This document shows, one piece after another, positions 1 through 64,000 of a DNA stretch of 64,000 bases. The position numbers were made by a program, and so were the translations under genes. The notes beneath the pieces are model-generated. The model was given only the letters and a program-made list of their open reading frames with translations. It made no database searches and had not been told where the DNA came from. How positions within the stretch are numbered: position 1 is the stretch's first letter; every line of letters begins with the position of its first letter. Origin of the DNA: Clostridia bacterium (GTDB taxonomy: Bacteria > Bacillota > Clostridia > SK-Y3); contig CAXXDC010000002.1 of the NCBI GenBank assembly GCA_963662695.2, forward strand, positions 650,022-714,021, written 5' to 3'.

Positions 1-973
1 CATTTATCGAAAGTCCTAATCCAAAAAGAGAAGAAGGATTCTTGACATTGTCAAAATTGTTAGCCATGATGCTCCACCAAAATAAATCAAATATTCCAGC
101 CGCAAAAAGCATAATAGAACAGATAACTATAAAACTAAATGCCGTTTGTTCTAAAAAAGCAAAGAGTATAAATGTCACACCCCACAATGCAAGGCCTACG
201 TATAGGAAATAAAATTTATTTCTCTTATAAAACCTTGATAATAGATATATCGCAACAATATAAGGAATATTTGTATAAATACTAGTAAGAAGTTGGAATT
301 CTCCAAAATATGGATATATGACTTGAAACATAATACCTGAATTGATAGTAATTACAAAGATGAACAGGAAAAATATCCAATAGTGTTTCAATATATATTC
401 TGTCCCTTGTTCAATAATAGGCTGCCTTACGAGCTTTTCGTTAGTATCTATTTTTAGAGTAGCAATAAAAGCTAAAATAAGTAATATTTCAATAAAAATA
501 AAACTAATGATTGGCATTGCATTATTCGCAAAAATATGGGCTCCAATCAATATTATATTTCCATATATTAATAGGTTAGCTACCGTTTTAGCTCTTTGTT
601 CAGATGGAATATAGCCTTTTATCATGTGACCATTGGATGCAATAACAATCCCAGTCAGAAATGATACAAAAGGAATAATATAGACCCATGTCTTTACAGA
701 AACAAATGGTATAAAAAGACTTAGAACGATAGAGCCTCCTGTGCATATCAATGTGGCTTTTCTCGCGGATATAATATCTTGAGTAATATATCTACCACAA
801 AACAGCCCTCCAAAATGCAAAAATACAGTAAGGGTATTAAGTAAAACACCATCTATCCCCTTTTCTCCTGCCATCGCATACATTACAGGCCCTTCATAGG
901 GAAATGACATAACCCATCCAAACACAATAGAAAAGCTTATTAATAAGTAATATTTGTTCTTCATAAATTTCAT
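1..973 (-). CDS. Polytopic membrane transporter (MFS-like), C-terminus cut by window edge
   Basis: Not in the ORF track because it runs off the window. Minus-strand ATG at 973-971 follows a GGAGTG RBS. My translation (MKFMKNKYYLLISFSIVFGWVMSFPYEGPVMYAMAGEKG...) stays open to position 1 and is a series of hydrophobic helices. Confidence 0.45.
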   Translation of the reverse strand, partial: MKFMKNKYYLLISFSIVFGWVMSFPYEGPVMYAMAGEKGIDGVLLNTLTVFLHFGGLFCGRYITQDIISARKATLICTGGSIVLSLFIPFVSVKTWVYIIPFVSFLTGIVIASNGHMIKGYIPSEQRAKTVANLLIYGNIILIGAHIFANNAMPIISFIFIEILLILAFIATLKIDTNEKLVRQPIIEQGTEYILKHYWIFFLFIFVITINSGIMFQVIYPYFGEFQLLTSIYTNIPYIVAIYLLSRFYKRNKFYFLYVGLALWGVTFILFAFLEQTAFSFIVICSIMLFAAGIFDLFWWSIMANNFDNVKNPSSLFGLGLSIN

Positions 974-1155
974 ATAAAAGTCACTCCACAATCTATCGTA
1001 AAATATAATTAACCATAATAGCCAGTTATATTATACCCTCATTAACTATTATGGTCAACAACATATTACTTCGCTTACTCTTACCAACTATTCTTTAAAT
1101 TCATATTAATAATATATACGATATTATATGTATATTTACAAACCTTGGATCAGAT

Positions 1156-2148
1156 TCATTTTCTGAGTATTCTCTCTATCTTCTCGAGCTCTTCATGATT
1201 AAATTCTAAATTGTTAATTGTAGCAACACAGTCTTCAATTTGACTCACTTTACTAGCACCTATCAAAACAGAAGTTATGGCTTTCTTTCTTAACACCCAT
1301 GCTAAAGCCATTTGAGCCATCGTTTGATTACGACTAGAAGCCATCTCATTTAACTGTTTTACATTGTCAATAAGTTCTTTCTTTATATCTTTTCTGTTTA
1401 AAAATACACTTTTACTTGCCGCTCTAGAATCCTCAGGTATACCATTAAGGTATTTATTTGTAAGTACGCCTTTTGCTAAAGGAGAAAACACTATACATCC
1501 AACCCCTTCTTCTTCTAACAAATCCAATAGCCCATCTTCTACCCATCTGTCTAGCATCGAATATCTTGGTTGATGTATCAAACAAGGTGTTCCTAACTGA
1601 TTTAATATATCAATTGCTTTTTTTGCTTCTGTTGGTCTATAATTTGATAATCCCACATAAAGTGCTTTTCCTTGGCGTACAATCAAGTCCAATGCTGACA
1701 TCGTCTCTTCTAAAGGAGTATCTGGATCTGGTCGGTGATGATAAAAAATGTCTACATACTCTAGTTCCATACGTTTTAAACTTTGATCCAAACTAGAAAC
1801 TAAATATTTTTTCGATCCCCAATCTCCATATGGACCTGACCACATGTAATATCCCGCTTTTGATGAAATAATCATTTCATCCCGATGAGATATAAAATCC
1901 TTTTTTATGATTCTCCCAAAAGTCTCTTCAGCCGAACCAGGAGATGGTCCATAATTATTCGCAAGGTCAAAATGTGTAATTCCTAAGTCAAATGCTCTTC
2001 TTATCATTTCTCTACTATTCTCAAAAACATTTGTATCTCCGAAATTATGCCATAGTCCTAATGAAATAGCTGGTAGTTTGAGTCCGCTATTTCCACATCT
2101 ATTATACTTCATCGAATCATATCTTTCTTCTTTTGGTATATACGTCAT
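1156..2148 (-). CDS. Aldo/keto reductase, YghZ/Gpr-like (L-glyceraldehyde-3-phosphate reductase family)
   Basis: N-terminus MKYNRCGNSGLKLPAISLGLWHNFG and HFDLANNYG are typical of the AKR YghZ-type family. The likely start is the ATG at 2148 (MTYIPKEE), preceded by GAGGAGGAG. The track ORF extends to 2169. Confidence 0.8.
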   Translation of the reverse strand: MTYIPKEERYDSMKYNRCGNSGLKLPAISLGLWHNFGDTNVFENSREMIRRAFDLGITHFDLANNYGPSPGSAEETFGRIIKKDFISHRDEMIISSKAGYYMWSGPYGDWGSKKYLVSSLDQSLKRMELEYVDIFYHHRPDPDTPLEETMSALDLIVRQGKALYVGLSNYRPTEAKKAIDILNQLGTPCLIHQPRYSMLDRWVEDGLLDLLEEEGVGCIVFSPLAKGVLTNKYLNGIPEDSRAASKSVFLNRKDIKKELIDNVKQLNEMASSRNQTMAQMALAWVLRKKAITSVLIGASKVSQIEDCVATINNLEFNHEELEKIERILRK

Positions 2149-2180
2149 TTTATTTCTCCTCCTCATCAATAATAATGTAA

Positions 2181-2825
2181 CTAATTATTCATTAAACCTT
2201 TAATCACAAAGATAATAAACATTGAAAAATCAGGTATGAATTCAGAAGGCACATGAGAAATACCTGATTTCTTAATCGCCTCGTTTTGTATTTCACTTGC
2301 TTGTGTAGCAGGATATAACCCCATAGCATAATGCAGTTGCATACGCAAAAATATTTCAATATTGCTACAAGGTAAATTAGGTAATATTACTCCAATAAGA
2401 GTATATATTTTTTCAAATTCTTCAAAAAGCTCCTTTTTATAATTTGCCAATTTATCTACTGATACATTTTTTTCAATAATGGAGTAAAGGATAGAAAAAA
2501 GTCCTATTAATCTTTTATGTTCATAGATCGTCTTAGACCATATACCAGCAAACTCTTCAATGGATAGATTAGATTTGCCTTCATAATTAATTAGCAAATC
2601 ATTTATCCATAGCCTAACATCTTTCAAGATGATTTCTAAGAATATTTCTTCCTTGGTTGATATATATTTATATAAATTAGCACGAGAAAAACAAAGCTCT
2701 TTTGCTATTGAAGCAAGTGTTATTTTATCATACGGCATCTTTTCATATAGCTTTATCGTAGCTTCAGTAATCTGATTTAAACGAATATACTTTTGCTCTT
2801 GACTTCGGGCACGTTTAAAACACAT
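2181..2825 (-). CDS. TetR/AcrR family transcriptional regulator
   Basis: N-terminal HTH segment (ITLASIAKELCFSRANLYKYISTKEEIF) and about 210 aa size. It is divergent from the reductase gene at 2939. Confidence 0.8.
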   Translation of the reverse strand: MCFKRARSQEQKYIRLNQITEATIKLYEKMPYDKITLASIAKELCFSRANLYKYISTKEEIFLEIILKDVRLWINDLLINYEGKSNLSIEEFAGIWSKTIYEHKRLIGLFSILYSIIEKNVSVDKLANYKKELFEEFEKIYTLIGVILPNLPCSNIEIFLRMQLHYAMGLYPATQASEIQNEAIKKSGISHVPSEFIPDFSMFIIFVIKGLMNN

Positions 2826-2871
2826 TATTTCACCTCAATTCTTAAAATGATAATATCATATTCATTTGCAC

Positions 2872-2920
2872 TTGACAAGTAACACCATGTCATTTATACT
2901 ATAAATGACATGGTGTTACT
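2872..2920 (+). promoter_or_regulatory. Sigma-A type promoter overlapped by a perfect 19-bp inverted repeat (probable TetR operator)
   Basis: TTGACA (2872-2877), 17 nt spacer, TATACT (2895-2900). AGTAACACCATGTCATTTA / TAAATGACATGGTGTTACT is a perfect palindrome spanning 2878-2920. It lies just upstream of the GGAGG RBS and the GTG start at 2939. Confidence 0.7.
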
Positions 2921-2938
2921 TATGAAGGAGGAATCATT

Positions 2939-4156
2939 GTGCAGTTTAGAAAAATGCCAAAATCAAAGGATAAACTTTCCGTTCTTGGGTATGGGTGTAT
3001 GAGAATGCCAACACGTATAGGCGGTGTACCATCAGCATTTATCGATAAAGAAAAAGCACTCCAACAAATTCGAGGGGCAATCGACGCTGGTGTTAATTAT
3101 CTAGATACTGCATGGCCCTATCACGCAGGTGCGTCTGAAAGCTTCCTAGGAGAACATGTTTTAAAAGATGGTTATCGCGAAAAAGTTTATATTGCTACAA
3201 AATTACCTTGTATGATTATCAAAAGAAAAGATAAAATAGAAGAAATTTTCAATAAACAATTAAAAAAACTACAAGTAGATTATATTGATTATTATTTATT
3301 ACATAGTTTGGATGGCTCTTCTTGGGATAAGATGCTCTCTCTCGATATCATTGAGTTTATGAATAAAATCAAGAGAGAAGGAAAAATCCGACATATGGGA
3401 TTTTCATTCCATGGTAAACATGAGGACTTCCTTAGAATAGTTGACGGTTATGATTGGGATTTTACCCAGGTACAATACAATATTCTAGACGAGAATTTTC
3501 AAGCGGGAATAAAAGGCATTGAATATGCTTCAAACAAAGGACTTGGTATTATTATTATGGAACCTCTTAGAGGTGGTGCTTTAGTGGGAAAAATACCTAA
3601 AGAAATAAAAAAAATATACGACGAAGCCCTAATAAAAAGAAGCGCAGCTGATTGGGCTTTTAGATGGATATACAATCATCCAGCTGTTACTTTGGTGTTA
3701 TCTGGTATGAATAACGAGGAACATATAAAAGAAAATATTAAAGTTGCTACTGAATCATTACCAAACAGTTTAACAGAAGAAGAAATCTCAATTATCAATA
3801 AGGCACGAGATAAATATTATGAATTAATGCAAGTAGGTTGTACTGGTTGTGCGTACTGTATGCCATGTCCTGCTGGTATAGATATCCCTGGCGCCTTTAA
3901 GCATCTAAACAGTTATCATATGTTTGGTAAATTAGAATCAAAAATGCTTCATATGGCCTTTGCAGGTATTATGACCGATGATGGAAAACCACACTGGACA
4001 AATTCGTGCATGGATTGCGGAAAATGCGAAAAAGCATGTCCTCAAAACATTGAAATTCGAAAAGAATTTAAAAAGGTGCAAAAGAATTTAGAGGGCTTTG
4101 GTATAAAAGCGCTTGCTAAAGTGTCCAGACCAATTATTAGTCGTAATAAGAAGTAA
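2939..4156 (+). CDS. Aldo/keto reductase fused to a C-terminal 4Fe-4S ferredoxin-type domain
   Basis: An AKR core (GYGCMRMP, LDTAWPYH, YYLLHSL) is followed by Cys clusters CTGCAYCMPCP and CMDCGKCEKACP, typical of Fe-S binding AKR oxidoreductases. Confidence 0.8.
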   Translation: MQFRKMPKSKDKLSVLGYGCMRMPTRIGGVPSAFIDKEKALQQIRGAIDAGVNYLDTAWPYHAGASESFLGEHVLKDGYREKVYIATKLPCMIIKRKDKIEEIFNKQLKKLQVDYIDYYLLHSLDGSSWDKMLSLDIIEFMNKIKREGKIRHMGFSFHGKHEDFLRIVDGYDWDFTQVQYNILDENFQAGIKGIEYASNKGLGIIIMEPLRGGALVGKIPKEIKKIYDEALIKRSAADWAFRWIYNHPAVTLVLSGMNNEEHIKENIKVATESLPNSLTEEEISIINKARDKYYELMQVGCTGCAYCMPCPAGIDIPGAFKHLNSYHMFGKLESKMLHMAFAGIMTDDGKPHWTNSCMDCGKCEKACPQNIEIRKEFKKVQKNLEGFGIKALAKVSRPIISRNKK

Positions 4157-4174
4157 TGTTCAAATGTCGAAAAT

Positions 4175-4224
4175 AAAGAAATAGAAAAGACAAGTTCAAT
4201 ACCACTTGTCTTTTCTATTTCTTT
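4175..4224. terminator. Bidirectional intrinsic terminator between convergent genes
   Basis: Perfect 21-bp stem AAAGAAATAGAAAAGACAAGT / ACTTGTCTTTTCTATTTCTTT with an 8-nt loop. It sits between the stop of the + strand reductase (4156) and the stop of metE (4252). Confidence 0.75.
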
Positions 4225-4251
4225 ACACCATATTCTTTATATATTTTCTTA

Positions 4252-6528
4252 TCAAAGTCTTATTTCTAAAACCTTATTCCTCGCTACGACTAAGTTCCTA
4301 AGGCTTTCTATTGTCTCTCGTTCCCCTCTTGTTTTCAATCCACAGTCAGGGTTAATCCACAATTTTTCACTTCTTACTTTCGTTAAGAGTTTTAAAGTAT
4401 TACTCACTAGTTCACTCACACTAGGAACTCTTGGTGAATGTATATCATAGATGCCTGGGCCAACCTCTGTTTGAAACTCTTCTTTTTCAATTGCTTCTAA
4501 TATATCCATACTTGATCTTGAAGCTTCAAAAGATATGACATCTGCATCCATAGCGTCGATATGTTGAATAATCTCATTAAACTCACTATAACACATATGG
4601 GTATGAATTTGCGTTTCTGGCTTCACTCCACTATGAACCAGTCTAAATGCTCTAATGGCCCAATCCAAATAGTCTCTCCCCCACTCTTCTCTTCGAAGTG
4701 GTAGTTTTTCTTTTAGGGCTGCTTCATCCACTTGAATAATTGACACACCATGCCTTTCTAAATCTAAAACTTCTTCTCGGATAGCCATGCCTATCTGATA
4801 TGCAATCTGTTCCAAGCTGATATCCTCTCTTGGAAAGGACCAATTTAAAATCGTTACAGGCCCTGTTAACATTCCTTTAACAGGTTTATTTGTCAATTGA
4901 TTTGCATAGAGTGTTTCCCTCAAAGTCATAGGTTCAACCCTTTTAATATCGTCACATATAATTGGTGGTTTAACACATCTTGTACCATAGGATTGTACCC
5001 ACGCCTTCTTAGTGAATATGAACCCTGCCAACTTTTCACCAAAAAATTCTACCATGTCACTCCTCTCAAACTCTCCATGTACAAGGACATCTAAATTCAG
5101 TTCTTCTTGCAGTTTGATACAGGATTCAATCTTGTTATCAATAAAAAGTTCGTACTCTGCCTTAGAGACTTTACCTTTTTTATATCTACTTCGCATCGTT
5201 CGTATCTCTTTTGTTTGAGGGAAAGAACCAATGGTTGTTGTAGGTAAAAGCGGTAGGTTTAATGTCTTTTTTTGAATATCACGTCTATCTTTAAAATTAG
5301 GCTTTCTAATAAAATCTTCCTCCATCAATAATTTCGCTAGATTGTCAGATTTCATTGCCCTTAATTCAGTCGCTTTTTTAAAATACTGTTGATTCAAAGC
5401 GAATTTTATATCTTTTTGAGGATCATCGCGTTTACATAGTTTCACAATATCTTGTAATTCAATTAGCTTCTCCTTAGCAAAAGCTAATAATGGATGGTTT
5501 TTTACTACATCATACTCATCTTCAACAGTATATGGTACATGTAATAATGAGCATGATGTATTTACAACTAAATATTCTTCTTGTATACTAGCTTTTAATT
5601 TTCGAATAATATTTATAGACTTTTCATATGAAGTTCTCCAGACATTTTTTCCATTTACAATACCTGCATATAGAAAAGTTTTTTCCGGGAAGCCATTTTT
5701 CTTGATAAGATGGCACGTTTCTTTTCCCTCAATAAAATCCAAACCAATCCCATCAAAGTCTAGAGCCATTATATTCTGATAACAATCTCGAATATCTCCA
5801 AAATAGGTTTGCAATTTTATCTTCAGTTTCCCTTTACTATTTAATAGTTTTCTATATGTATATTCAAATAGTTCAATATCCGATTTATTTAAATCCATCA
5901 CTAAAAAAGGTTCTTCTATTTGTATCCACGTAGCATCCAAATCAGATAGGTTTGCAATTACTTCTTTATAACATGCTATCAAGTCGTCAATAATATCTGT
6001 TTTTTCTATGCTATCTTTAAAATCAATTAAATTGATAAGGGTAAATGGTCCAATAATTGTTGGTGTAGTTTTTATACCAAGACGCTTAGCCTCCTTAAAA
6101 TGGCGAAAAATTTTGTCGTCATTGACTTTAAGTTTAGTATTTTCATCTACAACCGGAACAATATAGTGATAATTAGTATTGAACCATTTCTTCATAGCAA
6201 GAGCTTTAACGTCCCCTTTAATACCTTGATAACCTCTTGCCATAGCAAAGTAAGTATCTAAATTAGATAAACCTAGTTCAAGATATCTTTTTTCAATCAT
6301 ATTGAAAAGGAAAACAGTATCTAACACTTGATCATAATAGGAAAAATCATTAGAAGTTATATCATCAATACCAGCTCTTTGGATATCCTTCCATTGTTTT
6401 TCTCGTAGTTTTTTCGCACCCTCTTCTAATGCATACTCGTCAATCTCTTTTCGAAAATACTTTTCTATCAAAAATTTCAACTCTCTAGTTTCACCAATTC
6501 TTGGATAACCGATTATTCCACTTTTCAT
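4252..6528 (-). CDS. metE: Cobalamin-independent methionine synthase (5-methyltetrahydropteroyltriglutamate-homocysteine methyltransferase)
   Basis: 758 aa two-domain protein. It has the characteristic N-terminus GYPRIGETRELK and C-terminal segments HTHMCYSEF and INPDCGLKTR (zinc ligand region). Confidence 0.93.
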   Translation of the reverse strand: MKSGIIGYPRIGETRELKFLIEKYFRKEIDEYALEEGAKKLREKQWKDIQRAGIDDITSNDFSYYDQVLDTVFLFNMIEKRYLELGLSNLDTYFAMARGYQGIKGDVKALAMKKWFNTNYHYIVPVVDENTKLKVNDDKIFRHFKEAKRLGIKTTPTIIGPFTLINLIDFKDSIEKTDIIDDLIACYKEVIANLSDLDATWIQIEEPFLVMDLNKSDIELFEYTYRKLLNSKGKLKIKLQTYFGDIRDCYQNIMALDFDGIGLDFIEGKETCHLIKKNGFPEKTFLYAGIVNGKNVWRTSYEKSINIIRKLKASIQEEYLVVNTSCSLLHVPYTVEDEYDVVKNHPLLAFAKEKLIELQDIVKLCKRDDPQKDIKFALNQQYFKKATELRAMKSDNLAKLLMEEDFIRKPNFKDRRDIQKKTLNLPLLPTTTIGSFPQTKEIRTMRSRYKKGKVSKAEYELFIDNKIESCIKLQEELNLDVLVHGEFERSDMVEFFGEKLAGFIFTKKAWVQSYGTRCVKPPIICDDIKRVEPMTLRETLYANQLTNKPVKGMLTGPVTILNWSFPREDISLEQIAYQIGMAIREEVLDLERHGVSIIQVDEAALKEKLPLRREEWGRDYLDWAIRAFRLVHSGVKPETQIHTHMCYSEFNEIIQHIDAMDADVISFEASRSSMDILEAIEKEEFQTEVGPGIYDIHSPRVPSVSELVSNTLKLLTKVRSEKLWINPDCGLKTRGERETIESLRNLVVARNKVLEIRL

Positions 6529-6595
6529 ATAACAAGTTCCTTTCTATTTGTTTTGATTATCTTAATCATATCAAAAGAATCTGTTATAGTATAAC

Positions 6596-6610
6596 TGATA
6601 AAAACTATCA
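6596..6610. promoter_or_regulatory. Interrupted dyad TGATA-N5-TATCA upstream of metE (possible LysR-type regulator site)
   Basis: The dyad is seen directly. It lies in the 94-nt gap between the LysR gene stop and the metE start, next to a minus-strand TATACT -10-like hexamer. The functional assignment is inference only. Confidence 0.25.
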
Positions 6611-6622
6611 CCTGATATAACT

Positions 6623-7534
6623 TTAATCTATATCAAGTGATAGTTCTTGTTTTAAAGCATCAATATATATATTTGCTAGACAACTCCTCTTCGTATCTTT
6701 ATGAACCACATATCCAATGGTCATCTCTTCATCAATCTCAAGAGGAATACTAATAATCTCATTACCATTTAGGTCTTCATTTAATACACCTGTTGATATC
6801 GTGTATCCATTTATACCAATCAGTAAATTAAAAAGAGTTGCTCGATCACTAACGGTTATAGATTTCTTATGTGACAATGTACTTAGTATCTCCTCTGAAA
6901 AATGGAACGAGTTATACTCCCCTTGCTCAAAACTTAGATAAGGATATTCTTCTAGGTCTTTTATTTTCACTATGCTCTTTGTTGCTAAAGGGTTCTTATC
7001 ACTAATAAAAACATGGGGCTTTGCAGTGAAGAGTTCAGTAAAAACAAGGTGAAACTCATGGAAAAACTTCTCCAAAACCTTTCGATTGAATGCATTGATA
7101 TATAATATTCCTATCTCACTTCTAAGATTTTTAACATCATCAAGAATTTCATAGGTTTTCGTTTCTCTAAGAATTAACTCGTAATCTTCTTCACCAAATC
7201 TTTGAACTAAATTAACAAAGGCACTCACTGCAAAAGCGTAATGCTGGGTAGTAATGGCAAATCGTTGCCTTTTCTTATACTGTTTCAAGTATCTTTGCTC
7301 CAACAATTCACTTTCTTCAAGTACTTGTTTTGCATACCCTAAAAACTCAATACCTTCAATCGTTACTTGGATCCCTCGATTGGTTCGATAGAATATCTCA
7401 ATATCCAATTCTCTTTCTAACTCTTTAATGGCCTTCGAAAGAGTAGGTTGTGTAATAAAAAGCTTCTTAGCCGCAATGTTCATAGAACCATTCTCAGCGA
7501 TCACCATGGCATATTTTAACTGTTGTAATGTCAT
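6623..7534 (-). CDS. LysR family transcriptional regulator
   Basis: N-terminal HTH (MTLQQLKYAMVIAENGSMNIAAKKLFITQPTLSKAIKELE) plus an approximately 200-aa substrate-binding domain. About 300 aa in total. Confidence 0.88.
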   Translation of the reverse strand: MTLQQLKYAMVIAENGSMNIAAKKLFITQPTLSKAIKELERELDIEIFYRTNRGIQVTIEGIEFLGYAKQVLEESELLEQRYLKQYKKRQRFAITTQHYAFAVSAFVNLVQRFGEEDYELILRETKTYEILDDVKNLRSEIGILYINAFNRKVLEKFFHEFHLVFTELFTAKPHVFISDKNPLATKSIVKIKDLEEYPYLSFEQGEYNSFHFSEEILSTLSHKKSITVSDRATLFNLLIGINGYTISTGVLNEDLNGNEIISIPLEIDEEMTIGYVVHKDTKRSCLANIYIDALKQELSLDID

Positions 7535-7553
7535 TGAAATTCACCTACTTTAT

Positions 7554-9302
7554 TTATCTCTCCGTCCACAATAAGTCATCAGTGCTACCGTCTCCACATG
7601 TGGGGAATCGTTCGTAGGAATACACAATTTCGTCTTTTTTTGCGTTATCATGTATTCCTTTAGGCTTTTTTGCAGTACAGTCCTCCTCTAGCTTCAGACC
7701 TGTCTTAAAAATAAAAGTAACTGAATAAGGATTCTTTATACCTGCTTCATCGACCTTTCCAATTATAACTTCATCGATAATGTTATCAAATATTTCTTTA
7801 TCAAATTTTTCTAGTAACTCATTACTGTCAAATACACTTCTGAAAGTCTCCATCTTTCCTTTTAGCTCTCTTTGTTCTTCAAAGGCATTTTGTAAGTCTT
7901 CTTGCTCTTCTGTAAGCTTATTAATTTCTGTCGCTGTCTTATTATATTTATCTTCATATGCTTCTTTACTTATTATATCATCAAGATTCAATTCTACAAG
8001 CTTGCTTAGCTTATTTTCTAGCTTATAGATATCTTCATTTATTTTTTTAATTTTCTTAGCTAAATCACTTTGTCCTATCGATTCTTCTACGTTCTTCAGA
8101 AACTCAACCACTACACTTTTATTGTTTGTACACATTACATTGAAGGCATCCACAAAAGCAGATTCTAATACGTCCTCTTTTATACTTTTGTAATTTTTGC
8201 AATACTTTTTACCTTTCTTGGTGCCTGTCAAACAAGCCCACACTACTTTTTTGTAGCTTGAATTACCATGCCATGAACGCCTTCCTATTGTACCACCACA
8301 AAAGCCACATTTCATCTTACTACTAAATGCATATTTCCTGCTGTATTTTTCACGCTTTATACCTTTTTCTGTTGCCCTCGGTATGCCTCTTCTATTCATA
8401 ATCCTTTGGGCTTCTTCAAATACTTCATTAGAAATAATAGGCTCATGGTTATCTTCGATATAGTACTTATCCTCTTCCCCGAAGTTTTTTAGTCTTCTAT
8501 GGGTAATTGGGTCTACTGTAAAGCTTTTTCCAAGTAATAAGTCACCTTTATACTTTTCATTTTTAATAATGCCTCTTACAGTGCTATCACCCCAAGCATT
8601 ACCTTTTTTAGTCTTATAGCCTAGATTATTTAATTCTCTTGCAATAATATGGCTTCCATTTCCTTCAATATACCTTTGAAAAATATATTTAACGATTTCT
8701 GCTTCTTTCTTATTAATAGCTATTGTTTTATCTTTGGAGTCATAATCATATCCTAAACATCCATTAAATCCTACTAATTCACCTCTTTTCATCTTCATTT
8801 TTAATCCCATTTTTACATTTGCAGATATTGATTCACTCTCCTGTTGAGCTAAAGAACTAAGGATTACTAATAACATTTCCCCATTCATTGTTAAGGTGTT
8901 TATATTTTCTTTCTCAAAGAATAAAGCAACATCATGTTTTTTTAGAAGTCTTACATATTTTAAGGTGTCTAAAGTGTTTCTAGCAAACCTGGAGATTGAC
9001 TTTGTTATAATCATATCTATCTTGTTTTCCGTTGCATCATTAATCATCTTTTGAAAGCTAATTCTGTTATTAATCTGTGTTCCTGATATAGCTTCATCCG
9101 CATAAATCTCTACTAATTCCCATTCAGGATTATTTTTAACCAACTGCTTATAATGTGTTACTTGGGAATTATAACTCAATAGTTGCTCTTCTGAATCTGT
9201 ACTTACACGACAATAGGCAGCAACTCGTAGCCGATCAATTTTCTTTGAATTTCTTCTGTTTATTCGATCAGAACAAGCTTCTATAACTTGTACCTCTTTC
9301 AT
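7554..9302 (-). CDS. Large serine recombinase (resolvase/invertase N-domain plus recombinase and zinc-ribbon domains)
   Basis: The catalytic-serine motif RVAAYCRVSTDSEEQ is at the N-terminus. There is a Cys cluster (CGFCGG...WAC) and a C-terminal coiled coil. 582 aa. Confidence 0.9.
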   Translation of the reverse strand: MKEVQVIEACSDRINRRNSKKIDRLRVAAYCRVSTDSEEQLLSYNSQVTHYKQLVKNNPEWELVEIYADEAISGTQINNRISFQKMINDATENKIDMIITKSISRFARNTLDTLKYVRLLKKHDVALFFEKENINTLTMNGEMLLVILSSLAQQESESISANVKMGLKMKMKRGELVGFNGCLGYDYDSKDKTIAINKKEAEIVKYIFQRYIEGNGSHIIARELNNLGYKTKKGNAWGDSTVRGIIKNEKYKGDLLLGKSFTVDPITHRRLKNFGEEDKYYIEDNHEPIISNEVFEEAQRIMNRRGIPRATEKGIKREKYSRKYAFSSKMKCGFCGGTIGRRSWHGNSSYKKVVWACLTGTKKGKKYCKNYKSIKEDVLESAFVDAFNVMCTNNKSVVVEFLKNVEESIGQSDLAKKIKKINEDIYKLENKLSKLVELNLDDIISKEAYEDKYNKTATEINKLTEEQEDLQNAFEEQRELKGKMETFRSVFDSNELLEKFDKEIFDNIIDEVIIGKVDEAGIKNPYSVTFIFKTGLKLEEDCTAKKPKGIHDNAKKDEIVYSYERFPTCGDGSTDDLLWTER

Positions 9303-9378
9303 AACCTTCTCCTTCCTATAGTATTATACAGATAAACACTTTAGCTAAAATGTGTTTACATTTTACTACATCCATTTT

Positions 9379-9525
9379 TCAGACTACAAGCAATCGTTCA
9401 TTTATTTTATATTTCTTTTTTATTTTATTTTTTATCAATTCATATTCTAATTTAGATACTAATTTTTTATCTAGTAATTTCTTTAACATTACTAGTTGCA
9501 TGTTATATACTAAAATGTTATCCAT
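9379..9525 (-). CDS. Small 48-aa protein upstream of the recombinase (SHOCT-like helix; possible recombination accessory factor)
   Basis: Below the track's size cut-off. GGGAGGGG RBS 5 nt before the ATG at 9525. Translation: MDNILVYNMQLVMLKKLLDKKLVSKLEYELIKNKIKKKYKINERLLVV. The function is inferred from its position only. Confidence 0.4.
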   Translation of the reverse strand: MDNILVYNMQLVMLKKLLDKKLVSKLEYELIKNKIKKKYKINERLLVV

Positions 9526-9572
9526 TGTACCCCTCCCACACTTAATGACCAAATTTTATTATAAATTGTTTT

Positions 9573-11819
9573 TTACAAAAAATATTCGTGGCATTTCTTT
9601 TTCTTAATAAACCTTGTTATATCATCTATGTTGTATGTAATCTTACAATCAGGTAAAGCTTGTCTTACTACTTGTCTATATTCTTTATTTGCTCTTTTAT
9701 CTAGCATTGATATAACCGCTGTATCTGTTTCCGTTCTTATAGCACGACCATATCCCTGCTTTAATTTCGTTAGCATCTGTGGAATCAATATTTCTTCTTT
9801 GAATTTTTCATAGCTACTACTCTGTGATTTCTGAGAATCGGTGATTGGATCAGGAATAAGAAAAGGTAGCTTTACTATAATTAGATGTGATAATAAATCA
9901 CCTGTAAAATTAACGCCTTCCCATATGCTACCACAAGCTAATAAAACACCGTTCTTGCTTTTACGATAATCTTTTATAGCCGAACTATGTCCTTTGGTTA
10001 GAGTGAATAATGGATATTTGATGCTTTTGTTTTTCAATAACCTCTGTACTTTACTCATTGATTCATACGATGTGAAAAGAACCAGTACATGTCCATAACT
10101 CGCAATAATTAAATCAATAATTCGTTGTGCTACTTGTTCTATATATTCATCATCTTTTTGATCGGGATAAGGTAGGTCTTTTGCTTGATAAAGTAATGTG
10201 TTTTGATAATAGTCAAATGGAGATATTTTATGAATTTCTCTTATTTTGTTTATATTACTAATTCCCATTTCTTTTTTGATATAAGTGAAATCACCATTAA
10301 TGGCTAATGTACCGCTTGTCATTAATATTGAACTATTTTTTTTAAATAAATCTTGTGCTAACATTTCATTAATATCTTTTGATACTGCACATATTGTAGT
10401 TTGTTTAGATGTTGTAGTTTTTTTCACCCATAGGATTGAATCAGAATTTATAATAATGTCAATATAGTCACCTAGCTTTTCAAATCCTATTTGCTCTTTT
10501 CTTTTGATATCAGAAATCAAAACAACTATTTGTAAAATATAAATTTTTAATTGCTTCAAATCTTGTCTTAGAGTTGCAATATCTGTGATTGGATATTTTT
10601 TATGTTCTTCACTGTACATCTCTTCATTAATATTTGATATGACTTTATTAAACAAACTATTGACCACTTTAATAATTTCATTGCAATTATTTATTAACAG
10701 CTTAGCATTTCTACTCTTTTTATTTTTAGGCTTTACTTTCTTTATTAGTTCAAGTATTCCACCTTTCTCCAATGCTACTGTACGCATGGATATATAGGCA
10801 TCGGGAAGTTTATGTGCCTCATCATAAATCGCTACTTTATAGTTAGGCAATAATGGTATTCCCTCCCTTGCTCTCTTTAATATATCTGCAATCATATAAT
10901 TATGGTTTGTAACTTGAAACAGATATTTAGGACTGTTAACTTCTTTCTGTAGATTTCTATACCTGCAATGCTTATTTTCTGGACAACTATTGCAATGTTT
11001 TGGTATTACTTTAATACGTTCTCTATCATAGTTTCTAATACCGGTAACATTTGATAAGTCTGCTTGATTGCTTTCTAGAAGATTTTTCAATGTCTTATAT
11101 TCCCTTGGATTTTTTTTATGTGCTGGAAGGCTTTTAACGTAATTTTCTAGTCGAATGTCACAAATATAATTTTCTCTTCCTTTTCTAATTACTGCTGTTA
11201 TTTTTTCTTCAATAATGCCATGTGCTAGTAACATTCTTGAAATTTCAGGAACGTATTCTTTTACAATGGATTTTTGCAATCTCTTACTTGATGTTGATAT
11301 GATTATTGCTTTGTTTATATTAATTGGTTCATGCCATTTCCTCTTATCATTCATATGGTAAACGATTGATGCTATAATGTATGCATGTGTTTTACCCAGA
11401 CCAACTGCAATGTCACTTAATGAAATTGATTGTTCTATCATAGCTCTATACATATGTTTTGATAGTTCTATTTGCTCTTTTCTTATGTTAAATCCAAAGC
11501 TTGTAAATACCGTAGTAAATATATAGTCTATTAGTTCTTCCCCATCTTCTGGATAGCTAGTATTATAAAAATGTAACTCAGCTACTTTTGATAATAAATT
11601 TATATAGTTTTCTTTTTCTATTGCGTTTTTCTTGTAGCCTAGGTATTTTGTTTCTCTAGTAATATAGTTATAGGCTCTGTATTTATAGGTTTTTCCTGTA
11701 TATGTTTCTGTGACAATGCAATCTCTCGAAATAAATATACCTATTTCCCTGTTATCTAGCTTCATGTTTTCTTGCAATTTATTCATTGCATACCTTACAT
11801 GCATATTGATTTTACACAT
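9573..11819 (-). CDS. DinG/XPD (Rad3)-family ATP-dependent helicase with Fe-S cluster cysteines
   Basis: Walker A VGLGKTHAY, DEAH box (YDEAHKL), Cys cluster ICD...HCNSCPENKHCRY, and a C-terminal helicase domain (GSIWEGVNF...GRAIRTETD). The best RBS (GGAGG, 8 nt) precedes the ATG at 11819. The track ORF extends to 11861. Confidence 0.8.
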   Translation of the reverse strand: MCKINMHVRYAMNKLQENMKLDNREIGIFISRDCIVTETYTGKTYKYRAYNYITRETKYLGYKKNAIEKENYINLLSKVAELHFYNTSYPEDGEELIDYIFTTVFTSFGFNIRKEQIELSKHMYRAMIEQSISLSDIAVGLGKTHAYIIASIVYHMNDKRKWHEPININKAIIISTSSKRLQKSIVKEYVPEISRMLLAHGIIEEKITAVIRKGRENYICDIRLENYVKSLPAHKKNPREYKTLKNLLESNQADLSNVTGIRNYDRERIKVIPKHCNSCPENKHCRYRNLQKEVNSPKYLFQVTNHNYMIADILKRAREGIPLLPNYKVAIYDEAHKLPDAYISMRTVALEKGGILELIKKVKPKNKKSRNAKLLINNCNEIIKVVNSLFNKVISNINEEMYSEEHKKYPITDIATLRQDLKQLKIYILQIVVLISDIKRKEQIGFEKLGDYIDIIINSDSILWVKKTTTSKQTTICAVSKDINEMLAQDLFKKNSSILMTSGTLAINGDFTYIKKEMGISNINKIREIHKISPFDYYQNTLLYQAKDLPYPDQKDDEYIEQVAQRIIDLIIASYGHVLVLFTSYESMSKVQRLLKNKSIKYPLFTLTKGHSSAIKDYRKSKNGVLLACGSIWEGVNFTGDLLSHLIIVKLPFLIPDPITDSQKSQSSSYEKFKEEILIPQMLTKLKQGYGRAIRTETDTAVISMLDKRANKEYRQVVRQALPDCKITYNIDDITRFIKKKKCHEYFL

Positions 11820-12171
11820 TATATCATCCTCCATTTTCCCTCTTATTTTATTTAACAGCATTCGTATACAGCACCTATGCGTTGCTTCATAAGAATACTG
11901 TTAAATGTTGTATAGTTAATTTATCTCTAGGGCGAATAGTGGTGGCTATTCTCATAGAACCTAATGCAACTCTCTGCTTTCAAGCTACACTATTTTCTCC
12001 GATGGGTTCTCCATCAGCTATGCTCCATACGATAGTTAGGATTGCACAGAAGTATCATTTTGGGGAATGCCCCCGTTTTTTGTATATAGTATACTAAAAG
12101 TACCCACTATTACAGTTGAAAAATCCCCACATAAAAACTAAACTATCTATAAGAAAAAAATTATAGGTGGT

Positions 12172-13782
12172 ATGGTGGAGATGATAAATTTGAATAAGAA
12201 GAGAAAAATTTTATTGTTGTATCGACAAGGATATAACAAATCAGAAATTTCAAGGGAGGTATCAGTTGCAAGAAAAACTGTACGGAAATATATTAATGAG
12301 TATGAAGAAAAACTCGAACAGTTAGGTGCTATGGATCACAACAATGAAGAACAGTTAAATGCGCTCATAGAATCATTAAGTGAACCACCAAAGTATGATA
12401 CTTCAAATCGAAGTTGTTTAAAGCTAACAGAGGAAGTTAAGGCAGTTATTAATTCATGCCTTGAAGAAAATGATGAAAAACTAAAGAATCATAATCGAAA
12501 ACAACTGATGAAAGTCGTTGATATCCATGAACTTTTAATTGAGCAAGGCTATGATATTGGATATACGACAGTAAATAATTACGTGAAAACTCAAAAAAAA
12601 GCGAAGGAGGCATATATTAAACAAATTTATCCATTAGGGGAAACTTTGGAATATGATTGGGGAGAAGTAAAATTAGAGATTGCTGGTGTTGCAAAGAGGT
12701 TTCAAATGGCTTTAATGACAACAGCTGCGGGTTCATGTCACTTTGCCATGCTTTATCATAATCAAAAGATGGAATCATTTTTAGATAGTCATATAAAGGG
12801 ACTTAATTACTTTGGAGGTGTTTTTAAAGAGATCGTTTATGACAATATGAAAGTTGCAGTTGGTCGTTTTGTCTCCAAAGGGAAAAATGAGCCTACTGAA
12901 GACTTGTTTAAGTTATCGATGTACTACGGTTTTGATTATAGATTTTGCAATGCTCGCCGCGGAAATGAAAAAGGTCATGTAGAACGTGGTATTGAGTTTG
13001 TAAGACGAAAAGCTTTCGCCAAGAAATATAAATTCAATACTTTTGAAGAGGCAAATACACATTTACTTAAGGTACTGGAAGATTTAAATCGACGTCAAAG
13101 ACATTGGTTGGACAATAAAAGTCCTTGGGATATATTAACTCAAGAACAACAACATATGATTAGCTTAAAGCCTGATTATGTTATTGCAAAGAAATTAGAA
13201 TGCCGAGTGGACAAATACAGTACAATTACCGTTGAGCAAAATCGCTACTCAGTACCCGAATACCTTGTTGGAAAATTTGTAGAAGTGATAGTCTATTCAA
13301 ATAAACTCAAGGTAAATTATAAGCACGAGTCAGTTGCTCATCATAATCGAAGTTTTGGTCATTTTGATTGGACTATGGATATTAATCATTATTTAAATAC
13401 AATAAAAAAGAAACCTGGATCATTAAAGAACAGTGCAGCCATACAGTGTTCTGAACGCAGGATTCAAGAAATATACAATACCTATTATACAGGAAAACCT
13501 AAAGATTTTGTAGTACTTTTAGAAATTATTAAAGAAAAAGATTTAGAATCTGTAGAATCAGCCATTGAAGAATTGACCCAATTAGGATCTCGTCATGTCA
13601 CAACTGAAAACATAAACAACCTTGTACATCAAGTGTCTGCTGTAAATATCGAGCATAATAAAGATTCAGATGATGAAATAAAAAAGAGGTCTTGGGAGCT
13701 TTTAGATAAGTTAACTATTAAGTTTTTAGAACCTGAAAATGGGAGGTCAAATATTGAACAAACAAGACTTACAGTATGTTAA
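12172..13782 (+). CDS. istA: IS21 family transposase IstA
   Basis: 536 aa with an N-terminal HTH (GYNKSEISREVSVARKTVRKYI) and a DDE core (YDWGEV...VYDNMK...GNEKGHVE). Confidence 0.9.
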   Translation: MVEMINLNKKRKILLLYRQGYNKSEISREVSVARKTVRKYINEYEEKLEQLGAMDHNNEEQLNALIESLSEPPKYDTSNRSCLKLTEEVKAVINSCLEENDEKLKNHNRKQLMKVVDIHELLIEQGYDIGYTTVNNYVKTQKKAKEAYIKQIYPLGETLEYDWGEVKLEIAGVAKRFQMALMTTAAGSCHFAMLYHNQKMESFLDSHIKGLNYFGGVFKEIVYDNMKVAVGRFVSKGKNEPTEDLFKLSMYYGFDYRFCNARRGNEKGHVERGIEFVRRKAFAKKYKFNTFEEANTHLLKVLEDLNRRQRHWLDNKSPWDILTQEQQHMISLKPDYVIAKKLECRVDKYSTITVEQNRYSVPEYLVGKFVEVIVYSNKLKVNYKHESVAHHNRSFGHFDWTMDINHYLNTIKKKPGSLKNSAAIQCSERRIQEIYNTYYTGKPKDFVVLLEIIKEKDLESVESAIEELTQLGSRHVTTENINNLVHQVSAVNIEHNKDSDDEIKKRSWELLDKLTIKFLEPENGRSNIEQTRLTVC

Positions 13783-14506
13783 AGAATATATTAAAGAGCT
13801 GAAATTAGCTGGCTTAAGTAATGTGTTGAAAGAAAAATTAGAGGATGCTTATCGTACAGATATGAGTTATGAATTATTCCTGAAAGAATTGCTTGAAATT
13901 GGTGTTGACACAAGAAGAGAAAATGGTAAAAAAAATCGCATTCGTAATGCAAAGTTTCCATATAAAAAATATTTAGATGACTTGGTATTAAAATACCTTC
14001 CAGAAGAAGCTAAAAAGCGCTTTAAAGAGCTGCGGAGCTTGAAATTTATTGAAGAAGGGCGAAATGTCATATTAGCTGGTAATCCAGGTACAGGAAAAAC
14101 ACATATTAGTATTGGTCTAGGTATTGAAGCCTGTAATGCTGGCTATAAAGTTCTTTTCACAACGATTCCACTTTTAATTAATGAGTTAAAGGAAAGTAGA
14201 AGCAATAGAACTCTTAAATCTTTTGAAAATAGATTTGAGCGCTATGACCTTATCATTGCTGATGAACTAGGGTACATCTCATTTGATAAAGAAGGTAGTG
14301 AATTATTATTTACACATCTGTCTTTGAGAGCGGAAAGAAAATCTACAATTATTACATCAAACTTATCTTTTAACCGTTGGGATGAGATATTTAATGATCC
14401 AGTACTTACTGCCGCCATGGTTGATAGGCTTACTCACAAAGCTTATGTCATTAACATGAATGGTAATTCTTACAGGACAATGGAAACGTTAAATATGAGC
14501 AACTAA
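13739..14506 (+). CDS. istB: IS21 helper ATPase IstB
   Basis: Walker A GNPGTGKTH and Walker B IIADELGY. It overlaps the 3' end of istA, as is typical for IS21. Confidence 0.9.
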   Translation: MGGQILNKQDLQYVKEYIKELKLAGLSNVLKEKLEDAYRTDMSYELFLKELLEIGVDTRRENGKKNRIRNAKFPYKKYLDDLVLKYLPEEAKKRFKELRSLKFIEEGRNVILAGNPGTGKTHISIGLGIEACNAGYKVLFTTIPLLINELKESRSNRTLKSFENRFERYDLIIADELGYISFDKEGSELLFTHLSLRAERKSTIITSNLSFNRWDEIFNDPVLTAAMVDRLTHKAYVINMNGNSYRTMETLNMSN

Positions 14507-14837
14507 TTTTTTTACACATAAGTGGTACTTTTTCGATTGAAATTGTGGGAACTTTTCACTTGACAAATACATTTTTCCCCTTGTAGGTCATTGCGATTAG
14601 TTCCAACCACGAAACTATTTATAATCTGATAGAATCGCTCACACATAAGTGGTTATTGCGTATCAATTAACGTCGCTTTCCTTTCGGCTACAAGGTAACG
14701 TACCTTAGAAATATGGTATGAATGATAGGCTAGATAATATTTAAATCTATCTAGCCTAATGATTATTTGTCAAAGAACAGGAAAGGATAAAGTTCCTTTC
14801 ACTATAAGAGGACAGTCAGAAGGGATATTTACCCCCT

Positions 14838-15338
14838 CTATCTAAAATTTTTTAAAATAAATTTTGCTATTTTCTTCTCTGCCTGCCTAATTGATTTATG
14901 CACCTTTGTAAAATGAACACCATCCATTTGTGCTATTGCATTCAAAGTCATCTCATCAAAGTAGTAACGCATTATTCTACTTCTCTGTTTTTCAGTTAAT
15001 GTAGTTAGTGCTAAATGAACATGTTGTTTTCTCTCATCTTCAAAAACTATTTCTTCAACTGTTTTTTCTGAATGAATAATTAGCTTTTTTATCTCTGCCT
15101 CTGAAAGGGATTTGTCTGATATATGTCTTCTTGTCCATTTTTCTTGATTACTTTTTTCTTTTCTAAAATCATCGAAGCACTCTATAAGCTCGTCTGTAAT
15201 TTCTATAGCATTAGCCCAGTTATTCAATTCACTATTTCTATGTATCTCTTTACACATTTTCCTAGCCTCCGTTTTTGAAATTTGTTTGGTTTGTTTTTTC
15301 AAAAAACAAAGGCTAGGTGAACGTATTTTTACTGACAT
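14838..15338 (-). CDS. Sigma-70 family (region 4-type HTH) ICE regulatory protein
   Basis: The C-terminal LTEKQRSRIMRYYFDEMTLNAIAQMDGVHFTKVHKSIRQAEKKI resembles sigma-70 region 4 / ECF-like HTH. 166 aa. Confidence 0.55.
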   Translation of the reverse strand: MSVKIRSPSLCFLKKQTKQISKTEARKMCKEIHRNSELNNWANAIEITDELIECFDDFRKEKSNQEKWTRRHISDKSLSEAEIKKLIIHSEKTVEEIVFEDERKQHVHLALTTLTEKQRSRIMRYYFDEMTLNAIAQMDGVHFTKVHKSIRQAEKKIAKFILKNFR

Positions 15339-15391
15339 GATAATGCTCCTTTCTTTGCCAAAATCTCAATGCAAAGGAGAAGCCTGTCCAT

Positions 15392-15416
15392 AAAAAATAG
15401 CCACATCAAATGTGGC
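15392..15416 (-). terminator. Intrinsic terminator in the leader of the sigma-like gene
   Basis: Minus-strand GCCACAT-TTG-ATGTGGC hairpin followed by TATTTTTT. A weaker AT-rich hairpin plus a T8 run lies at 15433-15466. Confidence 0.6.
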
Positions 15417-15587
15417 ATTTAAAAATGGGTACAAAAAAAAGACCCTATAACTATTTAAAGTTATAAAGCCTTTTTGTCACTTCTATATGTAATTTTGGCA
15501 GTTAATTCCACATTACCATTATAACTGGGGTTGACATACCATGTCAGTAGCAAAACCGTTCTTATTTTGTTCTGTTTTAATTCCTAT

Positions 15588-16136
15588 TTAGTTCTGAATT
15601 AGTTCCATTTTAATTCCATTGTTCTCAAGTTTTTTCATTACGGATGGTATAATAAATCCCCATAATGATACGCCAAATAGATGAATTGCTTCTTTCCGTT
15701 TTCTGTAATAGGTTGTCCTAGAGATATTTAATACTTTGAGCATTTCAGTTTCATTATATTTGTATTTCATGAAAAAGTTTTTATTGATAATATTGTAATA
15801 GAGTTGTCCATTGTATGGATACCCTTTTACATGTATCAGAGCTTTTTCTATTACTTCGAGCATGATTTTATTTTCAGCTACATTCATTAGTTTTTCTTTG
15901 AGTTCTTTTGCCTTTTTTTCTTCGCCTAATTGTGTCATTATTTCAAGCCCACTATAATCTGGTGTCCCATATATTTCACTATGTTCGCATATTAGATCTT
16001 GATAATTATTAGCATTTTCCCATACTACGCTTGAATACGTTTTCAAAAGTAGCTTTGCATTATGATATGTTTCCATATCTATTTTTTTATGTCTATCTAT
16101 TTTGTCTAATAAGTTACTATAAACTGTTTTTGTCAT
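15588..16136 (-). CDS. Putative transcription regulator with C-terminal HTH (ArpU/sigma-like)
   Basis: The C-terminal segment MLKVLNISRTTYYRKRKEAIHLFGVSLWG is HTH-like. The gene sits next to the sigma-like gene near the recombinase end of the element. Confidence 0.4.
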   Translation of the reverse strand: MTKTVYSNLLDKIDRHKKIDMETYHNAKLLLKTYSSVVWENANNYQDLICEHSEIYGTPDYSGLEIMTQLGEEKKAKELKEKLMNVAENKIMLEVIEKALIHVKGYPYNGQLYYNIINKNFFMKYKYNETEMLKVLNISRTTYYRKRKEAIHLFGVSLWGFIIPSVMKKLENNGIKMELIQN

Positions 16137-16161
16137 CCCATATCCCCCTTTTGATTTGTCG

Positions 16162-16190
16162 TTGACAGTAACTAAATGTGCATATATAAT
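16162..16190 (+). promoter_or_regulatory. Consensus sigma-A promoter on the + strand
   Basis: TTGACA (16162-16167), exactly 17 nt, TATAAT (16185-16190). Confidence 0.6.
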
Positions 16191-16228
16191 TTCATCAATA
16201 CGAATGTTTGTTCGTGTTTTATATTGAT

Positions 16229-16257
16229 ATTATATTCCAATATTTAGTTCGTGTCAA
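16229..16257 (-). promoter_or_regulatory. Consensus sigma-A promoter on the minus strand (drives the gene at 16136)
   Basis: On the minus strand: TTGACA (16257-16252), exactly 17 nt, TATAAT (16234-16229). It faces the + strand promoter about 40 bp away. Confidence 0.65.
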
Positions 16258-16330
16258 GACCGATTTCAAAAAATTTCTTTAAAAGGTGTAAAAATGAATT
16301 TGAGGGTAATTTGTTTGCTAAAATGCTATA

Positions 16331-16377
16331 TAAATGAAAACCTGTTATCCATCAAGTTGCAAACGATGAATAACAGG
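16331..16377 (-). terminator. Intrinsic terminator after the Type I R-M/M48 operon
   Basis: 13-bp stem (CCTGTTATCCATC / GATGAATAACAGG, one mismatch) with an 11-nt loop, followed on the minus strand by TTTTCATTT. It lies about 60 nt downstream of the stop at 16438. Confidence 0.6.
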
Positions 16378-16437
16378 GGGTATGGCTTTAATGTGCCTGT
16401 TGGATATAAAAGGAATTTTCGAGGTAGATATCAATCT

Positions 16438-17163
16438 CTACTTGACATACATAATGACTTCGTAATCGAGCTTATTCTTACGTTCTTTCCAGTCTGGCAT
16501 ATAAAGACTAAGAAGGGCATAAAACTCTTTACTATGATTGGGATAAATAAAATGAATAAGTTCATGTAGCAACACATATTCTATGCATATTGCAGGTGCT
16601 TGATAAAGATAAAAATTAATCGTAATCCTATTTCTTTCTGGCAAACAATTTCCCCACATAGATCTCATTTTTCTTATAGAAATAACAGGTCTGTCATAAT
16701 CGTATTTTTTTATAATATGATACAACTTATCTATTTTTTTATTAATTTTCACAATCAAGGCTTCTTTAATAAATTGTTCAAACTGTTCTCTAATAATATG
16801 CTGCTTATCAAGATTTAAAGTGTCAATATATATTATGCCATCACTATAACATACTCTTTTTTGAGTTGCCTTTCTAATGATTACGATAGTATCGATACCA
16901 AAATACTTCACCGACATACCACTTTTCAGGTCAATAATATTCTCAATACCAGATGTTTTATTATACTCTTTCAATTTATCACTAATCCACTTACTCTTTT
17001 GAGTTAAAAAAGATGCTATCCACTCATTTGATACATTTGAAGGTACAGAAATTGATACCTTTCCGTCAGGAAAGACCTTTAATCTGGCATTCTTTACGTT
17101 TTTGCGATAAACACTCACATTTACTTTGACATTTTCGCTAAGCACAATGCTAACACTATCCAT
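16438..17163 (-). CDS. M48-family/YgjP-like metal-dependent hydrolase (DUF45)
   Basis: HELIH zinc motif (LLHELIHFIYPNHSKEFY) near the C-terminus. About 240 aa, immediately downstream of hsdR, which is a recurrent association. Confidence 0.75.
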   Translation of the reverse strand: MDSVSIVLSENVKVNVSVYRKNVKNARLKVFPDGKVSISVPSNVSNEWIASFLTQKSKWISDKLKEYNKTSGIENIIDLKSGMSVKYFGIDTIVIIRKATQKRVCYSDGIIYIDTLNLDKQHIIREQFEQFIKEALIVKINKKIDKLYHIIKKYDYDRPVISIRKMRSMWGNCLPERNRITINFYLYQAPAICIEYVLLHELIHFIYPNHSKEFYALLSLYMPDWKERKNKLDYEVIMYVK

Positions 17164-17165
17164 AA

Positions 17166-20100
17166 TTAAAACCTCTTTTGTGCAATCGACATTAACTTCT
17201 CTAATAATAAGTCTAATATCTCATCACTCAAATCAAGATCATTTTCTTCCATGAAGTCAAATAAATTATCATCCAATTCCCCTTCAATTTTATCAATTAC
17301 AATTTTACTATTTCGCCAATCACGTTTTGCATTTTCCTTCACTGTCTCTTTAACATCTAATGATAACTTAGCTATTTTTTCTTCAAAAGCCAAATCAATT
17401 TCGTCAATAACTTTCTCTTTAAATACCTTTAATATTGAACCATAAAAAAACTTCGCATCACTATCATTAGAAATAATGCTAGGGTAACTACTTGTTGTTC
17501 GACCTTCTCTAAAACTTTCTGTGATATCTTCCATGTTTTTATAATAAGCATCATCATTACGATCTTTTAAATACTCATCAATCGTTTTCTTAATTCGCTC
17601 TGAAAATGTTAAAAACATAATAGGGTCATCATGCTCAAATGTACTAATTTCGGATATCATTCTAGTTTTCATTGAATCAGCTTTGGCACGTTTATCACTA
17701 CCAAAAATCTTTAATTGCTCTTTCATTTTTTGTTTATCAAGAATACTAAGGGGTTCTACAACAATGCGAACATCTTCCGAACTGACATAAGTGTCTAAAA
17801 GCTGTCTTATACCGTCCTCATACTTACTGAAATCTATACTATCATTGTATCTTAATGAAATAGCACTTCTTAATTTAACAAAATGTAAGAGTTCTTTCCT
17901 ATATTGTTCAGCTTGGTCATATCCTACTAATTTGAAAAGTTCATAACTTGCGTACATATAATCAACGCATTTTGAGTATTTACTCAATCTTTCATAGAAA
18001 TCATTTCTTAAGCCATCATCTTCAAGGAATTCCTGCCATACGTTTGAACGCATTTCATTTCTATCAATCCCGTCAAACAATGCCCATAAATCTTTTTGAG
18101 CTAACTCTAATTTTCTTTTCTCATCTTCTGGACCAAATATAGCATTCTTGATATCTTTTTCATCATATCCATCAAAGCCTGATTCACTATCACTATATAG
18201 ATCAAGAGCTGAATTTAACTTTTTGAACACACCCCAATAATCAACAATCAGACCAAATTCTTTGCCTTCATAAAGTCTATTCACCCTTGCTATCGCTTGT
18301 AGTAAACTATGCTCCTTAATGCTTTTATCAATATATAGAACAGAGGCTATTGGTGCATCAAATCCAGTTAATAGTTTATCAACAACTATCAATAGGTCAA
18401 TTTCACCATCTTCGTCATTAAAAGAGCCAGTTACTGATTCTTCATATGCATCTGTATTCTTTCCGAACAACGGCTCTATTTCTGACTTAAAAAACTCTTC
18501 AATTTTCTTTAACCCTTTTTTAGAAGTATTATCTCCACTTCCTTCTGGTTTTACACCACTTGTAATTACAACTGCTGGATTAATACCTTCAAAATTCTTA
18601 AGAATGTTATACATTTCTATCGCATAAGGTCGTGAAGAGACAGTCAACATAGCCTTTTGCCTTTTCGGCTTCAGATAACGCATAAAATGCTCATAAAGAT
18701 CAAAAGCTACCATATAGATTCTTTCATTGGTTTGGGCAAGTGCAAAAAAACGACTCCACTTTTTCTTAAGATCTTCTGTCTCTTTTTCGGTTAATGACGA
18801 CGTAAGGTATTTTAAATGATCATTTATTTTATCACTTTTAACATCTTGCTTAATAACTCTTCCCTCATAAACGATAGGAACAGTTACTTTATCCTCAACT
18901 GCGTCTTCTAAAGTATATGAGTCAATCTTCTTTCCGAACTTCTTGTAGGTATTTCTTTTTTCTTTACCAAGCAACGGAGTTCCAGTAAAAGAGATTTTAG
19001 GAGCATTAGGCAATGTGTGTGTCATATATGTGTTTAACTTTCCATAGTGAGAACGATGTCCTTCATCTATCAATAAATAAACGTTATCACTCTCATCCAC
19101 ATACTTTTCTTTCATTGCTGCTTCAAACTTGTTAATAATTGTCGTAATAACTGTATTCCCTTTATCTTTTAATAAGCTAACAAGTCCCTTTCCTGTAGTT
19201 GCTCTAACGGGTGACATGCTCGTATTTATGAAATTATCACGCATTTGCTTGTCTAGACCTTTTCTATCGGTCACCATAACAAAACGAGGATTTTTAATAT
19301 CAGGATCTTTCTGAATCATTTTAACAAGCATAATCATTGAAATTGTTTTACCTGATCCTTGAGTATGCCAAATAACACCATCTCTAGTATCAGCATCGTC
19401 AAGACCTTTAATTCTAGCCATGCATTTATTTACAGCAAAGAATTGTTTGTATCTTGCTATCTTCTTAATATTGTTATCGTAAATAATAAAATGTTTAATA
19501 ATGCTCATCAATCTCTTCTTATCTAATAATGAAATCATGGCTCTATCTTGTTCTAATATTTGACCATCTGGTGAAAACCTCTTACATTGTTCTTCTAGCC
19601 ATAATCTATTATCTTCTTTCCAGAACGTAAAATGCTTTGCAGGTGTACCGCAAGTTCCAAATAGTAACTTATTTGGATTAACAGCTATAACTATTTGAGC
19701 AAACTTAAATAATTGAGGGATAAAATCTGGTTGCCAGTTTCTTATATTTTGGTGAACTCCCGCCATTACATCTATTGAAGATTTTTTACATTCAATAACA
19801 GCTATAGGTATACCGTTAATCATCAGAACAATATCAGGTCTAGCAAACTTACCATTCATTCTTTCGACTTCAAATTCTTCCGTAACCTGAAAAATATTAT
19901 TTTTAGGATTCTTAAAATCTATAAAATGTATATCAAAGGATTGTAATGCCCCATCAGGTAGCGTTTGCTCAAGACTCATCCCCATACAAAGAAGATCATA
20001 TATCCGCTTATTGGTCATAGTAAGCCCACCGACTATCGGCATATCTAATTCTTTTATTGCCTTTTCTATAGAGTCAAGAGAAAACTGTATTTCTTGACCT

Positions 20101-20285
20101 TTATATTCAAAACGCTGACTTAATAAAAATTCTCTAAGGACATCTTCAAAAATAACCCTAGATTTATGTTTCCTTAACTTTTCTGCATCTGCTCTGGAGA
20201 CAAAATCATAACCCATTTGAGAAAATATCTTTAACATTCTATTTTGACTTTCTGGCCGTTCATTAAAAATATTGTGATTTGACAT
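17166..20285 (-). CDS. hsdR: Type I restriction endonuclease subunit R
   Basis: 1039 aa. An N-terminal nuclease region is followed by helicase motifs HTQGSGKT (Walker A) and LLIDEGHRS (DEAH-like), then a C-terminal helical domain. Confidence 0.92.
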   Translation of the reverse strand: MSNHNIFNERPESQNRMLKIFSQMGYDFVSRADAEKLRKHKSRVIFEDVLREFLLSQRFEYKGQEIQFSLDSIEKAIKELDMPIVGGLTMTNKRIYDLLCMGMSLEQTLPDGALQSFDIHFIDFKNPKNNIFQVTEEFEVERMNGKFARPDIVLMINGIPIAVIECKKSSIDVMAGVHQNIRNWQPDFIPQLFKFAQIVIAVNPNKLLFGTCGTPAKHFTFWKEDNRLWLEEQCKRFSPDGQILEQDRAMISLLDKKRLMSIIKHFIIYDNNIKKIARYKQFFAVNKCMARIKGLDDADTRDGVIWHTQGSGKTISMIMLVKMIQKDPDIKNPRFVMVTDRKGLDKQMRDNFINTSMSPVRATTGKGLVSLLKDKGNTVITTIINKFEAAMKEKYVDESDNVYLLIDEGHRSHYGKLNTYMTHTLPNAPKISFTGTPLLGKEKRNTYKKFGKKIDSYTLEDAVEDKVTVPIVYEGRVIKQDVKSDKINDHLKYLTSSLTEKETEDLKKKWSRFFALAQTNERIYMVAFDLYEHFMRYLKPKRQKAMLTVSSRPYAIEMYNILKNFEGINPAVVITSGVKPEGSGDNTSKKGLKKIEEFFKSEIEPLFGKNTDAYEESVTGSFNDEDGEIDLLIVVDKLLTGFDAPIASVLYIDKSIKEHSLLQAIARVNRLYEGKEFGLIVDYWGVFKKLNSALDLYSDSESGFDGYDEKDIKNAIFGPEDEKRKLELAQKDLWALFDGIDRNEMRSNVWQEFLEDDGLRNDFYERLSKYSKCVDYMYASYELFKLVGYDQAEQYRKELLHFVKLRSAISLRYNDSIDFSKYEDGIRQLLDTYVSSEDVRIVVEPLSILDKQKMKEQLKIFGSDKRAKADSMKTRMISEISTFEHDDPIMFLTFSERIKKTIDEYLKDRNDDAYYKNMEDITESFREGRTTSSYPSIISNDSDAKFFYGSILKVFKEKVIDEIDLAFEEKIAKLSLDVKETVKENAKRDWRNSKIVIDKIEGELDDNLFDFMEENDLDLSDEILDLLLEKLMSIAQKRF

Positions 20286-20295
20286 GATAATCCTC

Positions 20296-21615
20296 CTAAC
20301 TCATGTTTGTCATTCTTACTTTTCCTGTCAATAGTAATTGCATAAGTGATTTTTTCTTCTTAATTTGTTGCTCAAGCTCATCATTTAGTAATTTGATTTC
20401 TGCATCTGTTGCAGAAAGTATTCTTGCTATTTCTAATTGTTCTTCTGGATCGGGAATTGTTATATTAAGTTTTAAAAAATCTTTCTTGCTCATTACTCGA
20501 TTTCTTCCCGCACCACCTGGTGATATATCCTGCAACTGCTTTTTAAATCTTTTTTGCAAAATGAAATATTTAAAGAACTCTGGAACATTATCATTCACAA
20601 ATTCATATGTCGGAAACCTATGCGATACAAGTTTATCGTCATCATGACTTCCAGCAACTGCTATAGCATGTTCCCAGGCAAAAGTAATATTGACAATCAA
20701 ATCATTTTCTTTAACTTTATAAAGCACATCCATCGAGATTTCTTCTGGATTAGCAACAAACGTGTGAAAAGTACCCTTACCGTGACTCCTCAACCCTAGC
20801 CTCCAATAACCTTTAGATGGCTTACTAATTCTTCTAATCTTATTCTGTACAACTTCATCAATCACCGTATTCTTCCAAGGTTTGCCAAAGCCTTCTAGTC
20901 TTAAAAAATGCCTGCTTTGATGATTTAGTAATATTTGGAGCAAAAAATATTTTTGCTTTTTCTTTTCTTCAATCAAACGTCTTTTAAGTGTAATAACTCT
21001 ATCTTGCATTAATAGAATTTCAGCTATTTTCATCTGCTCATCCTTTGGTGGAACAGGAATATATACCTTTTTAATATTTGTTTTAGATATACCTAAAACT
21101 TTTGCACCTGCTGCATATTTTCTAATTTGTGTTAGCACATCATAATTATAAAAAACATAAGCTCTAAATATATCTGAAAACACTTTATTTCTATCTCTCA
21201 AATGTAAGGTATGTAAGCCAGCGTACACCTTCTTACCATTAATGTTTTTAAGTTCAATAGCTTTACCAATATCACTCATATCTTCTGATGCGTCAGCTAT
21301 TATTATGTCGCCATTCTGACAACTTTCGTATTTTTTTATAATACTATCTTGATATTTTTTTACAATACTGGGAACTTCTTCAGAATCAATATCAAGTATT
21401 GTAGAATATCGGGTGTGAATGTCTCCATAGTGAATATTTAAACATTCACTTTTCACATCAAGTTTATCCCTTGATAGAGAATTAGTAGCAAAAAACGTAT
21501 ACACTTCACCAACTGATATATCATCCCAATCACACGGTATAACTCCCACTTTACTACACCAATATCCTTTTGGAATAGATTCGTCTATTTCTGCTTTTCC
21601 ATCAAGTTCCATCAT
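20296..21615 (-). CDS. hsdS: Type I restriction-modification specificity subunit S (two target-recognition domains)
   Basis: 439 aa with two TRD-plus-conserved-helix units (…PPKDEQMKIAEILLMQDRVITLKRRLIEEKKKQK… and …PDPEEQLEIARILSATDAEIKLLNDELEQQIKKKKSLMQLLLTG). Confidence 0.9.
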   Translation of the reverse strand: MMELDGKAEIDESIPKGYWCSKVGVIPCDWDDISVGEVYTFFATNSLSRDKLDVKSECLNIHYGDIHTRYSTILDIDSEEVPSIVKKYQDSIIKKYESCQNGDIIIADASEDMSDIGKAIELKNINGKKVYAGLHTLHLRDRNKVFSDIFRAYVFYNYDVLTQIRKYAAGAKVLGISKTNIKKVYIPVPPKDEQMKIAEILLMQDRVITLKRRLIEEKKKQKYFLLQILLNHQSRHFLRLEGFGKPWKNTVIDEVVQNKIRRISKPSKGYWRLGLRSHGKGTFHTFVANPEEISMDVLYKVKENDLIVNITFAWEHAIAVAGSHDDDKLVSHRFPTYEFVNDNVPEFFKYFILQKRFKKQLQDISPGGAGRNRVMSKKDFLKLNITIPDPEEQLEIARILSATDAEIKLLNDELEQQIKKKKSLMQLLLTGKVRMTNMS

Positions 21616-21702
21616 CTATTCCTCCTCATTTCCATAGAATTTTTTGCTCTTATATTTTTTTTATACTTTATGTTATTTTGTCCATTATCAAAAAAAAACA
21701 TA

Positions 21703-23256
21703 TTACACCTCTAAGCCTAACTCTTTCATGTACTGTTCCATCTTAGCTTCAACTTCTTTTAATTCATCTTTTATATTTTTTATATTCATCTGTACTTCTT
21801 TAATGTCGATTAGTTCTTCTTCTTCAAATGTATCAACATATCTTGGAATATTAAGGTTATAGTCATTCTCTTTAATTTCTTCAATACTGGCAAGATGTGC
21901 AAATCGTTCTTTATCTTCTCTCGCATAGTATACATCCACAATTTTTTGTATTTGATCTTCTTCAAATTTATTTTGATTCTTTTCTTTGTTAAAATGTTCT
22001 TCGTTTGATGCATCAATAAAAAGTACCTTATCATCCTCTTTATTCTTCTTAAAAATCAATATGCAAGCAGGAATACTTGTTCCAAAAAACATATTTGCTG
22101 GCAAGCCAATAACTGCATCTAATATTCCATTTTCAATAACTTTTTGTCTAATGCGTCCTTCTGCCGCTCCTCTAAACAATACTCCATGTGGTGCTACTGC
22201 TGCCACTCTGCCATTTGCTGACATACTATGGATCATATGCAGTAAAAATGCCCAATCCCCTTTACTAGCAGGTGGAACACCCCAGTCAAAACGATGATAT
22301 TTATCATATGATGCTTCCATCTTCCACTTCTTACCTTCACCATCTTCTTCACCACCTGGATTAAAGTTAATAGCCCACTTATCTTTTGAAAAAGGCATAT
22401 TAGCTACAATAACATCAAATGTAAGTAAGTTCCCGTCATCGTCTTTGTGAACTGGATTTGCAAGAGTATCTCCCCATGCAATTTTTGCATCTCTAACTTT
22501 ATGAATAAACATATTCATACGAGCCATTGATACCGCTGATCCACCTACTTCTTGACCATAAATACTTACCTTGTCGATATCCCCTTTTTTTGCTGCCCTT
22601 ATAAGAAGTGACCCCGATCCACATGTTGGGTCGTAAACCCTCTCTCTAGAAATTGGTGGTACCAATCTTGCGATTAATTCTGATACACAAGTTGGGGTAA
22701 AGAAGCTACCTGCTTTTTTACCTGCTCTTGATGCAAATTCTCCAATCATATACTCATATGCATCACCGATCACATCTGCCGGTACTTCATCCTTTTTTAC
22801 TTCAATCATAGATTCTCTTAAATCAAGGCTAGCAAAATCTTCTAACAATTCTCTTAAAATACTATTGCGTTGGGTTCTATTTCCTAGATTAGCTTCACTA
22901 TTAAAATCAATACTCCTAAACACACCTGATAATTGTTGAGCATTATCTTCCTCAATACCTCTAAGTGCTGTATTAATTAATTGACCAAGCGTATCATCAT
23001 ATCTATTTTCATATAAATATTTAAAACTATGTTCCCACTTCACTTTAAATGCAAGTCTATTAATCTGTCTATTGAGTCTTCTTTCATCTGTATACTTACT
23101 CTTTAAATGCTCTACTTCTTCTTCAAAAGTATCACTTAAGTATTTCACAAACATTATGGAAAGAACGTAATCTTTATAATTTGCTGCATCTATTGTATCT
23201 CTGAATGTGTCAGCACCTCTCATCAATGCCGCATTAATATCATTTCTAGTTGTCAT
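21703..23256 (-). CDS. hsdM: Type I restriction-modification N6-adenine DNA methyltransferase subunit M
   Basis: SAM-binding motif YDPTCGSGSLLI and catalytic motif NMPFS (an NPPF variant). It has an HsdM N-terminal domain. Confidence 0.92.
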   Translation of the reverse strand: MTTRNDINAALMRGADTFRDTIDAANYKDYVLSIMFVKYLSDTFEEEVEHLKSKYTDERRLNRQINRLAFKVKWEHSFKYLYENRYDDTLGQLINTALRGIEEDNAQQLSGVFRSIDFNSEANLGNRTQRNSILRELLEDFASLDLRESMIEVKKDEVPADVIGDAYEYMIGEFASRAGKKAGSFFTPTCVSELIARLVPPISRERVYDPTCGSGSLLIRAAKKGDIDKVSIYGQEVGGSAVSMARMNMFIHKVRDAKIAWGDTLANPVHKDDDGNLLTFDVIVANMPFSKDKWAINFNPGGEEDGEGKKWKMEASYDKYHRFDWGVPPASKGDWAFLLHMIHSMSANGRVAAVAPHGVLFRGAAEGRIRQKVIENGILDAVIGLPANMFFGTSIPACILIFKKNKEDDKVLFIDASNEEHFNKEKNQNKFEEDQIQKIVDVYYAREDKERFAHLASIEEIKENDYNLNIPRYVDTFEEEELIDIKEVQMNIKNIKDELKEVEAKMEQYMKELGLEV

Positions 23257-23257
23257 C

Positions 23258-23884
23258 TCAATCCTCCGTTAATAGGTTTTGAAAAACCCCTTTTAATAGT
23301 TTCTTCTCCTGCTCTTCTAATTCCTGAATTAGCATTCTCTTGTTATTATTCAACCTTCTGAGTTCTCCATATTTGATTTGCCATTCCAGTGAAACAAGTG
23401 GTATGTTTATTTCACCCAATTCCTTCTTTGAAACTGATTGGATTGTTACACCCTTGCGAGAAAAATGATTGAGTTTGGATAATCCTTGCATTTCTAAAAT
23501 ACTGGCAATATAATGACTATCAATACCCTCTTTAGGTCTGATAATAAGAATGTTACTTGTTACATATACATTCTCCCAATTACTATCAACAACATTAACG
23601 TAACTCGGCGATAATCTTTTAATCAGAATATCGCCTTGTTTAAGTAATGCATTTTCATTAATCTCTTGAGGTCGTAAATGTTCTTCAAACTCTTTAATCG
23701 TATTAAACTCATCAAGGAATGACGGATGAATACATTTATACACATAACCTTCGTGAATATTTTTCTTCCACTCAGGAACTCCTGTTATAATTTTGCATAC
23801 TTCTTTTAACTTCTTATTTTTAATGCCTATGGTACTCACCTCCATACAAGCTAAAAAGCGAGAGTTGTCCAGCTCTCGCATCAT
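23258..23884 (-). CDS. Half-size HsdS-like protein (single target-recognition domain plus one conserved helix)
   Basis: 208 aa. It has one TRD and the terminal conserved-helix region IPLVSLEWQIKYGELRRLNNNKRMLIQELEEQEKKLLKGVFQNLL. It lies directly upstream of hsdM with a 1-nt gap. Confidence 0.7.
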   Translation of the reverse strand: MMRELDNSRFLACMEVSTIGIKNKKLKEVCKIITGVPEWKKNIHEGYVYKCIHPSFLDEFNTIKEFEEHLRPQEINENALLKQGDILIKRLSPSYVNVVDSNWENVYVTSNILIIRPKEGIDSHYIASILEMQGLSKLNHFSRKGVTIQSVSKKELGEINIPLVSLEWQIKYGELRRLNNNKRMLIQELEEQEKKLLKGVFQNLLTED

Positions 23885-23889
23885 TGTTT

Positions 23890-24114
23890 TTATCCTTTTG
23901 GTGGAAAATCATCATTACCATGAGAATCTTTTCTCTGAATTTTACCATTTTTACCGTGAATGACTAATTCAGTATTTTGGTTGGTACTTATTTGCCTAGC
24001 TATTCTTTCGGCTTCTGCTTTAGTATCAGTATGATTAGATGAACGTTTTGCTCCTCCACGTTTCACGTTCCACCCACCATTAGGATCTGGAACAACATGA
24101 TGTGTATTTGACAT
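23890..24114 (-). CDS. DUF2188-family small protein
   Basis: HVVPDPNGGWNVKRGGAKRSSNHTDTKAEAERIARQIS...ELVIHGKNGKIQRKDSHGNDDFPPKG matches the DUF2188 pattern. The likely start is the ATG at 24114 (MSNTHH) after an AAAGGAA RBS. The track ORF extends to 24228. Confidence 0.7.
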   Translation of the reverse strand: MSNTHHVVPDPNGGWNVKRGGAKRSSNHTDTKAEAERIARQISTNQNTELVIHGKNGKIQRKDSHGNDDFPPKG

Positions 24115-24234
24115 AATTATAACCATTCCTTTCGCTTTGCTCAAGGCACAAAACGGAATGAAACCATTAGCTTTGAGCATATTTAATATATAATAGACTT
24201 GTTGAGATTGCAGACAACTACAAATCACGTGGAG

Positions 24235-25735
24235 GTGAGTGTGCTACTCCTTTTGGAGTTGACCGCATAATTATATGTGTAGATTGTTCTTTCAAGCACA
24301 AATAAGTGTGCCACCAGAGCACGAAGACTTATCTTTGTATAGACAATACTCGTTTATAGCTGAACAATCAGTCAATGTCTGTTACTCTCAATAATCTTAT
24401 TTTAAGAAGGGATATTATGTTAAAAATCGTTTACCCCATCTGTTGTGGAATCGATGTCCACAAAAAGTTTATTGTTGCTTGTATTGCTTCTACTAATGAC
24501 AAAGGTATTACTACCTACAAAACCAGTCGCTTTTCTACCTTTACAAGAGGTCTAAGAAAGCTGTCGGAGTGGCTTTCCTCCAATTCCTGCACAGAAGTTT
24601 GCATGGAATCTACTGGCAAGTATTGGATACCTGTGTTTAATATTTTAGAAGCTACTTGCAAAATAGCTCTTGCACATCCCAAATATGTTAAAGCTATTCG
24701 TGGCAAGAAAACTGATAAAAAAGATGCTAAATGGATAGCTGACCTTTTCAAGCACGATCTTGTACCTAGTAGTTTTATGCCACCCCTTGCAATCCGTCAA
24801 TTACGTGATTTAATGCGGTATCGTGTTAAACTCATCAACTTAAAATCAAGTGAAAAGAACAGAACTCAAAATTGTCTTACTGTATCAAACATTCAACTTG
24901 CCAATGTAGTCTCAGACACTTTTGGCAAAAGTTCTATGGCTATCATTGAACGCATTTTGGAAAATCCTCTTGATACTAATTTTGATGTTACTCCTCTTAT
25001 TCACAGTTCTATGCTTGATAAAGTTGATGATTTACAACTTGCTATTGACGGTATGATAACACCAGAACAAGCTCAAAAACTTGAAATTATTAAACAACAC
25101 TATAACAGTCTTGATTTGTGTAAACTCAATCTTGAATCTGTTATCCTCTCTCTTACCAATCCTTTTGTAAAAGAAATTGATTTAGTGTCTACAGTTCCAG
25201 GTATCAAAAATCCTTTTTCTGCTATCGCTATAATTTCAGAAATAGGTGTTGATATGTCTGTGTTCCCAACTGCTAAACACTTATGCTCTTGGGCAGGTCT
25301 AACTCCCCAAAATAACGAAAGTGCTGGTAAGAAGAAAAGTGTACGTATCTCTCGTGCTGGTGTTTATATCAAACCGTTACTTGTTCAATGTGCTAATGCT
25401 GTTGTTAGAAGCAACAAACACCCTGAACTTAAATGTCGCTATCTAGCTCTTAAAAAGCGACGAGGGCATAAACGTGCTATTATAGCTATTGCGCGTCTTA
25501 TGCTTACTGCTATTTACCATATCCTAAAAAAAAGTGAGCCTTACAATGCCGAACTTTACAAAAAAGCTGAGATTATTCCTCCTAATCGTAAAGTCACGGT
25601 AGAACAAGCTATTTTTATTCTTCAAAGGCAAGGCTATTCTATTTCGAAGGTAGATAACTGTACTTAATTCTCATTTGCTAACTATTTATTTTTAAAGCCA
25701 GCATATGGTGGCTTATTTGTTATACTCTTTTTGAG
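24235..25735 (+). mobile_element. IS110-family insertion sequence (boundaries approximate)
   Basis: A single DEDD-type transposase gene is flanked by about 180 nt of upstream and about 70 nt of downstream non-coding sequence. It is the only + strand coding block inside a minus-strand gene array. IS110 elements lack classical inverted repeats, so the ends cannot be fixed from one copy. Confidence 0.6.
24417..25667 (+). CDS. IS110 family transposase (DEDD recombinase)
   Basis: N-terminus [18 protein letters not shown] (GIDV-HK motif), and a C-terminal transposase_20-type region ([17 protein letters not shown]...[25 protein letters not shown]). Start taken at the ATG at 24417. Confidence 0.9.
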
Positions 25736-25786
25736 TCTGCTAAAATCTTAAAGTAGCTATACCTTTGTTTCAGACTTATTCCCCTC

Positions 25787-25990
25787 CTAACCTGTATGAC
25801 ATGGGTTACTACAGTAATAGCAGCCATTTACCTGAGTATAATATTCTTTAGCTTTACTGACAGCACTCTGACATGACGAGTGATTACCTAAATCGATTCT
25901 ATTCTCTCTATTAGGGAGTCTTGTGCAATCCTCTTTATGCACTTCATGGTCACCATTTGTTTGTTGATTCTTATTAACGTAATATTTCAT
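25787..25990 (-). CDS. Small Cys/His-rich conserved hypothetical protein
   Basis: 67 aa: MKYYVNKNQQTNGDHEVHKEDC...SCQSAV...GCYYCSNPCHTG. The pattern recalls a widespread small protein family of unknown function. Confidence 0.5.
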   Translation of the reverse strand: MKYYVNKNQQTNGDHEVHKEDCTRLPNRENRIDLGNHSSCQSAVSKAKEYYTQVNGCYYCSNPCHTG

Positions 25991-26137
25991 ATAATATCAC
26001 CTTTTCCTTTCGTAATTTAGTTTATAAGATATTTTAATACCTTATCATAGCTACAGTTTTAGGAAAAAGTTTCTTCTTGTTTTACATACCAAATTGATAT
26101 ATAATATATTTGCGATATACACAAGAAGATGTGTAGG

Positions 26138-26185
26138 GGTTCAATTCACTTTAGGACAATTAGTGGATTGAACCTTTTTCTTTTT
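26138..26185 (+). terminator. Plus-strand intrinsic terminator with no upstream + strand gene
   Basis: GGTTCAATTCAC / GTGGATTGAACC stem (one mismatch) with a 13-nt loop, followed by TTTTTCTTTTT. Confidence 0.55.
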
Positions 26186-26324
26186 CCAATAAAATGATAC
26201 CATAGATTAGGTATAATGTCAATAAATATTTTTTGTAATCATCTTACAAAATCATTTTACGGTGAAAAAGTTGTTTATTTTCAGAAGTATATGTTTTATA
26301 TTTTAGTTGTATAACATCAATGTT

Positions 26325-27269
26325 CTATACAGAAGATTTAATGATACTTTTAAAAATATCATAATTAGTTTTTACATCTAATAAGGTGTGTACGACTTCC
26401 GAATAATAAATACCATTGACATTTTCTCCTTTTGAGCAACTAAATATTGTATCATATTCACTCATTCCACAGATTACTTTTTTCTCATGTGGCTTATCCC
26501 CCGCACAAACAATCCTTATATCACAATTTTCTATACCTTTCATCGTCCTATCATTCAAAACCCCCATATCATACACAATAAAATCAAACACCGTATCATT
26601 CTTTGACTCTATCCCCTCAAAAGCAATACCATTATAAACATACCCCTCACCATTTTTCTGCATCTTATAATACTCTGCTATCAACTTCATATGTCCACTA
26701 TCATTGGCTTCTATATAGCTCACATTAGCTCCTATTGATTTCAAATAGCACGCCATTTGCATTGCAATTGTAGTCGTTCCTACTCTATGCTGTGAGCCTA
26801 CAACACCAATAGTTATCTTCTTTTGTTTAAAATCATATTCTACTTTTTCCTCTTCTTCACATATATATCCAAACTTCTTTTTTACATAACTCTCTGACAT
26901 ACCTTCAAATAAACACAATGCTATCTCTTCTCTTAACTTTTTTACTTCTGTTTGAGTAATAATGTCAAAAACACCTAACCCTATCAGTTCATGGGCTAGG
27001 TGTTCGTTTATTTTGTCCATATAAAAAACAACCCGTGATGGATTGTAGCTTTGAAAGGTTTTTATTGAATTTATAATTGTATCATCTGTATCATTCAAAC
27101 ATTCTAAATCTATTATTATGGTTTCAATATGTCCTAATCGCTGAATGGACTTACCTAAAAAATCTACTAGTTTGTACCTCCCTACATACTTTTTTATAAA
27201 GATCTCTTGTTCTTCTTTAAGGAAATCAAGTATGTTCATATGTTCTTTACTACTCAAATAAAGGATCAA
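26325..27269 (-). CDS. CpaE/TadZ-like protein: receiver-like N-domain plus ParA/MinD-like domain with a degenerate P-loop
   Basis: The C-terminal half has ITIGVVGSQHRVGTTTIAMQMACYLKSIGANVSYIEAND. This is ParA/MinD-like, but the Walker A lysine is missing (GSQHRVGTTT). The N-terminal approximately 130 aa has a flavodoxin/receiver-like alternation. Confidence 0.45.
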   Translation of the reverse strand: MILYLSSKEHMNILDFLKEEQEIFIKKYVGRYKLVDFLGKSIQRLGHIETIIIDLECLNDTDDTIINSIKTFQSYNPSRVVFYMDKINEHLAHELIGLGVFDIITQTEVKKLREEIALCLFEGMSESYVKKKFGYICEEEEKVEYDFKQKKITIGVVGSQHRVGTTTIAMQMACYLKSIGANVSYIEANDSGHMKLIAEYYKMQKNGEGYVYNGIAFEGIESKNDTVFDFIVYDMGVLNDRTMKGIENCDIRIVCAGDKPHEKKVICGMSEYDTIFSCSKGENVNGIYYSEVVHTLLDVKTNYDIFKSIIKSSV

Positions 27270-27414
27270 TGGTATTGCTCCCTTCTTTTATAACTTCAAA
27301 ATCTTTTGGTATTTTAATTTCTATATTTCTTGGCTCATATGTAAATAACATTACTGTTCCAAAAATAATAATTACTGAGTAAATCAATATCTCTATAATA
27401 TTTATTTTCTTCAT
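27250..27414 (-). CDS. Small single-pass membrane protein
   Basis: MKKINIIEILIYSVIIIFGTVMLF... (start at 27414; the track ORF extends to 27465). It overlaps the start of the next gene, which suggests coupling. Confidence 0.35.
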   Translation of the reverse strand: MKKINIIEILIYSVIIIFGTVMLFTYEPRNIEIKIPKDFEVIKEGSNTIDPLFE

Positions 27415-27451
27415 TTCTACCCCCAAATAAATTTCGACATAAAAATAAGCC

Positions 27452-27844
27452 CTATATGGACTCATTTCTTTGCATTATTTTTGTATACTGTTTTTCTAGA
27501 AAATCATAATATACTGGATGAACATATTTTTCACTACTCTTATAAACTTTTACATTCTTATATCTTAGTATACTCTGATCTACTAGAGGCATTGCTGTTA
27601 CAAGTAAAATTGGTATATCAGCAATATGTTTATTGGCGTAATGTATAAACTCTAGTCCATTTCCATTTTCTAAATACTGACCTACTATTATTACATGTAA
27701 ATTATTTTTAAAAGTTTTCAACTCGCTTTTTGCAGCCTCAAGCGTTCCTACGATTGAAAAATCTATTAGATTTTTATTTTCTAAAAACATAGCTAGTTCC
27801 CTAAATACTGCTTCTTTATGTCTCTTCAAAATTAATATGCGCAT
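27452..27844 (-). CDS. Stand-alone pseudo-receiver (REC-like) domain protein
   Basis: 130 aa with a CheY-like beta-alpha pattern (MRILILK..., HVIIVGQYL..., IPILLVTA). Both the acidic pocket and the phospho-acceptor Asp positions are replaced (KRH; VGQ). Confidence 0.45.
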   Translation of the reverse strand: MRILILKRHKEAVFRELAMFLENKNLIDFSIVGTLEAAKSELKTFKNNLHVIIVGQYLENGNGLEFIHYANKHIADIPILLVTAMPLVDQSILRYKNVKVYKSSEKYVHPVYYDFLEKQYTKIMQRNESI

Positions 27845-27937
27845 GTTGCCCCCCTTGATATTCCTTTCACTTATTTTGATTTAAGCCTACCCTTTATAAC
27901 ATACTATTTGTATTTTCTTCATATACTGTAAACCTAT

Positions 27938-28047
27938 AACCTTATACGGTTAATATAAAACATTTTTTCTTACTTGTCAACCGTATACGGTTAATGTATT
28001 TTTTATAAATTTGCTAACATTATTATAAAGATTACCTTTACACGGTT
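27938..28047. promoter_or_regulatory. Three copies of an AACCGTATACGGTT-type palindrome in a divergent promoter region (probable XRE operator array)
   Basis: AACCTTATACGGTT (27938-27951), perfect AACCGTATACGGTT (27979-27992) and ACCTTTACACGGTT (28034-28047). They lie between the divergent genes at 27844 (-) and 28064 (+). Confidence 0.6.
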
Positions 28048-28063
28048 AAAAGGAGCTTAAAAA

Positions 28064-28306
28064 ATGGATTATGGAAAAATAGTAGCAAAAAGAATTGAAA
28101 ATATCTGTAATGAAAGAAAGATAACGTTAAATAAATTAGCCACATTATCTGGTGTTAGACAATCTACGCTTGATAATATCATAAAAGGTCATACCAAAAA
28201 TCCCAAACTCAAAACCCTACACAGAATATCTGTTGGACTACAAATGACTGTTTCTCAATTTTTGGATTTCCCTGAAATGGATGAGACTATTTTTGATGAT
28301 GAATAA
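28064..28306 (+). CDS. XRE-family helix-turn-helix transcriptional regulator
   Basis: 80 aa. ITLNKLATLSGVRQSTLDNIIKGHTKNPKLKTLHRISVGLQMTVSQF is a canonical Cro/CI-type HTH. Confidence 0.85.
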   Translation: MDYGKIVAKRIENICNERKITLNKLATLSGVRQSTLDNIIKGHTKNPKLKTLHRISVGLQMTVSQFLDFPEMDETIFDDE

Positions 28307-28319
28307 CAATATGTGAAAT

Positions 28320-30104
28320 TTATCTCCCACCTGCTCTACCCATGTACTCAAACTTGTACTTAGGTATTTCAAAATCAACTTTCAGTCTTTTAGAGCCTAT
28401 CATCAATAGTGCTGTTCCTCTTTTTTTCTGTGCTAATAAGCTCTCTTCTGCATCTGTTAAGTTATATAGTTCTTTTAGCTCGGTTAAATTTTTCCCATCT
28501 GACCCCATCAATATTTTAAAACATGGGATATCTAGAAGTGCTTGACCGTACATTTTGATTTCTGGTGCTAAGAAGTCTACTACTGAATGTGACAGAATGG
28601 CAAGTCCTGCCTCATATTTTCTAGCTCGTTTTGCTACGTTTCTTAGAAATACAAGGGATTGTGGTACTCTAGGATCAATCATTAGATAGCTTTCGTCTGC
28701 TATTAGTAAAACTGGCTCTGTTCTGTCTTTAGACATCTCATTCCAACACCATGTAAGTAAGTTAAAATACTGCGTTTTCTTGATGTTATCACTGGCATTT
28801 TGCAGGCTAAATGTATCTAGGCAAATACACCTTGAGTTAGCTTTGATGCTACTATGACCTCCAAATAAAAAAGAATCTCCACCTACTGCGATATCTTTTA
28901 GTAGTGTTGCTAAATCTTTATATTCTATTTCCTTTTTTGATTTTTTTAATATTAGCTCATAGAGGTCTTTCATAATGGGGAATTCTTCATTGTTCATACC
29001 TTTAACGTCTGTATCCCAAGTGATGTTAAAGCTATTGTATAGTTCAATTAGCGATGATTTTAGTAATGCCTTTTGTATTTCGCTTAATTCCATATATAGA
29101 TTAAAAAACACTTCAACATTTTTTAGATGAAGTGCCATTGCTCCTAGTCCTTCTTTTTCGTCTTGCTCGTCTATAGCTGGTATGTCTCTTATTTGTAGTG
29201 GATTAATTCGCCCATTTACACCACCACCTGCATTGACTACATCTCCGCCTAAAGCGATACATAGCTCACGATATTCTGCTTCTGGATCAATAAATAGTAT
29301 CTTTGTCCCTTTCATATATTCTGATATTGCAATATGTTTTACTACTGTACTTTTACCAACCCCTGCAACACCCAGTATTGTAAAGTTACTGTTGGTTCTG
29401 TCACCGCCTCTTTTCCATGTATCAAGTACTACTAGTCCACCACTGCTGTCTTTTGCAAAATAGTAGCCTTTTCCATCACTATATCCACTCGTAGAAAAAG
29501 GGTAACCACCAACAAATGTACTCATTGGCATTACCCTTTGTAATACTGCATTTATATCATTATTTTTCCTGTAATATGGTGATATGTTTTTGAAGGCTTG
29601 CTCTTGTAGATTTGCCAAGACTCGTCCTTTGCACTTGCTTGATGCAATGGCACTTTCTGTCTTTCTACATACTTTTTGAAATCCTTTATCTTCTCTTGCA
29701 AGTGGCATTATGCTAAGGCTCATTGCTCCAACGGATTGATTGTCACTATCAATACTTTCTATGATTTTGTCTCCGTCTATTGCTGCCCTTTCGGCTCGTT
29801 GCTGCATTAATGGATCTTTATTGTGAACTGCATCACTTCTGTTTCGTATAATACTTGATGATACACTCGTGATAAAATCACTACTATCTACTGGATTAAA
29901 TGTTATGCTTGCTACTGTTCCCGATATATTTGTTAGTCTACTAAGCCAACCATAGTCTACTTTTTGAGGATATTTTATTATACCGTAAATCTTGGCTAGA
30001 TTTTCACCTATTATTAATTCGTTTCTTTTTATTTCTAAACCAATAGGTGTGATTAGGCTTAATAAGTCTTTATTTAAGATTTGTTTTTGTATTTGGTTTT
30101 TCAA
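28320..30104 (-). CDS. VirB4-family conjugative T4SS ATPase (ATPase portion)
   Basis: Walker A LGVAGVGKST, Walker B LLIADESYLMIDP, and the VirB4/TrbE-like context IDPEAEYRELC...GRINPLQI. The best start is the TTG at 30104 after AAGGGAGG. The track starts at the TTG at 30128. Confidence 0.85.
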   Translation of the reverse strand: MKNQIQKQILNKDLLSLITPIGLEIKRNELIIGENLAKIYGIIKYPQKVDYGWLSRLTNISGTVASITFNPVDSSDFITSVSSSIIRNRSDAVHNKDPLMQQRAERAAIDGDKIIESIDSDNQSVGAMSLSIMPLAREDKGFQKVCRKTESAIASSKCKGRVLANLQEQAFKNISPYYRKNNDINAVLQRVMPMSTFVGGYPFSTSGYSDGKGYYFAKDSSGGLVVLDTWKRGGDRTNSNFTILGVAGVGKSTVVKHIAISEYMKGTKILFIDPEAEYRELCIALGGDVVNAGGGVNGRINPLQIRDIPAIDEQDEKEGLGAMALHLKNVEVFFNLYMELSEIQKALLKSSLIELYNSFNITWDTDVKGMNNEEFPIMKDLYELILKKSKKEIEYKDLATLLKDIAVGGDSFLFGGHSSIKANSRCICLDTFSLQNASDNIKKTQYFNLLTWCWNEMSKDRTEPVLLIADESYLMIDPRVPQSLVFLRNVAKRARKYEAGLAILSHSVVDFLAPEIKMYGQALLDIPCFKILMGSDGKNLTELKELYNLTDAEESLLAQKKRGTALLMIGSKRLKVDFEIPKYKFEYMGRAGGR

Positions 30105-30124
30105 CGTTTTTACCTCCCTTACAT

Positions 30125-30150
30125 GCAAAAAATAGCCACGAAGGCTATTT
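30125..30150 (-). terminator. Intrinsic terminator-like hairpin between the two VirB4 pieces
   Basis: Minus-strand AAATAGCC-TTCGT-GGCTATTT followed by TTTTG. It sits in the 91-nt gap between the stop at 30196 and the start at 30104. Confidence 0.5.
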
Positions 30151-30195
30151 GTACTTATGATGTCTAATTTTTTTTATAGTAGATAGTATACTGTT

Positions 30196-30804
30196 TTACG
30201 CAAGAGGATTATTTATTAAATCACAAAGCCTGATAATATCGTAGCTTTCGAGAATATCACATCTGATACCTACATTTTCAAATTTCTTAATAAGTTCCTT
30301 TAGTCTTTTCATTAAATCCTTTTCAATATCCTCTGATAGCTTTTCCCATAATATGATATAGAATTGTCTTTCCACTACATCTCTCGATAAGGCAAACTCA
30401 TTCATTTCATAGATTTCTTTTCGTAATAATGCCTTTTGTATGTGATCATCAGTATTTGAAAGCAAGTTCGTGTATTCTTCTAATAATCCTGAAATATCTA
30501 CAGGTCTTGATACTGCAAGAAATTTAAAAGGCTTATCTACACTTGATAATTCTGCTGTTAGTTCATTGCAAAGTGTTTCTTTTTCTTTGTGTGAAAGTAG
30601 TTCTATAGATATTGGGTGGATTCTGATATAGGTCATAGCATAGCCATCTAATGTGTATAAAAAGTTTTCTTTTATATCAACTACATTTACAAAATCCTGT
30701 GCTGTATTTTCTTCTTTTTGATGAGATATATAATAATTTTTATAGATGAAATACCCTACACCTGATAAAAGGCATAGGGTAATCATAACTATTGGCATAA
30801 TCAT
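30196..30804 (-). CDS. Membrane-anchored protein resembling the N-terminal domain of Gram-positive VirB4 (PrgJ/TcpF/Orf16-type)
   Basis: An N-terminal TM helix is followed by …VDIKENFLYTLDGYAMTYIRIHPISIELLSHKEKETLCNELTAELS…FLAVSRPVDIS…RQFYIILWE. 202 + 594 aa together approximate a full-length approximately 800-aa VirB4. Confidence 0.5.
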   Translation of the reverse strand: MIMPIVMITLCLLSGVGYFIYKNYYISHQKEENTAQDFVNVVDIKENFLYTLDGYAMTYIRIHPISIELLSHKEKETLCNELTAELSSVDKPFKFLAVSRPVDISGLLEEYTNLLSNTDDHIQKALLRKEIYEMNEFALSRDVVERQFYIILWEKLSEDIEKDLMKRLKELIKKFENVGIRCDILESYDIIRLCDLINNPLA

Positions 30805-31169
30805 AGAGATTTCTCCAAATCGTCTGACTCATCATCATTCGTCTGCATACATATATAGTATTCAATGGTATCAAATCTTTTCATATACTTTTCTACTTGC
30901 TCATCTGTTAGAGATATGCTTTTTTCACCGCCATCATCACCAAGGATAATAAAGTTTCCTGCAATAATATCACCATTGTCCAGTTTTCTATTACCATCAA
31001 GACCTATGAGCTTTCCTTCTCCATTACAAAACATAATGGTGTTTTTATCAAGTGGAACTAGCTCTATATTGCCACCTACTAGCCTTCTCAATTCTTGATA
31101 TTTGTTTTCAAACTCTATAACCTCTGGTTTTTCTCCAACTCGAACATGGATACCTCTTATTTTCTTCAT
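30801..31169 (-). CDS. DUF3846 domain protein
   Basis: IEFENKYQELRRLVGGNIELVPLDKNTIMFCNGEGKLIGLDGNRKL...IAGNFIILGDDG is the typical DUF3846 pattern found in conjugative elements. Confidence 0.65.
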   Translation of the reverse strand: MKKIRGIHVRVGEKPEVIEFENKYQELRRLVGGNIELVPLDKNTIMFCNGEGKLIGLDGNRKLDNGDIIAGNFIILGDDGGEKSISLTDEQVEKYMKRFDTIEYYICMQTNDDESDDLEKSL

Positions 31170-31185
31170 TTCGTATCATCTCCTC

Positions 31186-32391
31186 TTATTCTATTAAAAT
31201 AGCAGGTCTTCCAAAACATCTAAGCCCTACATTCTTAGCTCTATCAATAGACACGTTATTGGCACTGGCATTGCAATGTGCTACTAATACTTGACCATCT
31301 TCATTAAATCCAACAACAATTCCAACATGATTATCTTTTCTAGTATTGGGGATTGCAAGGAAAGCTAAGTCTCCTACTTTAACTTGATTTTCTATGATAG
31401 TAGTTGATAGCTCCCATTGATTTGTTGTACCATGCCCTATCGTTTTTTCAATAGTTGATACATCAAGACCGATATTGATAAATACCCATGTTACATAGCC
31501 TGAACAATCCAGCCCAAAAGGTCTTACTGTTCCCGTTGAAGTACTGCCTTCTGACGTTACTTTTGTAGGTGTTCCCCATCTGTTATCCCAACCTATAGCA
31601 CTGCTTTTCCCACCCCAAAAGTAATGGACTTTTCCTGCTATACTTAATGCTTTTTCTACAGTCTGTTTTCTTTTAATATCCAAGTCCTGTGGTAAATTGG
31701 ATTTTATTTCTTCTATTTCATGCAGTGATAAATACATGTTACTACCTATAGGCATAAGGCTATTACTGCTTGTTTTGAGTTCTTTTAATACTGTCTTTTG
31801 CTCATCTGTGAAATTGTACTTTCTAGTCATTTCTTCAGCCGTTAAACTATTCACCCAAATGGTTTTATGATAGGTGTTTATTGTTTCCGTATGGGTTATA
31901 CCATGTTCATCTTCTGAAGTTTTTGTACGTGTTTTTGTTTCAACATCTGTTGTTATCTCGTTCATTTCCCAAAATATCTCTTTTAATTCCCGAATAGCTT
32001 TGTCATCTAAATATGATACTTGTTCTCCATTTAAGGTCGTATGCAACGCACTAAAAAAAGATAATACATCAACTGTATTATCAATCAATGTATTATCTTC
32101 ACTACCTACAACTATGGTTGTTATTGTATCCATTTTCGTGTCATTTTGTTCTTCTTCGATTTTAGTTCTAAATTTGTTCTGAAGCTCTTGTATAACCGTC
32201 TGAATAGGTACACTATCTACCCCATCATCGAATAATCCGAAGAATATTGCAAATGGCGATGACAATATTAGAAGTATTAAAATGAGTGGTGTTAAAATGC
32301 TCATTAATATAACATGTCTACCATTTTCACTCGAAGCTACTTTACCTACGGTAGTTGCTGCCTTTGCTATTGTTACTGGGTCTACTGCCAT
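31186..32391 (-). CDS. Membrane-anchored NlpC/P60 (C40) peptidoglycan hydrolase of the conjugation apparatus
   Basis: N-terminal TM segment. The C-terminal catalytic Cys motif is GLDCSGYVTWVF and the His motif is NHVGIVVG. Confidence 0.8.
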   Translation of the reverse strand: MAVDPVTIAKAATTVGKVASSENGRHVILMSILTPLILILLILSSPFAIFFGLFDDGVDSVPIQTVIQELQNKFRTKIEEEQNDTKMDTITTIVVGSEDNTLIDNTVDVLSFFSALHTTLNGEQVSYLDDKAIRELKEIFWEMNEITTDVETKTRTKTSEDEHGITHTETINTYHKTIWVNSLTAEEMTRKYNFTDEQKTVLKELKTSSNSLMPIGSNMYLSLHEIEEIKSNLPQDLDIKRKQTVEKALSIAGKVHYFWGGKSSAIGWDNRWGTPTKVTSEGSTSTGTVRPFGLDCSGYVTWVFINIGLDVSTIEKTIGHGTTNQWELSTTIIENQVKVGDLAFLAIPNTRKDNHVGIVVGFNEDGQVLVAHCNASANNVSIDRAKNVGLRCFGRPAILIE

Positions 32392-32403
32392 TTAGATACC
32401 TCC

Positions 32404-34419
32404 CTATTCACTATCTGGAGCAATGTGCCAATTGTCATAAACAGATCCTTCTATAATTACTCCATCTGATAAATTTACTCTTAACATACCGTCAGGTGTC
32501 CAACAATCAATTACATTTGCATATACATCATATTTACCATTAGGATAAGGTAATGGAGTAAAATGCGTCCGACTGTTAAAGGTTGAGTATTTATTTTCCT
32601 TAAATTCAAATCCGGTGCTACTTGTTTTTTCTAGCAATCTCCAATAGGTATCATAATCAAATTCTGGGAAATAGGTTATTACATTTTGTGCTATTGTATA
32701 ATGGTTACTTGGTGCATCTGTGGTTATCCCTGTATCTACATCTATATCAATACCGTAACCACTTGCCATCGTGTATTTACCGTAGATTTCTTTTGCTGTT
32801 GGATTATGTTTATCGGGTACTATTTTCATATCTGCATTTATGCTTGCAGTATAGCTTTTATAGCTGTATACCCATTTCCCATAATCGAGCCACCATCCTT
32901 CATCAACATATTTATAATGGTGACAAGTCCCTATTCTTTTACCTTCTGAGTTTCTTTTAGCATGACAACCACTGTGATAACGCACAATATTTTCATGCCA
33001 TACATAGCCTGGTTGCCATACAGCACTATATACTCCCCACTGGGCAGTTATCTTATCAGCTTGCTTTGGTATATCGGATATTTTAAAGTTTGGCATTGTA
33101 TCTGTAGGTCGTGGATCGGGTGGCTCATTTTCTGATAAGTCTTCTATTTTGACAGTAAAGGTTGTATGCCTACCACCACTTTCAAGTCTCGCTGAAGAAT
33201 TGCCTGTTATATCTACCGTAACTTCTACATCTTGTGGTGTGGTAGGTGTATGCCATTTTAACCATACATACTCACTATCGCCGTTTGGAAGTACTATTGG
33301 TGTTGTAATTGATTGTCCATTCGCCTTTATGGTCACATATGCTTTATTATCACTTGGATTTTTATATGTGCTACTTCTTGTGTCAGTCGTTTTATGTCTG
33401 CTATCTGGTGTTATATCTCCACTTGTTGCTTTTACCCTTACAGAAGTAATAACACCCGTATCTACTCGATAGGTATAATCATATTTTGTATCGTTTGGAG
33501 TAACGTCAATACCATTCGCTTCAAGCATTCTCATTCCAATACCGCCACCTTCAATTATTCTATCATCACTCCAATGTACTCCATCAGACAATGGCGATAA
33601 GACAGGTACACCAACCCAACTTTTTTCTAGTACAATTGAATTCGGTAAGTCAGAGTGGGTCATACCTGCAATATATTGTCCTGTATCCCCCCAGAAAAAG
33701 TTGAAATATCCTAGTTTCTGTGCTAGTGCATATTCTGTTGCAGTAAATGCTAGCGGTTGTCTATAGCCATTACTATCTGGCTTTAAGTATGCAATAATGA
33801 CTGGTTCATATACTACTAGCCATGCAACTTTGTTCTGATATGCTCCATTTTCTTTGATTGGTAATATCTCTTCTGGTGGGTAGGTTTTTGTTTCACCATT
33901 GATTGTGAATTGTATATTTCGGACTAATCCTTCCCGTGTTGTTCCTTTTTGGTCCGCAAAGGCATCTATTAAACCAATTAACGTCTTAGTATCTCCAAAG
34001 TAGGCTTTTACAGCATCAATATTGCCGCCATTGGTTATTGGAATTGGTGGTGGATTATCTATGATATAATCGCTATTTAGTATATTGTTCGTCAAAGCGA
34101 TTCCTCTTCTATATTCTATTTTATTTCCTAAACTAGACATCGTATTGGTTGGAAGTGTAAAAGAATTTGGCATGATGTAAATAGCATTATTACCAATCAT
34201 TCTAAATTCATTAATATTAGAATTTATATTAGCTCTGTCACTTAATCCTACGTAAACTGAAACCTTGTACATATATTCAGAACCTCTGTAAAATCCTTTT
34301 TCTGCAAGTGCATTACTGGTATCCCCAGACCCACTATCAGCATTATCTTCTCCATATGCGATTGTAAAAGTCATTAATAGACAAGTAAGAATAACAATTA
34401 TCTTCTTCAACTTATTCAT
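32404..34419 (-). CDS. Large secreted protein of unknown function (signal peptide)
   Basis: N-terminus MNKLKKIIVILTCLLMTFTIAYG is a signal peptide. 671 aa, with no LPXTG and no motif I recognise. Confidence 0.5.
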   Translation of the reverse strand: MNKLKKIIVILTCLLMTFTIAYGEDNADSGSGDTSNALAEKGFYRGSEYMYKVSVYVGLSDRANINSNINEFRMIGNNAIYIMPNSFTLPTNTMSSLGNKIEYRRGIALTNNILNSDYIIDNPPPIPITNGGNIDAVKAYFGDTKTLIGLIDAFADQKGTTREGLVRNIQFTINGETKTYPPEEILPIKENGAYQNKVAWLVVYEPVIIAYLKPDSNGYRQPLAFTATEYALAQKLGYFNFFWGDTGQYIAGMTHSDLPNSIVLEKSWVGVPVLSPLSDGVHWSDDRIIEGGGIGMRMLEANGIDVTPNDTKYDYTYRVDTGVITSVRVKATSGDITPDSRHKTTDTRSSTYKNPSDNKAYVTIKANGQSITTPIVLPNGDSEYVWLKWHTPTTPQDVEVTVDITGNSSARLESGGRHTTFTVKIEDLSENEPPDPRPTDTMPNFKISDIPKQADKITAQWGVYSAVWQPGYVWHENIVRYHSGCHAKRNSEGKRIGTCHHYKYVDEGWWLDYGKWVYSYKSYTASINADMKIVPDKHNPTAKEIYGKYTMASGYGIDIDVDTGITTDAPSNHYTIAQNVITYFPEFDYDTYWRLLEKTSSTGFEFKENKYSTFNSRTHFTPLPYPNGKYDVYANVIDCWTPDGMLRVNLSDGVIIEGSVYDNWHIAPDSE

Positions 34420-34481
34420 CTCCTAACCTAAAGAAGCCAGCTCTCTATAGAACTGACTTCTTTAACTAACATATTTTATTA

Positions 34482-34869
34482 TCACGTATTCATAATTTGC
34501 ATTTCCATTCTTTGATGACTTAATCCTGTTTTCTTTGATGGAAAAACTTTACCCGTAGATCTAAATCCACATTTTCTATAAAACTCAACAGCTTTAATTC
34601 TTGAATTTAGAAAAATTTTAGTACAAGTTTCTTCTCTTGATTTTTTAATTATTCTTTTTATAATTTTCTTCCAATTCCACATCCTCATATCTGCCCTCAA
34701 CAACCATCTGTGATATTTGTGCATTATTATTAAGCATAGTTAATCTTCCATAACCTATAACAACCTTGCAATTATCTATACAAGTTAAACGAATACTCGA
34801 ACTTTCGTGATAATCAATAACAATACTTTTGTCATAGCCAAATTGTTTAAAGAAAATATTATATCTCAA
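34482..34869 (-). pseudogene. GNAT-family N-acetyltransferase, inactivated by frameshifts
   Basis: Two overlapping track ORFs carry the N- and C-terminal halves. The acetyl-CoA motif GCGIGRKL is readable only in the third frame (about 34661-34690). No ATG start follows the GGAGGTG RBS (an ATA codon sits in its place, about 34943). Confidence 0.7.
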
Positions 34870-34979
34870 ATCAATAATATTTTGATAAATTTCTGTATCT
34901 ATATTTGAAGAAATATCAATATATCTATATACAAAATTATTTATTTACAACACCTCCATTTCAACTTGAGCTTTCGCAC

Positions 34980-35603
34980 CTAAAATTTATCTCCTGTTCC
35001 CCATTCACCATCACCATAATCAGAACCTTCACTACCACCTTCTAATCCACTATCTGGTCTTTTAGTAGGTGGTTTAGCAAATGGATTCTCACTATCAGGC
35101 ACTAAGTTACTTCCATTGTCACCCTCTGTATCAGTAGGTGCATCTGGCGTAACTACTACTGGATTTTCTACTGGTTCTTGTGGTTCAACTGTTGGTGACT
35201 CTTCTCTAACTGGCGGTTCGGGATTAATCTCTGTATCTCCCTCTTGAACTTCATGTTCACCATCAGGCAATTTATCTTTCTCTTCTACAGGATGTTCCTC
35301 TACATTTTCTTGTTTTGGCAACTCAGGTGCAGGTGGTACAACTGGCTTTTCTACTTCCGTTGGTACTTCTTGCTCTTTTTCTTTTTGGACTGGTTCATCC
35401 TCTTTAATGCCAGCTACTTCAACAGTAGGTTTATCATCTTCTATATCTTGTGGTTTTACTTCTTTTTTAATATTTTCATCTGCAATAGTATCTTGTTCAG
35501 CAGGTACTAGTGTCTTTTCATATACATTATATCCAATGCCTATGGCTACTAAAATCAATACACATACAATTGTGATTTGTTTTATTCTGTTGTTTTTCAT
35601 CAA
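34980..35603 (-). CDS. Membrane-anchored Pro/Glu-rich low-complexity protein
   Basis: An N-terminal TM helix (ITIVCVLILVAIGIGY) is followed by an extended P/E/V-rich region. Confidence 0.5.
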   Translation of the reverse strand: MMKNNRIKQITIVCVLILVAIGIGYNVYEKTLVPAEQDTIADENIKKEVKPQDIEDDKPTVEVAGIKEDEPVQKEKEQEVPTEVEKPVVPPAPELPKQENVEEHPVEEKDKLPDGEHEVQEGDTEINPEPPVREESPTVEPQEPVENPVVVTPDAPTDTEGDNGSNLVPDSENPFAKPPTKRPDSGLEGGSEGSDYGDGEWGTGDKF

Positions 35604-35722
35604 ATTTCCTCCATTCTAATTTTTATATGTGTGATAAAAATTTTTCAATTTTTTTCATATAATCAGATATTACTTTTATATTCATAAGCATATGCTACTA
35701 TATTTTTCCTGTCAAGCTATCA

Positions 35723-36250
35723 TCAGAATTTTGGTATGAATTTAGCCTCTACTTTAAGAAGAATGACCATATCAGGTAAGTCATCCCAACCAAAGCTAAG
35801 TGGAACTCTTAATGTAATGGTTACATTAGCCTTGAACCTATCATCTTTATCCCCTCTAAATTTAGCATTAATAACATCTACATTCAGATCATATAAAACG
35901 TATTCCATTTCACCATTTATATATTTTACATATCTGCTACCATCTCTTTGTAAGCCTAAATGCTCTGATAAATCTTGATAGGCTGTTCCTTTGTCGATAT
36001 CTGTTTCCCAACTGTTCCCATCTAAAATATATCCACCTGAATAGCCTTGTCTAAGTCCATTGTAATTGTTATCCCAGTTATTAGTTACAACCGATATCAC
36101 CGATGATTGCACACCATCACGCACGCCCTTTGCAATTATTTTTAACCTTATATATTCTGATATTGCAGTAAATATTAACATGAAGATGAGTACAAAAACA
36201 CATGCCAAAATAACTGCATTTCCTTCTTTATTTTTTATCAATTCTTCCAA
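35723..36250 (-). CDS. TadE/pseudopilin-like protein
   Basis: N-terminus KNKEGNAVILACVFVLIFMLIFTAI is a short charged leader plus a hydrophobic helix, as in Tad minor pilins. The gene lies in the Tad cluster. Confidence 0.4.
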   Translation of the reverse strand: MEELIKNKEGNAVILACVFVLIFMLIFTAISEYIRLKIIAKGVRDGVQSSVISVVTNNWDNNYNGLRQGYSGGYILDGNSWETDIDKGTAYQDLSEHLGLQRDGSRYVKYINGEMEYVLYDLNVDVINAKFRGDKDDRFKANVTITLRVPLSFGWDDLPDMVILLKVEAKFIPKF

Positions 36251-36639
36251 TAGACTTCACTCCTTCCTGTGGCTTTTGATGTTAAGGTTATGGGAAATGA
36301 GCCAAAAGAAAAGAAACCTATATCGGTTTCTAGAGTAAGCACTAAGCTAAATTCGCTATTTAGTTGTATTTTGCCTGTGGTTGACCAATTTACATCTGGT
36401 TCAAGTCCTGTATTAACTTTTAATTCATTAATCCTATTTCTCGTGGCACTTCCGATATATCCTTCTATTTCTGCACACCGTACCGCTTCGTCTGCAAATG
36501 TATCAAGCTTTGCCTTCATTATAAATACTGGTAGAACATTTGTGGCAAGTGCAAGCATTAATACGACTACAAAGACGATTATTACTACGTCTATGTAGCC
36601 TTCACCTCGTTTGTCTTTTAAAATATTCAGTTTCATCAC
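36238..36639 (-). CDS. DUF4320-family (Tad-associated pseudopilin-like) protein
   Basis: DKRGEGYIDVVIIVFVVVLMLALATNVLPVFIMKAKLDTFADEAVRCAEIEGYIG matches the DUF4320 pattern. Confidence 0.55.
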   Translation of the reverse strand: MMKLNILKDKRGEGYIDVVIIVFVVVLMLALATNVLPVFIMKAKLDTFADEAVRCAEIEGYIGSATRNRINELKVNTGLEPDVNWSTTGKIQLNSEFSLVLTLETDIGFFSFGSFPITLTSKATGRSEVYWKN

Positions 36640-36642
36640 CTC

Positions 36643-37515
36643 CTAGAATAGTTTCCCCATACTTTCGACAATCTGTAATATCATCACCACAAGATACATC
36701 ATAATAAAGCACCCAAGCATAAGCATTGAATACCTTCGTATTTTGGCAGGACGCTTCATCACCTCTGCTTTTAGTCTTTGAAGTTCTAATTGTTTGAAAT
36801 CATGGGATAGCATCTGAAAGTAGACCACGTTGTTATCACCACGAATGACACCAATAAGACCTCTAATCACATCTGATAGCATACTACTTCCTATCCTTGT
36901 TTCAAATCGTGTTAACGCTGATTCTACATTACCTGTTTTCATATCCGCTACAGTAATTTCTAATTCTCTTTTAAATATCCCACTTGCGTTATTCTTATAG
37001 GTATCTAAAATAGATAGCACATCTCTACTTGCTTGTAATTCTTGTGTAAGGGTTGATACAAAACGTGGTAATTCATATTCTATGACATTTTTGCTTTTTT
37101 TTAATATTTCATCTGCACTACCTATTTCTTTAAAGTATATTAATATGCTAACAACTAATATTACTGGTGATAAGATTGGAAATATGTATAAAGCAGGTAC
37201 AACACATAATAGTGTCATACCTGCTTTCACATAGGCTCTTGCTATAAAGGTTTCTGGTATTAATGGGATATTGGCTGATTTTAAAGCCATGGACAGCTTT
37301 CTTCTTTTGTATCGTCCCAACTTTATGTATTTCCCTATTTTCTCCGACAATTCAAGTATTATTACGTCTAGTAACTTAGGGTTTTTATTTCCCTTTTTAC
37401 TCACTGCTATATAGGTCTTATTAGCTCTTTTTGATGGTATTTTGAATATATCTAAAAGTATTAGAAAAAGCCCTGTACCAAAGCACAGAGCGAATAATGT
37501 TAATATTTTAATCAA
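36643..37515 (-). CDS. TadC-like type II secretion system F-domain membrane protein
   Basis: T2SSF-type segment YELPRFVSTLTQELQASRDVLSILDTY...VADMKTGNVESALTRFETRIGSSMLSDVIRGL, flanked by TM helices. Confidence 0.7.
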   Translation of the reverse strand: MIKILTLFALCFGTGLFLILLDIFKIPSKRANKTYIAVSKKGNKNPKLLDVIILELSEKIGKYIKLGRYKRRKLSMALKSANIPLIPETFIARAYVKAGMTLLCVVPALYIFPILSPVILVVSILIYFKEIGSADEILKKSKNVIEYELPRFVSTLTQELQASRDVLSILDTYKNNASGIFKRELEITVADMKTGNVESALTRFETRIGSSMLSDVIRGLIGVIRGDNNVVYFQMLSHDFKQLELQRLKAEVMKRPAKIRRYSMLMLGCFIMMYLVVMILQIVESMGKLF

Positions 37516-37535
37516 GTTTTTTCCTCCTTGTTGAA

Positions 37536-38543
37536 CTAGCTTTTTTTAGATTGCTTAATGAGCTGCTCTGCATTGTCTATTGATTCTATAAAATGCTTCT
37601 CCACTGTTGTTAATTCGGTTTTTATTTTTTCTTTGTACTTTTCGTATTCAAGGTTGGCTTTTTCTTTTGCTTGATTATGACTTATTGTACCTGCATGATT
37701 TAATATTTCATTATCAGTCATTTTTAAGAAATCATCTAATTTTGTTAACCAATCTTTCATATACATTGGTTTCTTCCTAATAGCTTGCAATTCGGCAAAT
37801 TCTAAGTATGCTGTTACTATTCTGTTTAATATATTTATTTCGTCTTCTTCTAGATAGTTTTTAGCAATTATTGCATCTGCTTTTTTCGGCTTATCTCCTG
37901 TAAATGCTGTCATTCCCATATGTGGTAATCCTGCATTTGCTCTATTGTATATGATTTCTGCTGCTGTATGACCATGTGCTGCCCAGTGCATTTTATTTTG
38001 AATTATTTTGAAAAAGATTATTGAACTTTCTACCTTTGGATCATAATCAATACTAGTAGCATATATATCTAATACTTTTCTCCAAAATACCTTTTCAGAG
38101 GAACGAATATCTCTGATTCTTTCTAATAGCTCGTCAAAGTAATTGCCACCACCAGCTTTTTTTAGAAGTTCGTCATTCATTGTAAATCCTTTTATGATGT
38201 ATTCTCTTAGTCTTTCTGTAGCCCAAATACGAAATTGTGTTCCTCTGTGAGATTTTACTCTGTAGCCTACTGATATTATTACATCAAGATTATAATGCTT
38301 TACTTCATAGGTTTTTCCGTCTGTAGCAGTTGTTGCAAAATTTGCAACAACTAAATTTTTCTCAAGTTCTCCTTCTTTAAAGATATTATTTATATGTCTT
38401 GAAATAACTGATTTATCTCGTTGAAATAACTCACACATTTGTGCTTGTGACAACCATACTGTGTCTTGTTCCATTGTTACCTCAATCTTTGTCTGCCCAT
38501 CTCCTGTTTGATATATAATCATTTCTGATTTATTTATATCCAT
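37536..38543 (-). CDS. RhuM-family (virulence protein RhuM) protein
   Basis: IIYQTGDGQTKIEVTMEQDTVWLSQAQMCELFQRDKSVISRHINNIFKEGEL...VISVGYRVKSHRGTQFRIWATERLREYIIKGF is a near-canonical RhuM family N-terminus. Confidence 0.85.
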   Translation of the reverse strand: MDINKSEMIIYQTGDGQTKIEVTMEQDTVWLSQAQMCELFQRDKSVISRHINNIFKEGELEKNLVVANFATTATDGKTYEVKHYNLDVIISVGYRVKSHRGTQFRIWATERLREYIIKGFTMNDELLKKAGGGNYFDELLERIRDIRSSEKVFWRKVLDIYATSIDYDPKVESSIIFFKIIQNKMHWAAHGHTAAEIIYNRANAGLPHMGMTAFTGDKPKKADAIIAKNYLEEDEINILNRIVTAYLEFAELQAIRKKPMYMKDWLTKLDDFLKMTDNEILNHAGTISHNQAKEKANLEYEKYKEKIKTELTTVEKHFIESIDNAEQLIKQSKKS

Positions 38544-38628
38544 AAGTAATCACACCATTCTTAAAGGTATTTGTTGTCTTTATTATAATAATATTTTCTA
38601 GTTTTTTCAAACGTTTGAACATTTTTAT

Positions 38629-39567
38629 TTATCTCTTGTACTCAACTGGCTTGCTATGTTTTACTACTCCTGCTATTGATATAAATAATACTACTGTGCA
38701 TATGGCAAGTACACCTTTTCCTATTGGCGTGAACATCAGTGATTTATACCATTCTTTATTTAGAAAATATATGAGTGGTATATTACCGATTAATAGTGAT
38801 GCCATCATCATAAATTCTTTTACTGGCTCATATAGCATGTTGTCTAGTTCGCCTGATACGATTCGCATATCTGATAATTTTGTGACAATTGGGGTTAGTG
38901 TGCTTTTTAGGTTTTTATCTTCTTGGCAGTCTATTATTGCATCTACCCATTGCCTGAATACGTCACTGTCTATCTTGCTTTTTAGCTTTTCTAGTGCCAT
39001 TTTTATATTTGCATTAATAAGCTTACTGTCCATTAGAAAAGATTTGAATACCTCGTCTACTGGTGGGTTGATATAGTCTATATTTTCTTCTATTGCTGTG
39101 ATAATGCTATCACTTCTCATATATGATGTTGTTATTACTGATAATGCAGTTTCTAATTCTCCATTGAGTTCTTTTTTCCATTTTGTTGCTACCAGTTTTA
39201 CATACCAAAAAGGGGTAAGTGCAAAGCCTATTCCAAGCACAGGAGTTAATACGATGTTCTTTATAAGTATGGCAATGAACATGCCAATTATTGATAATAT
39301 AATGGATGTTATCAGTATTATAATGAAGCGTTCTTCTTTTCCTGTCATCTTTAGGATTTCTTTTGTTTCTGTTATTAAATGCTTTATCCCTTTTGTTTTT
39401 TTCTTTTTCGTTACTGATAAGACCTTTTGCCTCATATTTGCTTTCTTGTTAGGTTTTATTCTTTTGATATAATCAATGATTTCTATTGGTGATATTTTTA
39501 GTAGATTAAAAAATCCCAATATCATTAGTATTAAAGCTATAAATAACATGCTACTCACCTTTTGCAC
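38629..39567 (-). CDS. TadB-like type II secretion system F-domain membrane protein
   Basis: TM helices flank a cytoplasmic T2SSF-like domain (ELETALSVITTSYMRSDSIITAIEENIDYI...). It is adjacent to the CpaF-like ATPase. Confidence 0.65.
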   Translation of the reverse strand: MQKVSSMLFIALILMILGFFNLLKISPIEIIDYIKRIKPNKKANMRQKVLSVTKKKKTKGIKHLITETKEILKMTGKEERFIIILITSIILSIIGMFIAILIKNIVLTPVLGIGFALTPFWYVKLVATKWKKELNGELETALSVITTSYMRSDSIITAIEENIDYINPPVDEVFKSFLMDSKLINANIKMALEKLKSKIDSDVFRQWVDAIIDCQEDKNLKSTLTPIVTKLSDMRIVSGELDNMLYEPVKEFMMMASLLIGNIPLIYFLNKEWYKSLMFTPIGKGVLAICTVVLFISIAGVVKHSKPVEYKR

Positions 39568-40882
39568 CTCCTAGAAAGATCCGCAATTCGGTTTTTGACA
39601 TACCATTCTCAAGGAGTCTTTTTTGCATTGTTACTGAAATATCGTTGACCTTTTCATAATGTCCTATTATTTTTTGTTTGCCTTTTACAAATATATTGTC
39701 AGTAACATTATAACGATACAAAGTGCGTATCTCTCTTATACTATCTGATTTGATTTCACACTCTGTAATTTCCATGATATGTCTTGTGTTATCTTCTAAC
39801 TTCTTACAAAATGCAATAATGGGAAAGGCTTCTGTTACAAGGTTATATAGTGTTTTTTCATCCATATCATATCGTTGTTTACATAGTGTTACCATACGAT
39901 AATAAGTGGCTATGCAGGAGTTAGCATGGATAGTCGTTGAAACCCCATGTCCACTCCTTGCTGATTCTTGGGCATAGAAGGCTTCATCACTTTTCATCTC
40001 GGCTACACATATATAGTCTGGGTTGACTGTTAATGCTGTTTCTAGAAGTTTTGCCATTGTTATGGACTGCTTTGGATCATCACTATATCTTGTTACGGTA
40101 TGAATTACATTGTTAATGACCTCACCCTTATCATTTTTCTTGACCAAATTGAACTCACGAGTCCCGTTTTCTATTGTAAATAGTCTTTTATCGTTGGGTA
40201 ATGTGGATAGGATATAACTCATTAATGTTGTTTTTCCACTGGATGTTGCTCCTGTAAAACAGATGCTTTCACCATATTTATGAGTAAGTGTTAAAAAACT
40301 AAGCATTTCTTCGCTTGCAGTGCCACTTTTTATAAAATCATTTTTTGTTAGCTTTCTTGGGTTAACGATACGTATGGACACGGCTACCCCTATTTCTTTA
40401 TCTACAACTCCTTTTGCAATAGCTGTTATACGAATTTTATCACTTAAATGACCTACTACAATTGGCTGTGAACTATCTAATATCATACCACTTTGATGAA
40501 GCAATCTTCTTATTACATCCATTGCATGGGTAGGTGAATTGAAATGCTCTTTTGCTGGTAATATTTCACCGCTTGAATAGGTGACTTTTATGTCGTTATA
40601 GCTGTTTATATTTATTTCTTCTATGTCGTTTCTATTCAGATATTCTGTTAGAAAACTATATTCTGCCATTTCTATATAGAGTCTTTCTGTAAGCCTTTCT
40701 TCTGTATATCCTTCTACCTTTAAGTTGTTGTCTTCTATATATTTCTTTATGAAGGCTTTCATCTGTGTTTTACTGTTTTGTATATCTTCAGCTATCAGTA
40801 TGAAATATTTACTGGATATATGCTCTTGAACTCTTCGTAAAACTTCTGTAAAATCCATGTATTTATGCATCTTTATCACCAT
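39551..40882 (-). CDS. CpaF/TadA-family secretion ATPase (T2SS/T4P/VirB11 superfamily)
   Basis: Walker A GATSSGKTT, Walker B/Asp box (DYICVAEMKSDEA) and His box (GHGVSTTIHANS). Confidence 0.88.
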   Translation of the reverse strand: MVIKMHKYMDFTEVLRRVQEHISSKYFILIAEDIQNSKTQMKAFIKKYIEDNNLKVEGYTEERLTERLYIEMAEYSFLTEYLNRNDIEEININSYNDIKVTYSSGEILPAKEHFNSPTHAMDVIRRLLHQSGMILDSSQPIVVGHLSDKIRITAIAKGVVDKEIGVAVSIRIVNPRKLTKNDFIKSGTASEEMLSFLTLTHKYGESICFTGATSSGKTTLMSYILSTLPNDKRLFTIENGTREFNLVKKNDKGEVINNVIHTVTRYSDDPKQSITMAKLLETALTVNPDYICVAEMKSDEAFYAQESARSGHGVSTTIHANSCIATYYRMVTLCKQRYDMDEKTLYNLVTEAFPIIAFCKKLEDNTRHIMEITECEIKSDSIREIRTLYRYNVTDNIFVKGKQKIIGHYEKVNDISVTMQKRLLENGMSKTELRIFLGGAKGE

Positions 40883-41669
40883 CTTTCTTTTTTAATTTTG
40901 GGAATGCAAATTTCTTTTTGCTTTCTTTTTTTCTTATTTCTCCAGTAATTTTTTCTGCTAGATTTAATAGTGTATTATTGTATCCTTGGCTTTGTTTATC
41001 TTGTAATTCCTCAAAAAGAAGACCTTCTCTATACTGATTTTGAATTTCCTTAGTATAGGGAAGATCGTATGATATTTCGCCATAATGGTTGGTTATGATG
41101 GCTTTGGGTTCATGTTCTTCAATTTTTGAGAGGATTTTCATATGGATATTCAGGTTATATGATTTTTCTATCATTAACGGCAATATGGATTTAAAATAGC
41201 TTATACTTTTTAAATCGCTTCCACATGTCCTAATGGTTTCATCTGCTAGTTTAATCGCTGTTTTTGATAGAATATCGCAATGTATATATGATGATGTGTC
41301 TAATATTACATATTCTACAATATGGGATAGGTTAATAATTAGTTCCCTTGCTCTGTCTTCCTCATAATCTGCATAAGTTTTATGATTCTCACCTTGTGCA
41401 TATCCTATGAATGCTAGATTTTTATTACTTTTTATTGTTATTAGGTTTTTTAGAATATCTTCTTGTGTCAATGTAGGCACTTCTAATACTTTTCCAAGTG
41501 ATTTGTCTTTTTCAGAGCTGTAGGGGAGTATCGTTCCAAGTGGTGGAGCTACCATATCACAGTGTACTACTATTGTGTTATGCGTTATTGAAAGCTGATT
41601 AGCCAATTTGGTGCTAAATAATGTTTTGCCACTGTTTGGACTGCCCCATATGGTTATTATCTTACTCAT
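40863..41669 (-). CDS. ParA/MinD-like P-loop ATPase (CpaE/TadZ-like)
   Basis: N-terminal P-loop IWGSPNSGKTLFS. 268 aa, between the CpaB-like and CpaF-like genes. Confidence 0.6.
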   Translation of the reverse strand: MSKIITIWGSPNSGKTLFSTKLANQLSITHNTIVVHCDMVAPPLGTILPYSSEKDKSLGKVLEVPTLTQEDILKNLITIKSNKNLAFIGYAQGENHKTYADYEEDRARELIINLSHIVEYVILDTSSYIHCDILSKTAIKLADETIRTCGSDLKSISYFKSILPLMIEKSYNLNIHMKILSKIEEHEPKAIITNHYGEISYDLPYTKEIQNQYREGLLFEELQDKQSQGYNNTLLNLAEKITGEIRKKESKKKFAFPKLKKKDGDKDA

Positions 41670-42427
41670 TACTTATCACCCCTATTTCTGTTAATTGCTT
41701 CTTCTGTTGTTCCTATGAATATTTTTTCTTGCTGTTCTAAAAAAGCCTTTGTGTTGTTTTCGTTTCCACGATACACAAAGGCTAGATGTATTTTACCATT
41801 GGCTTCTAAGTCAGCTAATTGTATGGCTTGTTGTTCTGAAACTTTTAATGTTACTGTTGCTGGCAACTCTTTTTCCTCTCCCTTATTATTATCTGTTTCT
41901 TCTGTATCATACCCTGTTCCCAGTGTTACAGCTAACACCTCAACGTATTTTAATTCTTTTGGAGATAGGGTTTCTTTTTTGTCACCGTAATCTGCTACAT
42001 ATACTGATACGATATCACCTTTTTTAAGTTTGCCTGATAGTCCACTTGCAAAATTCCTAATGGTTACTGATATGGCTCTTTTATTTCCATCAAATTCTTC
42101 AAGATAACCGTATTCAGCTAACGAGGTATCGGATAGTTTTGGCTGTAGAATGTAGTCACCTTTGAGAATGTCAGTAGTTGCGTACTTGCCTATGACACTT
42201 TCTTTGTTTTTGATAACTTCATTTGGTAGGTTGTAGCCACCTACTTCAATGGTTTGTATCATATTTGATGTGATTTCGTCACCTACATTAATATCTTTTG
42301 TAATTTTTACTATTTTTACTTTGTTTGCTACTGCTTTATTAAACAGTGGTGTTAAACCAAAGCAAATGAAAAGAGATAGCACTATGGATGCTATCCCTAG
42401 GGTGGTTCTGTTTTTTAGTTTTTTCAT
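41669..42427 (-). CDS. CpaB/RcpC-like Flp pilus assembly protein (SAF domain)
   Basis: N-terminal TM helix, then VKIVKITKDINVGDEITSNMIQTIEVGGYNLP (SAF-like) and a C-terminal beta-rich domain. Confidence 0.7.
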   Translation of the reverse strand: MKKLKNRTTLGIASIVLSLFICFGLTPLFNKAVANKVKIVKITKDINVGDEITSNMIQTIEVGGYNLPNEVIKNKESVIGKYATTDILKGDYILQPKLSDTSLAEYGYLEEFDGNKRAISVTIRNFASGLSGKLKKGDIVSVYVADYGDKKETLSPKELKYVEVLAVTLGTGYDTEETDNNKGEEKELPATVTLKVSEQQAIQLADLEANGKIHLAFVYRGNENNTKAFLEQQEKIFIGTTEEAINRNRGDK

Positions 42428-42686
42428 GTGGTTTGTCCTCCCATTAAATTTCTCAATGTAGGCTAGATATATCTCTTACACTATACTCTCTCCTAACAAA
42501 TCAAAATCATATTATTATGAAATATTTTATACAATTTTTTGATTCTCTTAGATTCTCTTTTTATCATTTGTCGTTTTACTTTACTGCGGATAGGATAATA
42601 AAAGGCACTGACATACTGCAGTATTTTAAGCTTTTATATCCATTGCTTATATCTTATCTCCCACAAGATATTGGTTTTCTGACAAG

Positions 42687-43385
42687 TTATCTTTCTTGAT
42701 CAAAATCTGAAAGTTCGTCTAAAAGTTCTGTTTTGATTTGTTCAAAGTCATAGGGCATATCTACTTCGCTTTTCGCAGTGAAGTCATCATTAATAAAGAT
42801 ACTCAGGTCAAAATCTTTTGTTGGTATAGAAACGTTAATAGGAAAAAGTGGTGTTGCTGAAAGCCCGTTGAACATTGCAGCTAATACTTTAAATTCCCCA
42901 CCTTTATCAGACACAAGTAACTTATATCCTTCTACAAGGAATGCTGGTTCTATTCCATTTTCAGTATGAACCTCATAATAAATTTCACAAATCACTTCAT
43001 AAATATTGTTGTCTAACAATTCAATCGAAAAAGTGCGAACTTCACTATCAGCCATCGTCCAAGAACCGCTTATACTCTGCTTTATATTTGCTATTTCTCG
43101 TTTATCTTCCAAAAACTGCTTAAAGATAGTCGCTCTTTCATCAATCAAATAATCTTGATAAGTGTTTTCCGTGGCAAAATCAGATAGTGTTGTATTGATA
43201 AAGTCTAAGGTTTTTGTTCTGATATCTATATCAACATCGCTTATATCGCTATCATTGTTCATCGGATTATCAACATCGCTATCAAATTCACTTTCAAGCT
43301 CACCATTACGTTCTATTGAAAAGAAAACTACTGCAAATATAAAGAGCAAAAATATGCCCATAAACATTAAACTCTTCTTTTTCAT
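42687..43385 (-). CDS. Secreted protein, paralogous to the N-terminal half of the next gene
   Basis: It has a signal/TM N-terminus. KTLDFINTTLSDFATENTYQDYLIDERATIFKQFLEDKREIANIKQ aligns by eye with TLDFISTTLSDFAMETTYQDNLIDNSSTVFKQFLDDKRKITNLKQ of the 402-aa protein. Confidence 0.55.
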   Translation of the reverse strand: MKKKSLMFMGIFLLFIFAVVFFSIERNGELESEFDSDVDNPMNNDSDISDVDIDIRTKTLDFINTTLSDFATENTYQDYLIDERATIFKQFLEDKREIANIKQSISGSWTMADSEVRTFSIELLDNNIYEVICEIYYEVHTENGIEPAFLVEGYKLLVSDKGGEFKVLAAMFNGLSATPLFPINVSIPTKDFDLSIFINDDFTAKSEVDMPYDFEQIKTELLDELSDFDQER

Positions 43386-43525
43386 TCATTATTCCTCCAT
43401 TTATTTATGGTAGTGTAAAGTATAATATAGGAATTATATGCTAACTTAAGCATTAACAGTAGATTAGGCTACCTTTAGTGTATACCCCCAACACGTATTC
43501 ATTCCTTCCTCATAACTATAAAAAA

Positions 43526-43605
43526 TTGTGCTTATAAATGATTGTCAAGCCTGGGCGTAAGCCCATTCATTTAAGGCTTTACAATCATTTATAAAGCATA
43601 ATACA
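43526..43605 (-). terminator. Long compound hairpin followed by a T-run (probable terminator)
   Basis: 14-bp perfect arms TTATAAATGATTGT / ACAATCATTTATAA (43532-43545 / 43581-43594) enclose an inner TGGGC-GTAA-GCCCA hairpin. On the minus strand it is followed by ACAATTTTTTAT. Confidence 0.5.
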
Positions 43606-43678
43606 ATTATAAGGAGTAAGAATCTTGCTCAATTATGTCAACTGTTTTTTATATCTTACTTCATACTACCTTAATTTA

Positions 43679-44887
43679 TTAATCGTAGTAGCCACGCACC
43701 TCAACTTTAGTGTGAGATGAACCAGAATACCTTAGCGAATAATTTCCTTTATAGGGACTTGAATGAGCTGTCACTATAGGGTCACCTCCAGCAGTATGCA
43801 CTATAACAGAATGATATGGGGAGCTACTACTTCCTAAGAATATAATGCTACCAACATCTAAATCTTGAAAGCGAGATACAACTCTTGCTTTTGGACCTAA
43901 TGTATTATTTGATCTCAATAAGAAATTTTTAAGATTTTCTGCTTTTGTCCAGCTTGTACTTCTATTTGAAGAATCTCTATAGTACCAATAAGTATCTCCC
44001 CAAATTCCACTACCAGAATATTCATTAAATGCTGAACCACCAGCACGCAGAATTTGACTAGCATAGTTTGTGCAATCTCCACCACTGCCACTAAAATCTG
44101 CATAATTAGGGTTAAAACTATCATGCCAATTGTTCTGATATGTTGTCATACTGCTTTTCTCTGAAGATGAGAAAAAATTCCAAGTAATTGATTTTTGAGA
44201 AACACTATCAGTAGTTACTGTGCCTTCTTCCAAAAAGTCATCTTCACTTTCTTTTGAACTCTTCATATTTTGTTCGTTTACCATTTGGTCATGTGCAGTT
44301 ATTAAGCGTTTCTCTATCTCATCAATATCGTAATCTGTCTTATTTTTTTTTGCAGAAGTGTCATTAAGAAAAATACTTAAATCAAAATCTTGCTCTTGTG
44401 TAACAATATTATAAGGATAAATTGTTCCGGATGATAGTCCATTGGACATTGCAGCTAATACTTTTAATTTCCCATCCTCAAAGAAAACATTTAATTTATA
44501 TCCTTCTACAATATGGAATAAATCCTCTTGCCCTTCAACAATAAAATCATATTTGATTTTACAAGTAACCTCATAAATATTATCATTTAGTCTTTCAGCA
44601 GAAAATTCAGTGACTTCTTCGGACATTAACTTCCAAGCACCACTTAATTCCTGTTTTAGGTTGGTTATTTTTCGCTTGTCATCTAAAAACTGTTTAAAAA
44701 CAGTTGAGCTATTATCAATCAAGTTGTCTTGATAAGTGGTTTCCATAGCAAAATCAGATAATGTAGTACTAATAAAGTCTAAGGTTTCTGTTTTTAAATT
44801 CACATCACTATTTGCACTTACAGGAAATACCATCATTGTCATAAGTATTACGGTACTTAAAACGGTTGAAATTATTTTACCTCTCAT
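43679..44887 (-). CDS. Secreted protein with C-terminal putative amidase domain (Amidase_6-like)
   Basis: Signal peptide. C-terminal GGDCTNYASQILRAGG...YWYY...W...HSVIVH pattern of the 'putative amidase domain' family. Confidence 0.55.
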   Translation of the reverse strand: MRGKIISTVLSTVILMTMMVFPVSANSDVNLKTETLDFISTTLSDFAMETTYQDNLIDNSSTVFKQFLDDKRKITNLKQELSGAWKLMSEEVTEFSAERLNDNIYEVTCKIKYDFIVEGQEDLFHIVEGYKLNVFFEDGKLKVLAAMSNGLSSGTIYPYNIVTQEQDFDLSIFLNDTSAKKNKTDYDIDEIEKRLITAHDQMVNEQNMKSSKESEDDFLEEGTVTTDSVSQKSITWNFFSSSEKSSMTTYQNNWHDSFNPNYADFSGSGGDCTNYASQILRAGGSAFNEYSGSGIWGDTYWYYRDSSNRSTSWTKAENLKNFLLRSNNTLGPKARVVSRFQDLDVGSIIFLGSSSSPYHSVIVHTAGGDPIVTAHSSPYKGNYSLRYSGSSHTKVEVRGYYD

Positions 44888-45074
44888 TTTATATTCCTCC
44901 TATAGATTAATTAATTCACTTAACTCTATCAAGTTAAATACTTTGTCCTTGAACTAACAATAACGCCTAGTCTATTTTTACTGTTTTGTTTTACAACCTT
45001 ATATGATTATATTTTTCACAAAACATCTTATCATATAAAGTTACTAATCAAACATATTTAAACCTCTTTGTAAA

Positions 45075-45491
45075 TTAGTACACTTTAGTCTTACTAACAT
45101 AACTTGTGTTTTCTACCATATCTCCATCCACATATGCATATCCATATGAAATCATCCTATACTTATTTCCACTCGCTACATACCACTTACCGCCTGCTCC
45201 ACATCTAGTTCCGTCTCTTGTCTCAGACCAGCTCTTAATCGTCTTCCATTTACCATCTTTATATTGTTGTAATTTAGCTGTGACTTTTACACTATCTACA
45301 TTTCTAGCAACAAGATAGCTATCGACACTTGCTTGTCCATCACTAGAGATGTCAAATGCGTTTTCGAATAATGTAATATTGGTAAATCTTGTTTGATAAT
45401 TTGTTGGTTCTATAATAGATGCATAAGTGGTTGCATTAAATAAAGTGAGTATCAAGCATATGCATATGAAAAATATATATTTCCTTCTCAC
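45075..45491 (-). CDS. Small secreted protein of unknown function
   Basis: Signal peptide YIFFICICLILTLFNATTYA. The likely GTG start at 45491 follows GGAGGTG. It lies downstream of the ECF sigma/anti-sigma pair. Confidence 0.5.
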   Translation of the reverse strand: MRRKYIFFICICLILTLFNATTYASIIEPTNYQTRFTNITLFENAFDISSDGQASVDSYLVARNVDSVKVTAKLQQYKDGKWKTIKSWSETRDGTRCGAGGKWYVASGNKYRMISYGYAYVDGDMVENTSYVSKTKVY

Positions 45492-45561
45492 GTTAATCAC
45501 CTCCCTTCATACTATATAACAATTTAGGGAGGCGATTCGTTACACTTTTTCATAAAATATT

Positions 45562-46296
45562 TTAATTTTTTTCCAAACTTTCTATAACTTCTATTAATTT
45601 TACACTTGTTATATTTGATGTAAAGCTAAAGCTACACTCTTCATTATGCCATATGATTACTGTTTGTTTGTCCTTCTCAATAAGCAACCCATTGTTTCCA
45701 TTAATAGTAATCTCTTTGCTTTTCGCCTCTTCAGTATCAGCCTGATAATTAGTACCATTAAGGGATTGTATCATCAGTATAAATTCATCATCTTTTATAA
45801 ATTCTAAGATTTTTTTGTTATTTAGTATTTCAGCACTTTCTATCCTAAACCCTTCTGGTAAATAACTAGGATAGTAATAATTTCCCCAACTGCTTGGTAT
45901 AATGCTTTCCCTATCTTCATCTATTTGTATACTTGTGTACTTTTCATGCTTCACCATAAAAAAGTTAAATAGTTTTATTCTAAAAGCTTCTACAGTACAT
46001 GTTAATATTGTTCCCGTTGTCAAAACGACAATTATAAATATCGCTACTCTCTTACCTATTTTTTGTGTCTGGTTTATTGCTTTTTTAAGCCTACTCTTTC
46101 TTCTATGTTTTCTTGAAAATTCATCAAACCACTCATCCATGCTAGATGGTATTTCAATCTGATTGATTTCATCTTTTTTTTCATCTAATTCTCTAACAAT
46201 ATTCTCCGTATGACAATACCCTACATAGCGATAATATGATTCCATCATCCTATCTATTTCACCAATATTTTCATTAGATTTTCTCATTAAGTACAA
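45562..46296 (-). CDS. Anti-sigma factor (single-pass membrane, DUF4367-like extracellular domain)
   Basis: It overlaps the sigma gene stop by 23 nt. It has a cytoplasmic N-domain, a TM helix (VAIFIIVVLTTGTILTCTV) and an extracytoplasmic C-domain. Confidence 0.6.
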   Translation of the reverse strand: MYLMRKSNENIGEIDRMMESYYRYVGYCHTENIVRELDEKKDEINQIEIPSSMDEWFDEFSRKHRRKSRLKKAINQTQKIGKRVAIFIIVVLTTGTILTCTVEAFRIKLFNFFMVKHEKYTSIQIDEDRESIIPSSWGNYYYPSYLPEGFRIESAEILNNKKILEFIKDDEFILMIQSLNGTNYQADTEEAKSKEITINGNNGLLIEKDKQTVIIWHNEECSFSFTSNITSVKLIEVIESLEKN

Positions 46297-46837
46297 CTCC
46301 TCCCTCTAACAAAAGCTTTTTCAAACTTTGTCTTGCTCTACACAATTTTACTCTAACATTGCCTTCTGTTAAATCAATTAAATTTGCAATTTCCGCATTT
46401 GTACATTCATGAAAATATTTTAGTGTTAAAATGTCCGCATAACTACTATCTAGTCTAGCAAGTAATTTGGCTATATCTTCTGATTTTTCTAGTCTTATCA
46501 TATGTAACTCGGGAGTAATATCATCATCTGGTAATATTTCTACTATATTATCTATCGATATAGTTTTTCTGTTTTTTCTTTGATTGTATATATTGATGGA
46601 AATGTTTCTAACTATTATAACAAGAAAGGTCTTCGTTTTGTTACACTTAACCTCTGAGATTTTTTTGAGTTGTGATGAAATTTTTATAATTGCATTTTGC
46701 ACTACATCTTCTGCCTCGTGATAATCATTTAATATCCTATTAGCTTCATAAAACAAGTCTTTACGGTAAAGCAAGTATAATTGTTCTAATTTATTACGGA
46801 TATTTTCATCTTCTATAACCATTAAAAATGCCAGCAT
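46274..46837 (-). CDS. ECF-type RNA polymerase sigma-70 factor
   Basis: Region 2 (DYHEAEDVVQNAIIKI) and region 4 HTH (CTNAEIANLIDLTEGNVRVKLCRARQSLKKLL). Confidence 0.85.
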   Translation of the reverse strand: MLAFLMVIEDENIRNKLEQLYLLYRKDLFYEANRILNDYHEAEDVVQNAIIKISSQLKKISEVKCNKTKTFLVIIVRNISINIYNQRKNRKTISIDNIVEILPDDDITPELHMIRLEKSEDIAKLLARLDSSYADILTLKYFHECTNAEIANLIDLTEGNVRVKLCRARQSLKKLLLEGGVVLNEKI

Positions 46838-46891
46838 AATTTCGTCTCTCCTTAATCATTCGTTCCTTATATATTTTATATCAGTAATACT

Positions 46892-47317
46892 TCACACGTA
46901 CATAAATATATTAATCAAACTTATGAACAGGTACCCTGTACCTAAATAAGGCACTAACGCAAACTTACCACAATAATCCATACCATTGTATCTAAAGTAT
47001 AACATATTTGCAAATATTGCGAAACCCAGTCCTAAACTACTTCCTACTAGTCCTCCAGCTAATCCTAAATAAAACGAACAAGCCCCCACCAACTTTGTAT
47101 CCCCACCACCTATTGACCCATTTTTCATTAGTGCCACTACCAAAAATGGAAGTGGCACTAACACTAATCCTAGTATTGATGGAACAACATTTATATTTAT
47201 TAACCCTAACAAAATAATCATAACATGCACCTTATCTGGTATAATCCTTGTCTTGATATCACAATAGCTTGCATAGATAAGTACTAAAACAAACAAGATA
47301 TCTTTTATCGCCATCAT
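46892..47317 (-). CDS. A24-family prepilin peptidase (TadV/CpaA-like)
   Basis: The two catalytic Asp contexts are YCDIKTRIIPD and GGGDTKL. 141 aa and polytopic. Confidence 0.8.
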   Translation of the reverse strand: MMAIKDILFVLVLIYASYCDIKTRIIPDKVHVMIILLGLININVVPSILGLVLVPLPFLVVALMKNGSIGGGDTKLVGACSFYLGLAGGLVGSSLGLGFAIFANMLYFRYNGMDYCGKFALVPYLGTGYLFISLINIFMYV

Positions 47318-47323
47318 TCTTCA

Positions 47324-47590
47324 TCACCTCACCAAATAGGCATTGGCTCTCCTGCCACCATCTTGATCATATCTACTATGTATATAAATATCACCATTCG
47401 CTTCTAATCTCCGCAAATGCTTACTTACTGTTGTTCTATGTATACCTAATATCCTTCCAAGCTTTCTATGGGATATCTCTACCTTTCCATTTGCATCTGC
47501 CAATTCATTGAGTAGCATATACATTAACTTACCTGATACTGTTGCTTTCAGATTGCCTGATACTCTATATTTTTCTATGTTCCCTGCCAT
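47324..47590 (-). CDS. Winged-helix DNA-binding protein
   Basis: SHRKLGRILGIHRTTVSKHLRRLEANGDI is an HTH. 88 aa. Confidence 0.55.
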   Translation of the reverse strand: MAGNIEKYRVSGNLKATVSGKLMYMLLNELADANGKVEISHRKLGRILGIHRTTVSKHLRRLEANGDIYIHSRYDQDGGRRANAYLVR

Positions 47591-47912
47591 GCTCTACCGC
47601 CCTTTCTATCTTATATTTATACCTATATTTCTTCTGTCTTAATTGATACTTTAATAAAAATCCTATCTGGTCTACTACGGATATATTAGATATGTCTTTT
47701 GTCAGCATTATTACACTTCCTGATATGGTACTGAGGATGAATATTATACTTATTACTGTGTTTTTAGTTATGAAAAATAACAGGATATCAATAACTCCTG
47801 CTATAACTGTTACTACAATGATTTTTATGACTTCTTCTTTTCCAAATCCATTGAATAGTTCACTTCTTAGTTTTAATCCTTGTGGGATATAGAGTGGTTT
47901 TTCAGTTTTCAT
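47565..47912 (-). CDS. PrgI-family (VirB3-like) T4SS membrane protein
   Basis: PLYIPQGLKLRSELFNGFGKEEVIKIIVVTVIAGVIDILLFF resembles the PrgI family N-terminus plus two TM helices. It lies next to a VirB6-like gene. Confidence 0.5.
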   Translation of the reverse strand: MKTEKPLYIPQGLKLRSELFNGFGKEEVIKIIVVTVIAGVIDILLFFITKNTVISIIFILSTISGSVIMLTKDISNISVVDQIGFLLKYQLRQKKYRYKYKIERAVEHGREHRKI

Positions 47913-47921
47913 TGCATCACC

Positions 47922-48131
47922 TTACCTGTAATAAACAAATATTATATCTTTTATGGTGTAGCATGATTCGGCTAGGATATAAAATATAATGATGTTCCTT
48001 ATTTTTTTCTTATATGCCTTTTCATCTTCTTCGTTTGCTCCCATGAGTACAAAGCAATAGACTATTCTTAATACAACACCAACTCTTATGACTATGAGAA
48101 AAGCATCGGATAGCTCTTTTATTAAATTCAC
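47922..48131 (-). CDS. Small membrane protein, unknown function
   Basis: 69 aa with two hydrophobic helices, co-oriented in the T4SS block. Confidence 0.35.
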   Translation of the reverse strand: MNLIKELSDAFLIVIRVGVVLRIVYCFVLMGANEEDEKAYKKKIRNIIIFYILAESCYTIKDIIFVYYR

Positions 48132-48168
48132 TTATGCACCCCTTTCATTTTTTGTATTTTGCTTGATG

Positions 48169-49005
48169 TTACTTTTTAAATATCGCTTTACTCATTTGAT
48201 ATATCCTTGCTGTGGAGTAAACTTTATTCATCATGCCACCATTTCCACTGCCTGATATGATTAAGAATTCTTGTAGGAATTTTGGTGTTTTTATCGCTAA
48301 TATCATTGCAGCTACTCCCCAAAATGCATGGGCATTAAGCATTAGCCCAACACCCATTTTTGCTAGTACTATTTGTATAAGTACGCCTAGTGTACTTTGG
48401 AAGAATTTTTGCAGATAGCTTTTAAAGACTCCGTTGTCTCTGTCCATTAATCCTACACAAGCTAGTGGTAGTCCTATTCTAAGAATCATTATTTCTAGTC
48501 CTCGTGTTAGAAATTGTATGTATAGTAAAAAGAAACAGATAAAAAAGATGAGTGATACTATCCCTGTAAATATTCCTGCTGTTGCTATTCCTGATACTAT
48601 GGCTGAAAAGTCTGTTGCCATATCGCCTGATATTATATTGATTAATTCGTTTGACATGTCTTGTATGATGGTAGCCAGCCATCCATACATCGTAGGAAAA
48701 CTTATTGCTATTGCAAGTGCTTTTAGAAATCCTACTAACATAATGGCTGGCTCGGTATCACTGTCTCCATCTTGCCATAGGATGTATCTATCAAATCCTT
48801 TTTTAAGAAATTTTAATATGATAAGAGAGATACCAAAGCCAAAGAATATGTCAAAGATACTTTCTATGGCATTTATACCTAGTAAGGTATCCATATATTT
48901 TTCTGAGTAGAGTACCATTGGTACAAGCCCTTCTAAAAGAGTGTCTACGTATACTAGACACCCTGATAGTATGGCTGTGATAAGGAGCATGATTACAATC
49001 TCCAC
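48169..49005 (-). CDS. VirB6/TrbL-like polytopic T4SS membrane protein
   Basis: 278 aa with about 6 TM helices, between the VirB2-like/pilin-like and VirB3-like genes. Confidence 0.55.
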   Translation of the reverse strand: MEIVIMLLITAILSGCLVYVDTLLEGLVPMVLYSEKYMDTLLGINAIESIFDIFFGFGISLIILKFLKKGFDRYILWQDGDSDTEPAIMLVGFLKALAIAISFPTMYGWLATIIQDMSNELINIISGDMATDFSAIVSGIATAGIFTGIVSLIFFICFFLLYIQFLTRGLEIMILRIGLPLACVGLMDRDNGVFKSYLQKFFQSTLGVLIQIVLAKMGVGLMLNAHAFWGVAAMILAIKTPKFLQEFLIISGSGNGGMMNKVYSTARIYQMSKAIFKK

Positions 49006-49033
49006 GTTACCACCTCCTTAATTTTCTCATGCT

Positions 49034-49252
49034 TTAGCCATTGTAATTAAACATATCAATAATTCGATCTTCTAATTCTGGAAGTACCACGTCGCCGATT
49101 AAGGCATAGAGTCCTGCTAAAATCAACGCTCCAAGTACTACACTGATTAAAATAGTAATGGCTGTATTTAATGCCCCTTCTCCTCTTTTATCTGTCATTA
49201 CTCCTATAAATCTAGTTCTTACGTTAATGGCTATTTTGTTTAATCTCTTCAT
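49034..49252 (-). CDS. Flp-type prepilin-like small protein
   Basis: MTDKRGEG-ALNTAITILISVVLGALILAGLYALIG: a charged leader ending in GEG, followed by a hydrophobic helix. It shares the DKRGEG motif with the DUF4320 protein. Confidence 0.5.
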   Translation of the reverse strand: MKRLNKIAINVRTRFIGVMTDKRGEGALNTAITILISVVLGALILAGLYALIGDVVLPELEDRIIDMFNYNG

Positions 49253-49320
49253 GCTCTTTCGCTCCTTCGCTTTTTATAGTTTTTTCTTATTTATTTTTAA
49301 GGGATTTCCCTTAAATTCGT

Positions 49321-49683
49321 TTATGAGTAGTACCCAATAATCAGATTAATGATGGCACTGCCTAGTACTGCGCCTATAACGGATACAATGGCTGTTGTGA
49401 TACGATTGTTCCAACGTTTTTGGTCTTGTTCGTCTGCTCCGCTTCTTCTTATAAAGAAGTAGATGATTAAGAGTCCTCCTACAATTGGTGCAAGTACCAT
49501 GAGCCATGTTGTTACGTCGTTTAATAATGCTTCTGTTCCTGTTACTAATTTGCTGTTTTGTACACCTCCTGTTGTAGGAGCTGCTATTACAATCATTCCA
49601 TTAAAATACAGTACCTGTAATGCTACAAGTACTGTTAAGACTTTTGATTTTATTTTCTTTGCTGTACTACTAATGTTCATCAC
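49321..49683 (-). CDS. VirB2/TrbC-like T4SS membrane protein
   Basis: Signal peptide plus two TM helices separated by a charged loop (RRSGADEQDQKRWNNR). 120 aa, directly downstream of the T4CP gene. Confidence 0.4.
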   Translation of the reverse strand: MMNISSTAKKIKSKVLTVLVALQVLYFNGMIVIAAPTTGGVQNSKLVTGTEALLNDVTTWLMVLAPIVGGLLIIYFFIRRSGADEQDQKRWNNRITTAIVSVIGAVLGSAIINLIIGYYS

Positions 49684-49695
49684 ACCCTTTCATTT

Positions 49696-51693
49696 CTAAA
49701 TTCTTTCTTCATATTTATATGGTTTATTATCTTTGGGAAACATTGCTTCGATATTCTCTGTTGCTTTATTGTCTTTATGAAATTCCCATATGTTCCATGT
49801 GTCTATTTCGTTAATACTTGCTCTTTCATTTCTTTTAGATTGTCTATATTCCCTTATTTTTCTATTATGTTCTTTGCTTCCTAATCCAAAGAGTTTATTA
49901 AATTGCCATTTACTTAAATCAGGTGATTTCATGATGGCTGGGTGGGTTCGTGATGTTATAAGGATATATGGTCTACTGATTAGCTTGATTTCATCTACTG
50001 TTAGTAATGCTCTATGGGTTAGGTTAGTTGAGTGTGAGGTGGATGGGGTGGTATATTTGCCATGGGAACTGCTTAGAGAATAGGTTGATACGGTGTAGTT
50101 GCCTAGTTTTTTTGATATTTCTTCTAAGGTATTTATGTCATCTGCTTGTAGGTATATCCATGTTTCGCAGTTGCCTTTAATGGTTTGTGCTACTTCTTTT
50201 TTATAGATTTCATCGAGTTGTGCAAAACTTTGTATAAAGAGGTTAAATCGAATCCCTCGTCCACCACCAACAGTGAGCTTGTTTGCAAAGTCTGGTATCT
50301 GTGTGAAGTTTCCAAATTCGTCAAGCACCATGTTTACTCTATTTTCTAGTCTACCACCTCTATCGTCTGCTACCTTTACAAGTGCCATATAGGATTGGTT
50401 TACGAATAGGCTTGCAAGGGAATAGTAAGTTCTTTTTTCGTCTGGTAATATGATAAACAATGCAGTTTTTTTACTGCTAATGTCTTTTGGATTAAAGTCA
50501 CTTGCCGATGTCATGGAATAGATGAGTGGATTGGTAAATAGCCTTAAGTTGGTTAATGCTGAGGTGAAGAACGAGCCTCTCGTCTTGCTTGGAGCTACTT
50601 CTGATATGGATAATAGCCCTCTTGCTGGATGGTTATTTGAAATTGTTTCTAGGTAACTGGTTAATGGCATTTTTCCGTTTACTGTTTTACACATCTCGCT
50701 GATAAAATAGTATACGTTGCTCATGTTCTGAAATCTTCTGTCATTGCCATTGCGATTGTCATAAACTACGGACATTATTGCCGATGCTATAATACTCGCT
50801 TCGCCATTTGACCATATCTTTTCGTTGTGACTATCTTCTGGTACTAGGGAAGCTGTTAAGTCCCATGTTGCTTCTATGGCTCTTGGTAAATCTTTTTCAT
50901 CTATTGCATCTATGATTGGTTGCAAGAAGTTATAGCGGTCTGATTTTAGAGGATTTTTAAAATCAAGTGCGACTACTTCATAACCAAGATGTCTAAGGTA
51001 AGATCCAGTATAATTAAATAACTCACTTTTTGGATCGGATATGATCATGCTTTCTCCTGCTAGTGCTAGTATTCCTATCGTTTCAAGTACGATACTTCTT
51101 GTTTTTCCACTTCTTGTTGCTCCAATGCAAAGGGTATGGGTATCATCGTCTACATAATAGATTTGTTCCTTGCCCTTTTCTTTTTTCATTCCAAGTACGA
51201 TACCACCACTTTCTATCGTTTTATTTTCTTTGGATTGCGTAGTACTCTCTTGTTTGCTATAGATTTGTTCAGTTTGTTTTTTGAGTAGCTTTTCGTATTC
51301 TGAAAATCTTGGTTCTTCTTCATTTTTGTCATTGTCATCATCAATCTTCTTCTCTCCTTTTGTTTTCATGTCATTGATTTCTTGTGTAGACTGCTTTTCT
51401 AGTTGTTTTATCAGCTTTGCTTGGCTGTCTAGTACAAAGGATTTGAAGTGTTGTCCTTTTTCTTTTTCCGTTAGCCATCTTGCTGATCCAAATTGTTTTT
51501 GTCCTGCTGAGACTGGTGTTGATATCATAGGGGTTATTTCTACTAGCTCTGATTGATATGGTTTATGATTCGCTACATAATAAAAAACAGCCCCTAATAA
51601 GGCTATTCCTTCAAAGCTTAGAAATAATAAGAAATGTTCTTTGTTTTTGATTAGACTAGTTATAATATCTTTTAATCCTATCCATTCTGGCAC
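49696..51693 (-). CDS. VirD4/TraG-family type IV coupling protein
   Basis: Walker A GATRSGKTRS, Walker B (VNMVLDEFGN) and a TraG/VirD4 C-domain. The track starts at the GTG at 51693. The reading frame is open upstream to a possible CTG at 51804, adding a TM helix (AIISTTIFLAGTIFNLIFTT). Confidence 0.88.
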   Translation of the reverse strand: MPEWIGLKDIITSLIKNKEHFLLFLSFEGIALLGAVFYYVANHKPYQSELVEITPMISTPVSAGQKQFGSARWLTEKEKGQHFKSFVLDSQAKLIKQLEKQSTQEINDMKTKGEKKIDDDNDKNEEEPRFSEYEKLLKKQTEQIYSKQESTTQSKENKTIESGGIVLGMKKEKGKEQIYYVDDDTHTLCIGATRSGKTRSIVLETIGILALAGESMIISDPKSELFNYTGSYLRHLGYEVVALDFKNPLKSDRYNFLQPIIDAIDEKDLPRAIEATWDLTASLVPEDSHNEKIWSNGEASIIASAIMSVVYDNRNGNDRRFQNMSNVYYFISEMCKTVNGKMPLTSYLETISNNHPARGLLSISEVAPSKTRGSFFTSALTNLRLFTNPLIYSMTSASDFNPKDISSKKTALFIILPDEKRTYYSLASLFVNQSYMALVKVADDRGGRLENRVNMVLDEFGNFTQIPDFANKLTVGGGRGIRFNLFIQSFAQLDEIYKKEVAQTIKGNCETWIYLQADDINTLEEISKKLGNYTVSTYSLSSSHGKYTTPSTSHSTNLTHRALLTVDEIKLISRPYILITSRTHPAIMKSPDLSKWQFNKLFGLGSKEHNRKIREYRQSKRNERASINEIDTWNIWEFHKDNKATENIEAMFPKDNKPYKYEERI

Positions 51694-51796
51694 TCTTATT
51701 TTTCTACTCAGCAGATAGTGCAGGTTGGTTGTGAATATTAGATTAAAGATTGTTCCTGCTAAAAATATTGTAGTACTGATAATGGCTTTTATTCGT

Positions 51797-51949
51797 TTAT
51801 CCAGCTTTTACCCTTCCCTTCTTAATGCAGTTTTTAATCATACAATAATACCTTATATGTTCTTTTCCATCAGCATCTTTTGTCTTTTGCTTATGGAGTA
51901 AATACAAGCACCCGTTGCACTTGAATCCATGCTTAAATGTCATTCCCAT
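51797..51949 (-). CDS. 50-aa Cys-rich (zinc-ribbon-like) small protein
   Basis: Below the track's size cut-off. GGAGTGG RBS, then MGMTFKHGFKCNGCLYLLHKQKTKDADGKEHIRYYCMIKNCIKKGRVKAG (CxxC...CxxxxC). It lies between the relaxase and T4CP genes. Confidence 0.45.
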   Translation of the reverse strand: MGMTFKHGFKCNGCLYLLHKQKTKDADGKEHIRYYCMIKNCIKKGRVKAG

Positions 51950-51961
51950 CTTATCCACTCC

Positions 51962-52930
51962 TTACATTTCACAACCTTTTTCTTTTTCCCAGTTAAAACC
52001 TGTGCCTTTTTTGATTTCTGCTATTTCATCTTGTTTTGATGCTCCTTCTATTTGTGTAAAGGGAAAGGCATGACTTTTTACGTCATGCCCTCTGTCTGCT
52101 TCATTTTGTTCTATTAATTTTATTGCTGATAATACCATATCAAATTTTGCTCTTGCTACTTTTTCACCCATCTGTTGTTTATTTAGTTCAAATCTTTTAA
52201 GAAGTGCTACCTTTGTAAAATGTTCTGGTGGATATAGCTTTCTATTCCTGCATTTCTTACCTTCAGGATTAATAAAGGTTATGTATTTGCGTTCATCTGT
52301 CCAGTTAACTGTATATCCTACTTTATTTAGGTTATCAATAAAATCATATTTTGATATTGAACACCTTTTTGCACATTTTACAGCTAGGTAAAGTTCATAT
52401 TTCCAACTCCTCTCTTTTTCCTTTGAGCGATATTCCCCTCGATTGATATGTGAACCTTTTTTACCATGTGTAATGATGAGACCATATTTTCTACAGATTT
52501 CATCTGAATAGTCTTTTAGTTCTTGAAGCTCTTCTTTGCTCATTTTCCACTTCATGCCCGTGTATGAGTTGACCGTATTAAGTACAAAGTGGGTATGTAA
52601 ATTATCCGTATCTATATGGGTTGCGTAGATGACTTGAAATCCTTTGAATTTATCCATTAGCAGTAATTCGTCTGCAATTGCTTTAACTGTTTCTGCTGAT
52701 ACATGTTCATTATTTGAAAAAGACTGGACGAAGTGTATATATTGTCGTCCAGTCTCTTTGTTGTAATTTCTTTTGGTCATGATGAAATCGTTATAGGCGT
52801 TGTCAGCGTCACAGTTAAAGCCACCGTATAAACCTAGCTCTGTTTTATCCTCTCGAAGGATATAGTCTATAACTCGCCTTAATCCTGTATACGTCTTGTT
52901 TTTTTCGTTGATTTGTTCAATGATAGCCAT
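51962..52930 (-). CDS. Relaxase/mobilisation nuclease (MobA/VirD2-type relaxase domain)
   Basis: HFVQSFS and the histidine triad THIDTDNLHTHFVLN. 322 aa. It overlaps the preceding MobC gene. Confidence 0.88.
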   Translation of the reverse strand: MAIIEQINEKNKTYTGLRRVIDYILREDKTELGLYGGFNCDADNAYNDFIMTKRNYNKETGRQYIHFVQSFSNNEHVSAETVKAIADELLLMDKFKGFQVIYATHIDTDNLHTHFVLNTVNSYTGMKWKMSKEELQELKDYSDEICRKYGLIITHGKKGSHINRGEYRSKEKERSWKYELYLAVKCAKRCSISKYDFIDNLNKVGYTVNWTDERKYITFINPEGKKCRNRKLYPPEHFTKVALLKRFELNKQQMGEKVARAKFDMVLSAIKLIEQNEADRGHDVKSHAFPFTQIEGASKQDEIAEIKKGTGFNWEKEKGCEM

Positions 52931-53226
52931 ATCTCATGTATCTCCTTTTTAAAGCCTGATAAATCAATAACTTTTAGTTTTCCTTGATGTGCCAAAATAG
53001 TAAGTTGGTTAATGTTATTTCCAATCTTGGATAGATGATGTATGATGTCTTTTAATCCAATAAATATAAATACGGTATCATTTGTTGCTGATAATATAAG
53101 ATATTGACTTATACTCATGTTTGCCTTTTTGGCTCTTGATTCAATTTTTTTATATTCTGTTTCTGTTAATCTAGCATTAACTCTTTTTGACCTTGTACTT
53201 ATGTCTTCCAGCTCCTTTCTTGGCAT
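52879..53226 (-). CDS. MobC-family relaxosome accessory protein
   Basis: RVNARLTETEYKKIESRAKKANMSISQYL (RHH-like) and IGNNINQLTILAHQG motifs are typical of MobC. Confidence 0.8.
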   Translation of the reverse strand: MPRKELEDISTRSKRVNARLTETEYKKIESRAKKANMSISQYLILSATNDTVFIFIGLKDIIHHLSKIGNNINQLTILAHQGKLKVIDLSGFKKEIHEIWLSLNKSTKKTRRIQD

Positions 53227-53289
53227 GTAAAAAAGCCAATAGAAATTAATCCATTGACTTATTTTTTAGAATCATTTATTAGATTGGGT

Positions 53290-53404
53290 TTGGGCAACGC
53301 CCAATATTTAGGGGATTGGGGGTTCTCCCCAACAAGCAATTTGTCATACAAATTGGAAGCTTGCCCGCAGGAAGGCAGAGCCTTCCTAGGACTGCGGTTT
53401 TTTT
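53290..53404. promoter_or_regulatory. Candidate oriT: four consecutive hairpins upstream of mobC
   Basis: TTGGGC-AAC-GCCCAA (53290-53304), TTGGGG-GTTCT-CCCCAA (53316-53332), CAATTTG-TCATA-CAAATTG (53337-53355) and the nested CCGCAG/GGAAGG...CCTTCC/CTGCGG hairpin plus T7 (53365-53404). Confidence 0.45.
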
Positions 53405-53424
53405 GGGTATTGAATATAAATGTT

Positions 53425-55470
53425 CTACGAAATAATTGTACTGAGTTGTTTTTCTAAATCACTAGTAAGTATTATCTTTCCACAACTACTCATAGATTTA
53501 ATGAAAACTTCATGCTCATCTTCTAAAGGGTATATTGGTATTTTAATAGGAATCCATTGTAAATCTTTTTCTCCTGCAGCTATATCAATAGGTATGTGGC
53601 AATATCTGTGTGTTATAACTATCTCTTTTTCTTTTAAAACTAATTCAATCCATTCTTTAACATAGTCGGTTATTCCATATATCGATTCTCTACAAGCAGG
53701 TGTTTCAAAGAATTTCGACTTACTTCTATCTAAATTGAAACTAATACCTTCTGAATTCCCAGCTACATCTATATTAATATTATTAACCCAAAAGTTAATA
53801 TCCTCACTTCTATATTTTTTAAATTGAGTTAATTGATTAATTATAAGATGAGGCTTTTCATTTTCATCTGGCATAGTGAAAAAATCAGGTTGTAAAGAAA
53901 GAATTCCACCTGTCATTAAAAATTCTGCATCTTTCTTCATTGCTAATCTATATTTCACATCTGTCAACTCAGCATGAAAAACAATCAACTTTTCTACTTC
54001 TAATAGGAAGTCCGTTATTTTAAACGAATCAATTAATACTCCTTTATCATATATGCTAATTGTATTTGTAGTTTTATCTATTACTCTTCCGGGATGTGCA
54101 ATCGCATTTCTAATTTTTACATTATAGGCGTCGTTTATCATATCATGCAAATCTGTTTTTTTAGTATATCTCAAAGTCTTGCTAACTAAATTAGCTCCAT
54201 ATAGATCCGGTGTTATACACTCATCAATTATTGGTGCATTTTTTACTACTTTAGCTAAATTCGAAACAAACCAGTGATCTCCTATTAGATCAAAAGTATC
54301 TTTATACAAATTTATAATTGCATTAAAATCAGAATCATCAATTTCACTAACATCAAAAAAATCATCTGATTCTACAGAAGTAACTGGATTAGGATAATAA
54401 AAATCTTGAACCTGGGATTTTTTCTTGTTGAATATATTGTCATAAACAATTCCAATATCAGTTGTAGTTTGTAAGCTTTGTATTGTAGAAAAATTTTCAT
54501 CATATTCCAAAAACTCTTTAAATCGCACTTGATTACTCTCAGCAACAGAGATCACCTTTTCAAGATTTTCCATAATACTATAGTTTGCTTTTTGAAACCT
54601 CTCTTTATAAATACTACTTAAATATTCATAGAAAACACCTATTTCCAATTGATGATCTAGCTTAGAGCACTTTAATAGTTTTTCAATCATAGAATCAGGT
54701 GGAGTTTTTCCTTTATGCATATATTCATTAAAAAAGACTTTAAATTCAGTAAAAAGATCTATTAAAAGCGTATTCGAAAACGGGACATCTATAAGATTAT
54801 TATATTTAGATTTAGAACAAATTCTACAGTGCTTATCACTACAAAGTCTATTCGCAATTTCAAAAACATGATAGATTTCAATTTTCCCACACATTTCACA
54901 TTCAATAATTGCAAAATGCTTCTCACCATCACAAGCAAATTGTAAACTTACTTCTTGAGTTAAGTAACTAAATATATTTGTGTGTATATAAGGTTTAAGA
55001 CCCTCAGCAATTCTTCCCCTCAATCCTTCATTGATTTGCAAATATGACTTATTGTCTCCCTTAAATAAGATATGTCCTCTTGTCCAATTATTACTCTTGC
55101 TCTTACTAATATTTATTACACGGATTACTTTCACTAAACCTTCTTTTGTAATCGGATTAAGAATTTCTACAATTTCACCGCTAATTGTTACATCACGTAG
55201 AAATGGAGTTTGAAATATAATTACAGACTCCCTCTTATCTTCTAATTTTTTGAGGAAAATATTCAACCTCTCTTGACCAATAAATTGAGCAACCTGACTT
55301 TGCTCTATTTCAACTAATATTTCTTCGCTCTCACTATTATTTGGCAATACGAAATACATCGGGCTACTATAATATAATATCGATATATTAGTGTTCTGCA
55401 ACTCTATTTTCTGACCAACATTAGAGTGTTTTAAAACATACATTAAAAAATCATTTTCATCAAGGCTCAT
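53425..55470 (-). CDS. Large uncharacterised protein with a Cys4 zinc-ribbon and an RNxxxH (HEPN/Abi_C-like) motif
   Basis: CEMCGK...CSDKHCRICSK (residues about 198-225 of the track ORF) and KIRNAIAHPG (R461-H466; nt 54094-54111). The likely start is the ATG at 55470 after GGAAGGAG. The track ORF starts at 55491. Confidence 0.45.
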   Translation of the reverse strand: MSLDENDFLMYVLKHSNVGQKIELQNTNISILYYSSPMYFVLPNNSESEEILVEIEQSQVAQFIGQERLNIFLKKLEDKRESVIIFQTPFLRDVTISGEIVEILNPITKEGLVKVIRVINISKSKSNNWTRGHILFKGDNKSYLQINEGLRGRIAEGLKPYIHTNIFSYLTQEVSLQFACDGEKHFAIIECEMCGKIEIYHVFEIANRLCSDKHCRICSKSKYNNLIDVPFSNTLLIDLFTEFKVFFNEYMHKGKTPPDSMIEKLLKCSKLDHQLEIGVFYEYLSSIYKERFQKANYSIMENLEKVISVAESNQVRFKEFLEYDENFSTIQSLQTTTDIGIVYDNIFNKKKSQVQDFYYPNPVTSVESDDFFDVSEIDDSDFNAIINLYKDTFDLIGDHWFVSNLAKVVKNAPIIDECITPDLYGANLVSKTLRYTKKTDLHDMINDAYNVKIRNAIAHPGRVIDKTTNTISIYDKGVLIDSFKITDFLLEVEKLIVFHAELTDVKYRLAMKKDAEFLMTGGILSLQPDFFTMPDENEKPHLIINQLTQFKKYRSEDINFWVNNINIDVAGNSEGISFNLDRSKSKFFETPACRESIYGITDYVKEWIELVLKEKEIVITHRYCHIPIDIAAGEKDLQWIPIKIPIYPLEDEHEVFIKSMSSCGKIILTSDLEKQLSTIIS

Positions 55471-55606
55471 ATTTACAACTCCTTCCCCCATTTAGTTCAA
55501 TATCTTCAGATTACCCGAAAACATCTTTACCTTTAGTAAAATTTCACTTATTTCTTATAACACTATATACCACTTTATTCATAATTCAATATCTTGCAAT
55601 TTTCAA

Positions 55607-55617
55607 ATTATACCACA
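55607..55617 (-). promoter_or_regulatory. Extended -10 promoter element TGTGGTATAAT
   Basis: Minus-strand ACATGTGGTATAATTT in the 145-nt gap upstream of the gene at 55470. The same ATGTGGTATAAT string occurs at 59627-59637. Confidence 0.5.
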
Positions 55618-55636
55618 TGTAATTGGAACAACTTCA

Positions 55637-56485
55637 TCATAATGCATTAACCAGTTTTTCTGGATTAATATCATAATCACTTTCCTTCATTTCCTTAGCT
55701 AAGTCTCTTTTCCAAGCTCCATTTGAATCAATATTTATGTACACTACTCCAGATATATCATTAGGTTTTTCAACCTCTCCCTTGACCAAAGCACAAACAT
55801 TTCTCCGACCAATTTTTCCAATTAAATAACCGTGCTCAAAAATAACATTTTGTCTAGCTCTATCTTTTAACTCTGATTCTCTCTTCGCTTTACCTTCATC
55901 ACAAGGTGTATACAATACTACTGCAAAACCAACATTTGAGTTTTCTTCAATCTTCTCAATTATGGTCTGACCTTTACTTGCTTGTTCATGCAAGATGATA
56001 GCTTCAAAACCTAGTTTTTCTATAAATCTAGCGGTTTCCTGCTTAGCCTCATTATCGTGACCATGCACAATAAAAACTTTTGTTTTGTCCATTATACGTC
56101 CCCCTTCAATTCTTACAATCTCATCTTTTTCAATTACATATAAATTATTATCGCAAAGTACTGCTTTATCGTTTTTTATAACCTTAATTGCTAAAATATT
56201 CTTTCCTTCAATACTTATAAAACCATAATCTATTTCAGGCTTTATTGAAATCATTCCTAAAGCTCTATTTATTAAGCCATTTATATTAAATGTTGTACTT
56301 ATGTTCATCAGGTGATACTGCATATCTTCTTTAATTGCTCCAATAAGAATATGTCCATTCATAGTATTTGACATAGCAGCAATATATAACGCTAATCTAC
56401 TTGGTTTAAGTTCAAAACCAATACAGAATAAATTAGGATGACTATAATCTTTTAGCATTTCTCTTATTTCTTTTGAATTAATCAT
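55637..56485 (-). CDS. Fusion of an AlbA_2/Schlafen-like N-domain with a C-terminal TIR-like domain (Cap12/PycTIR-type, PF10137-like)
   Basis: C-terminus KVFIVHGHDNEAKQETARFIEKLGFEAIILHEQASKGQTIIEKIEENSNVGFAVVLYTPCDEG...RARQNVIFEHGYLIGKIGRRNVCALVKGEVEKPNDISGVVYI is the hallmark pattern of the prokaryotic TIR-like 'nucleotide-binding' domain. The AlbA_2-like call for the N-terminal approximately 130 aa is weaker. Confidence 0.7.
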   Translation of the reverse strand: MINSKEIREMLKDYSHPNLFCIGFELKPSRLALYIAAMSNTMNGHILIGAIKEDMQYHLMNISTTFNINGLINRALGMISIKPEIDYGFISIEGKNILAIKVIKNDKAVLCDNNLYVIEKDEIVRIEGGRIMDKTKVFIVHGHDNEAKQETARFIEKLGFEAIILHEQASKGQTIIEKIEENSNVGFAVVLYTPCDEGKAKRESELKDRARQNVIFEHGYLIGKIGRRNVCALVKGEVEKPNDISGVVYINIDSNGAWKRDLAKEMKESDYDINPEKLVNAL

Positions 56486-56493
56486 TTAGCCAC

Positions 56494-59400
56494 CTACCTT
56501 ATTCTTCTTAGAGGAATTCTGTTTATGCCCGTTAATTTAAGCATCTTACCAAAGGTTATCTTCTGGGGCGGATTATCATCATCTTCAACCCAAAGCTCCC
56601 AATCCTTTTCATAGTCCATAATATCCTTCTCCGATCCGTAATATAAAATAACTTGATTATAATCAGATGGACGGATAATTAAGTAAGTTTCTTCTCCATT
56701 CTTTTTGATTAGATATATCGTTTCATCAATCTTGAGAGCATCAACAAGATCATAACCTTGTTTTTTCTCTAGATGTTTAAATATCCTCTCTTTGGATCTC
56801 TTCAATATTGACATTACATATTCAAATTTAATGGAATCTTGTTCTGAAGAATGAATAAAATTTTCTGAAAAAAAGCTTGTACCCATTGCTTTTTGTAAAT
56901 CTTCATCAGTATAAATACCTGATTGTATCAATAATTCATCTGTTATTTCGGATTTATTTTGATTGTGATAACTTTCATTATGACCGCTTTGTAAAATCCG
57001 TTCTAAATCATCTTGATTTTCAATATTATATTTTTTCATAAGTTCATCATATGCTTCAGCTTTTTTCATGTTTATTGATATTTCTTCATCATCGTAAAGC
57101 CAATGAATATGTTTATAAATCTCTGGGAATATTTCCTTTGCTTTGTATGCGTTTTCGTCTATCCATTTATAGAGTCGTTTAAAAATCGTCTTTACTTCGC
57201 TATCTTTGTTTACTTTATTATTAATATTATTTTTCACATATGAACTGATTGGTGTTGCTAAATCTTTTGCATGTTTTTCTCTATTATCAGGTAAATTTAA
57301 TCTAATGGCTTTTTCAAGAAGTTCTTGCCTTATATCACGCCCAACATCCAAAGCTATATCTTTTAACGCTTTATCAATATCATCATCGAGAAACAAATCG
57401 TCTTTTATCACAAATTCACCATTTTGATTAGGAAGAATTGGGCAAGTAGTCTTATTCAATAAATTTTCCATATCATAAGTCACCAAAAAATCTACAAAGC
57501 TATCTAGCCATCCTAGCGCCTCATTTTTATCATTAAAGGTTAAGCTCGTAGCAAAATTCTTAAGATTTTCTGTTTCATTTATCTTACCTGCAATACATTT
57601 TGCTATATAGTTAATTGATTTTTGCAAAAGCTCATCTGAAATCGTATTTACACTCTTAATTGTAGTATATTTGTTGTCAAAAACTCTATTGGCTAATTCT
57701 ATAATTCTGATCTGTTTTTCATATGATTTGTTATCTTTATTCGTAAGCATTAATACTGCATCATATATTTCACCCTTTTGAATATCATCAGCTAACTTTA
57801 AGTTCTCTTCAATTTTTGCAATAATCGCTTCATTATTAATTAATCTCCACTCACTAATACCTTTAAATTCTATTGACTTATGAATCAAATAATCTTTGCA
57901 GTCATGCTCTAACAAGCTTAAAATCTCTTTATAATCATCTTCAATATTGTCATCTATGTAAAGATCCGAAATACTTTTCAGTTCTCTATTTTGATTTAAA
58001 ATGACTGCATATTTACCTCTGCATATATCGCTTATTAATTCACCCTCTAATTCGATTAAATCATAATATTCTTGCAACCATTGTATAGGTGATAACGATC
58101 CCTTTATATCATTAGCTAAATAGTTAAAGTTACCGACATCTTCAATTTCTTCTGTAAGCAACTCCAAGGTTAAGTTTCTACATTCTCCCCATAATGAACC
58201 ATACCAATTATGAATATCACTTTTAACTGGTATGCTGTGAGGAACCCATGAACTATATAGTGACCATATCTTATTTCTAATCTCTTCCTTGGGGTGGCTT
58301 GGCAATTTTATTAAAACCTCATCATTGAAATCTCTCAAAGCTACCCTCTCACCATCAACATTATCAACTAATGGAAGATACATTATTTGTTCTTTTGTTC
58401 TAGCTATAACATGCTCTTTTAACCACTTAGCACTAAACCAATCTTTCGATATAACTCTAGGGACTTTAGTAATATTATATAAGCCTTGCCAATCGTGAGA
58501 AGAATGCTCTAATATTTTATCATAGAGTGCACATCCCTCTTGCATTAATCGTTTGTTTTCAATCACTTTATCATCTTCACTATCAATCAACCATACTCCG
58601 TCCCTAGGTTCAGTTGGATTGAATTTAACACAATTCATTATGACGGGTATTGGAAATTCGTCTGTTCCAACTAAAGGAAAGTCACAAAATAGCTTGGGAA
58701 TCTTACTTGAATAAGGTTTGATTATAACTTTACCATTATCTTCATTAACAGGTACAGCTATTGAGATATTGGAGTCCTTCACTATTAGTATTTTGAATTC
58801 CTCTCTGAATCCATTTGATATCTGCTCAACATGATAAATATGAGAATTGCTTAATTGGCTTATCGTCCTATTTACCAATTTGTATTTAATGTTTTCATTT
58901 ACCAGTGTTATCTCTTCAATTTGAGGTGTAAATGCTAACACATAAGGAACTGAGCTTTTTAAATCTTCAAGTCCTATTTTCGCAACATTCATCCCCTTAT
59001 CATCCAGTTTATATGCGAATATAGTATTAAAATCTTCAGTATTATGTAATTGTTCATCAACGTTTATCTGATATTTCTCTAATTCATCATATGACTTCTT
59101 TATTGCATCAATAATTTCAGTTTTGTTCTTCCCTGATCTATCTAAAGTAATTTGAAACGCTTTCAAAATCAAGTCGTCATCTATAAGTTTTCCTCTAACC
59201 TGAACAATCTCAGATAATAGATGGGTCGTTAAAAATCCTGTACCAAACTTTCCAGTAGTATCGCTTTTCTCATCTCTATCTTTTGTAGAAACTTGCTCAA
59301 TCAAGAAAACAATGTTCTTTATCGAAAAAGGCTTCCCATTATGTCTAAACTCAAGTATCTTATCTTGCTCATTTAAGTATATTTCCACCTTTACCTTTCC

Positions 59401-59568
59401 ACTTCCATTTCGGACATCTTTAGCATTCTGTAAAAGTTCCCACACCCATCTTCTTTCACTATTTGTATTAGCATTAAGTCTAAGTTTATCTAACATATCC
59501 ATGATTCTATTGGCTACATTCGTATCATGTGCATTTTTTCTTTCTTCTTCTACTTTTGCTAGTAACAT
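56494..59568 (-). CDS. 1024-aa protein with N-terminal GHKL (HSP90/sacsin/MORC-like) ATPase fold
   Basis: Bergerat N-box WELLQNAKD (E44/N48/D51), RHNGKPF and the glycine lid GKFGTGF (residues 106-112). I could not assign the remaining approximately 850 aa. Confidence 0.6.
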   Translation of the reverse strand: MLLAKVEEERKNAHDTNVANRIMDMLDKLRLNANTNSERRWVWELLQNAKDVRNGSGKVKVEIYLNEQDKILEFRHNGKPFSIKNIVFLIEQVSTKDRDEKSDTTGKFGTGFLTTHLLSEIVQVRGKLIDDDLILKAFQITLDRSGKNKTEIIDAIKKSYDELEKYQINVDEQLHNTEDFNTIFAYKLDDKGMNVAKIGLEDLKSSVPYVLAFTPQIEEITLVNENIKYKLVNRTISQLSNSHIYHVEQISNGFREEFKILIVKDSNISIAVPVNEDNGKVIIKPYSSKIPKLFCDFPLVGTDEFPIPVIMNCVKFNPTEPRDGVWLIDSEDDKVIENKRLMQEGCALYDKILEHSSHDWQGLYNITKVPRVISKDWFSAKWLKEHVIARTKEQIMYLPLVDNVDGERVALRDFNDEVLIKLPSHPKEEIRNKIWSLYSSWVPHSIPVKSDIHNWYGSLWGECRNLTLELLTEEIEDVGNFNYLANDIKGSLSPIQWLQEYYDLIELEGELISDICRGKYAVILNQNRELKSISDLYIDDNIEDDYKEILSLLEHDCKDYLIHKSIEFKGISEWRLINNEAIIAKIEENLKLADDIQKGEIYDAVLMLTNKDNKSYEKQIRIIELANRVFDNKYTTIKSVNTISDELLQKSINYIAKCIAGKINETENLKNFATSLTFNDKNEALGWLDSFVDFLVTYDMENLLNKTTCPILPNQNGEFVIKDDLFLDDDIDKALKDIALDVGRDIRQELLEKAIRLNLPDNREKHAKDLATPISSYVKNNINNKVNKDSEVKTIFKRLYKWIDENAYKAKEIFPEIYKHIHWLYDDEEISINMKKAEAYDELMKKYNIENQDDLERILQSGHNESYHNQNKSEITDELLIQSGIYTDEDLQKAMGTSFFSENFIHSSEQDSIKFEYVMSILKRSKERIFKHLEKKQGYDLVDALKIDETIYLIKKNGEETYLIIRPSDYNQVILYYGSEKDIMDYEKDWELWVEDDDNPPQKITFGKMLKLTGINRIPLRRIR

Positions 59569-59626
59569 TTATTCCACCTCAGCATATAAAAATCAATGTG
59601 TATTTTAATAGTTCTCCACTAGGAAT

Positions 59627-59637
59627 ATTATACCACA
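59627..59637 (-). promoter_or_regulatory. Extended -10 promoter element TGTGGTATAAT upstream of the GHKL gene
   Basis: Minus-strand GAATGTGGTATAATATT, about 55 nt upstream of the ATG at 59568. Confidence 0.5.
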
Positions 59638-59710
59638 TTCTTGTTTGATTTTGTTTCAAAAATTGATGTAATAGTTGAAATTACTTACTCTAGCAAGTAG
59701 CAGAAGAAAA

Positions 59711-59760
59711 CTAAAAAACACTATAATTTATCACAACCATAAAGTTAATAAATTATAGTG
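59711..59760 (-). terminator. Strong intrinsic terminator insulating the leading-region genes from the GHKL island
   Basis: Perfect 13-bp stem CACTATAATTTAT / ATAAATTATAGTG with a 16-nt loop, followed on the minus strand by TTTTTTAG. Confidence 0.7.
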
Positions 59761-59926
59761 CACGATATTAAACAGTACATTTAACTTCATATCAAAAGAT
59801 TCAACCGATACAGCGACACCTCACAATTCGTATACCATCACTCGATCATATCTGCTTTTATCGCCTTTTCCGTCACATCTGTTAAATTCGATACCGCATC
59901 AAAGGTATCGGAATCATTTTGATAAT

Positions 59927-60754
59927 TTACATTTCCATGTCTTCCTCTTGCCCTTGAACATATTCTTCTGAAGGGTATTGTTGTTTCATTGCTTCATAGT
60001 GTTGTTTGTATATCTCTGCGTTCAAACGTTCTGGTGTTTGTGATTTTTCAGTTGTACTAACTTCACTAGATTCTTTATCAACACCTTTTTCATCAGGCTG
60101 ACTATGTTCCTTTTCATTAGCTATTTTTTTAAATAGATTTTTTTTTAATGATTCAATATTTTTTCTTGAAATCTCAACTTTCCCTTCTTCATAAACCTTT
60201 CTAATACCCTCAATTTCTTTAGCTCCTCTAACCCTTCCGTTTTCTTGTTTAATGCATTTATTGAGTAAATCTATTGGTAATTCATTTTCCAGACCAATAC
60301 GTACCTCCCTCATTTGCTGAGGTGTGAGATACGACTGATTAATCAAGAACTCCACTTGCTTCTTATTTAAGCCACATTCGAAACCTTTTCGTATCTCCTG
60401 CATCTGTTCAGGTAAGAGCGTTGGCTTGGCATACATTTCCACTTGAGCATTGCTAAGATTCCCTTCAAGCCCAAGGCGGACATCCTTCATTTGATTATAG
60501 GTAAGAGTTGGTTTATTCGCATATAGGGCTACCTGTAATTTACTTAATCCATTTTCCATACCCATTCTAATCTCTCTCATTTGTTTATCATTTAATATAT
60601 CATGGGCATACATCTTTATTTGTGATACTGCTAGACCTGCTCTTAAACCTTCCATCACTTCATTAAATTGCATTCTATTTAGATCATCACATTCTAGTTG
60701 TTTTAAGCTCTGACGGTATTTTATTTTCTCAAAGAAATCTCTAATTACTCCCAT
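59927..60754 (-). CDS. Protein with five tandem approximately 32-36 aa repeats (QM+E[IV]R.G.E.GL...Q[VI]..YA)
   Basis: Repeats are seen directly: QFNEVMEGLRAGLAVSQIKMYA / QMREIRMGMENGLSKLQVALYA / QMKDVRLGLEGNLSNAQVEMYA / QMQEIRKGFECGLNKKQVEFL / QMREVRIGLENELPIDLL. The C-terminus is acidic and low-complexity. Confidence 0.5.
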   Translation of the reverse strand: MGVIRDFFEKIKYRQSLKQLECDDLNRMQFNEVMEGLRAGLAVSQIKMYAHDILNDKQMREIRMGMENGLSKLQVALYANKPTLTYNQMKDVRLGLEGNLSNAQVEMYAKPTLLPEQMQEIRKGFECGLNKKQVEFLINQSYLTPQQMREVRIGLENELPIDLLNKCIKQENGRVRGAKEIEGIRKVYEEGKVEISRKNIESLKKNLFKKIANEKEHSQPDEKGVDKESSEVSTTEKSQTPERLNAEIYKQHYEAMKQQYPSEEYVQGQEEDMEM

Positions 60755-60767
60755 ATCTTCTCTCCTT

Positions 60768-61724
60768 TCAAATTGCTAGTTCTTCCTCATTACATTTGTG
60801 CATATGTCTGTTTTTAGTATCACTCAGTTGTTTATGTAGATTTATTAAATCCTCGTTAAAATCCTTTCCATTAGGCACATGTTTTGATATTTTAAATTTA
60901 TCTCCATACCTCTCTCGTATTTGCTGTGAAAAAAAATGACCCTCTTCGTCATTATCTAGACAGAGGATCATTTTCTTTATATTTGGATATTGGTTTATAT
61001 AATACTCAATCGGCAAATAGGAAGTTCCACCCATTGATATCATATGGTAATCAAAATCTTTTACATTGTATATATTTGCTGAAGTCATATAGCTCATTAA
61101 ATCAATGGCACTTTCAAATATAAGTAAAATATCATTTGTCCCTTTTCTATGAAAAGGATAGGTTTTATCCGAACCCCATAAGTCTTTTCTAAACTGCTTT
61201 GTTCCAGTTCCTCTTAGACTTGCAAATTTAGGTTCATTTTCTTTATTATAACCTACAAATACACAGTTTCTTTTCTCATCTTCATAAATCTGTTTGTTCT
61301 TTACAAATTCTTGTACAACAGTGCTGTCAATCTTTCTAGTTTGTATGAGATAAGCGAAAATATGTTTATAGGTGCTATTTTTTCTTGGTAGTTCTAATGT
61401 GCCTTTTTCATCAATATCCCTAGGCGGTAACTCTATATGTGGTAATTCATCATGGGTAATACCTAATAATTCTTTTACGGCATCTACCCATGATTTGCCC
61501 TCTAGTTCCATTAGAAACTGAATAGCTCCACCGCCCTTGCCATGAGAAAACCAGTTCCACTTCGCCCCATCAGCTTTTATGTATAAGCCACCATAGTTAG
61601 GAATTTTATAAGATCGTGGCGTAATTTTCCTCACATCATAGCCACGGCTTTTAGCTAAGGCTATAATATTGATGTTATTTGCTGCTCTTATTTGTTCATC
61701 TAAAAAACGTTTTTCTTTGTACAC
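60768..61724 (-). CDS. DUF3991 plus Toprim domain protein (conjugative primase-like)
   Basis: N-terminal …NWFSHGKGGGAIQFLMELEG… (DUF3991-type) and Toprim acidic motifs FESAIDLMS and CLDNDEEG. Confidence 0.75.
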   Translation of the reverse strand: MYKEKRFLDEQIRAANNINIIALAKSRGYDVRKITPRSYKIPNYGGLYIKADGAKWNWFSHGKGGGAIQFLMELEGKSWVDAVKELLGITHDELPHIELPPRDIDEKGTLELPRKNSTYKHIFAYLIQTRKIDSTVVQEFVKNKQIYEDEKRNCVFVGYNKENEPKFASLRGTGTKQFRKDLWGSDKTYPFHRKGTNDILLIFESAIDLMSYMTSANIYNVKDFDYHMISMGGTSYLPIEYYINQYPNIKKMILCLDNDEEGHFFSQQIRERYGDKFKISKHVPNGKDFNEDLINLHKQLSDTKNRHMHKCNEEELAI

Positions 61725-61739
61725 AATTCACCACCCCAT

Positions 61740-62444
61740 TTAAAGTTCCAGTTCATTATCTATTTCATTATTTTCATCTCTCTTTGCTTCTTCTCCAAAA
61801 TTTATAGAATCATATCTTGCCTTATTCAATGGTATTTTTGGTAGTTCAGCATTTTGAGCTAACGATGCGTATTGGTTACCCCCAACTAAAATATGATCAA
61901 GTACTCTTATATTAAGTGGATGAAAAATATCAACGATTCGTTGAGTTACTGCTTTATCTTCGTTAGAAAATTCAATTTTTCCACTTGGATGATTATGTGA
62001 TATTATAATGCCATTACAATCATTAGCAATAGCAATCTTTAAAATGTCTCTTGGATGAACAATTGCCATATCAACAGTACCTTCTGTAACGATTCTAGTT
62101 TCTATGATGCGGTTACTATTATCTAAAAACGCTACCATAAATCGTTCTTTATCTCTCATCCCACTGAGTAAGGATAGAAAATATTTCCCTGAGTTTTGTG
62201 AACTTGATAATATAATTCGATTTTCCTCTTCTTCCATTCTTAGAACGTTATAGGAAGATATAAATTCATTTAGTCTACTGATTTTTTCTAATTGTCTTTC
62301 ATTAGGATCAACAACCATTGGATGCTCTAGGATATTAAAAGGATTGTTCTCTTTTGCGTATGTCTTAATCTTTCTTATGGAGATTCCTGTTAAAGCATTT
62401 AGACTTTTGAAAAAGTTTTCGGAGTATTTTACTTTTTTACTCAT
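61740..62444 (-). CDS. RadC-like JAB/MPN domain protein
   Basis: JAMM motif IISHNHPSG plus a downstream SNEDKAVTQRI. 234 aa. Confidence 0.85.
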   Translation of the reverse strand: MSKKVKYSENFFKSLNALTGISIRKIKTYAKENNPFNILEHPMVVDPNERQLEKISRLNEFISSYNVLRMEEEENRIILSSSQNSGKYFLSLLSGMRDKERFMVAFLDNSNRIIETRIVTEGTVDMAIVHPRDILKIAIANDCNGIIISHNHPSGKIEFSNEDKAVTQRIVDIFHPLNIRVLDHILVGGNQYASLAQNAELPKIPLNKARYDSINFGEEAKRDENNEIDNELEL

Positions 62445-62692
62445 TGATAATCACCAACTTCACTATTCTCAATGTTGCTAAGGCCACCGTCGAATGCCCT
62501 AATTATATTTCTTAGATCAATTAGTTTTGCTTTTAAATTATCACTGATATCAAACTCTTCAATATTCAAAAAGAATATTTTAACACCTAGTGTCTCTACT
62601 GCTTTCTTAATAATTTCTTCTTCATCTTGGTTCAGATTTACTAGCCATTTGAGTAATTCGATAAAATTGTCTATCTCTTTTTTTCTATTCAT
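62441..62692 (-). CDS. Small hypothetical protein
   Basis: 83-aa ORF whose stop overlaps the RadC-like start (ATGA-type coupling). I recognise no motif. Confidence 0.35.
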   Translation of the reverse strand: MNRKKEIDNFIELLKWLVNLNQDEEEIIKKAVETLGVKIFFLNIEEFDISDNLKAKLIDLRNIIRAFDGGLSNIENSEVGDYQ

Positions 62693-62739
62693 TATTTGCT
62701 TTCTCTCCCTTCAATTTAAAAGTTAAAGTGGTGTTAAGG

Positions 62740-64000
62740 TTATATCTCTTCTTCGTTTTCAGGGTCTTCTATTATTTCATGTTGAGCTTTCGTAGCATTA
62801 TTATTCATGTCATCTTCTAATACGTCATTAGTCTTTTTGTTCATATCTAGCTGGATATTTAACTCAGCTTGCCTTTTAATTGCTTTTTCTAATTCACTTT
62901 TATAGGTAAATGGTTTATTGAATTCTTCTCTTGCCTGTGCCATATTTCTATTTAGTTCATCTATACGCATTTCACAATTTTCTACCCTTTTTTCAAAGCT
63001 ATCAAGGATATTTTCAAGTTTTATCATATTACCGTAAGAGCTATCTGATAGGACAACAAAATATGTCTTATTACCATGTAATGTCATACCCGTTTCATTA
63101 CTGAAAATACTCTTAGTTATTGATAATTCGAAGCCTTTGAAGTTACCTATAAACTTTGTTTTACCCTCTGATATTCCCTGTAGAATTGAAAGCATATATG
63201 TGCCTGCTTTTTCTCTTTCATCGAAGTTTTTACCTTCTACAGTTATTTTAAAGTCATTTGAGATAGCCATATTCCTTCTTTCAATATCCTTAATAAGACA
63301 TTCAATGTTTTCTTCTTGCCTTTTAATTTCTTGGGGATATTTATATAGGAATCTATCTTCTAATGAGTATTTGTTGCTATCATATACTCCTTTTAAGAGG
63401 GTAAGTCTTGATACTTCGTTATCTATCTCCATCTTTTCTTTAATTAATGGATTACCTGTAGCTATGGCTTTTACCTCGGCATAGGATAGTACAGTTTCAT
63501 CAATGTCCTCTGCACTTCTGGATACTGATTTAGAAGTCATGATCTGCGATATAAACCGTTGTTTATTCTCCACCAGTTGCCAGAGATACGAATCGAAAGT
63601 AGATTTAGTAACATATTTATAGATATTGACTTCTTCATTTTCATTGCCTTGGCGAAGTATACGACCTTCTCTTTGCTCTAAGTCAGCGGGTCTCCAAGGA
63701 CAATCAAGGTGATGCAGAGCTACAAGCTTCGATTGAATATTTGTGCCTGTTCCCATTTTAGGTGTTGAACCAATAATAATGCGTTTATTACCACTTCTCA
63801 TATCTGCGAACAGTTCTTCCCTTTGCACATCTGTTTTAGCATCATGGATAAAACAGATGTCATCAGCTGGGATACCTTTTGTAATCAATTCTTCTTTAAT
63901 ATATGGATATACTGAAAAACGCCCATCAGTTGTGGGCGTCCCTGTGTCGGAGAATATTATTTGTGTACCTTTGGTAGCGTTACTTTTTATATATTCTTGA
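62740..64000 (-). CDS. C-terminal part of a large SNF2/DEAD-like helicase (ICE polyvalent helicase/methylase-type protein), N-terminus outside window
   Basis: Helicase C-terminal motifs STPKMGTGTNIQ and QREGRILRQGN. The frame stays open upstream of the track's ATG (63888) to the window end (…QEYIKSNATKGTQIIFSDTGTPTTDGRFSVYPYIKEELITKGIP). Confidence 0.75.
   Translation of the reverse strand, partial: QEYIKSNATKGTQIIFSDTGTPTTDGRFSVYPYIKEELITKGIPADDICFIHDAKTDVQREELFADMRSGNKRIIIGSTPKMGTGTNIQSKLVALHHLDCPWRPADLEQREGRILRQGNENEEVNIYKYVTKSTFDSYLWQLVENKQRFISQIMTSKSVSRSAEDIDETVLSYAEVKAIATGNPLIKEKMEIDNEVSRLTLLKGVYDSNKYSLEDRFLYKYPQEIKRQEENIECLIKDIERRNMAISNDFKITVEGKNFDEREKAGTYMLSILQGISEGKTKFIGNFKGFELSITKSIFSNETGMTLHGNKTYFVVLSDSSYGNMIKLENILDSFEKRVENCEMRIDELNRNMAQAREEFNKPFTYKSELEKAIKRQAELNIQLDMNKKTNDVLEDDMNNNATKAQHEIIEDPENEEEI

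Follow-up and report, generated by a model that had tools for sequence, protein, structure and literature searches.

The results presented here suggest that the window, a 64,000-nucleotide stretch of a Clostridia bacterium contig, holds the transfer region of a conjugative element integrated into a low-GC Clostridia genome, in which a monoderm Tad-type pilus that forms or stabilizes mating pairs has probably become a permanent component. The gene content supports a Tad-type (type IVc-like) assembly kit within a Gram-positive-type transfer operon, in agreement with the original prediction of a complete Tad/Flp-type module in such a cluster: the genes it named were all found as intact open reading frames at the predicted positions, all on the minus strand (as are all features below), and by profile or fold the kit is complete. 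Profile searches identified MobC/NikA (52879-53226), a MobA/VirD2 relaxase (51962-52930), a VirD4 coupling protein (49696-51693) and a VirB2-like T4SS_pilin (49321-49683), followed by the VirB6-like TrbL_4 (48169-49005; PF19597, 381 bits), p69 (47922-48131; a weak T4SS_pilin match) and a VirB3-sized protein (47565-47912). Beyond the Tad assembly block and a large protein, p671, lie an NlpC/P60+CHAP wall hydrolase (31186-32391), DUF3846 (30801-31169) and VirB4, split into N (30196-30804) and C (28320-30128) open reading frames, as it also is in relatives and in sister operons devoid of Tad genes. The flanks are those predicted, with VirD4/VirB2/VirB6/VirB3-like genes on one side and NlpC/P60 plus VirB4 on the other.

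The description of the module as "nested" holds in that the Tad genes are inside the transfer operon, but it understates the layout, since the pilin gene is not grouped with the assembly genes but is flanked by the VirB2-like and VirB6-like ones, and p671, which had been left outside, belongs to the cassette. Similarly, the range originally given (35723-49252) does contain the Tad genes, but it also includes a RhuM-family gene (37536-38543), a 4.4-kb block (42687-46837), an HTH gene, TrbL_4, p69 and the VirB3-like gene; these last three lie between pilin and peptidase, an order kept in relatives. Open reading frames of the cassette are closely spaced or overlap: ParA shares 1 nt with CpaB and 20 nt with CpaF, CpaF and TadB have 17 nt in common, and DUF4320 overlaps the following 175-aa gene by 13 nt.

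Three of the predicted assembly proteins were confirmed by sequence families. The peptidase (46892-47317) is a minimal, TadV/CpaA-like A24 enzyme of 141 aa without a methyltransferase domain; it scores 42.6 bits against PF01478 (cut-off 26.5), and its catalytic Asp motifs, YxDxK and GGGD, are each at least 90% conserved among 33 homologues. The CpaB/RcpC-like protein (41669-42427), composed of SAF and RcpC domains, matches PF16976 (63.3 bits) and TIGR03177 (79.8 bits, cut-off 71). The CpaF/TadA-type secretion ATPase (39551-40882; 443 aa) matches PF00437 at 84.7 bits, and its closest solved structure is Caulobacter CpaF (8rkd; 88 bits over residues 33-396), with CpaF 8rkd and 9e24 ranking ahead of archaeal GspE and VirB11 in the PDB. 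Both platform proteins and the TadZ-like protein are only weakly recognized by sequence, and these predictions stand as weaker calls. In the TadZ/CpaE position is a MinD/ParA-type P-loop ATPase of 268 aa (40863-41669), lacking a receiver-like N-domain, for which Pfam and NCBIfam searches gave no match; a profile built from 17 homologues matches MinD (1g3q, E 1.5e-5), Soj and ParF. No sequence family matched the polytopic TadB-like protein (38629-39567; 312 aa), either by its own sequence or by any of 19 homologues. In its AlphaFold model (pLDDT 75.6), however, the predicted cytoplasmic domain resembles those of PilC (2whn; prob 0.96, TM 0.67, rmsd 2.7 A) and EpsF. The TadC-like protein (36643-37515; 290 aa) matches T2SSF below threshold (17.3 bits, cut-off 25.2) in an alignment that spans profile positions 1-123 of 125, and weak T2SSF matches recur in 4 of 19 homologues.

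The Flp-like prepilin (49034-49252; 72 aa), the probable major pilin, belongs to DUF6133 (PF19629, 88.3 bits), and the two predicted pseudopilins correspond to a minor-pilin-like DUF4320 protein (36238-36639; 133 aa; PF14208, 105 bits; leader LKDKRG|EGYID) and a second minor-pilin-like protein of 175 aa (35723-36250; leader IKNKEG|NAVIL). The latter was assigned to no family by profile search; its gene always comes after DUF4320 in related loci. The common leader and hydrophobic helix noted originally proved to be conserved across all three families, with an invariant glycine at -1. Among 37 DUF4320 sequences, G at -1 is found in 37, E at +1 in 31 and D/E at +5 in 36, while all 32 homologues of the 175-aa protein have G at -1 and then N/S at +1 and a hydrophobic helix. 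Cleavage was first placed after the second G of GEG, which is probably two residues off. The alignments favour a conserved site after the first G (KRG|EG...), and this is the likely position; most members of the families, including most DUF6133 sequences, then have D/E at +5. The DUF6133 pilin of the window itself carries N there. Cut at KRG|EGALNTAITIL, the prepilin would be shortened by a leader of roughly 24 aa to a mature form of roughly 48 aa.

Other genes differ in how closely they follow the cassette. p671 (32404-34419), a secreted, mostly beta, multi-domain protein of 671 aa, has no Pfam match and no PDB sequence match. Its model (pLDDT 73.5) contains a CARDB/Ig-like domain (3idu, prob 1.0, TM 0.66) and loosely resembles the Ig domains of PrgB and large adhesins. 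Homologues (in loci L001, L002, L032-35 and L056) accompany the Tad cassette in every T4SS context; p671 is a candidate adhesin or wall-spanning partner. It is uncertain whether a 207-aa protein in the slot after the minor pilins (34980-35603), whose N terminus has a TM helix and whose tail is rich in Pro and Glu, is a cassette member; profile searches found no family for it, and tblastn found matches in the same slot in 11 of 29 related loci. The block at 42687-46837, comprising by Pfam an ECF sigma factor, a DUF4367 anti-sigma factor and an Amidase_6 protein, together with two unassigned proteins, p141 and p232, is variable cargo outside the pilus kit: it is inserted between the A24 and CpaB genes, which adjoin directly in compact relatives, and none of the 29 loci holds a homologue. 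The RhuM-family gene (PF13310, 374 bits), cargo between TadB and TadC, is found among relatives in L031 only; a promoter-like site directly upstream of it (38610-38582) matches at 11 of 12 positions.

The 29 related loci (L003-L031) were collected via the ATPase (48-86% identity) from other Clostridia and span Vallitaleaceae, Tissierellales, Alkaliphilus, Maledivibacter, Fusibacter, Petrocella and Lachnospiraceae. T4SS markers are present in 26, and contig ends cut the remaining three. In all T4SS-marked loci with sufficient flank the interleaved order is identical: MobC, relaxase, VirD4, B2, DUF6133, TrbL_4, p69, B3, A24, CpaB, ParA, CpaF, TadB, TadC, DUF4320, the 175-aa gene, p671 and VirB4, with NlpC detected between the last two in closer relatives only. 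Two more loci, at only 40-44% ATPase identity, are interleaved in the same way over the extent of flank that was fetched. Pairwise identities of CpaF correlate with those of TrbL_4 (r 0.87), VirD4 (0.79) and p671 (0.88; Mantel p 0.001 each). Because the Tad genes hold the same positions in relatives and co-diverge with the T4SS genes, an independent insertion absent from close relatives, the case that would have undone the original prediction, does not apply, and by this comparison the Tad block is not a recent insertion.

The cassette is also found outside this type of operon. Together with a p671 homologue it lies beside a pLS20-type T4SS on pTPHSE1 and C. difficile pCd5_2 (pLS20-like plasmids with the cassette occur in C. 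difficile and Terrisporobacter) and in TrbL_5/DUF3852-type elements, so that it has joined three different T4SS types. Conversely, sister TrbL_4-type operons (L036-L039 and L041) have the VirD4, B2, TrbL_4, B3 and VirB4 set and lack the whole cassette, including the DUF6133 gene, B2 there adjoining TrbL_4. The cassette is thus an accessory to the channel rather than a part of it, and the pilus is dispensable for a complete T4SS. Of 400 Clostridia species sampled, 39 carry DUF4320, and in 24 of 46 places a VirD4 or VirB4-like gene lies on the same contig at about 36 kb or closer; about half have no linkable T4SS, many of them on short contigs. Some Tad clusters that carry DUF4320 but are less closely related (33-43% ATPase identity) lack a T4SS, one of them in a complete genome, indicating that the machine can serve other purposes.

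What, then, does the cassette do? One possibility, which we consider unlikely, is that it is adaptive cargo, a hitch-hiking pilus for adhesion, aggregation or biofilm formation by the host that aids transfer at most indirectly. Tad pili are classically organelles of adhesion and colonization (PMC13721041), among type IV filament systems Tad loci are found on plasmids, and are transferred, most often (PMC6668835), and relatives of the module without a T4SS reside on Clostridia chromosomes. Yet real cargo in this operon varies and occupies hot spots, whereas the Tad positions are fixed, remain interleaved down to about 40% ATPase identity and co-diverge with the T4SS genes; a pilin gene split from its assembly genes is also unexpected for a self-contained island. 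Of the two roles originally proposed, a mating-pair device is therefore better supported than colonization cargo, because true cargo is variable and the Tad genes are core, and because the cassette has joined three T4SS types; the function itself is inferred.

It is quite unlikely that the Tad-like genes encode a structural component of the DNA translocator itself, in which a short pseudopilus, pushed by the CpaF/VirB11-like ATPase, spans or breaches the thick wall and forms or opens a conduit in place of a long adhesive pilus. They do lie amid channel genes, from VirB3-like to VirB4, adjoining a wall hydrolase, monoderm T4SSs have no known wall-spanning structure (PMC12857230), and the top NCBIfam score of the ATPase core is VirB11 TIGR02788 (132.6 bits, below its cut-off). 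However, the closest full-length structural relative is CpaF and not VirB11, the same channel set exists independently of Tad genes in the sister operons, and the cassette moves as a unit among three unrelated T4SS types. Co-option of Tad systems for transformation (PMC6370729) and for prey killing (PMC12075869) is reported, but such a nucleic-acid or competition function is highly improbable here: ComEA/ComEC-like or toxin genes were not recognized among conserved neighbours, and DNA-processing and T4SS genes are the only consistently linked functions. Least probable is a decaying, functionless relic. The cassette is interrupted by two insertions (RhuM and the sigma/amidase block) and another genome (G076:C54) carries a degraded copy that contains in-frame stops, but both insertions lie between genes, the open reading frames of the window are intact, and the catalytic and processing motifs are retained.

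A type IV mating pilus encoded beside a T4SS has precedents. The IncI thin type IVb pilus (R64 pil genes; TP114 PilS/PilV) and the PAPI-1 type IVb pilus, which bind recipients and stabilize mating (PMC9045228; PMC3548315; PMC12282955), are likewise type IV kits beside a T4SS on a conjugative element and are, like the cassette, dispensable for the channel. As the window T4SS retains its own VirB2-like gene, two filament-type systems would coexist, as in IncI and PAPI-1. Those are diderm type IVb systems that combine a GspE/PilB-type ATPase with a secretin and large globular pilins and in many cases have a shufflon. The window, from a monoderm host, has a Tad/type IVc-like kit in which the ATPase is of CpaF type and the pilin a helical protein of 48 aa; CpaB and a MinD-like protein are present, a secretin is absent, and the genes are interleaved with the T4SS instead of forming a pil region of their own. 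With classical Tad/Flp systems (Aggregatibacter tad, Caulobacter cpa, Bifidobacterium tad) it shares the machinery, made up of the CpaF/TadA ATPase, a pair of single-domain platform proteins, a minimal A24 peptidase, CpaB/RcpC and a ParA/MinD-like protein, and also the two pseudopilins and a very small helical pilin whose leader is long. It differs in its pilin families (DUF6133, DUF4320 and one without a family, against Flp_Fap and TadE), its cut motif (G|EGxxD against G|xxxxEY), platform proteins below Pfam thresholds, a TadZ-like protein without the receiver-like domain, the lack of secretin, TadD and TadG, and its T4SS operon context. Flp-pilus plasmids of Cutibacterium acnes also place a Tad locus on a Gram-positive mobile element (PMC5696575), and NCBI already names a Tad-type family, TIGR03819, "TadA family conjugal transfer-associated ATPase"; both are actinobacterial, and by score (107 bits, cut-off 373) the window ATPase is not a TIGR03819 member. 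With respect to pLS20/pXO2/pAW63-type operons, which have a "VirB11-like" ATPase, the cassette-bearing Peptostreptococcaceae plasmids have pLS20_p028-family and CD1115-type VirD4 genes, and Bacillus plasmids give distant matches to the window ATPase (about 28% identity).

Based on these genes, we propose that the A24 peptidase would cleave the three prepilin-like proteins after the invariant glycine, that the mature DUF6133 protein would be the Flp-like major subunit, and that DUF4320 and the 175-aa protein would prime the filament as minor pilins. The CpaF-type ATPase, acting on the TadB/TadC-like platform, would polymerize and possibly retract the filament, with the MinD/ParA-like protein positioning the machine, CpaB guiding it through the wall, and the co-travelling p671 serving as adhesin or wall partner. 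Such a filament could find and hold recipients, after which the wall hydrolase and the VirB4/VirB6/VirD4 channel would transfer DNA; in a monoderm, it would correspond to the thin pilus of IncI plasmids (R64/TP114). Filament formation, the cut position and the mating role are all inferred from sequence. We found no published description of a Tad cassette in such a transfer operon. Textbooks ascribe mating pili of this kind to Gram-negative plasmids only; a complete, conserved Tad set in a transfer operon suggests that some Gram-positive elements may also find and hold their mates by a retractile-type pilus.

The genome from which the window is taken (3.26 Mb, 33.5% GC) consists of two contigs, and the window lies on the 874-kb one. 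Between 53.2 kb and 28.3 kb, all substantial ORFs are carried on the minus strand, where genes of a Gram-positive conjugative type IV secretion system (T4SS) and genes of a Tad/Flp system are interleaved. In the direction of transcription, the DNA-processing genes for MobC/NikA (52879-53226) and a MobA/VirD2 relaxase (51962-52930; PF03432, 126 bits) are followed by the VirD4 coupling protein (49696-51693; PF02534, 205.9 bits), a VirB2-like T4SS_pilin of 120 aa (49321-49683) and a 72-aa DUF6133 protein, the putative Tad pilin (49034-49252). Next come VirB6-like TrbL_4 (48169-49005; 381 bits), p69 (47922-48131) and a VirB3-sized protein (47565-47912), all assigned to the T4SS, an HTH regulator (47324-47590) and the 141-aa A24 peptidase (46892-47317). 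Cargo (42687-46837) encoding an ECF sigma factor, a DUF4367 anti-sigma factor, p141, an Amidase_6 protein and p232 separates the peptidase from CpaB (41669-42427), a 268-aa MinD/ParA-like ATPase (40863-41669), a CpaF-type ATPase (39551-40882) and a TadB-like protein (38629-39567). RhuM, again cargo (37536-38543), precedes a TadC-like protein (36643-37515) and two putative minor pilins, a DUF4320 protein (36238-36639) and a 175-aa protein (35723-36250). Beyond p207 (34980-35603) and two short ORFs (34482-34869), the membership of which is uncertain, lie the Tad-associated 671-aa protein p671 (32404-34419), an NlpC/P60+CHAP hydrolase of the T4SS (31186-32391), DUF3846 in the T4SS region (30801-31169), and VirB4 as an N ORF (30196-30804) and a C ORF (28320-30128). 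Several Tad genes overlap (CpaB/ParA by 1 nt, ParA/CpaF by 20 nt, CpaF/TadB by 17 nt, DUF4320/175-aa by 13 nt), which fits translational coupling.

The two short ORFs overlap each other, encode 80 and 74 aa and look, by eye, like two halves of a frameshifted small acetyltransferase; no counterpart was found by tblastn in this slot of relatives. The top sigma-70-like promoter match of the region (38582-38610, minus strand, 11/12 positions) is directly upstream of RhuM and could additionally drive the TadC-like, DUF4320 and 175-aa genes downstream, the total of promoter-like sites across the region being not above shuffled expectation.

The conjugative apparatus contains these parts of an MPF_FA/FATA-like T4SS: a VirB4 ATPase (PF19044 42.1 bits, AAA_10 31.6 bits), split into N and C ORFs, the polytopic TrbL_4 protein and a wall hydrolase with NlpC/P60 plus CHAP domains. 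The coupling protein and relaxase are encoded by virD4 and the MobA/VirD2 gene, with MobC/NikA besides. No VirB8-family (NTF2-fold) match was found among the scanned ORFs. VirB4 is split into 202 aa and 602 aa (28320-30804). Since the same split, with a gap of 50-160 nt, is common to Tad-bearing relatives (L006, L016, L025) and to Tad-less sister operons (L036-L038), it is a conserved family trait and not a lesion.

Among the Tad genes, scores above curated cut-offs make the peptidase, CpaB and ATPase strong calls at the level of sequence; DUF4320 and DUF6133 are strong calls too. The ATPase belongs to the TadA/CpaF family of secretion ATPases (PF00437, 84.7 bits against a cut-off of 24.9), and its closest PDB relative is Caulobacter CpaF (8rkd/9e24, 88 bits), aligned over residues 33-396, nearly the full length, with archaeal GspE2 and VirB11 ranking behind. 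The A24 peptidase is of the TadV/CpaA type, without a methyltransferase domain (PF01478, 42.6 bits against 26.5); both of its catalytic aspartates (YxDxK, GGGD) are present in the window protein and conserved in at least 90% of 33 homologues. RcpC/CpaB is matched by PF16976 (63.3 bits) and TIGR03177 (79.8 bits against 71).

The ParA-like, TadC-like and TadB-like identifications are weaker. The protein in the TadZ/CpaE position has no Pfam or NCBIfam match; a profile of 17 homologues matches MinD (1g3q, 1.5e-5), Soj and ParF, and its 268 aa leave no room for the receiver-like N-domain of TadZ/CpaE. The TadC-like protein reaches 17.3 bits against T2SSF, under the cut-off of 25.2, with weak matches in just 4 of 19 homologues. 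For the TadB-like protein, a T2SSF-type match was found in none of 19 homologues; nor was it identified by Pfam or NCBIfam, by searching the PDB with a profile of the TadC-like paralogue, or by hhalign to TadC (E 0.02, probability 2%). Fold comparison alone supports its identity: an AlphaFold model built from the 19 homologues (pLDDT 75.6) has a predicted cytoplasmic helical domain that aligns structurally with the N-domain of PilC (2whn; prob 0.96, TM 0.67, rmsd 2.7 A) and with EpsF. No Flp_Fap-family pilin was found, the sole match of the 72-aa protein being DUF6133; its size, long leader and helix-only architecture are Flp-like. Neither pseudopilin-like protein matches the TadE family, one being DUF4320 and the other outside known families; both carry a prepilin-type leader with G at -1. 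No secretin-family match (RcpA; diderm parts including TadD and RcpB) was found in any ORF between 28 and 53 kb, as expected in a monoderm.

The leaders were aligned using homologues from all fetched loci. All three small-protein families share one plan, a short basic leader, a glycine and a hydrophobic helix. DUF6133 proteins (23 sequences) have a leader of ~25 aa and the motif N/S-x-G-E-G-[FMY]-[VI]-D. In the DUF4320 family (39 sequences; leader ~10 aa), K at -3 and R/K at -2 precede G at -1 (37/37), E at +1 (31) and D/E at +5 (36/37). The 175-aa family (32 sequences; leader ~10 aa) has G at -1 (32/32) and N/S at +1, without an acidic +5. The first G of "GEG" is the sole glycine invariant across the three families and their subclades, some of which have variant cut motifs such as G|NWLDE, G|SAFIE, G|AAYIE and G|STYID. 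Type IV pilins classically carry an acidic residue at +5. Because cutting after the first G uses the only invariant glycine and places the acidic residue at +5, cleavage probably occurs there; the position after "GEG" favoured by the original prediction is probably two residues too far. The mature DUF6133 pilin would then be ~48 aa, the size of Flp. Most DUF6133 members read G|EGxxD, without the Y at +6 of the Flp motif G|xxxxEY, and the window pilin (KRG|EGALN) has N at +5, like that of its closest relative, L006.

Whether the Tad genes belong to the core of the operon can be judged from its relatives. Scanning species-representative genomes with the window ATPase yielded 29 loci, distributed over at least seven clostridial lineages and with ATPases 48-86% identical to the query, and their gene order was read by tblastn with all window proteins. 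T4SS markers are present in 26 of the 29, the remaining three ending at contig ends, and the window gene order recurs in all of those with enough flank, including the position of DUF6133 apart from the other Tad genes, between the VirB2-like gene and TrbL_4. The sigma/anti-sigma/amidase block was found by tblastn in none of the 29 loci and RhuM in one (L031). In compact relatives (L007, L016, L025, L028, L029), the A24 gene is directly followed by CpaB. Since gene order is kept while the sigma block and, but for L031, RhuM are missing, the sequence comparison indicates that the inserted material is variable cargo, whereas the Tad genes form part of the core. In addition, the pairwise identities of CpaF and TrbL_4 are correlated (r 0.87), as are those of CpaF with VirD4 (0.79), p671 (0.88) and TadB (0.94; Mantel p 0.001 each), and this correlated divergence points to co-inheritance as a unit. 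Together, synteny and co-divergence rule out an independent Tad insertion absent from relatives. The cargo at 42687-46837 includes a paralogous secreted pair, p232 and the N-half of the Amidase_6 protein. Close relatives (L003, L006, L031) carry different inserts of 3.7-6 kb at the same A24|CpaB junction, which thus is an insertion hot spot.

TrbL_4 relatives in 16 genomes of a separate sample of 400 Clostridia species were compared with the ATPase matches. Two further interleaved loci (L044, L045) have ATPases just 40-44% identical to that of the window, and in L043 the Tad block, a more distant one, follows VirB4. Five sister operons (L036-L039, L041) are without any Tad genes: B2 abuts TrbL_4 and B3 abuts VirB4. 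The DUF6133 gene is missing wherever the cassette is missing and therefore belongs to the Tad kit. These sister operons indicate that the T4SS can exist without the cassette, which argues against a wall-spanning pseudopilus forming part of the DNA conduit, a role that we consider quite unlikely. Pfam detected no recognised adhesin in the Tad-less operons. In three of them (L036-L038), VirB4 is followed by a Peptidase_M23 hydrolase instead of NlpC/P60, plus MT-A70 methylases, so that the type of wall hydrolase switches along with the presence or absence of the cassette. One genome has a second TrbL_4 and CpaF copy (G076:C54:427-3859), whose TrbL_4 homologue contains six in-frame TAG codons and whose ATPase contains a TGA. 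Either this copy has decayed or stop codons are used in an unusual way at the locus.

The cassette also adjoins other transfer systems. On pTPHSE1 (Terrisporobacter), two DUF6133 genes, A24, CpaB, an AAA ATPase, the secretion ATPase, two membrane proteins, DUF4320 and a pilin-like gene stand in this order, together with a p671 homologue; pCd5_2 (C. difficile) has the same set except DUF6133, of which none was detected on that plasmid. The neighbouring T4SS is different, with a CD1115-type VirD4, a pLS20_p028-family protein, DUF5592 and a VirB4-like gene, and on pTPHSE1 additionally a C40 hydrolase and a MobP2 relaxase. A third context is found in elements (L032-L035, L056/57) that have ATPases 48-53% identical to that of the window, away from TrbL_4, and carry TrbL_5, DUF3852, YodL, SpoVG, DUF6550 and methylases; VirD4 and VirB4-like genes lie 15-35 kb off where the contig allows. 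In the ATPase tree, all TrbL_4-interleaved and pLS20-type cassettes form one clade (SH-aLRT 95) and TrbL_5-type cassettes another (99), while long branches of their own lead to most of the T4SS-less clusters. In the Clostridia sample, DUF4320, taken as the marker of the module, was found in 39 of the 400 species, representing 29 of 217 genera. A VirD4 or VirB4-like gene lies within ~36 kb at 24 of the 46 DUF4320 places, counting only near-cassette matches on the same contig because AAA_10 is insensitive as a VirB4 detector (many P-loop matches fall below threshold). PLSDB holds eight plasmids with DUF4320 (NZ_CP154620.1, NZ_CP037841.1 and six others), seven of which MOB-suite types as "non-mobilizable"; on pTPHSE1, the MobP2 relaxase and VirD4 are annotated and a VirB4-like region is found by tblastn. 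Plasmid typing tools appear blind to this cassette-bearing conjugation family.

Clear T4SS-less clusters, with ATPases just 33-43% identical to that of the window, also exist (the complete genome G125, and G123, G306, G265, G329 and the G117 group). Thus, we are dealing with a clostridial Tad family of which one or more branches are tied to conjugation. The T4SS-less relatives, like classical Tad biology, favour the idea that the module is adhesion cargo serving the host cell; set against the architecture of the operon, this seems unlikely. Other co-opted functions of the module are very unlikely, and that it is a relic is most improbable of all. The positions of the cassette are fixed, interleaved and co-diverging while true cargo varies, three T4SS types have recruited it, and it is dispensable for the core channel. 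For these reasons we think it rather probable that the cassette encodes a Tad-type pilus that would form or stabilise mating pairs, a monoderm analogue of the IncI thin pilus. The original prediction of a Tad/Flp gene set inside a conjugative operon is borne out by profiles, fold match and synteny, and its pilus interpretation is supported, with the refinements that the pilin gene stands apart from the assembly genes, that p671 is counted with the cassette and that a mating-pair device is favoured over colonisation cargo; the predicted cut site probably shifts as well.

A candidate adhesin or wall partner is p671, a role that seems reasonable. The protein starts with a Sec-type signal peptide, and neither Pfam nor the PDB yielded a sequence relative. 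Its model (pLDDT 73.5) is a string of mostly beta domains with a predicted CARDB/Ig-like domain (3idu, prob 1.0, TM 0.66) and, globally, only loosely resembles PrgB Ig domains, large adhesins and an S-layer protein. Homologues travel with the cassette in all three T4SS contexts and, in partial form, with some T4SS-less clusters. It is quite possible, and we propose it tentatively, that widespread clostridial conjugative elements (ICEs and plasmids, including those of C. difficile, with at least three T4SS types and DUF4320 in ~10% of sampled species) build a dedicated Tad-type conjugative pilus with this secreted Ig-like protein as adhesin.

Conjugation assisted by type IV filaments is known; what is new here is that the system is Tad-type, in monoderms and integrated into a T4SS operon. 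According to current reviews (PMC12857230; PMC12282955), conjugation in Gram-positive bacteria relies on adhesins and involves no pilus, and help by type IV pili is listed for Gram-negative IncI and PAPI-1 elements only; a 2025 review of T4SS nomenclature and one of plasmid mobility from the same year name such help just for R64-/PAPI-1-type elements. The nomenclature review sets Patescibacteria apart from all other monoderms as bacteria that may make conjugative pili. The IncI thin pilus (type IVb, R64 pil) is a different machine: the window ATPase scores just 37-38 bits to PilB/GspE models, compared with 88 to CpaF, the pilin has 72 aa and is not a large type IVb pilin, and a profile scan of the window operon found neither a PilN-type secretin nor recombinase-shufflon (PilV) genes. 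The Flp plasmids of C. acnes (PMC5696575) are a partial precedent, as is an NCBI model named "TadA family conjugal transfer-associated ATPase". In the full-text literature available without subscription, no account was found of a pilus kit, whether Tad or type IV, within a monoderm T4SS, and DUF4320 and DUF6133 are mentioned in no paper searched. The cassette is widespread and, as far as this search reached, undescribed.

With its few parts and a processing motif of its own (G|EGxxD), the cassette is a compact monoderm Tad system that should be useful for mechanistic work, and its carriers include gut and clinical lineages as well as C. difficile plasmids. If confirmed, the pilus would be the first mating-pilus class described for monoderm bacteria, evolutionarily unrelated to VirB2 pili, and would set recipient range and mating in liquid. 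A Tad-type pilus hard-wired into the transfer operons of many Clostridia would offer a testable answer to how anaerobe donors find and hold their recipients.

Follow-up and report, generated by a model that had tools for sequence, protein, structure and literature searches.

A short Tiamat-family ATPase paired with a Schlafen-like/TIR effector gene, and an independent orphan gene, as candidate defence cargo of a conjugative element

In a putative integrated conjugative element, we found an interval that is best explained as two independent units of defence-type cargo: a conserved gene pair, in which a short Tiamat-family (TmtA) GHKL ATPase (gene 1) would control a TIR effector built on a degenerate Schlafen-like domain (gene 2), and an orphan gene (gene 3) behind its own promoter-like element. 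We give this explanation as a whole a probability of about 0.6. The interval lies in a 64-kb window (the whole stretch of DNA analysed) and holds the following features:

59711-59760, - strand: terminator-like hairpin upstream of gene 1 (13-bp perfect stem, 16-nt loop, then U6)
59627-59637, - strand: putative extended -10 promoter-like element TGTGGTATAAT upstream of the gene 1-gene 2 operon
56494-59568, - strand: gene 1, ORF of 1024 aa
55637-56485, - strand: gene 2, ORF of 282 aa
55607-55617, - strand: second TGTGGTATAAT copy, separate promoter-like element for gene 3
53425-55491, - strand: gene 3 as full ORF, 688 aa (53425-55470 and 681 aa from ATG 55470)
53364-53397, strand not assigned: GC-rich hairpin, within the 200 bp that separate gene 3 from nikA/mobC

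The three co-oriented ORFs and the 8-nt gap between genes 1 and 2 (56486-56493), both described in the initial annotation, were recovered on the - strand. Gene 3 lies at least 145 nt from gene 2, and ATG 55470 is its only start with a good ribosome-binding site (AAGGAG). One flank of the block carries a type IV coupling protein, a MobA/VirD2 relaxase and NikA/MobC, and the other a DUF3991-Toprim protein, RadC and a helicase C-terminus; these mobilisation and leading-region flanks agree with the earlier view of accessory, defence-type cargo within a conjugative module. Since the locus is carried by an 874-kb contig, an integrated conjugative element is plausible.

The string TGTGGTATAAT does lie upstream of both gene 1 and gene 3, as first noted, with exactly two copies in the window against 0.16 expected, a count that 0 of 100 shuffles reached; gene 3 (about 55617 to 53425) is predicted to be transcribed separately from the second copy. 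The upstream hairpin is an AT-rich, perfect 13-bp inverted repeat (arms 59719-59731/59748-59760) folding at -16.9 kcal/mol (z = -5.8). It had been described as a terminator with a perfect stem. The stem stands, and U6 follows it; a consensus terminator scan made no call at 59711-59760. As a terminator-like element it would insulate genes 1 and 2 from the leading-region genes upstream. The GC-rich hairpin reported past gene 3 is also present (-21.2 kcal/mol, z = -3.2); on the - strand it has no U-tract 3′ and an A7 run 5′ of it, which on the + strand reads as a T7 that follows the hairpin. It is possibly a terminator or an oriT inverted repeat.

Gene 1 is, judged from its sequence, a short Tiamat (TmtA) family member with a sacsin/Hsp90-type GHKL ATPase. 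It matched one of the PADLOC TmtA models, PDLC03967, at 4e-147 (490 bits) and NCBIfam NF047352, the sacsin N-terminal ATP-binding domain, at 4e-20, which passes the NCBIfam cut-off; Pfam HATPase_c was reached at 2.8e-4, weaker than Pfam's cut-off, and profile search also returned HtpG/Hsp90 N-domains. The initial call of a Bergerat-fold ATPase is borne out by the NCBIfam match together with the motifs WELLQNAKD (43-51) and GKFGTGF (106-112), with E44, N48, D51, G78 and G106-G111 invariant in 21 homologues. DUF3684 and DUF3883 were absent from all 21 family members searched. After the ATPase comes a helical region and then a small C-terminal alpha/beta domain. An AF2 model covering residues 640-1024 (pLDDT 80.5) had no significant match in a fold search, and the last ~90 residues weakly resemble the folds of tRNA-splicing endonuclease and XisH (E 0.1-2), so that the alpha/beta domain may be a nuclease acting in cis.

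Gene 2 had been read as a Cap12/PycTIR-type TIR fused to a putative nucleic-acid-binding (AlbA_2) domain, and Pfam agrees on both halves: PF10137 (CAP12-PCTIR_TIR) was matched at 1.4e-41 over residues 136-253 and PF04326 (SLFN_AlbA_2) at 3e-6 over residues 30-112 of an N-terminal domain spanning ~1-125. The TIR catalytic glutamate appears intact, since alignment with the Cap12 structures 9lmq and 7un8 puts Glu217, within VIFEHG, at their FE(F)G glutamate. The N-domain profile matched mammalian SLFN structures at 2.8e-7, and when the profile is aligned with the rat and human structures the Schlafen catalytic Asp residues (GV-D-D) fall on I51/K52, so the domain is predicted to lack them. Position 52 is Lys in 40 of 64 partners of TmtA proteins; only G44, G49 and I100 are kept across all 64 N-domains, none of which is acidic. 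Schlafen nucleases of bacteria act as antiviral tRNases (PMC13056530), and gene 2 retains E25 and E53/D54, the latter near the catalytic position, so some residual Schlafen activity may persist; a fully active tRNase, making gene 2 a dual RNase/NADase like bacterial Schlafen defence proteins, is nevertheless improbable given the I51/K52 substitution and the conservation pattern.

The PADLOC candidate PDC-S35 matched the C-terminal ~150 aa of gene 2, its TIR half, at 2.6e-86, while the PDC-S35 profiles found no match in gene 2 for their N-terminal half and the gene 2 N-domain stayed unmatched. The statement that the gene combination maps to no named system does not hold, since gene 1 belongs with Tiamat and this TIR half with PDC-S35; the same profile searches gave nothing credible for gene 3.

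Of the 80 related TmtA genome loci that we surveyed, 70 have a downstream ORF that could be read. The partner N-domain, detected by HMM, directly follows TmtA in 65 of these 70, at a spacing of -23 to +16 nt in nearly all loci and +37 nt at most, in both Bacillota and Bacteroidota, and 52 of 64 partners reach Pfam SLFN_AlbA_2. Behind this shared domain, the partner C-termini of the 65 loci fall into five unrelated classes:

~300-aa domain without assignment, faintly LmuA-like: 31 loci
TIR_2: 17 loci, 3 of them with GAF
Cap12-type TIR: 9 loci, including the window
"unknown": 5 loci
SF1 helicase, MkoA-like: 3 loci

Matches of the ~300-aa class are weak (LmuA C-terminus at 6.6e-8 in one member, DUF6602 at 0.06) and hint faintly at a nuclease. 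Distances among TmtA proteins and among partner N-domains correlate at r = 0.89 overall and 0.51 between effector classes, values that shared phylogeny inflates. Cap12-type and TIR_2 partners each occur in more than one TmtA cluster, and the nearest TmtA neighbour has the same effector class in 59 of 63 cases, which indicates that swapping is ancient and not frequent. Genes 1 and 2 thus appear to form a conserved, co-diverging pair, and synteny and co-divergence suggest that their products interact physically. Databases file the TmtA-type pair as single-gene Tiamat.

In 17 loci, the neighbours include Type I restriction-modification genes, with as many as 7 methyltransferase matches, and Gabija GajA, and one pair sits on an IMG/VR viral contig. 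These settings bear on the possibility that the pair chiefly serves the conjugative element, as an addiction, exclusion or anti-plasmid module and not an anti-phage one. Its position, with the leading region on one side and the oriT/mob module on the other, and the toxicity of TIR NADases might suggest this. We consider this unlikely, because homologous pairs in chromosomal islands and on a viral contig are not specific to conjugative elements, and because the PADLOC/DefenseFinder listing of the family stems from defence-island enrichment. An addiction or exclusion function would itself be compatible with a defence role.

Somewhat less probable again is a chance side-by-side placement, in a defence island, of two single-gene systems that each work alone, gene 1 as Tiamat and gene 2 as a PDC-S35-like TIR protein. 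PADLOC does model each as a single-gene entry, and defence genes tend to cluster; however, chance proximity accords poorly with an adjacency kept so closely across two phyla, with an N-domain that stays constant while the effector varies, and with the co-divergence of the two proteins. Moreover, the PDC-S35 profile covers the TIR half alone, and DUF3883, annotated in the verified Tiamat protein, is absent from members of this TmtA subfamily.

Gene 3 belongs to an extremely small family: a search of 5.8 billion proteins gave 14 relatives, and one of 1.84 billion representatives gave 23. Against the families of Pfam, PADLOC, NCBIfam and PHROG it had no match with a credible E-value. It combines an OB-like N-domain, a CxxC...CxxC Zn ribbon (198-225), a helical region with RNAIAH (Rx4H, 461-466) and a C-terminal alpha/beta domain; C198, C201, C222, C225, R461 and H466 are invariant in the family. 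Its AF2 model (pLDDT 68) gave only weak SSB/OB fold matches. The motif had been taken as HEPN/Abi_C-type, and the invariant Rx4H supports that much, while a HEPN fold stays putative, as Foldseek with this model, Pfam and PDB profile searches returned no HEPN match. Homologues lie near serine recombinases, Type I restriction-modification, GAAD/GASH/DO-GTPase, ParAB or phage genes, a genomic context from which we speculate that gene 3 is a single-gene abortive-infection candidate, independent of the pair, that targets nucleic acid as a HEPN-like RNase. Of the two neighbours of gene 1 whose conservation the initial annotation asked to have checked, the TIR-bearing or variant partner recurs, and the RNxxxH gene was not found in the 80 TmtA loci. 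That all three genes form one sensor-plus-two-effector system, as originally suggested, is largely refuted and very improbable: they are adjacent and co-oriented, share TGTGGTATAAT and lie between two hairpins, but tblastn found no gene 3 match in the 80 TmtA loci, six gene 3 homologue contexts hold no TmtA or TIR gene, the closest relative of the pair (87% identity, locus L085) has a different, 615-aa gene in third place, and gene 3 has its own promoter copy at a distance from gene 2.

For the gene 1-gene 2 pair, we propose a two-gene operon (about 59637 to 55637, - strand) in which the gene 1 ATPase would sense an infection cue and the gene 2 effector would act in trans. ATP-dependent dimerisation or conformational change of the GHKL module would be relayed to gene 2 through the dead Schlafen domain, serving as an adaptor or oligomerisation module, and the TIR domains brought together would then hydrolyse NAD+ and abort the infection. 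The ATPase would thereby license oligomerisation of the TIR NADase. There is a parallel in the SLFN-pAgo 'Schlatpase' supradomain, where a GHKL ATPase drives Schlafen domain assembly (bioRxiv 10.64898/2026.05.29.728809). In other genomes, the place of the Cap12-type TIR on this sensor-adaptor chassis would be taken by TIR_2, by the ~300-aa domain with its faint LmuA likeness, by an SF1 helicase or by a domain classed as "unknown".

Compared with known systems, gene 3 resembles the HEPN/Abi single-gene RNases (AbiD/F and AbiJ among others) in its invariant R-N-x-x-x-H within a helix, its stand-alone nature and its mobile-element or defence-island setting, and differs in lacking a HEPN profile or fold match, in its unique architecture and in its rarity. 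The single-gene TIR candidate PDC-S35 resembles the C-terminal ~150 aa of gene 2, whose N-domain differs and which follows a conserved partner gene. With CBASS Cap12 (TIR-STING) and Pycsar PycTIR, gene 2 shares the TIR subfamily PF10137 and the catalytic Glu, and by analogy its output would be NAD+ depletion and abortive infection after oligomerisation. Unlike those systems, the pair has no cyclase, STING or cyclic-nucleotide-binding domain (cyclase and ThsA are absent, as first stated), and its TIR comes joined to a Schlafen/AlbA_2-like domain, with a GHKL ATPase as partner. Activation would thus presumably be mediated by protein and not by a nucleotide signal.

In 'Schlatpase' and bacterial Schlafen defence, a Schlafen/AlbA_2 domain is likewise functionally coupled to a GHKL ATPase, a coupling that is probable here, and in SLFN-pAgo ATP binding drives effector-activating oligomerisation (bioRxiv 10.64898/2026.05.29.728809). 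Here, in contrast, each domain has a protein of its own, the GHKL belongs to the sacsin/Hsp90 type and not to PF13749, and the Schlafen domain apparently lacks its catalytic Asp, leaving killing to the swappable C-terminal domain. A constant chassis with exchanged effectors (TIR, helicase, ~300-aa domain without assignment) recalls Lamassu, Avs and CBASS, and one ~300-aa-class partner weakly matches the LmuA C-terminus; the core of the pair, however, is a GHKL ATPase and not SMC, STAND or CD-NTase, and the proteins are unrelated.

Tiamat (TmtA) was reportedly described by Millman et al. in 2022, with a verified example from B. cereus FORC_005. This verified Tiamat is a single protein of 1590 aa annotated 'Hsp90, DUF3684, DUF3883', and gene 1 aligned with its first 399 residues over only 89 aa of the GHKL motif, at 31%. 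We found no report of a Tiamat mechanism in the literature searched. Both proteins have an N-terminal sacsin/Hsp90-type GHKL ATPase and occur in defence islands, whereas gene 1 has 1024 aa, no detected DUF3684 or DUF3883 and, in its subfamily, almost always a tightly coupled partner gene. The one Tiamat verified so far is a distant relative of the gene 1 subfamily, whose conserved pairing with a swappable effector is an architecture that the verified protein does not have.

The three genes at 53425-59568 were taken by the initial annotation for one uncharacterised three-gene defence system; they do look like defence-type cargo, but resolve into what appears to be a two-gene module of the Tiamat family (genes 1 and 2, termed here the pair) plus an unrelated orphan (gene 3). 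The three co-oriented ORFs described there were recovered on the minus strand, together with the two flanking hairpins, as follows.

Gene 1: 56494-59568, minus strand, ORF of 1024 aa
Gene 2: 55637-56485, minus strand, ORF of 282 aa
Gene 3: 53425-55491, minus strand, ORF of 688 aa from the first ATG
Perfect 13-bp inverted repeat: 59719-59731/59748-59760, minus strand, -16.9 kcal/mol, z = -5.8, followed by U6
GC-rich hairpin 3′ of gene 3: 53364-53397, -21.2 kcal/mol, no U-tract after it on the minus strand

The 8-nt spacing of genes 1 and 2 holds, with the two ORFs ending and starting at 56494 and 56485, and a GGTGG-type ribosome-binding site overlaps the stop codon of gene 1. The first ATG of gene 3 (55491) has no ribosome-binding site; because an AAGGAG site precedes ATG 55470 (Met8) alone, 8 nt upstream of it, this ATG is the most likely start and the protein is probably 681 aa long (R461/H466 in the 688-aa numbering used below become R454/H459 when counted from Met8). 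The extended -10 string TGTGGTATAAT has exactly two copies in the 64-kb window, one upstream of gene 1 and the other, as had been claimed, upstream of gene 3; 0.16 copies are expected, and none of 100 shuffles reached two. A generic sigma-70 scan of the region found no excess of promoter-like sites (41 found vs 44 expected), and the exact duplicated string alone is the noteworthy promoter signal. The perfect stem reported upstream of gene 1 is rich in AT, closes a loop of 16 nt and escaped the consensus terminator scan; since its arms include a TATAAT-like sequence (CACTATAAT), the 59719-59760 element could double as an operator/promoter-like site and not act as a terminator alone. The GC-rich hairpin reported beyond gene 3 is also there, though without a U-tract on the minus strand: the A7 before it on this strand is a T7 after it on the plus strand, and the site is a gap of ~200 bp before nikA/mobC. 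It could be an oriT inverted repeat or a plus-strand or bidirectional terminator, rather than the terminator of gene 3.

The flanks hold a type IV coupling protein, a MobA/VirD2 relaxase and NikA/MobC downstream, and a DUF3991-Toprim protein, RadC and a helicase C-terminus upstream. The locus sits on an 874-kb contig of chromosomal size, and therefore cargo of an integrated conjugative element, as first proposed, is a fair description; a megablast search of PLSDB plasmids with the locus gave no match. The homologues point to a low-GC host of Clostridia/Bacilli type. Just upstream of the block, a 275-aa protein (window 59927-60754) is built of tandem ~37-aa repeats (…QMREIRMG.E.GL…) and has no Pfam match.

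A search with the gene 1 alignment, taking one genome per species, returned 442 relatives, and the best 80 of these 442 loci were kept. Within these best 80, a readable ORF lies downstream of the TmtA homologue in 70, and in 65 of the 70 this partner carries an N-terminal domain of the gene 2 type, detected by an HMM built from 43 partners. Where the pair is present, the spacing from the TmtA stop to the start of the partner is -23 to +37 nt, and in almost every case lies between -23 and +16. Pfam SLFN_AlbA_2 is reached unaided by 52 of 64 partners, and tblastn with the single sequence of gene 2 residues 1-130 matched 47 of the best 80 loci, that with its TIR half only 8. The closest relative of the pair, the JGI metagenome locus L085 (87% identity), has the same two genes. 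Of the five loci without the partner domain, four encode cyanobacterial proteins (~30% identity); the fifth is from Spirosoma and has an IS4/5 transposase immediately after TmtA, in the partner's place (L076:11195-12001). Cyanobacterial TmtA-like proteins (loci L075, L077, L080 and L082-L084), at ~30% identity and of similar length, have no Schlafen-type partner downstream and may be autonomous or use another partner. The partner ORF of Cohnella sp. WGS1546 (L048:11072-11428) is just 118 aa and may be truncated. A final large protein search with the partner N-domain profile returned four short fragments only.

The C-termini of the partners among the best 80 of 442 relatives fall into five unrelated classes.

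Classes of partner C-terminus (best 80 of 442 relatives)
Class A: 31 loci, ~300-aa proteins, weak match to the LmuA C-terminus (6.6e-8, one member) and faint DUF6602
Class B: 17 loci, TIR_2, plus GAF in 3
Class C: 9 loci including the window, Cap12-type TIR
Class D: 5 loci (four Bacteroidota, one Bacillota), unknown C-terminus
Class E: 3 loci, SF1 helicase, MkoA-like

For class A, a Cap4-like nuclease would be our guess. The distances between TmtA proteins track those between their partner N-domains (r = 0.89 overall, 0.51 between effector classes), and partners of class B, like those of class C, are spread over more than one TmtA cluster; TmtA and its partner thus appear to co-diverge, with the effector occasionally exchanged. 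Gabija GajA and Type I restriction-modification genes occur in the flanks of 17 loci, with up to 7 methyltransferase hits, which places the TmtA-partner loci in a defence-island context. An IMG/VR viral contig (L089:5941-10516) also encodes a 1024-aa TmtA and, 4 nt beyond it, an ORF of 498 aa, which equals the TIR_2+GAF partners in length and on that ground is a candidate partner; if this pair is confirmed, the pair also moves on phage/prophage DNA.

For gene 1, the proposed Bergerat-fold ATPase is borne out by NCBIfam NF047352 (sacsin N-terminal ATP-binding domain, 4e-20) and by matches of the family profile to HtpG/Hsp90 N-domains in PDB, the Pfam HATPase_c match being weak; the ATP-binding residues E44, N48, D51, G78 and G106-G111 do not vary across 21 homologues (39-54% identity). 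The PADLOC TmtA (Tiamat) model PDLC03967 matches at 4.1e-147 and covers residues 5-643, and the remaining PADLOC TmtA models cover the first ~100-240 residues only. The initial annotation held that the locus could not be mapped to a named system; gene 1 maps to TmtA and the C-terminal half of gene 2 to the PADLOC candidate PDC-S35 (2.6e-86), while for gene 3 Pfam, PADLOC, NCBIfam and PHROG gave no credible family. The only TmtA marked verified is that of B. cereus FORC_005, a single gene of 1590 aa annotated ‘Hsp90, DUF3684, DUF3883’ (Millman et al. supplement, bioRxiv 10.1101/2022.05.11.491447), of which DUF3883 is by description a restriction-endonuclease domain (PMC3710099). Gene 1 aligned with the first 399 residues of this protein over 89 residues of the ATP-binding motif only (31% identity), and in gene 1 and 20 homologues Pfam detected HATPase_c and HATPase_c_3 only, and neither DUF3684 nor DUF3883. 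Because a nuclease domain in cis was not detected and the system is not single-gene, gene 1 appears to be a profile-level member of the Tiamat family that fails two features of the verified system. The simplest reading would be that the effector has moved from the Tiamat protein to the partner gene. Residues 640-1024 are modelled confidently (AF2, pLDDT 80.5), and Foldseek found no significant fold relative for this model. The last alpha/beta domain gave weak matches to tRNA-splicing endonuclease and XisH folds (E 0.1-2), which we do not take as evidence of a nuclease in the C-terminus. An invariant P-N-Q-N-G-x-F...D element is repeated internally at residues ~521-540 and ~710-730 and is predicted to form a small beta-meander in the C-terminal model.

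Gene 2 had been read as a Cap12/PycTIR-type TIR domain fused to a putative nucleic-acid-binding domain, and Pfam agrees on both, with PF10137 at residues 136-253 (1.4e-41) and AlbA_2/Schlafen (PF04326) at residues 30-112 (3e-6). Its Glu217 (VIFEHG) aligns with the VFEFG glutamate of the Cap12 structures 9lmq and 7un8, and the Cap12 equivalog score lies far under the cut-off (35 vs 450 bits, NCBIfam). The PDC-S35 match is not full-length: residues 126-278 correspond to profile positions 125-277 only, and the N-terminal half of gene 2, a different domain, is unmatched. Our literature search found no paper on PDC-S35. A profile built from the N-domains of 43 partners recognises the Schlafen C-lobe in mammalian structures: SLFN13 (2.8e-7), SLFN5, SLFN14 and SLFN12. 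In the profile alignment the catalytic GV-D-D positions of Schlafen fall on I51/K52 of gene 2, position 52 being K in 40 of 64 partners, and across the N-domains of these 64 only G44, G49 and I100 are conserved, with no conserved acidic column. From these substituted positions and the missing acidic column we infer a non-catalytic role for the Schlafen-like domain, as an adaptor or oligomerisation module.

As for the co-occurrence of TIR-like and RNxxxH genes with the ATPase, raised in the initial annotation, the gene 2-type domain recurs as described, with the Cap12-type TIR in nine loci, but tblastn with gene 3 found no match in the best 80 of the 442 TmtA loci. Relatives of gene 3 number 14 among 5.8 billion proteins; an exhaustive profile search of 1.84 billion representatives gave 23, its gain being only a few divergent members, and a metagenome scan added one locus more. 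None of the contexts examined has a TmtA or TIR gene beside the homologue: in C. estertheticum it has serine recombinase fragments on one side and a ScoMcrA-N/CN-hydrolase gene on the other, on a JGI contig it adjoins GAAD/GASH/DO-GTPase and Type I restriction-modification genes, in B. mobilis an AAA_21 gene, and others adjoin ParAB and pilus/secretion genes or sit at a polysaccharide-cluster/prophage junction. The third position of L085 (4204-6051) is occupied by an unrelated 615-aa protein with a PD-(D/E)XK-like (EVK-type) motif, ‘IIEVKSS’, and a C-terminal SEC-C. On these comparisons the claim of one three-gene system falls, and gene 3 appears to be a unit separate from the pair. SEC-C motifs also end three distant gene 3 relatives (P0141, P0142 and P0148), with no homology detectable to the 615-aa protein; the latter was considered as a divergent gene 3 on account of this shared tail and rejected, as BLASTP gave nothing and hhalign matched a 59-column helical stretch only.

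Down to 21% identity, gene 3 keeps the Zn-ribbon residues C198, C201, C222 and C225, then Y396, K397, D401 and H406, and an Rx4H motif with R461 and H466 invariant and N462 almost so. In the AF2 model of gene 3, which is of mediocre quality (pLDDT 68), the motif falls in a helix predicted at 458-465, part of a helical region; residues ~28-130 gave weak SSB/OB matches in both fold libraries (PDB, BFVD). A PDB profile search gave zero matches at E <= 10, and no HEPN match was returned by Foldseek (PDB, BFVD; model pLDDT 68), by the PDB profile search or by Pfam. The RNAIAH motif of the HEPN/Abi_C kind noted earlier is thus well conserved, but the fold part of that proposal found no match; an RNase of HEPN type is plausible for gene 3 from the motif.

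The comparisons show these parts of a mechanism: the operon is conserved, the ATP motifs of gene 1 and the TIR glutamate of gene 2 are intact, the Schlafen site is degenerate and the effector is variable. TIR domains of the Cap12-type subfamily, that of Cap12 TIR-STING included, are active only as oligomers. We infer that the two proteins interact: the ATPase of gene 1 would sense infection, an ATP-dependent conformational or oligomeric change would pass to the partner via the Schlafen-like domain, and TIR domains thereby brought together would hydrolyse NAD+ and arrest the infected cell.

We put at roughly 45%, a little short of even odds, the reading in which the ~1025-aa ‘TmtA’ that PADLOC (probably also DefenseFinder) files as single-gene Tiamat is the sensor half of a widespread, undescribed two-component system, with a sacsin-type GHKL ATPase controlling a dead Schlafen adaptor with interchangeable effectors (Cap12-type TIR, TIR_2 with or without GAF, an unassigned ~300-aa domain, SF1 helicase, unknown), a split and effector-delegating counterpart of Schlatpase, and in which, separately, gene 3 founds a new and extremely rare OB + Zn-ribbon + Rx4H single-gene abortive-infection family. 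The searchable literature held no description of a conserved Schlafen-adaptor/effector partner of short TmtA proteins, an absence that is not proof of novelty. Our results suggest that a large branch of database ‘Tiamat’ is a two-gene sensor and swappable-effector system, the annotation of which would be corrected. Tiamat, on whose mechanism our literature search found no paper, would gain a tractable entry, as the enzymatic output (TIR NADase) is known and the point mutations to make are clear. A second, split Schlafen-GHKL partnership would be added to that just described for SLFN-pAgo, with the Schlafen domain apparently reused as a non-catalytic adaptor, and would support the idea that GHKL ATPases generally act as oligomerisation switches of immune effectors linked to Schlafen domains. 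Gene 3 may represent a new family, its rarity and poor model keeping its rank low for now.

Among known systems, HEPN RNases resemble gene 3 in its conserved Rx4-6H-type motif (R461, H466). Thoeris differs in that a ThsA (SIR2/Macro-SLOG) stands beside the ThsB TIR protein, and PADLOC matched neither ThsA nor ThsB in genes 1-3. CBASS Cap12 and Pycsar PycTIR share the PF10137 TIR with its catalytic glutamate, but no cyclase (CD-NTase or pyrimidine cyclase) was found in genes 1-3 by Pfam, PADLOC or NCBIfam, the flanks being conjugation genes, and the N-domain of gene 2 is AlbA_2, not a nucleotide-sensing domain; the initial exclusion of Thoeris and of CBASS/Pycsar was therefore sound. Tiamat resembles gene 1 in having a GHKL ATPase of Hsp90/sacsin type at the N-terminus, its ATP-binding motifs intact, and in the curated TmtA profile (PDLC03967), whereas the DUF3684 and C-terminal DUF3883 annotated in the verified protein were not detected in gene 1, and the verified system is single-gene while the gene 1 subfamily has its partner in 65 of 70 loci. 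Bacterial Schlafen nucleases, antiviral themselves (PMC13056530), share the AlbA_2 (Schlafen C-lobe) fold with gene 2 and 52 of 64 partners (PF04326), but the catalytic Asp of their GV-D-D motif is missing from gene 2. In 58.6% of prokaryotic Schlafen proteins a GHKL ATPase is fused in cis, forming the ‘Schlatpase’ supradomain (bioRxiv 10.64898/2026.05.29.728809); that GHKL is PF13749, which gene 2 lacks, whereas here the GHKL is on gene 1 and of the sacsin/Hsp90 type, and the partnership is split over two proteins, with killing apparently delegated to a swappable domain.

Follow-up and report, generated by a model that had tools for sequence, protein, structure and literature searches.

Layout of the locus

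Two genes follow one another on the minus strand of the 64,000-nucleotide stretch of DNA that was analysed (the window). The first of this predicted two-gene operon, at 56494..59568, encodes a Tiamat-like GHKL/sacsin-type ATPase (TmtA-like) of 1024 aa, as judged by PADLOC and NCBIfam models. The second, at 55637..56485, encodes a protein of 282 aa in which an AlbA_2 module is joined to a Cap12/Pycsar-type TIR domain (Pfam, PADLOC, AlphaFold2 and Foldseek). The open reading frame is real and begins with ATG, as an earlier, sequence-only reading of the locus had it; what that reading had missed is that the gene lies on the minus strand. A plus-strand reading of 55637..56485 was rejected, its translation being riddled with stop codons.

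The same reading had placed the start codon 8 nt past the stop of the GHKL gene, and inspection of the sequence confirms this: the TAG stop of the ATPase gene (56496-56494) and the ATG of the 282-aa reading frame (56485-56483) are separated by an 8-nt spacer on the minus strand (56486..56493; GTGGCTAA), and the equivalent gap ranges from -4 to +16 nt in relatives. Since a Shine-Dalgarno-like AGGTGG overlaps the TAG stop, the two genes are likely to be translationally coupled. A promoter/terminator scan found no terminator-like site between them, which fits an operon, and its 37 promoter-like sites, compared with 39.3 in shuffled sequence, amount to no enrichment.

The C-terminal TIR domain

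From sequence alone, the C-terminal part of the 282-aa protein had been read as a TIR-like domain of the Cap12/Pycsar kind, a view that both profile and fold searches bear out. Residues 136-253 (55727..56080, minus strand; Pfam, PADLOC and Foldseek), a predicted NAD+ glycohydrolase effector, match the Pfam family PF10137 (CAP12-PCTIR_TIR) at E=1.4e-41, scoring 141.6 bits where the cut-off is 24.7 and covering profile positions 1-118 of 119. Structure prediction followed by a Foldseek search, the check that the sequence-only reading had called for, gives an AlphaFold2 model with two domains (mean pLDDT 85.4), the orientation between which is uncertain at a pTM of 0.55; the two halves match TIR-STING and AlbA_2 folds, respectively. 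Among the matches of the C-terminal domain are the TIR-STING/Cap12 structures 9lmq (E=4e-7) and 7un8 (E=5e-6; rmsd 2.8 A over 137 columns), and the list for the 282-aa protein also includes the SPARTA structures 8qlp and 8z92 as well as DNPH1 and other nucleotide-processing folds.

The residue counted as E217 and proposed as the conserved glutamate was numbered correctly and aligns with a TIR catalytic glutamate. Its codon (55835..55837, minus strand) lies in the motif R211-Q-N213-V-I-F-E217-H, in which E217, R211 and N213 align with E84, R78 and N80 of SfSTING (R78-D-N80-V-V-F-E84), and further downstream D243 aligns with SfSTING D110. In SfSTING, E84 is the catalytic glutamate on helix alpha-C, R78 and N80 are NAD-site residues, and D110 is the aspartate with which one TIR molecule of the dimer completes the active site of its neighbour (PMC9402430). 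All four residues of the window protein—R211, N213, E217 and D243—are invariant in 38 of 38 relatives. On this alignment, the TIR domain is probably an NAD-destroying enzyme.

In Cap12 and Pycsar effectors the domain answers to a signalling nucleotide, and the suggestion that it is free of second-messenger control here is supported. The protein has no STING, SAVED or cNMP-binding domain that could sense a cyclic nucleotide; no SMODS CD-NTase was detected in the genome, and no CD-NTase or cyclase in the operon, the neighbours of which are the GHKL ATPase and conjugation genes. On the NCBIfam Cap12 equivalog models, which have a cut-off of 450 bits, the protein reaches about 35, and the PADLOC match to PycTIR (E=2.9e-5) is confined to the TIR part.

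The N-terminal AlbA_2 module

Residues 1-128 (56102..56485, minus strand) form an AlbA_2/Schlafen-type module that we propose to be an adaptor or sensor, the assignment resting on Pfam and on fold comparison. That this domain is AlbA_2/Schlafen-like had been put forward from the letters alone and now stands on a PF04326 (SLFN_AlbA_2) match above cut-off at residues 30-112 (E=3e-6, 28.2 bits; cut-off 25.3), with scores of up to 65 bits in relatives, and on Foldseek matches to AlbA_2 folds, namely 3lmm, SLFN13 (5yd0), 2kyy and the DNA-binding domain of SAMD9 (7ksp). A profile of the family also matches the PDB sequences of SLFN13, SLFN14 and SLFN12, with E-values from 2e-5 to 1e-3.

The last result raises the alternative that the AlbA_2 module is itself the effector, a Schlafen-type tRNA or RNA nuclease, with the TIR domain serving merely for oligomerisation or regulation. 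The profile does match the nuclease domains of SLFN13 and SLFN14, and in bacteria Schlafen domains act against phages as tRNases, joined to a variety of sensors (PMC13056530). However, Ex4(E/D)xK, the active-site motif of Schlafen nucleases (PMC13056530), is not conserved across the 38 relatives: the window protein has F20...E25-L-K27, and a glutamate occupies position 20 in none of the 38, while an acidic residue (Glu or Asp) at position 25 and a Lys at position 27 each occur in only 20 of 38. The protein moreover contains one AlbA_2 lobe of about 125 aa only, whereas its TIR catalytic residues are all invariant, and the Schlafen-like domain of fused Tiamat-like proteins is described as devoid of catalytic residues (Yuan et al., bioRxiv 10.64898/2026.09.30.754977). 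Finally, the same module is also found paired with TIR_2, bSEFIR, caspase and nuclease-like C-terminal domains, and inside fused TmtA proteins. Partners that vary among known killers (TIR, caspase, nuclease) fit an adaptor, and we regard a catalytic AlbA_2 module as very improbable. Nucleic-acid binding by the module, in contrast, is possible.

The partner ATPase

The upstream gene had been recognised as encoding a GHKL protein, and to judge from its profile matches this partner is a Tiamat-like ATPase, a point absent from the sequence-only reading. The PADLOC model for TmtA, PDLC03967, matches residues 5-643 with E=4.1e-147. The NCBIfam sacsin ATP-binding domain NF047352 matches residues 39-124 with E=4e-20, delimiting a GHKL (Bergerat) ATP-binding region at 59197..59454 on the minus strand; the match to Pfam HATPase_c is weak. 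This region holds an ELLQNAKD N-box (E44, N48) and a GKFGTGF glycine box (G106-F112), and E44, N48 and G106-F112 are invariant in the 34 relatives aligned.

At the other end of the ATPase, alignment and AlphaFold2 modelling delimit a conserved C-terminal domain of residues ~904-1024 (56497..56859, minus strand), here called RPSD after its invariant R966-P-S-D969, to which K956, Y976, Y977, E980 and W993 can be added. It directly precedes the AlbA_2 module in split and fused relatives alike, and shares 44% identity with the fused protein P0285 over residues 1141-1260 of the latter. No Pfam family covers it, nor does any PDB sequence match it. Its predicted core runs alpha-beta-beta-beta-alpha-beta, and its Foldseek matches, to Hjc, RecU and a splicing endonuclease, are weak (E 0.02-0.3); the modelled fold is thus weakly PD-(D/E)xK-like, without the canonical catalytic motif.

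One candidate identity for this domain, a degenerate NOV_C/DUF3883 nuclease, was suggested by a likeness seen by eye between EYDL...LIxRPSD and GYDI...IEVK. The ATPase has no NOV_C match in Pfam at E<=10, hhalign against the NOV_C alignment returns a probability of 0.2%, a six-frame search of the whole genome finds no NOV_C, and some members have Asn or Lys in place of the Asp of the RPSD-domain 'YDL'. Because the Pfam, PDB and hhalign comparisons are null, the fold matches weak and this Asp variable, homology to NOV_C is unsupported. Given the weakly PD-(D/E)xK-like model and the invariant acidic and basic residues, the ATPase might nevertheless carry a nuclease activity of its own, and the TIR domain would then not act as the only effector.

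Linkage, co-evolution and effector exchange

The ATPase gene lies directly upstream in 10 of the 10 loci found that encode an AlbA_2 + PF10137 protein, making it the obligate partner of such proteins within the sampled loci. A TmtA-like gene ends directly before the full-length relative in 9/9 genome loci, compared with 0/71 loci for PF10137 proteins with other N-domains. Seen from the other side, a gene for an AlbA_2-X protein, X denoting a variable C-terminal domain, lies directly downstream of each of the seven ATPase relatives sampled, at a distance of -4 to +16 nt, and two more AlbA_2-X genes, of bSEFIR and caspase type, also sit directly behind a TmtA-like gene. In two of the nine genome loci (L001 and L008) the ATPase gene is split, which may reflect sequencing errors or decay, and in L009 it is cut by the contig end. 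A comparison of tables shows at least 29 'longest contig' lengths common to the lists of ATPase and 282-aa protein homologues, and the same clades appear in the ATPase tree and in that of the AlbA_2 module.

Fusions complete the picture. Proteins of about 1650 aa consist of the same ATPase followed by the AlbA_2 module and then a caspase: the alignment of P0277 (1679 aa) with the window ATPase spans residues 16-1021, the AlbA_2 module comes next at residues 1286-1403 with the caspase domain after it, and P0285 (1656 aa) matches PADLOC TmtA with E=3e-241. Such an architecture is named 'Type V-A Tiamat-like' by Yuan et al. (bioRxiv 10.64898/2026.09.30.754977). Strict linkage, congruent trees and fused relatives together strongly support a coupling of the 282-aa protein to its ATPase, and with it the idea, raised in the sequence-only reading as an option beside direct nucleic-acid sensing, that an ATPase partner rather than a second messenger governs the TIR domain.

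It could be argued that the window merely holds two independent single-gene systems, Tiamat and a PDC-S35-type TIR protein, as chance neighbours in a defence island. PADLOC indeed models TmtA and PDC-S35 as separate single-gene systems, Tiamat has been described as stand-alone (Yuan et al., bioRxiv 10.64898/2026.09.30.754977), and thousands of PF10137 proteins of similar size have no TmtA neighbour. However, at each AlbA_2 + PF10137 locus found the ATPase gene is upstream, at a gap of <=16 nt, and an AlbA_2-X gene lies downstream of every sampled ATPase relative; the congruent trees and the single-chain versions speak against it as well, and the PDC-S35 models cover the TIR half alone. AlbA_2 is one of at least nine N-domain clusters found on PF10137 proteins and the sole one linked to a TmtA-like gene. 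Because this cluster is both distinct and TmtA-linked, we do not consider the 282-aa protein a single-gene system, and chance neighbourhood is extremely improbable.

Across these loci it is the C-terminal domain that changes, the X domains seen being PF10137 TIR, TIR_2, bSEFIR, caspase C14 and an LmuA-like, nuclease-like domain. With ATPase linkage constant, X variable and the module order kept in fused proteins, AlbA_2 is best understood as a coupling or sensing module, and the swapping of X among relatives marks X as the terminal effector and AlbA_2 as the adaptor. The AlbA_2 module is thus the constant piece of the partnership, a constancy that had escaped the earlier reading, and the TIR domain is the exchangeable part.

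The exchange of X also bears on whether the TIR domain depletes NAD+ at all. Instead, it might make a signal, as in Thoeris, or process nucleotides or nucleic acids, and leave the damage to the C-terminal domain of the ATPase or to an unlinked effector. Bacterial TIR domains can generate signals, enzymes of the TIR fold may also act on nucleotides, DNPH1 and other nucleotide-processing folds appear among the Foldseek matches, the RPSD domain is weakly PD-(D/E)xK-like with invariant charged residues, and B. cereus Tiamat cleaves ssDNA. Yet relatives swap TIR for a caspase or a nuclease-like domain, and these act as end-point effectors rather than as sources of a signal; the PF10137 members characterised so far, TIR-STING and PycTIR, deplete NAD+; and their NAD-site residues (roles from PMC9402430), including the cross-dimer Asp, are conserved here. 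Nor is there a conserved third gene. The 688-aa gene downstream was considered as a third component and dismissed: tblastn finds no homologue of it in the related loci, from all of which it is missing, and it belongs to no Pfam or PADLOC family. A signal-making or processing TIR domain is therefore unlikely, and the reading of the TIR domain as an NAD+-depleting effector is kept in what follows.

Genomic setting

The locus lies between conjugation leading-region genes (primase, RadC, helicase) on one side and MobC/relaxase genes on the other, and the two-gene module is probably cargo of an integrative conjugative element. Elsewhere, the same pair adjoins genes for type I restriction-modification (R-M), a STAND NTPase, Fic and a serine recombinase. 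As the pair has R-M, STAND NTPase and Fic neighbours in other genomes, where the genes called include none for conjugation, it is portable cargo and not a component of the conjugation machinery. Its distribution is like that of a defence system, and sparse: among the 401 genomes of the phylum that were sampled, the window's own is the only one with the ATPase, and no PLSDB plasmid record carries the full-length 282-aa protein. Proteins of ~1120 aa with NOV_C in the phylum sample, considered as canonical Tiamat, turned out to be SNF2-type helicases with NOV_C.

The position between leading-region and MobC/relaxase genes, together with the serine recombinases that adjoin the pair at another locus, could also mean that the pair serves the conjugative element itself through addiction, exclusion or rivalry with other mobile elements. 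Against this, the loci with R-M, STAND NTPase and Fic neighbours have no conjugation genes among those called. In mechanism this possibility overlaps the defence reading and differs from it in the target alone; we judge it decidedly unlikely.

Proposed mechanism and significance

Taken together, the 282-aa protein appears to supply the effector of a Tiamat-like defence module that comprises two genes and travels on an integrative conjugative element, a reading to which we assign a probability of roughly 0.7. The pair's presumed role in defence would begin when the ATPase/AlbA_2 assembly detects its trigger, either infection or incoming foreign DNA. Most likely, the AlbA_2 module would touch the ATPase physically, continuing from the RPSD domain as it does in the fused relatives; it may also bind a nucleic-acid cue. 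Activation would then proceed by oligomerisation, the TIR domains being brought into dimers or filaments in which D243 completes the E217 site of a neighbour, as in TIR-STING. The predicted NADase activity would hydrolyse NAD+, so that the infected cell ceases to support the invader, and the Cap12/Pycsar-type TIR domain would act as an exchangeable suicide effector.

In more general terms, AlbA_2 may be a plug that joins a Tiamat-like GHKL ATPase sensor to swappable suicide effectors, in cis or in trans, which would make the present pair the first GHKL-switched TIR NADase; we see the chances of this as evenly balanced. If true, a TIR NADase would be switched by an ATP-driven GHKL machine, possibly acting on DNA, and not by a small molecule, an Argonaute or a STAND NTPase. 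The Tiamat/sacsin/NO VEIN family would gain a new multi-effector branch, and an explanation would be at hand for one subgroup among the PDC-S35 TIR proteins now seen as 'orphan'.

Together the two genes make up a variant of the Tiamat-like phage-defence family that has not been described before. Tiamat has been catalogued as a single-protein system, the mechanism of which is only now under study, and PF10137 TIR proteins with unassigned N-domains have likewise been catalogued as single-gene candidates; the locus described here ties the two together, and PADLOC-type tools would at present label the operon as two unrelated systems. It suggests that in one branch of Tiamat-like ATPases the task of killing has passed to a second protein with an AlbA_2 tag, the killing domain of which is freely swapped. 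As a tractable two-protein system, the pair could serve to study signalling by GHKL/sacsin-type ATPases, with a bearing on eukaryotic NO VEIN and sacsin, and offers a route both to the role of a catalytically degenerate Schlafen/AlbA_2 domain in immunity and to the cyclic-nucleotide-free activation of a Cap12-type TIR domain.

Comparison with known systems

In the literature searched, sacsin, TIR, Schlafen and defence are brought together by a 2013 HEPN survey only, and a systematic preprint on TIR systems makes no mention of AlbA, GHKL or Tiamat. The closest known counterparts of the TIR domain are Cap12 (TIR-STING; SfSTING, PDB 7UN8) and PycTIR, which belong to the same PF10137 subfamily and provide the best structural matches. 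The window TIR domain differs from them in lying C-terminal to AlbA_2, without a STING, SAVED or cNMP sensor, and as neither a sensor nor a CD-NTase or cyclase accompanies it, the 282-aa protein falls outside CBASS Cap12 and Pycsar systems.

Similar to the 282-aa protein in build is PDC-S35, a single-gene phage-defence candidate (Payne et al., bioRxiv 10.1101/2024.01.29.577857) on which the literature search found no papers. The two share a highly conserved PF10137 domain (E=2.6e-86), a length of ~280 aa and a variable N-domain of ~125 aa, whereas the PADLOC models match residues 126-278 alone of the 282-aa protein.

A likeness in principle exists to SPARTA (TIR-APAZ/Ago), in which a TIR NADase is inactive until a nucleic-acid-sensing partner drives TIR oligomerisation. 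SPARTA, however, uses another TIR subfamily and an Argonaute partner rather than a GHKL ATPase, and has no AlbA_2. Bacterial Schlafen defence proteins and SAMD9, in turn, have the AlbA_2/Schlafen fold and an immune context in common with the window protein, and the SAMD9 AlbA_2 domain, which binds DNA, is the 7ksp match named above. In bacterial Schlafen proteins the domain is a tRNase effector with a conserved Ex4(E/D)xK motif (Perez Taboada et al. 2026, PMC13056530), whereas the window AlbA_2 lacks a conserved motif and is companion to interchangeable effectors.

For the ATPase, the reference is canonical Tiamat (Millman et al. 2022, a reference of bioRxiv 10.64898/2026.09.30.754977); homology to its protein TmtA extends over the GHKL ATPase and the central region (E=4e-147 with the PADLOC model). 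Both are rare and tied to defence islands and mobile elements, and the Tiamat of B. cereus protects against the phages T5 and T6, according to work cited in Yuan et al. (bioRxiv 10.64898/2026.09.30.754977). Canonical Tiamat stands alone and carries a NOV_C PD-(D/E)xK nuclease at its C-terminus, whereas the window ATPase has an obligate downstream partner and no detectable NOV_C; measured against the strict definition of Yuan et al., it thus has the ATPase and lacks the C-terminal NOV_C nuclease. The text of that preprint describes neither TIR partners nor a split form ('TIR' has no occurrences).

Among the closest known systems is also Type V-A, a Tiamat-like class in which an ATPase core, a Schlafen-like domain and a peptidase form one polypeptide (Yuan et al., bioRxiv 10.64898/2026.09.30.754977). 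Of its defining features, the window pair has the core, the degenerate Schlafen-like domain and an effector, and departs from it in the single polypeptide with a peptidase: its chain is broken behind the RPSD domain, giving two genes 8 nt apart, and its effector is a PF10137 TIR domain, whereas that of Type V-A is a caspase-like peptidase. The fused relatives P0277 and P0285 align with both proteins of the pair, P0277 with the window ATPase over its full length and then with the AlbA_2 module, and the order of GHKL/sacsin core, RPSD domain, degenerate AlbA_2 and effector is the same in Type V-A and in the pair described here.

Organization of the gene pair

The gene at 55637-56485 lies on the minus strand as an ATG-started ORF of 282 aa; translation of the plus strand over the same interval is interrupted by many stops, and strand is the one point on which the sequence-only reading of this gene needs correction. 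Directly ahead of it, also on the minus strand, an ATPase gene (56494-59568) encodes 1024 aa and terminates in a TAG at 56496-56494. The spacer between this stop and the ATG at 56485 is exactly 8 nt (GTGGCTAA), as had been read, and a Shine-Dalgarno-like AGGTGG overlaps the stop.

A Cap12-type TIR domain with a complete catalytic set

A C-terminal TIR domain of the Cap12/Pycsar type had been proposed and is borne out by a Pfam match to PF10137 (CAP12-PCTIR_TIR) at residues 136-253 (E=1.4e-41). The AlphaFold2 prediction, based on an alignment of 38 full-length relatives, shows two domains (mean pLDDT 85.4), the second of which best matches TIR-STING/Cap12 structures in a Foldseek search of the PDB (9lmq, E=4e-7; 7un8, E=5e-6, rmsd 2.8 Å), followed by SPARTA TIR-APAZ, SARM1 and MyD88. 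Cap12 as well as Schlafen chains are also matched by sequence with a profile of the protein family. In phmmer alignments, R211-Q-N213-V-I-F-E217 falls on R78-D-N80-V-V-F-E84 of SfSTING and D243 on D110, placing E217, whose failure to align had been named as grounds for rejecting the assignment, on the catalytic glutamate. Of these SfSTING residues, E84 is catalytic, the NAD+ phosphodiester and ribose are held by R78 and N80, and D110 is contributed by the adjacent TIR molecule of the dimer to complete the active site (PMC9402430). R211, N213, E217 and D243 are invariant in 38/38 relatives. NADase chemistry is likely, both because the catalytic set is complete and because of how the PF10137 members characterised so far behave.

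The AlbA_2 module

The N-terminal domain was likewise correctly described as an AlbA_2-type fold: PF04326 (SLFN_AlbA_2) matches residues 30-112 (E=3e-6) with 28.2 bits, barely over the Pfam cut-off of 25.3 bits, and Foldseek against the PDB returns DIP2311 (3lmm), the SLFN13 N-domain (5yd0), a RecG-related N-domain (2kyy) and the SAMD9 DNA-binding domain (7ksp). The Schlafen nuclease motif is Ex4(E/D)xK (PMC13056530). It is not conserved here (position 20 Glu in 0/38 relatives, position 25 acidic in 20/38, position 27 Lys in 20/38), and because, in addition, only one AlbA_2 lobe is present, a nuclease role appears unlikely. The module may either bind nucleic acid or serve solely to dock on the ATPase.

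The partner ATPase

Residues 5-643 of the ATPase match the PADLOC model of the Tiamat protein TmtA (PDLC03967, E=4e-147), and the NCBIfam sacsin ATP-binding domain is matched as well; all 34 relatives retain E44, N48 and the GKFGTGF box unchanged. The final 385 residues match no Pfam family even at E<=10, a six-frame search of the genome found no NOV_C domain, and an hhalign comparison of the C-terminal domain with a NOV_C alignment gave a probability of 0.2%, so homology of this domain to NOV_C is not supported. Since the C-terminus lacks a NOV_C or other Pfam match, the protein is, judged by sequence, 'Tiamat-like' rather than canonical Tiamat under the definition of Yuan et al. (bioRxiv 10.64898/2026.09.30.754977). 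A model of residues 840-1024 (pLDDT 70, core near 90) folds around an alpha-beta-beta-beta-alpha-beta core and yields weak Foldseek matches (E 0.02-0.3), mostly to PD-(D/E)xK proteins (Hjc, RecU, splicing endonuclease); invariant residues of this domain include K956, R966-P-S-D969, E980 and D982. The ATPase might still have a nuclease activity of its own. The C-terminal half of the protein has 314 relatives; among the 120 matches listed, most are about 1020-1035 aa long and none is annotated with NOV_C.

Of 401 genomes sampled from the same phylum, 54 carry NOV_C (PF13020) domains. Ten fetched full-length NOV_C ORFs (about 1110-1250 aa) lack the GHKL ATP-binding motif, and the one displayed in the alignment (L123) carries SNF2-type helicase motifs; these were rejected as Tiamat candidates.

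Linkage of the two genes and their fusion in relatives

Linkage was followed outward from both genes, with counts resting on a sample of 18 loci whose upstream sequence was usable. Starting from the TIR gene, one genome per species was scanned, which yielded 80 loci, nine with full-length relatives, and in 9/9 of these a TmtA-like gene (31-52% identity) ends directly ahead of the TIR gene; this arrangement was found in 0/71 of the others. The PF10137 domains of those 71, from Bacteroidota, Pseudomonadota, Bacillota and Cyanobacteria, are 55-72% identical to that of the window, with unrelated N-domains of about 110-140 aa. The sampled N-domains form at least nine unrelated similarity clusters, three of them singletons, and among these the AlbA_2 cluster is the sole one linked to TmtA. 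The PDC-S35 family, a PADLOC single-gene candidate, is an unusually conserved PF10137 effector cassette with shuffled N-domains.

From the ATPase side, seven of seven sampled relatives are followed, 0-8 nt downstream, by a gene for an AlbA_2 module joined to an effector: PF10137 in one (L088), TIR_2 in four (L084, L086, L090, L092) and, in two 297-aa proteins (L083:7066-7959 and L089:3609-4502), a C-domain (GEVDILIKEK...LIEALN) with no Pfam family and a weak PADLOC match to the LmuA C-terminal effector region (E=3e-4), which may represent a nuclease variant. In maximum-likelihood trees, the ATPase and the AlbA_2 module resolve into the same clades, with each effector type monophyletic, and comparing the homologue tables of the two proteins reveals at least 29 common 'longest contig' values.

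In two loci the TmtA-like gene is split (L001:5006-8116, ORFs of 363 and 672 aa; L008:6548-8990, 321 and 498 aa) beside an intact AlbA_2-TIR gene, which could reflect frameshift, decay or assembly error. At L089:4574-6091, a 505-aa AlbA_2 + HATPase_c_4 protein, of the Schlafen plus histidine-kinase-like architecture common in prokaryotes, directly follows the TmtA-like/AlbA_2 pair of that locus, so that two different AlbA_2 systems lie side by side there.

A profile of the AlbA_2 module gave 1087 matches among 1.84 billion representative proteins, many of 270-420 aa with the module N-terminal and TIR_2, bSEFIR, caspase C14 or unassigned C-domains; split versions with caspase (L133) and bSEFIR (L134) effectors also occur. 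Several matches are about 1650 aa long and carry the module at roughly residues 1270-1400. Two, P0285 and P0277, are TmtA proteins (PADLOC E=3e-241 and 4e-120, respectively) continuing into AlbA_2 and a caspase domain. The alignment of P0277 with the window ATPase spans residues 16-1021, the RPSD domain of P0285 shares 44% identity with the C-terminal RPSD domain of the ATPase, and in both fused proteins the AlbA_2 module follows directly. That the TIR gene and the ATPase belong to two independent systems is contradicted by, and essentially excluded on, these linkage and fusion data; the architecture and coupling of the pair are close to certain.

Genomic context

The pair is located inside a conjugative element, with relaxase, MobC/NikA, coupling protein and TrbL genes on one flank and a DUF3991-Toprim primase, RadC and a helicase on the other. 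The genome contains no SMODS CD-NTase and no second PF10137 gene, and the ATPase is present in 1/401 sampled genomes of the phylum, namely this one. Elsewhere, the pair adjoins type I R-M, STAND NTPase, Fic and serine recombinase genes. Such a rare, scattered occurrence in mobile and defence settings fits a defence module.

Two neighbouring minus-strand ORFs are absent from related loci. The 688-aa ORF at 53425-55491, which follows the TIR gene after 145 nt, matches no Pfam, PADLOC or NCBIfam family significantly, was rejected as part of the pair for its lack of conservation, and may instead be cargo of the element or a defence gene in its own right; the 275-aa ORF at 59927-60754, between a primase-like gene and the ATPase, has no Pfam family.

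Proposed mechanism and relation to known systems

In the favoured model, to which we assign a probability of about 0.7, the GHKL ATPase and the AlbA_2 module would sense and transduce the signal, and the TIR domain would be the terminal, NAD+-hydrolysing effector. Activation would proceed through induced TIR-TIR packing, needed because D243 of a neighbouring molecule would complete the active site, and would not involve a cyclic nucleotide. Foreign DNA, ssDNA or a phage protein could be the trigger.

No description of a split AlbA_2-TIR partner was found in the literature, and in PADLOC the family of the TIR protein is entered as a single-gene candidate still to be tested. An October 2026 preprint, the text of which does not mention TIR, has already described the Tiamat-like family together with its fused form of a Schlafen-like domain plus peptidase (Yuan et al., bioRxiv 10.64898/2026.09.30.754977). 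There, 'Type V-A Tiamat-like' denotes a Schlafen-like domain without catalytic residues plus a peptidase, which is the architecture of P0277 and P0285. Since these fused relatives match both window proteins in order, the pair is a split form of the Type V-A Tiamat-like architecture in which the peptidase is swapped for a Cap12-type TIR domain.
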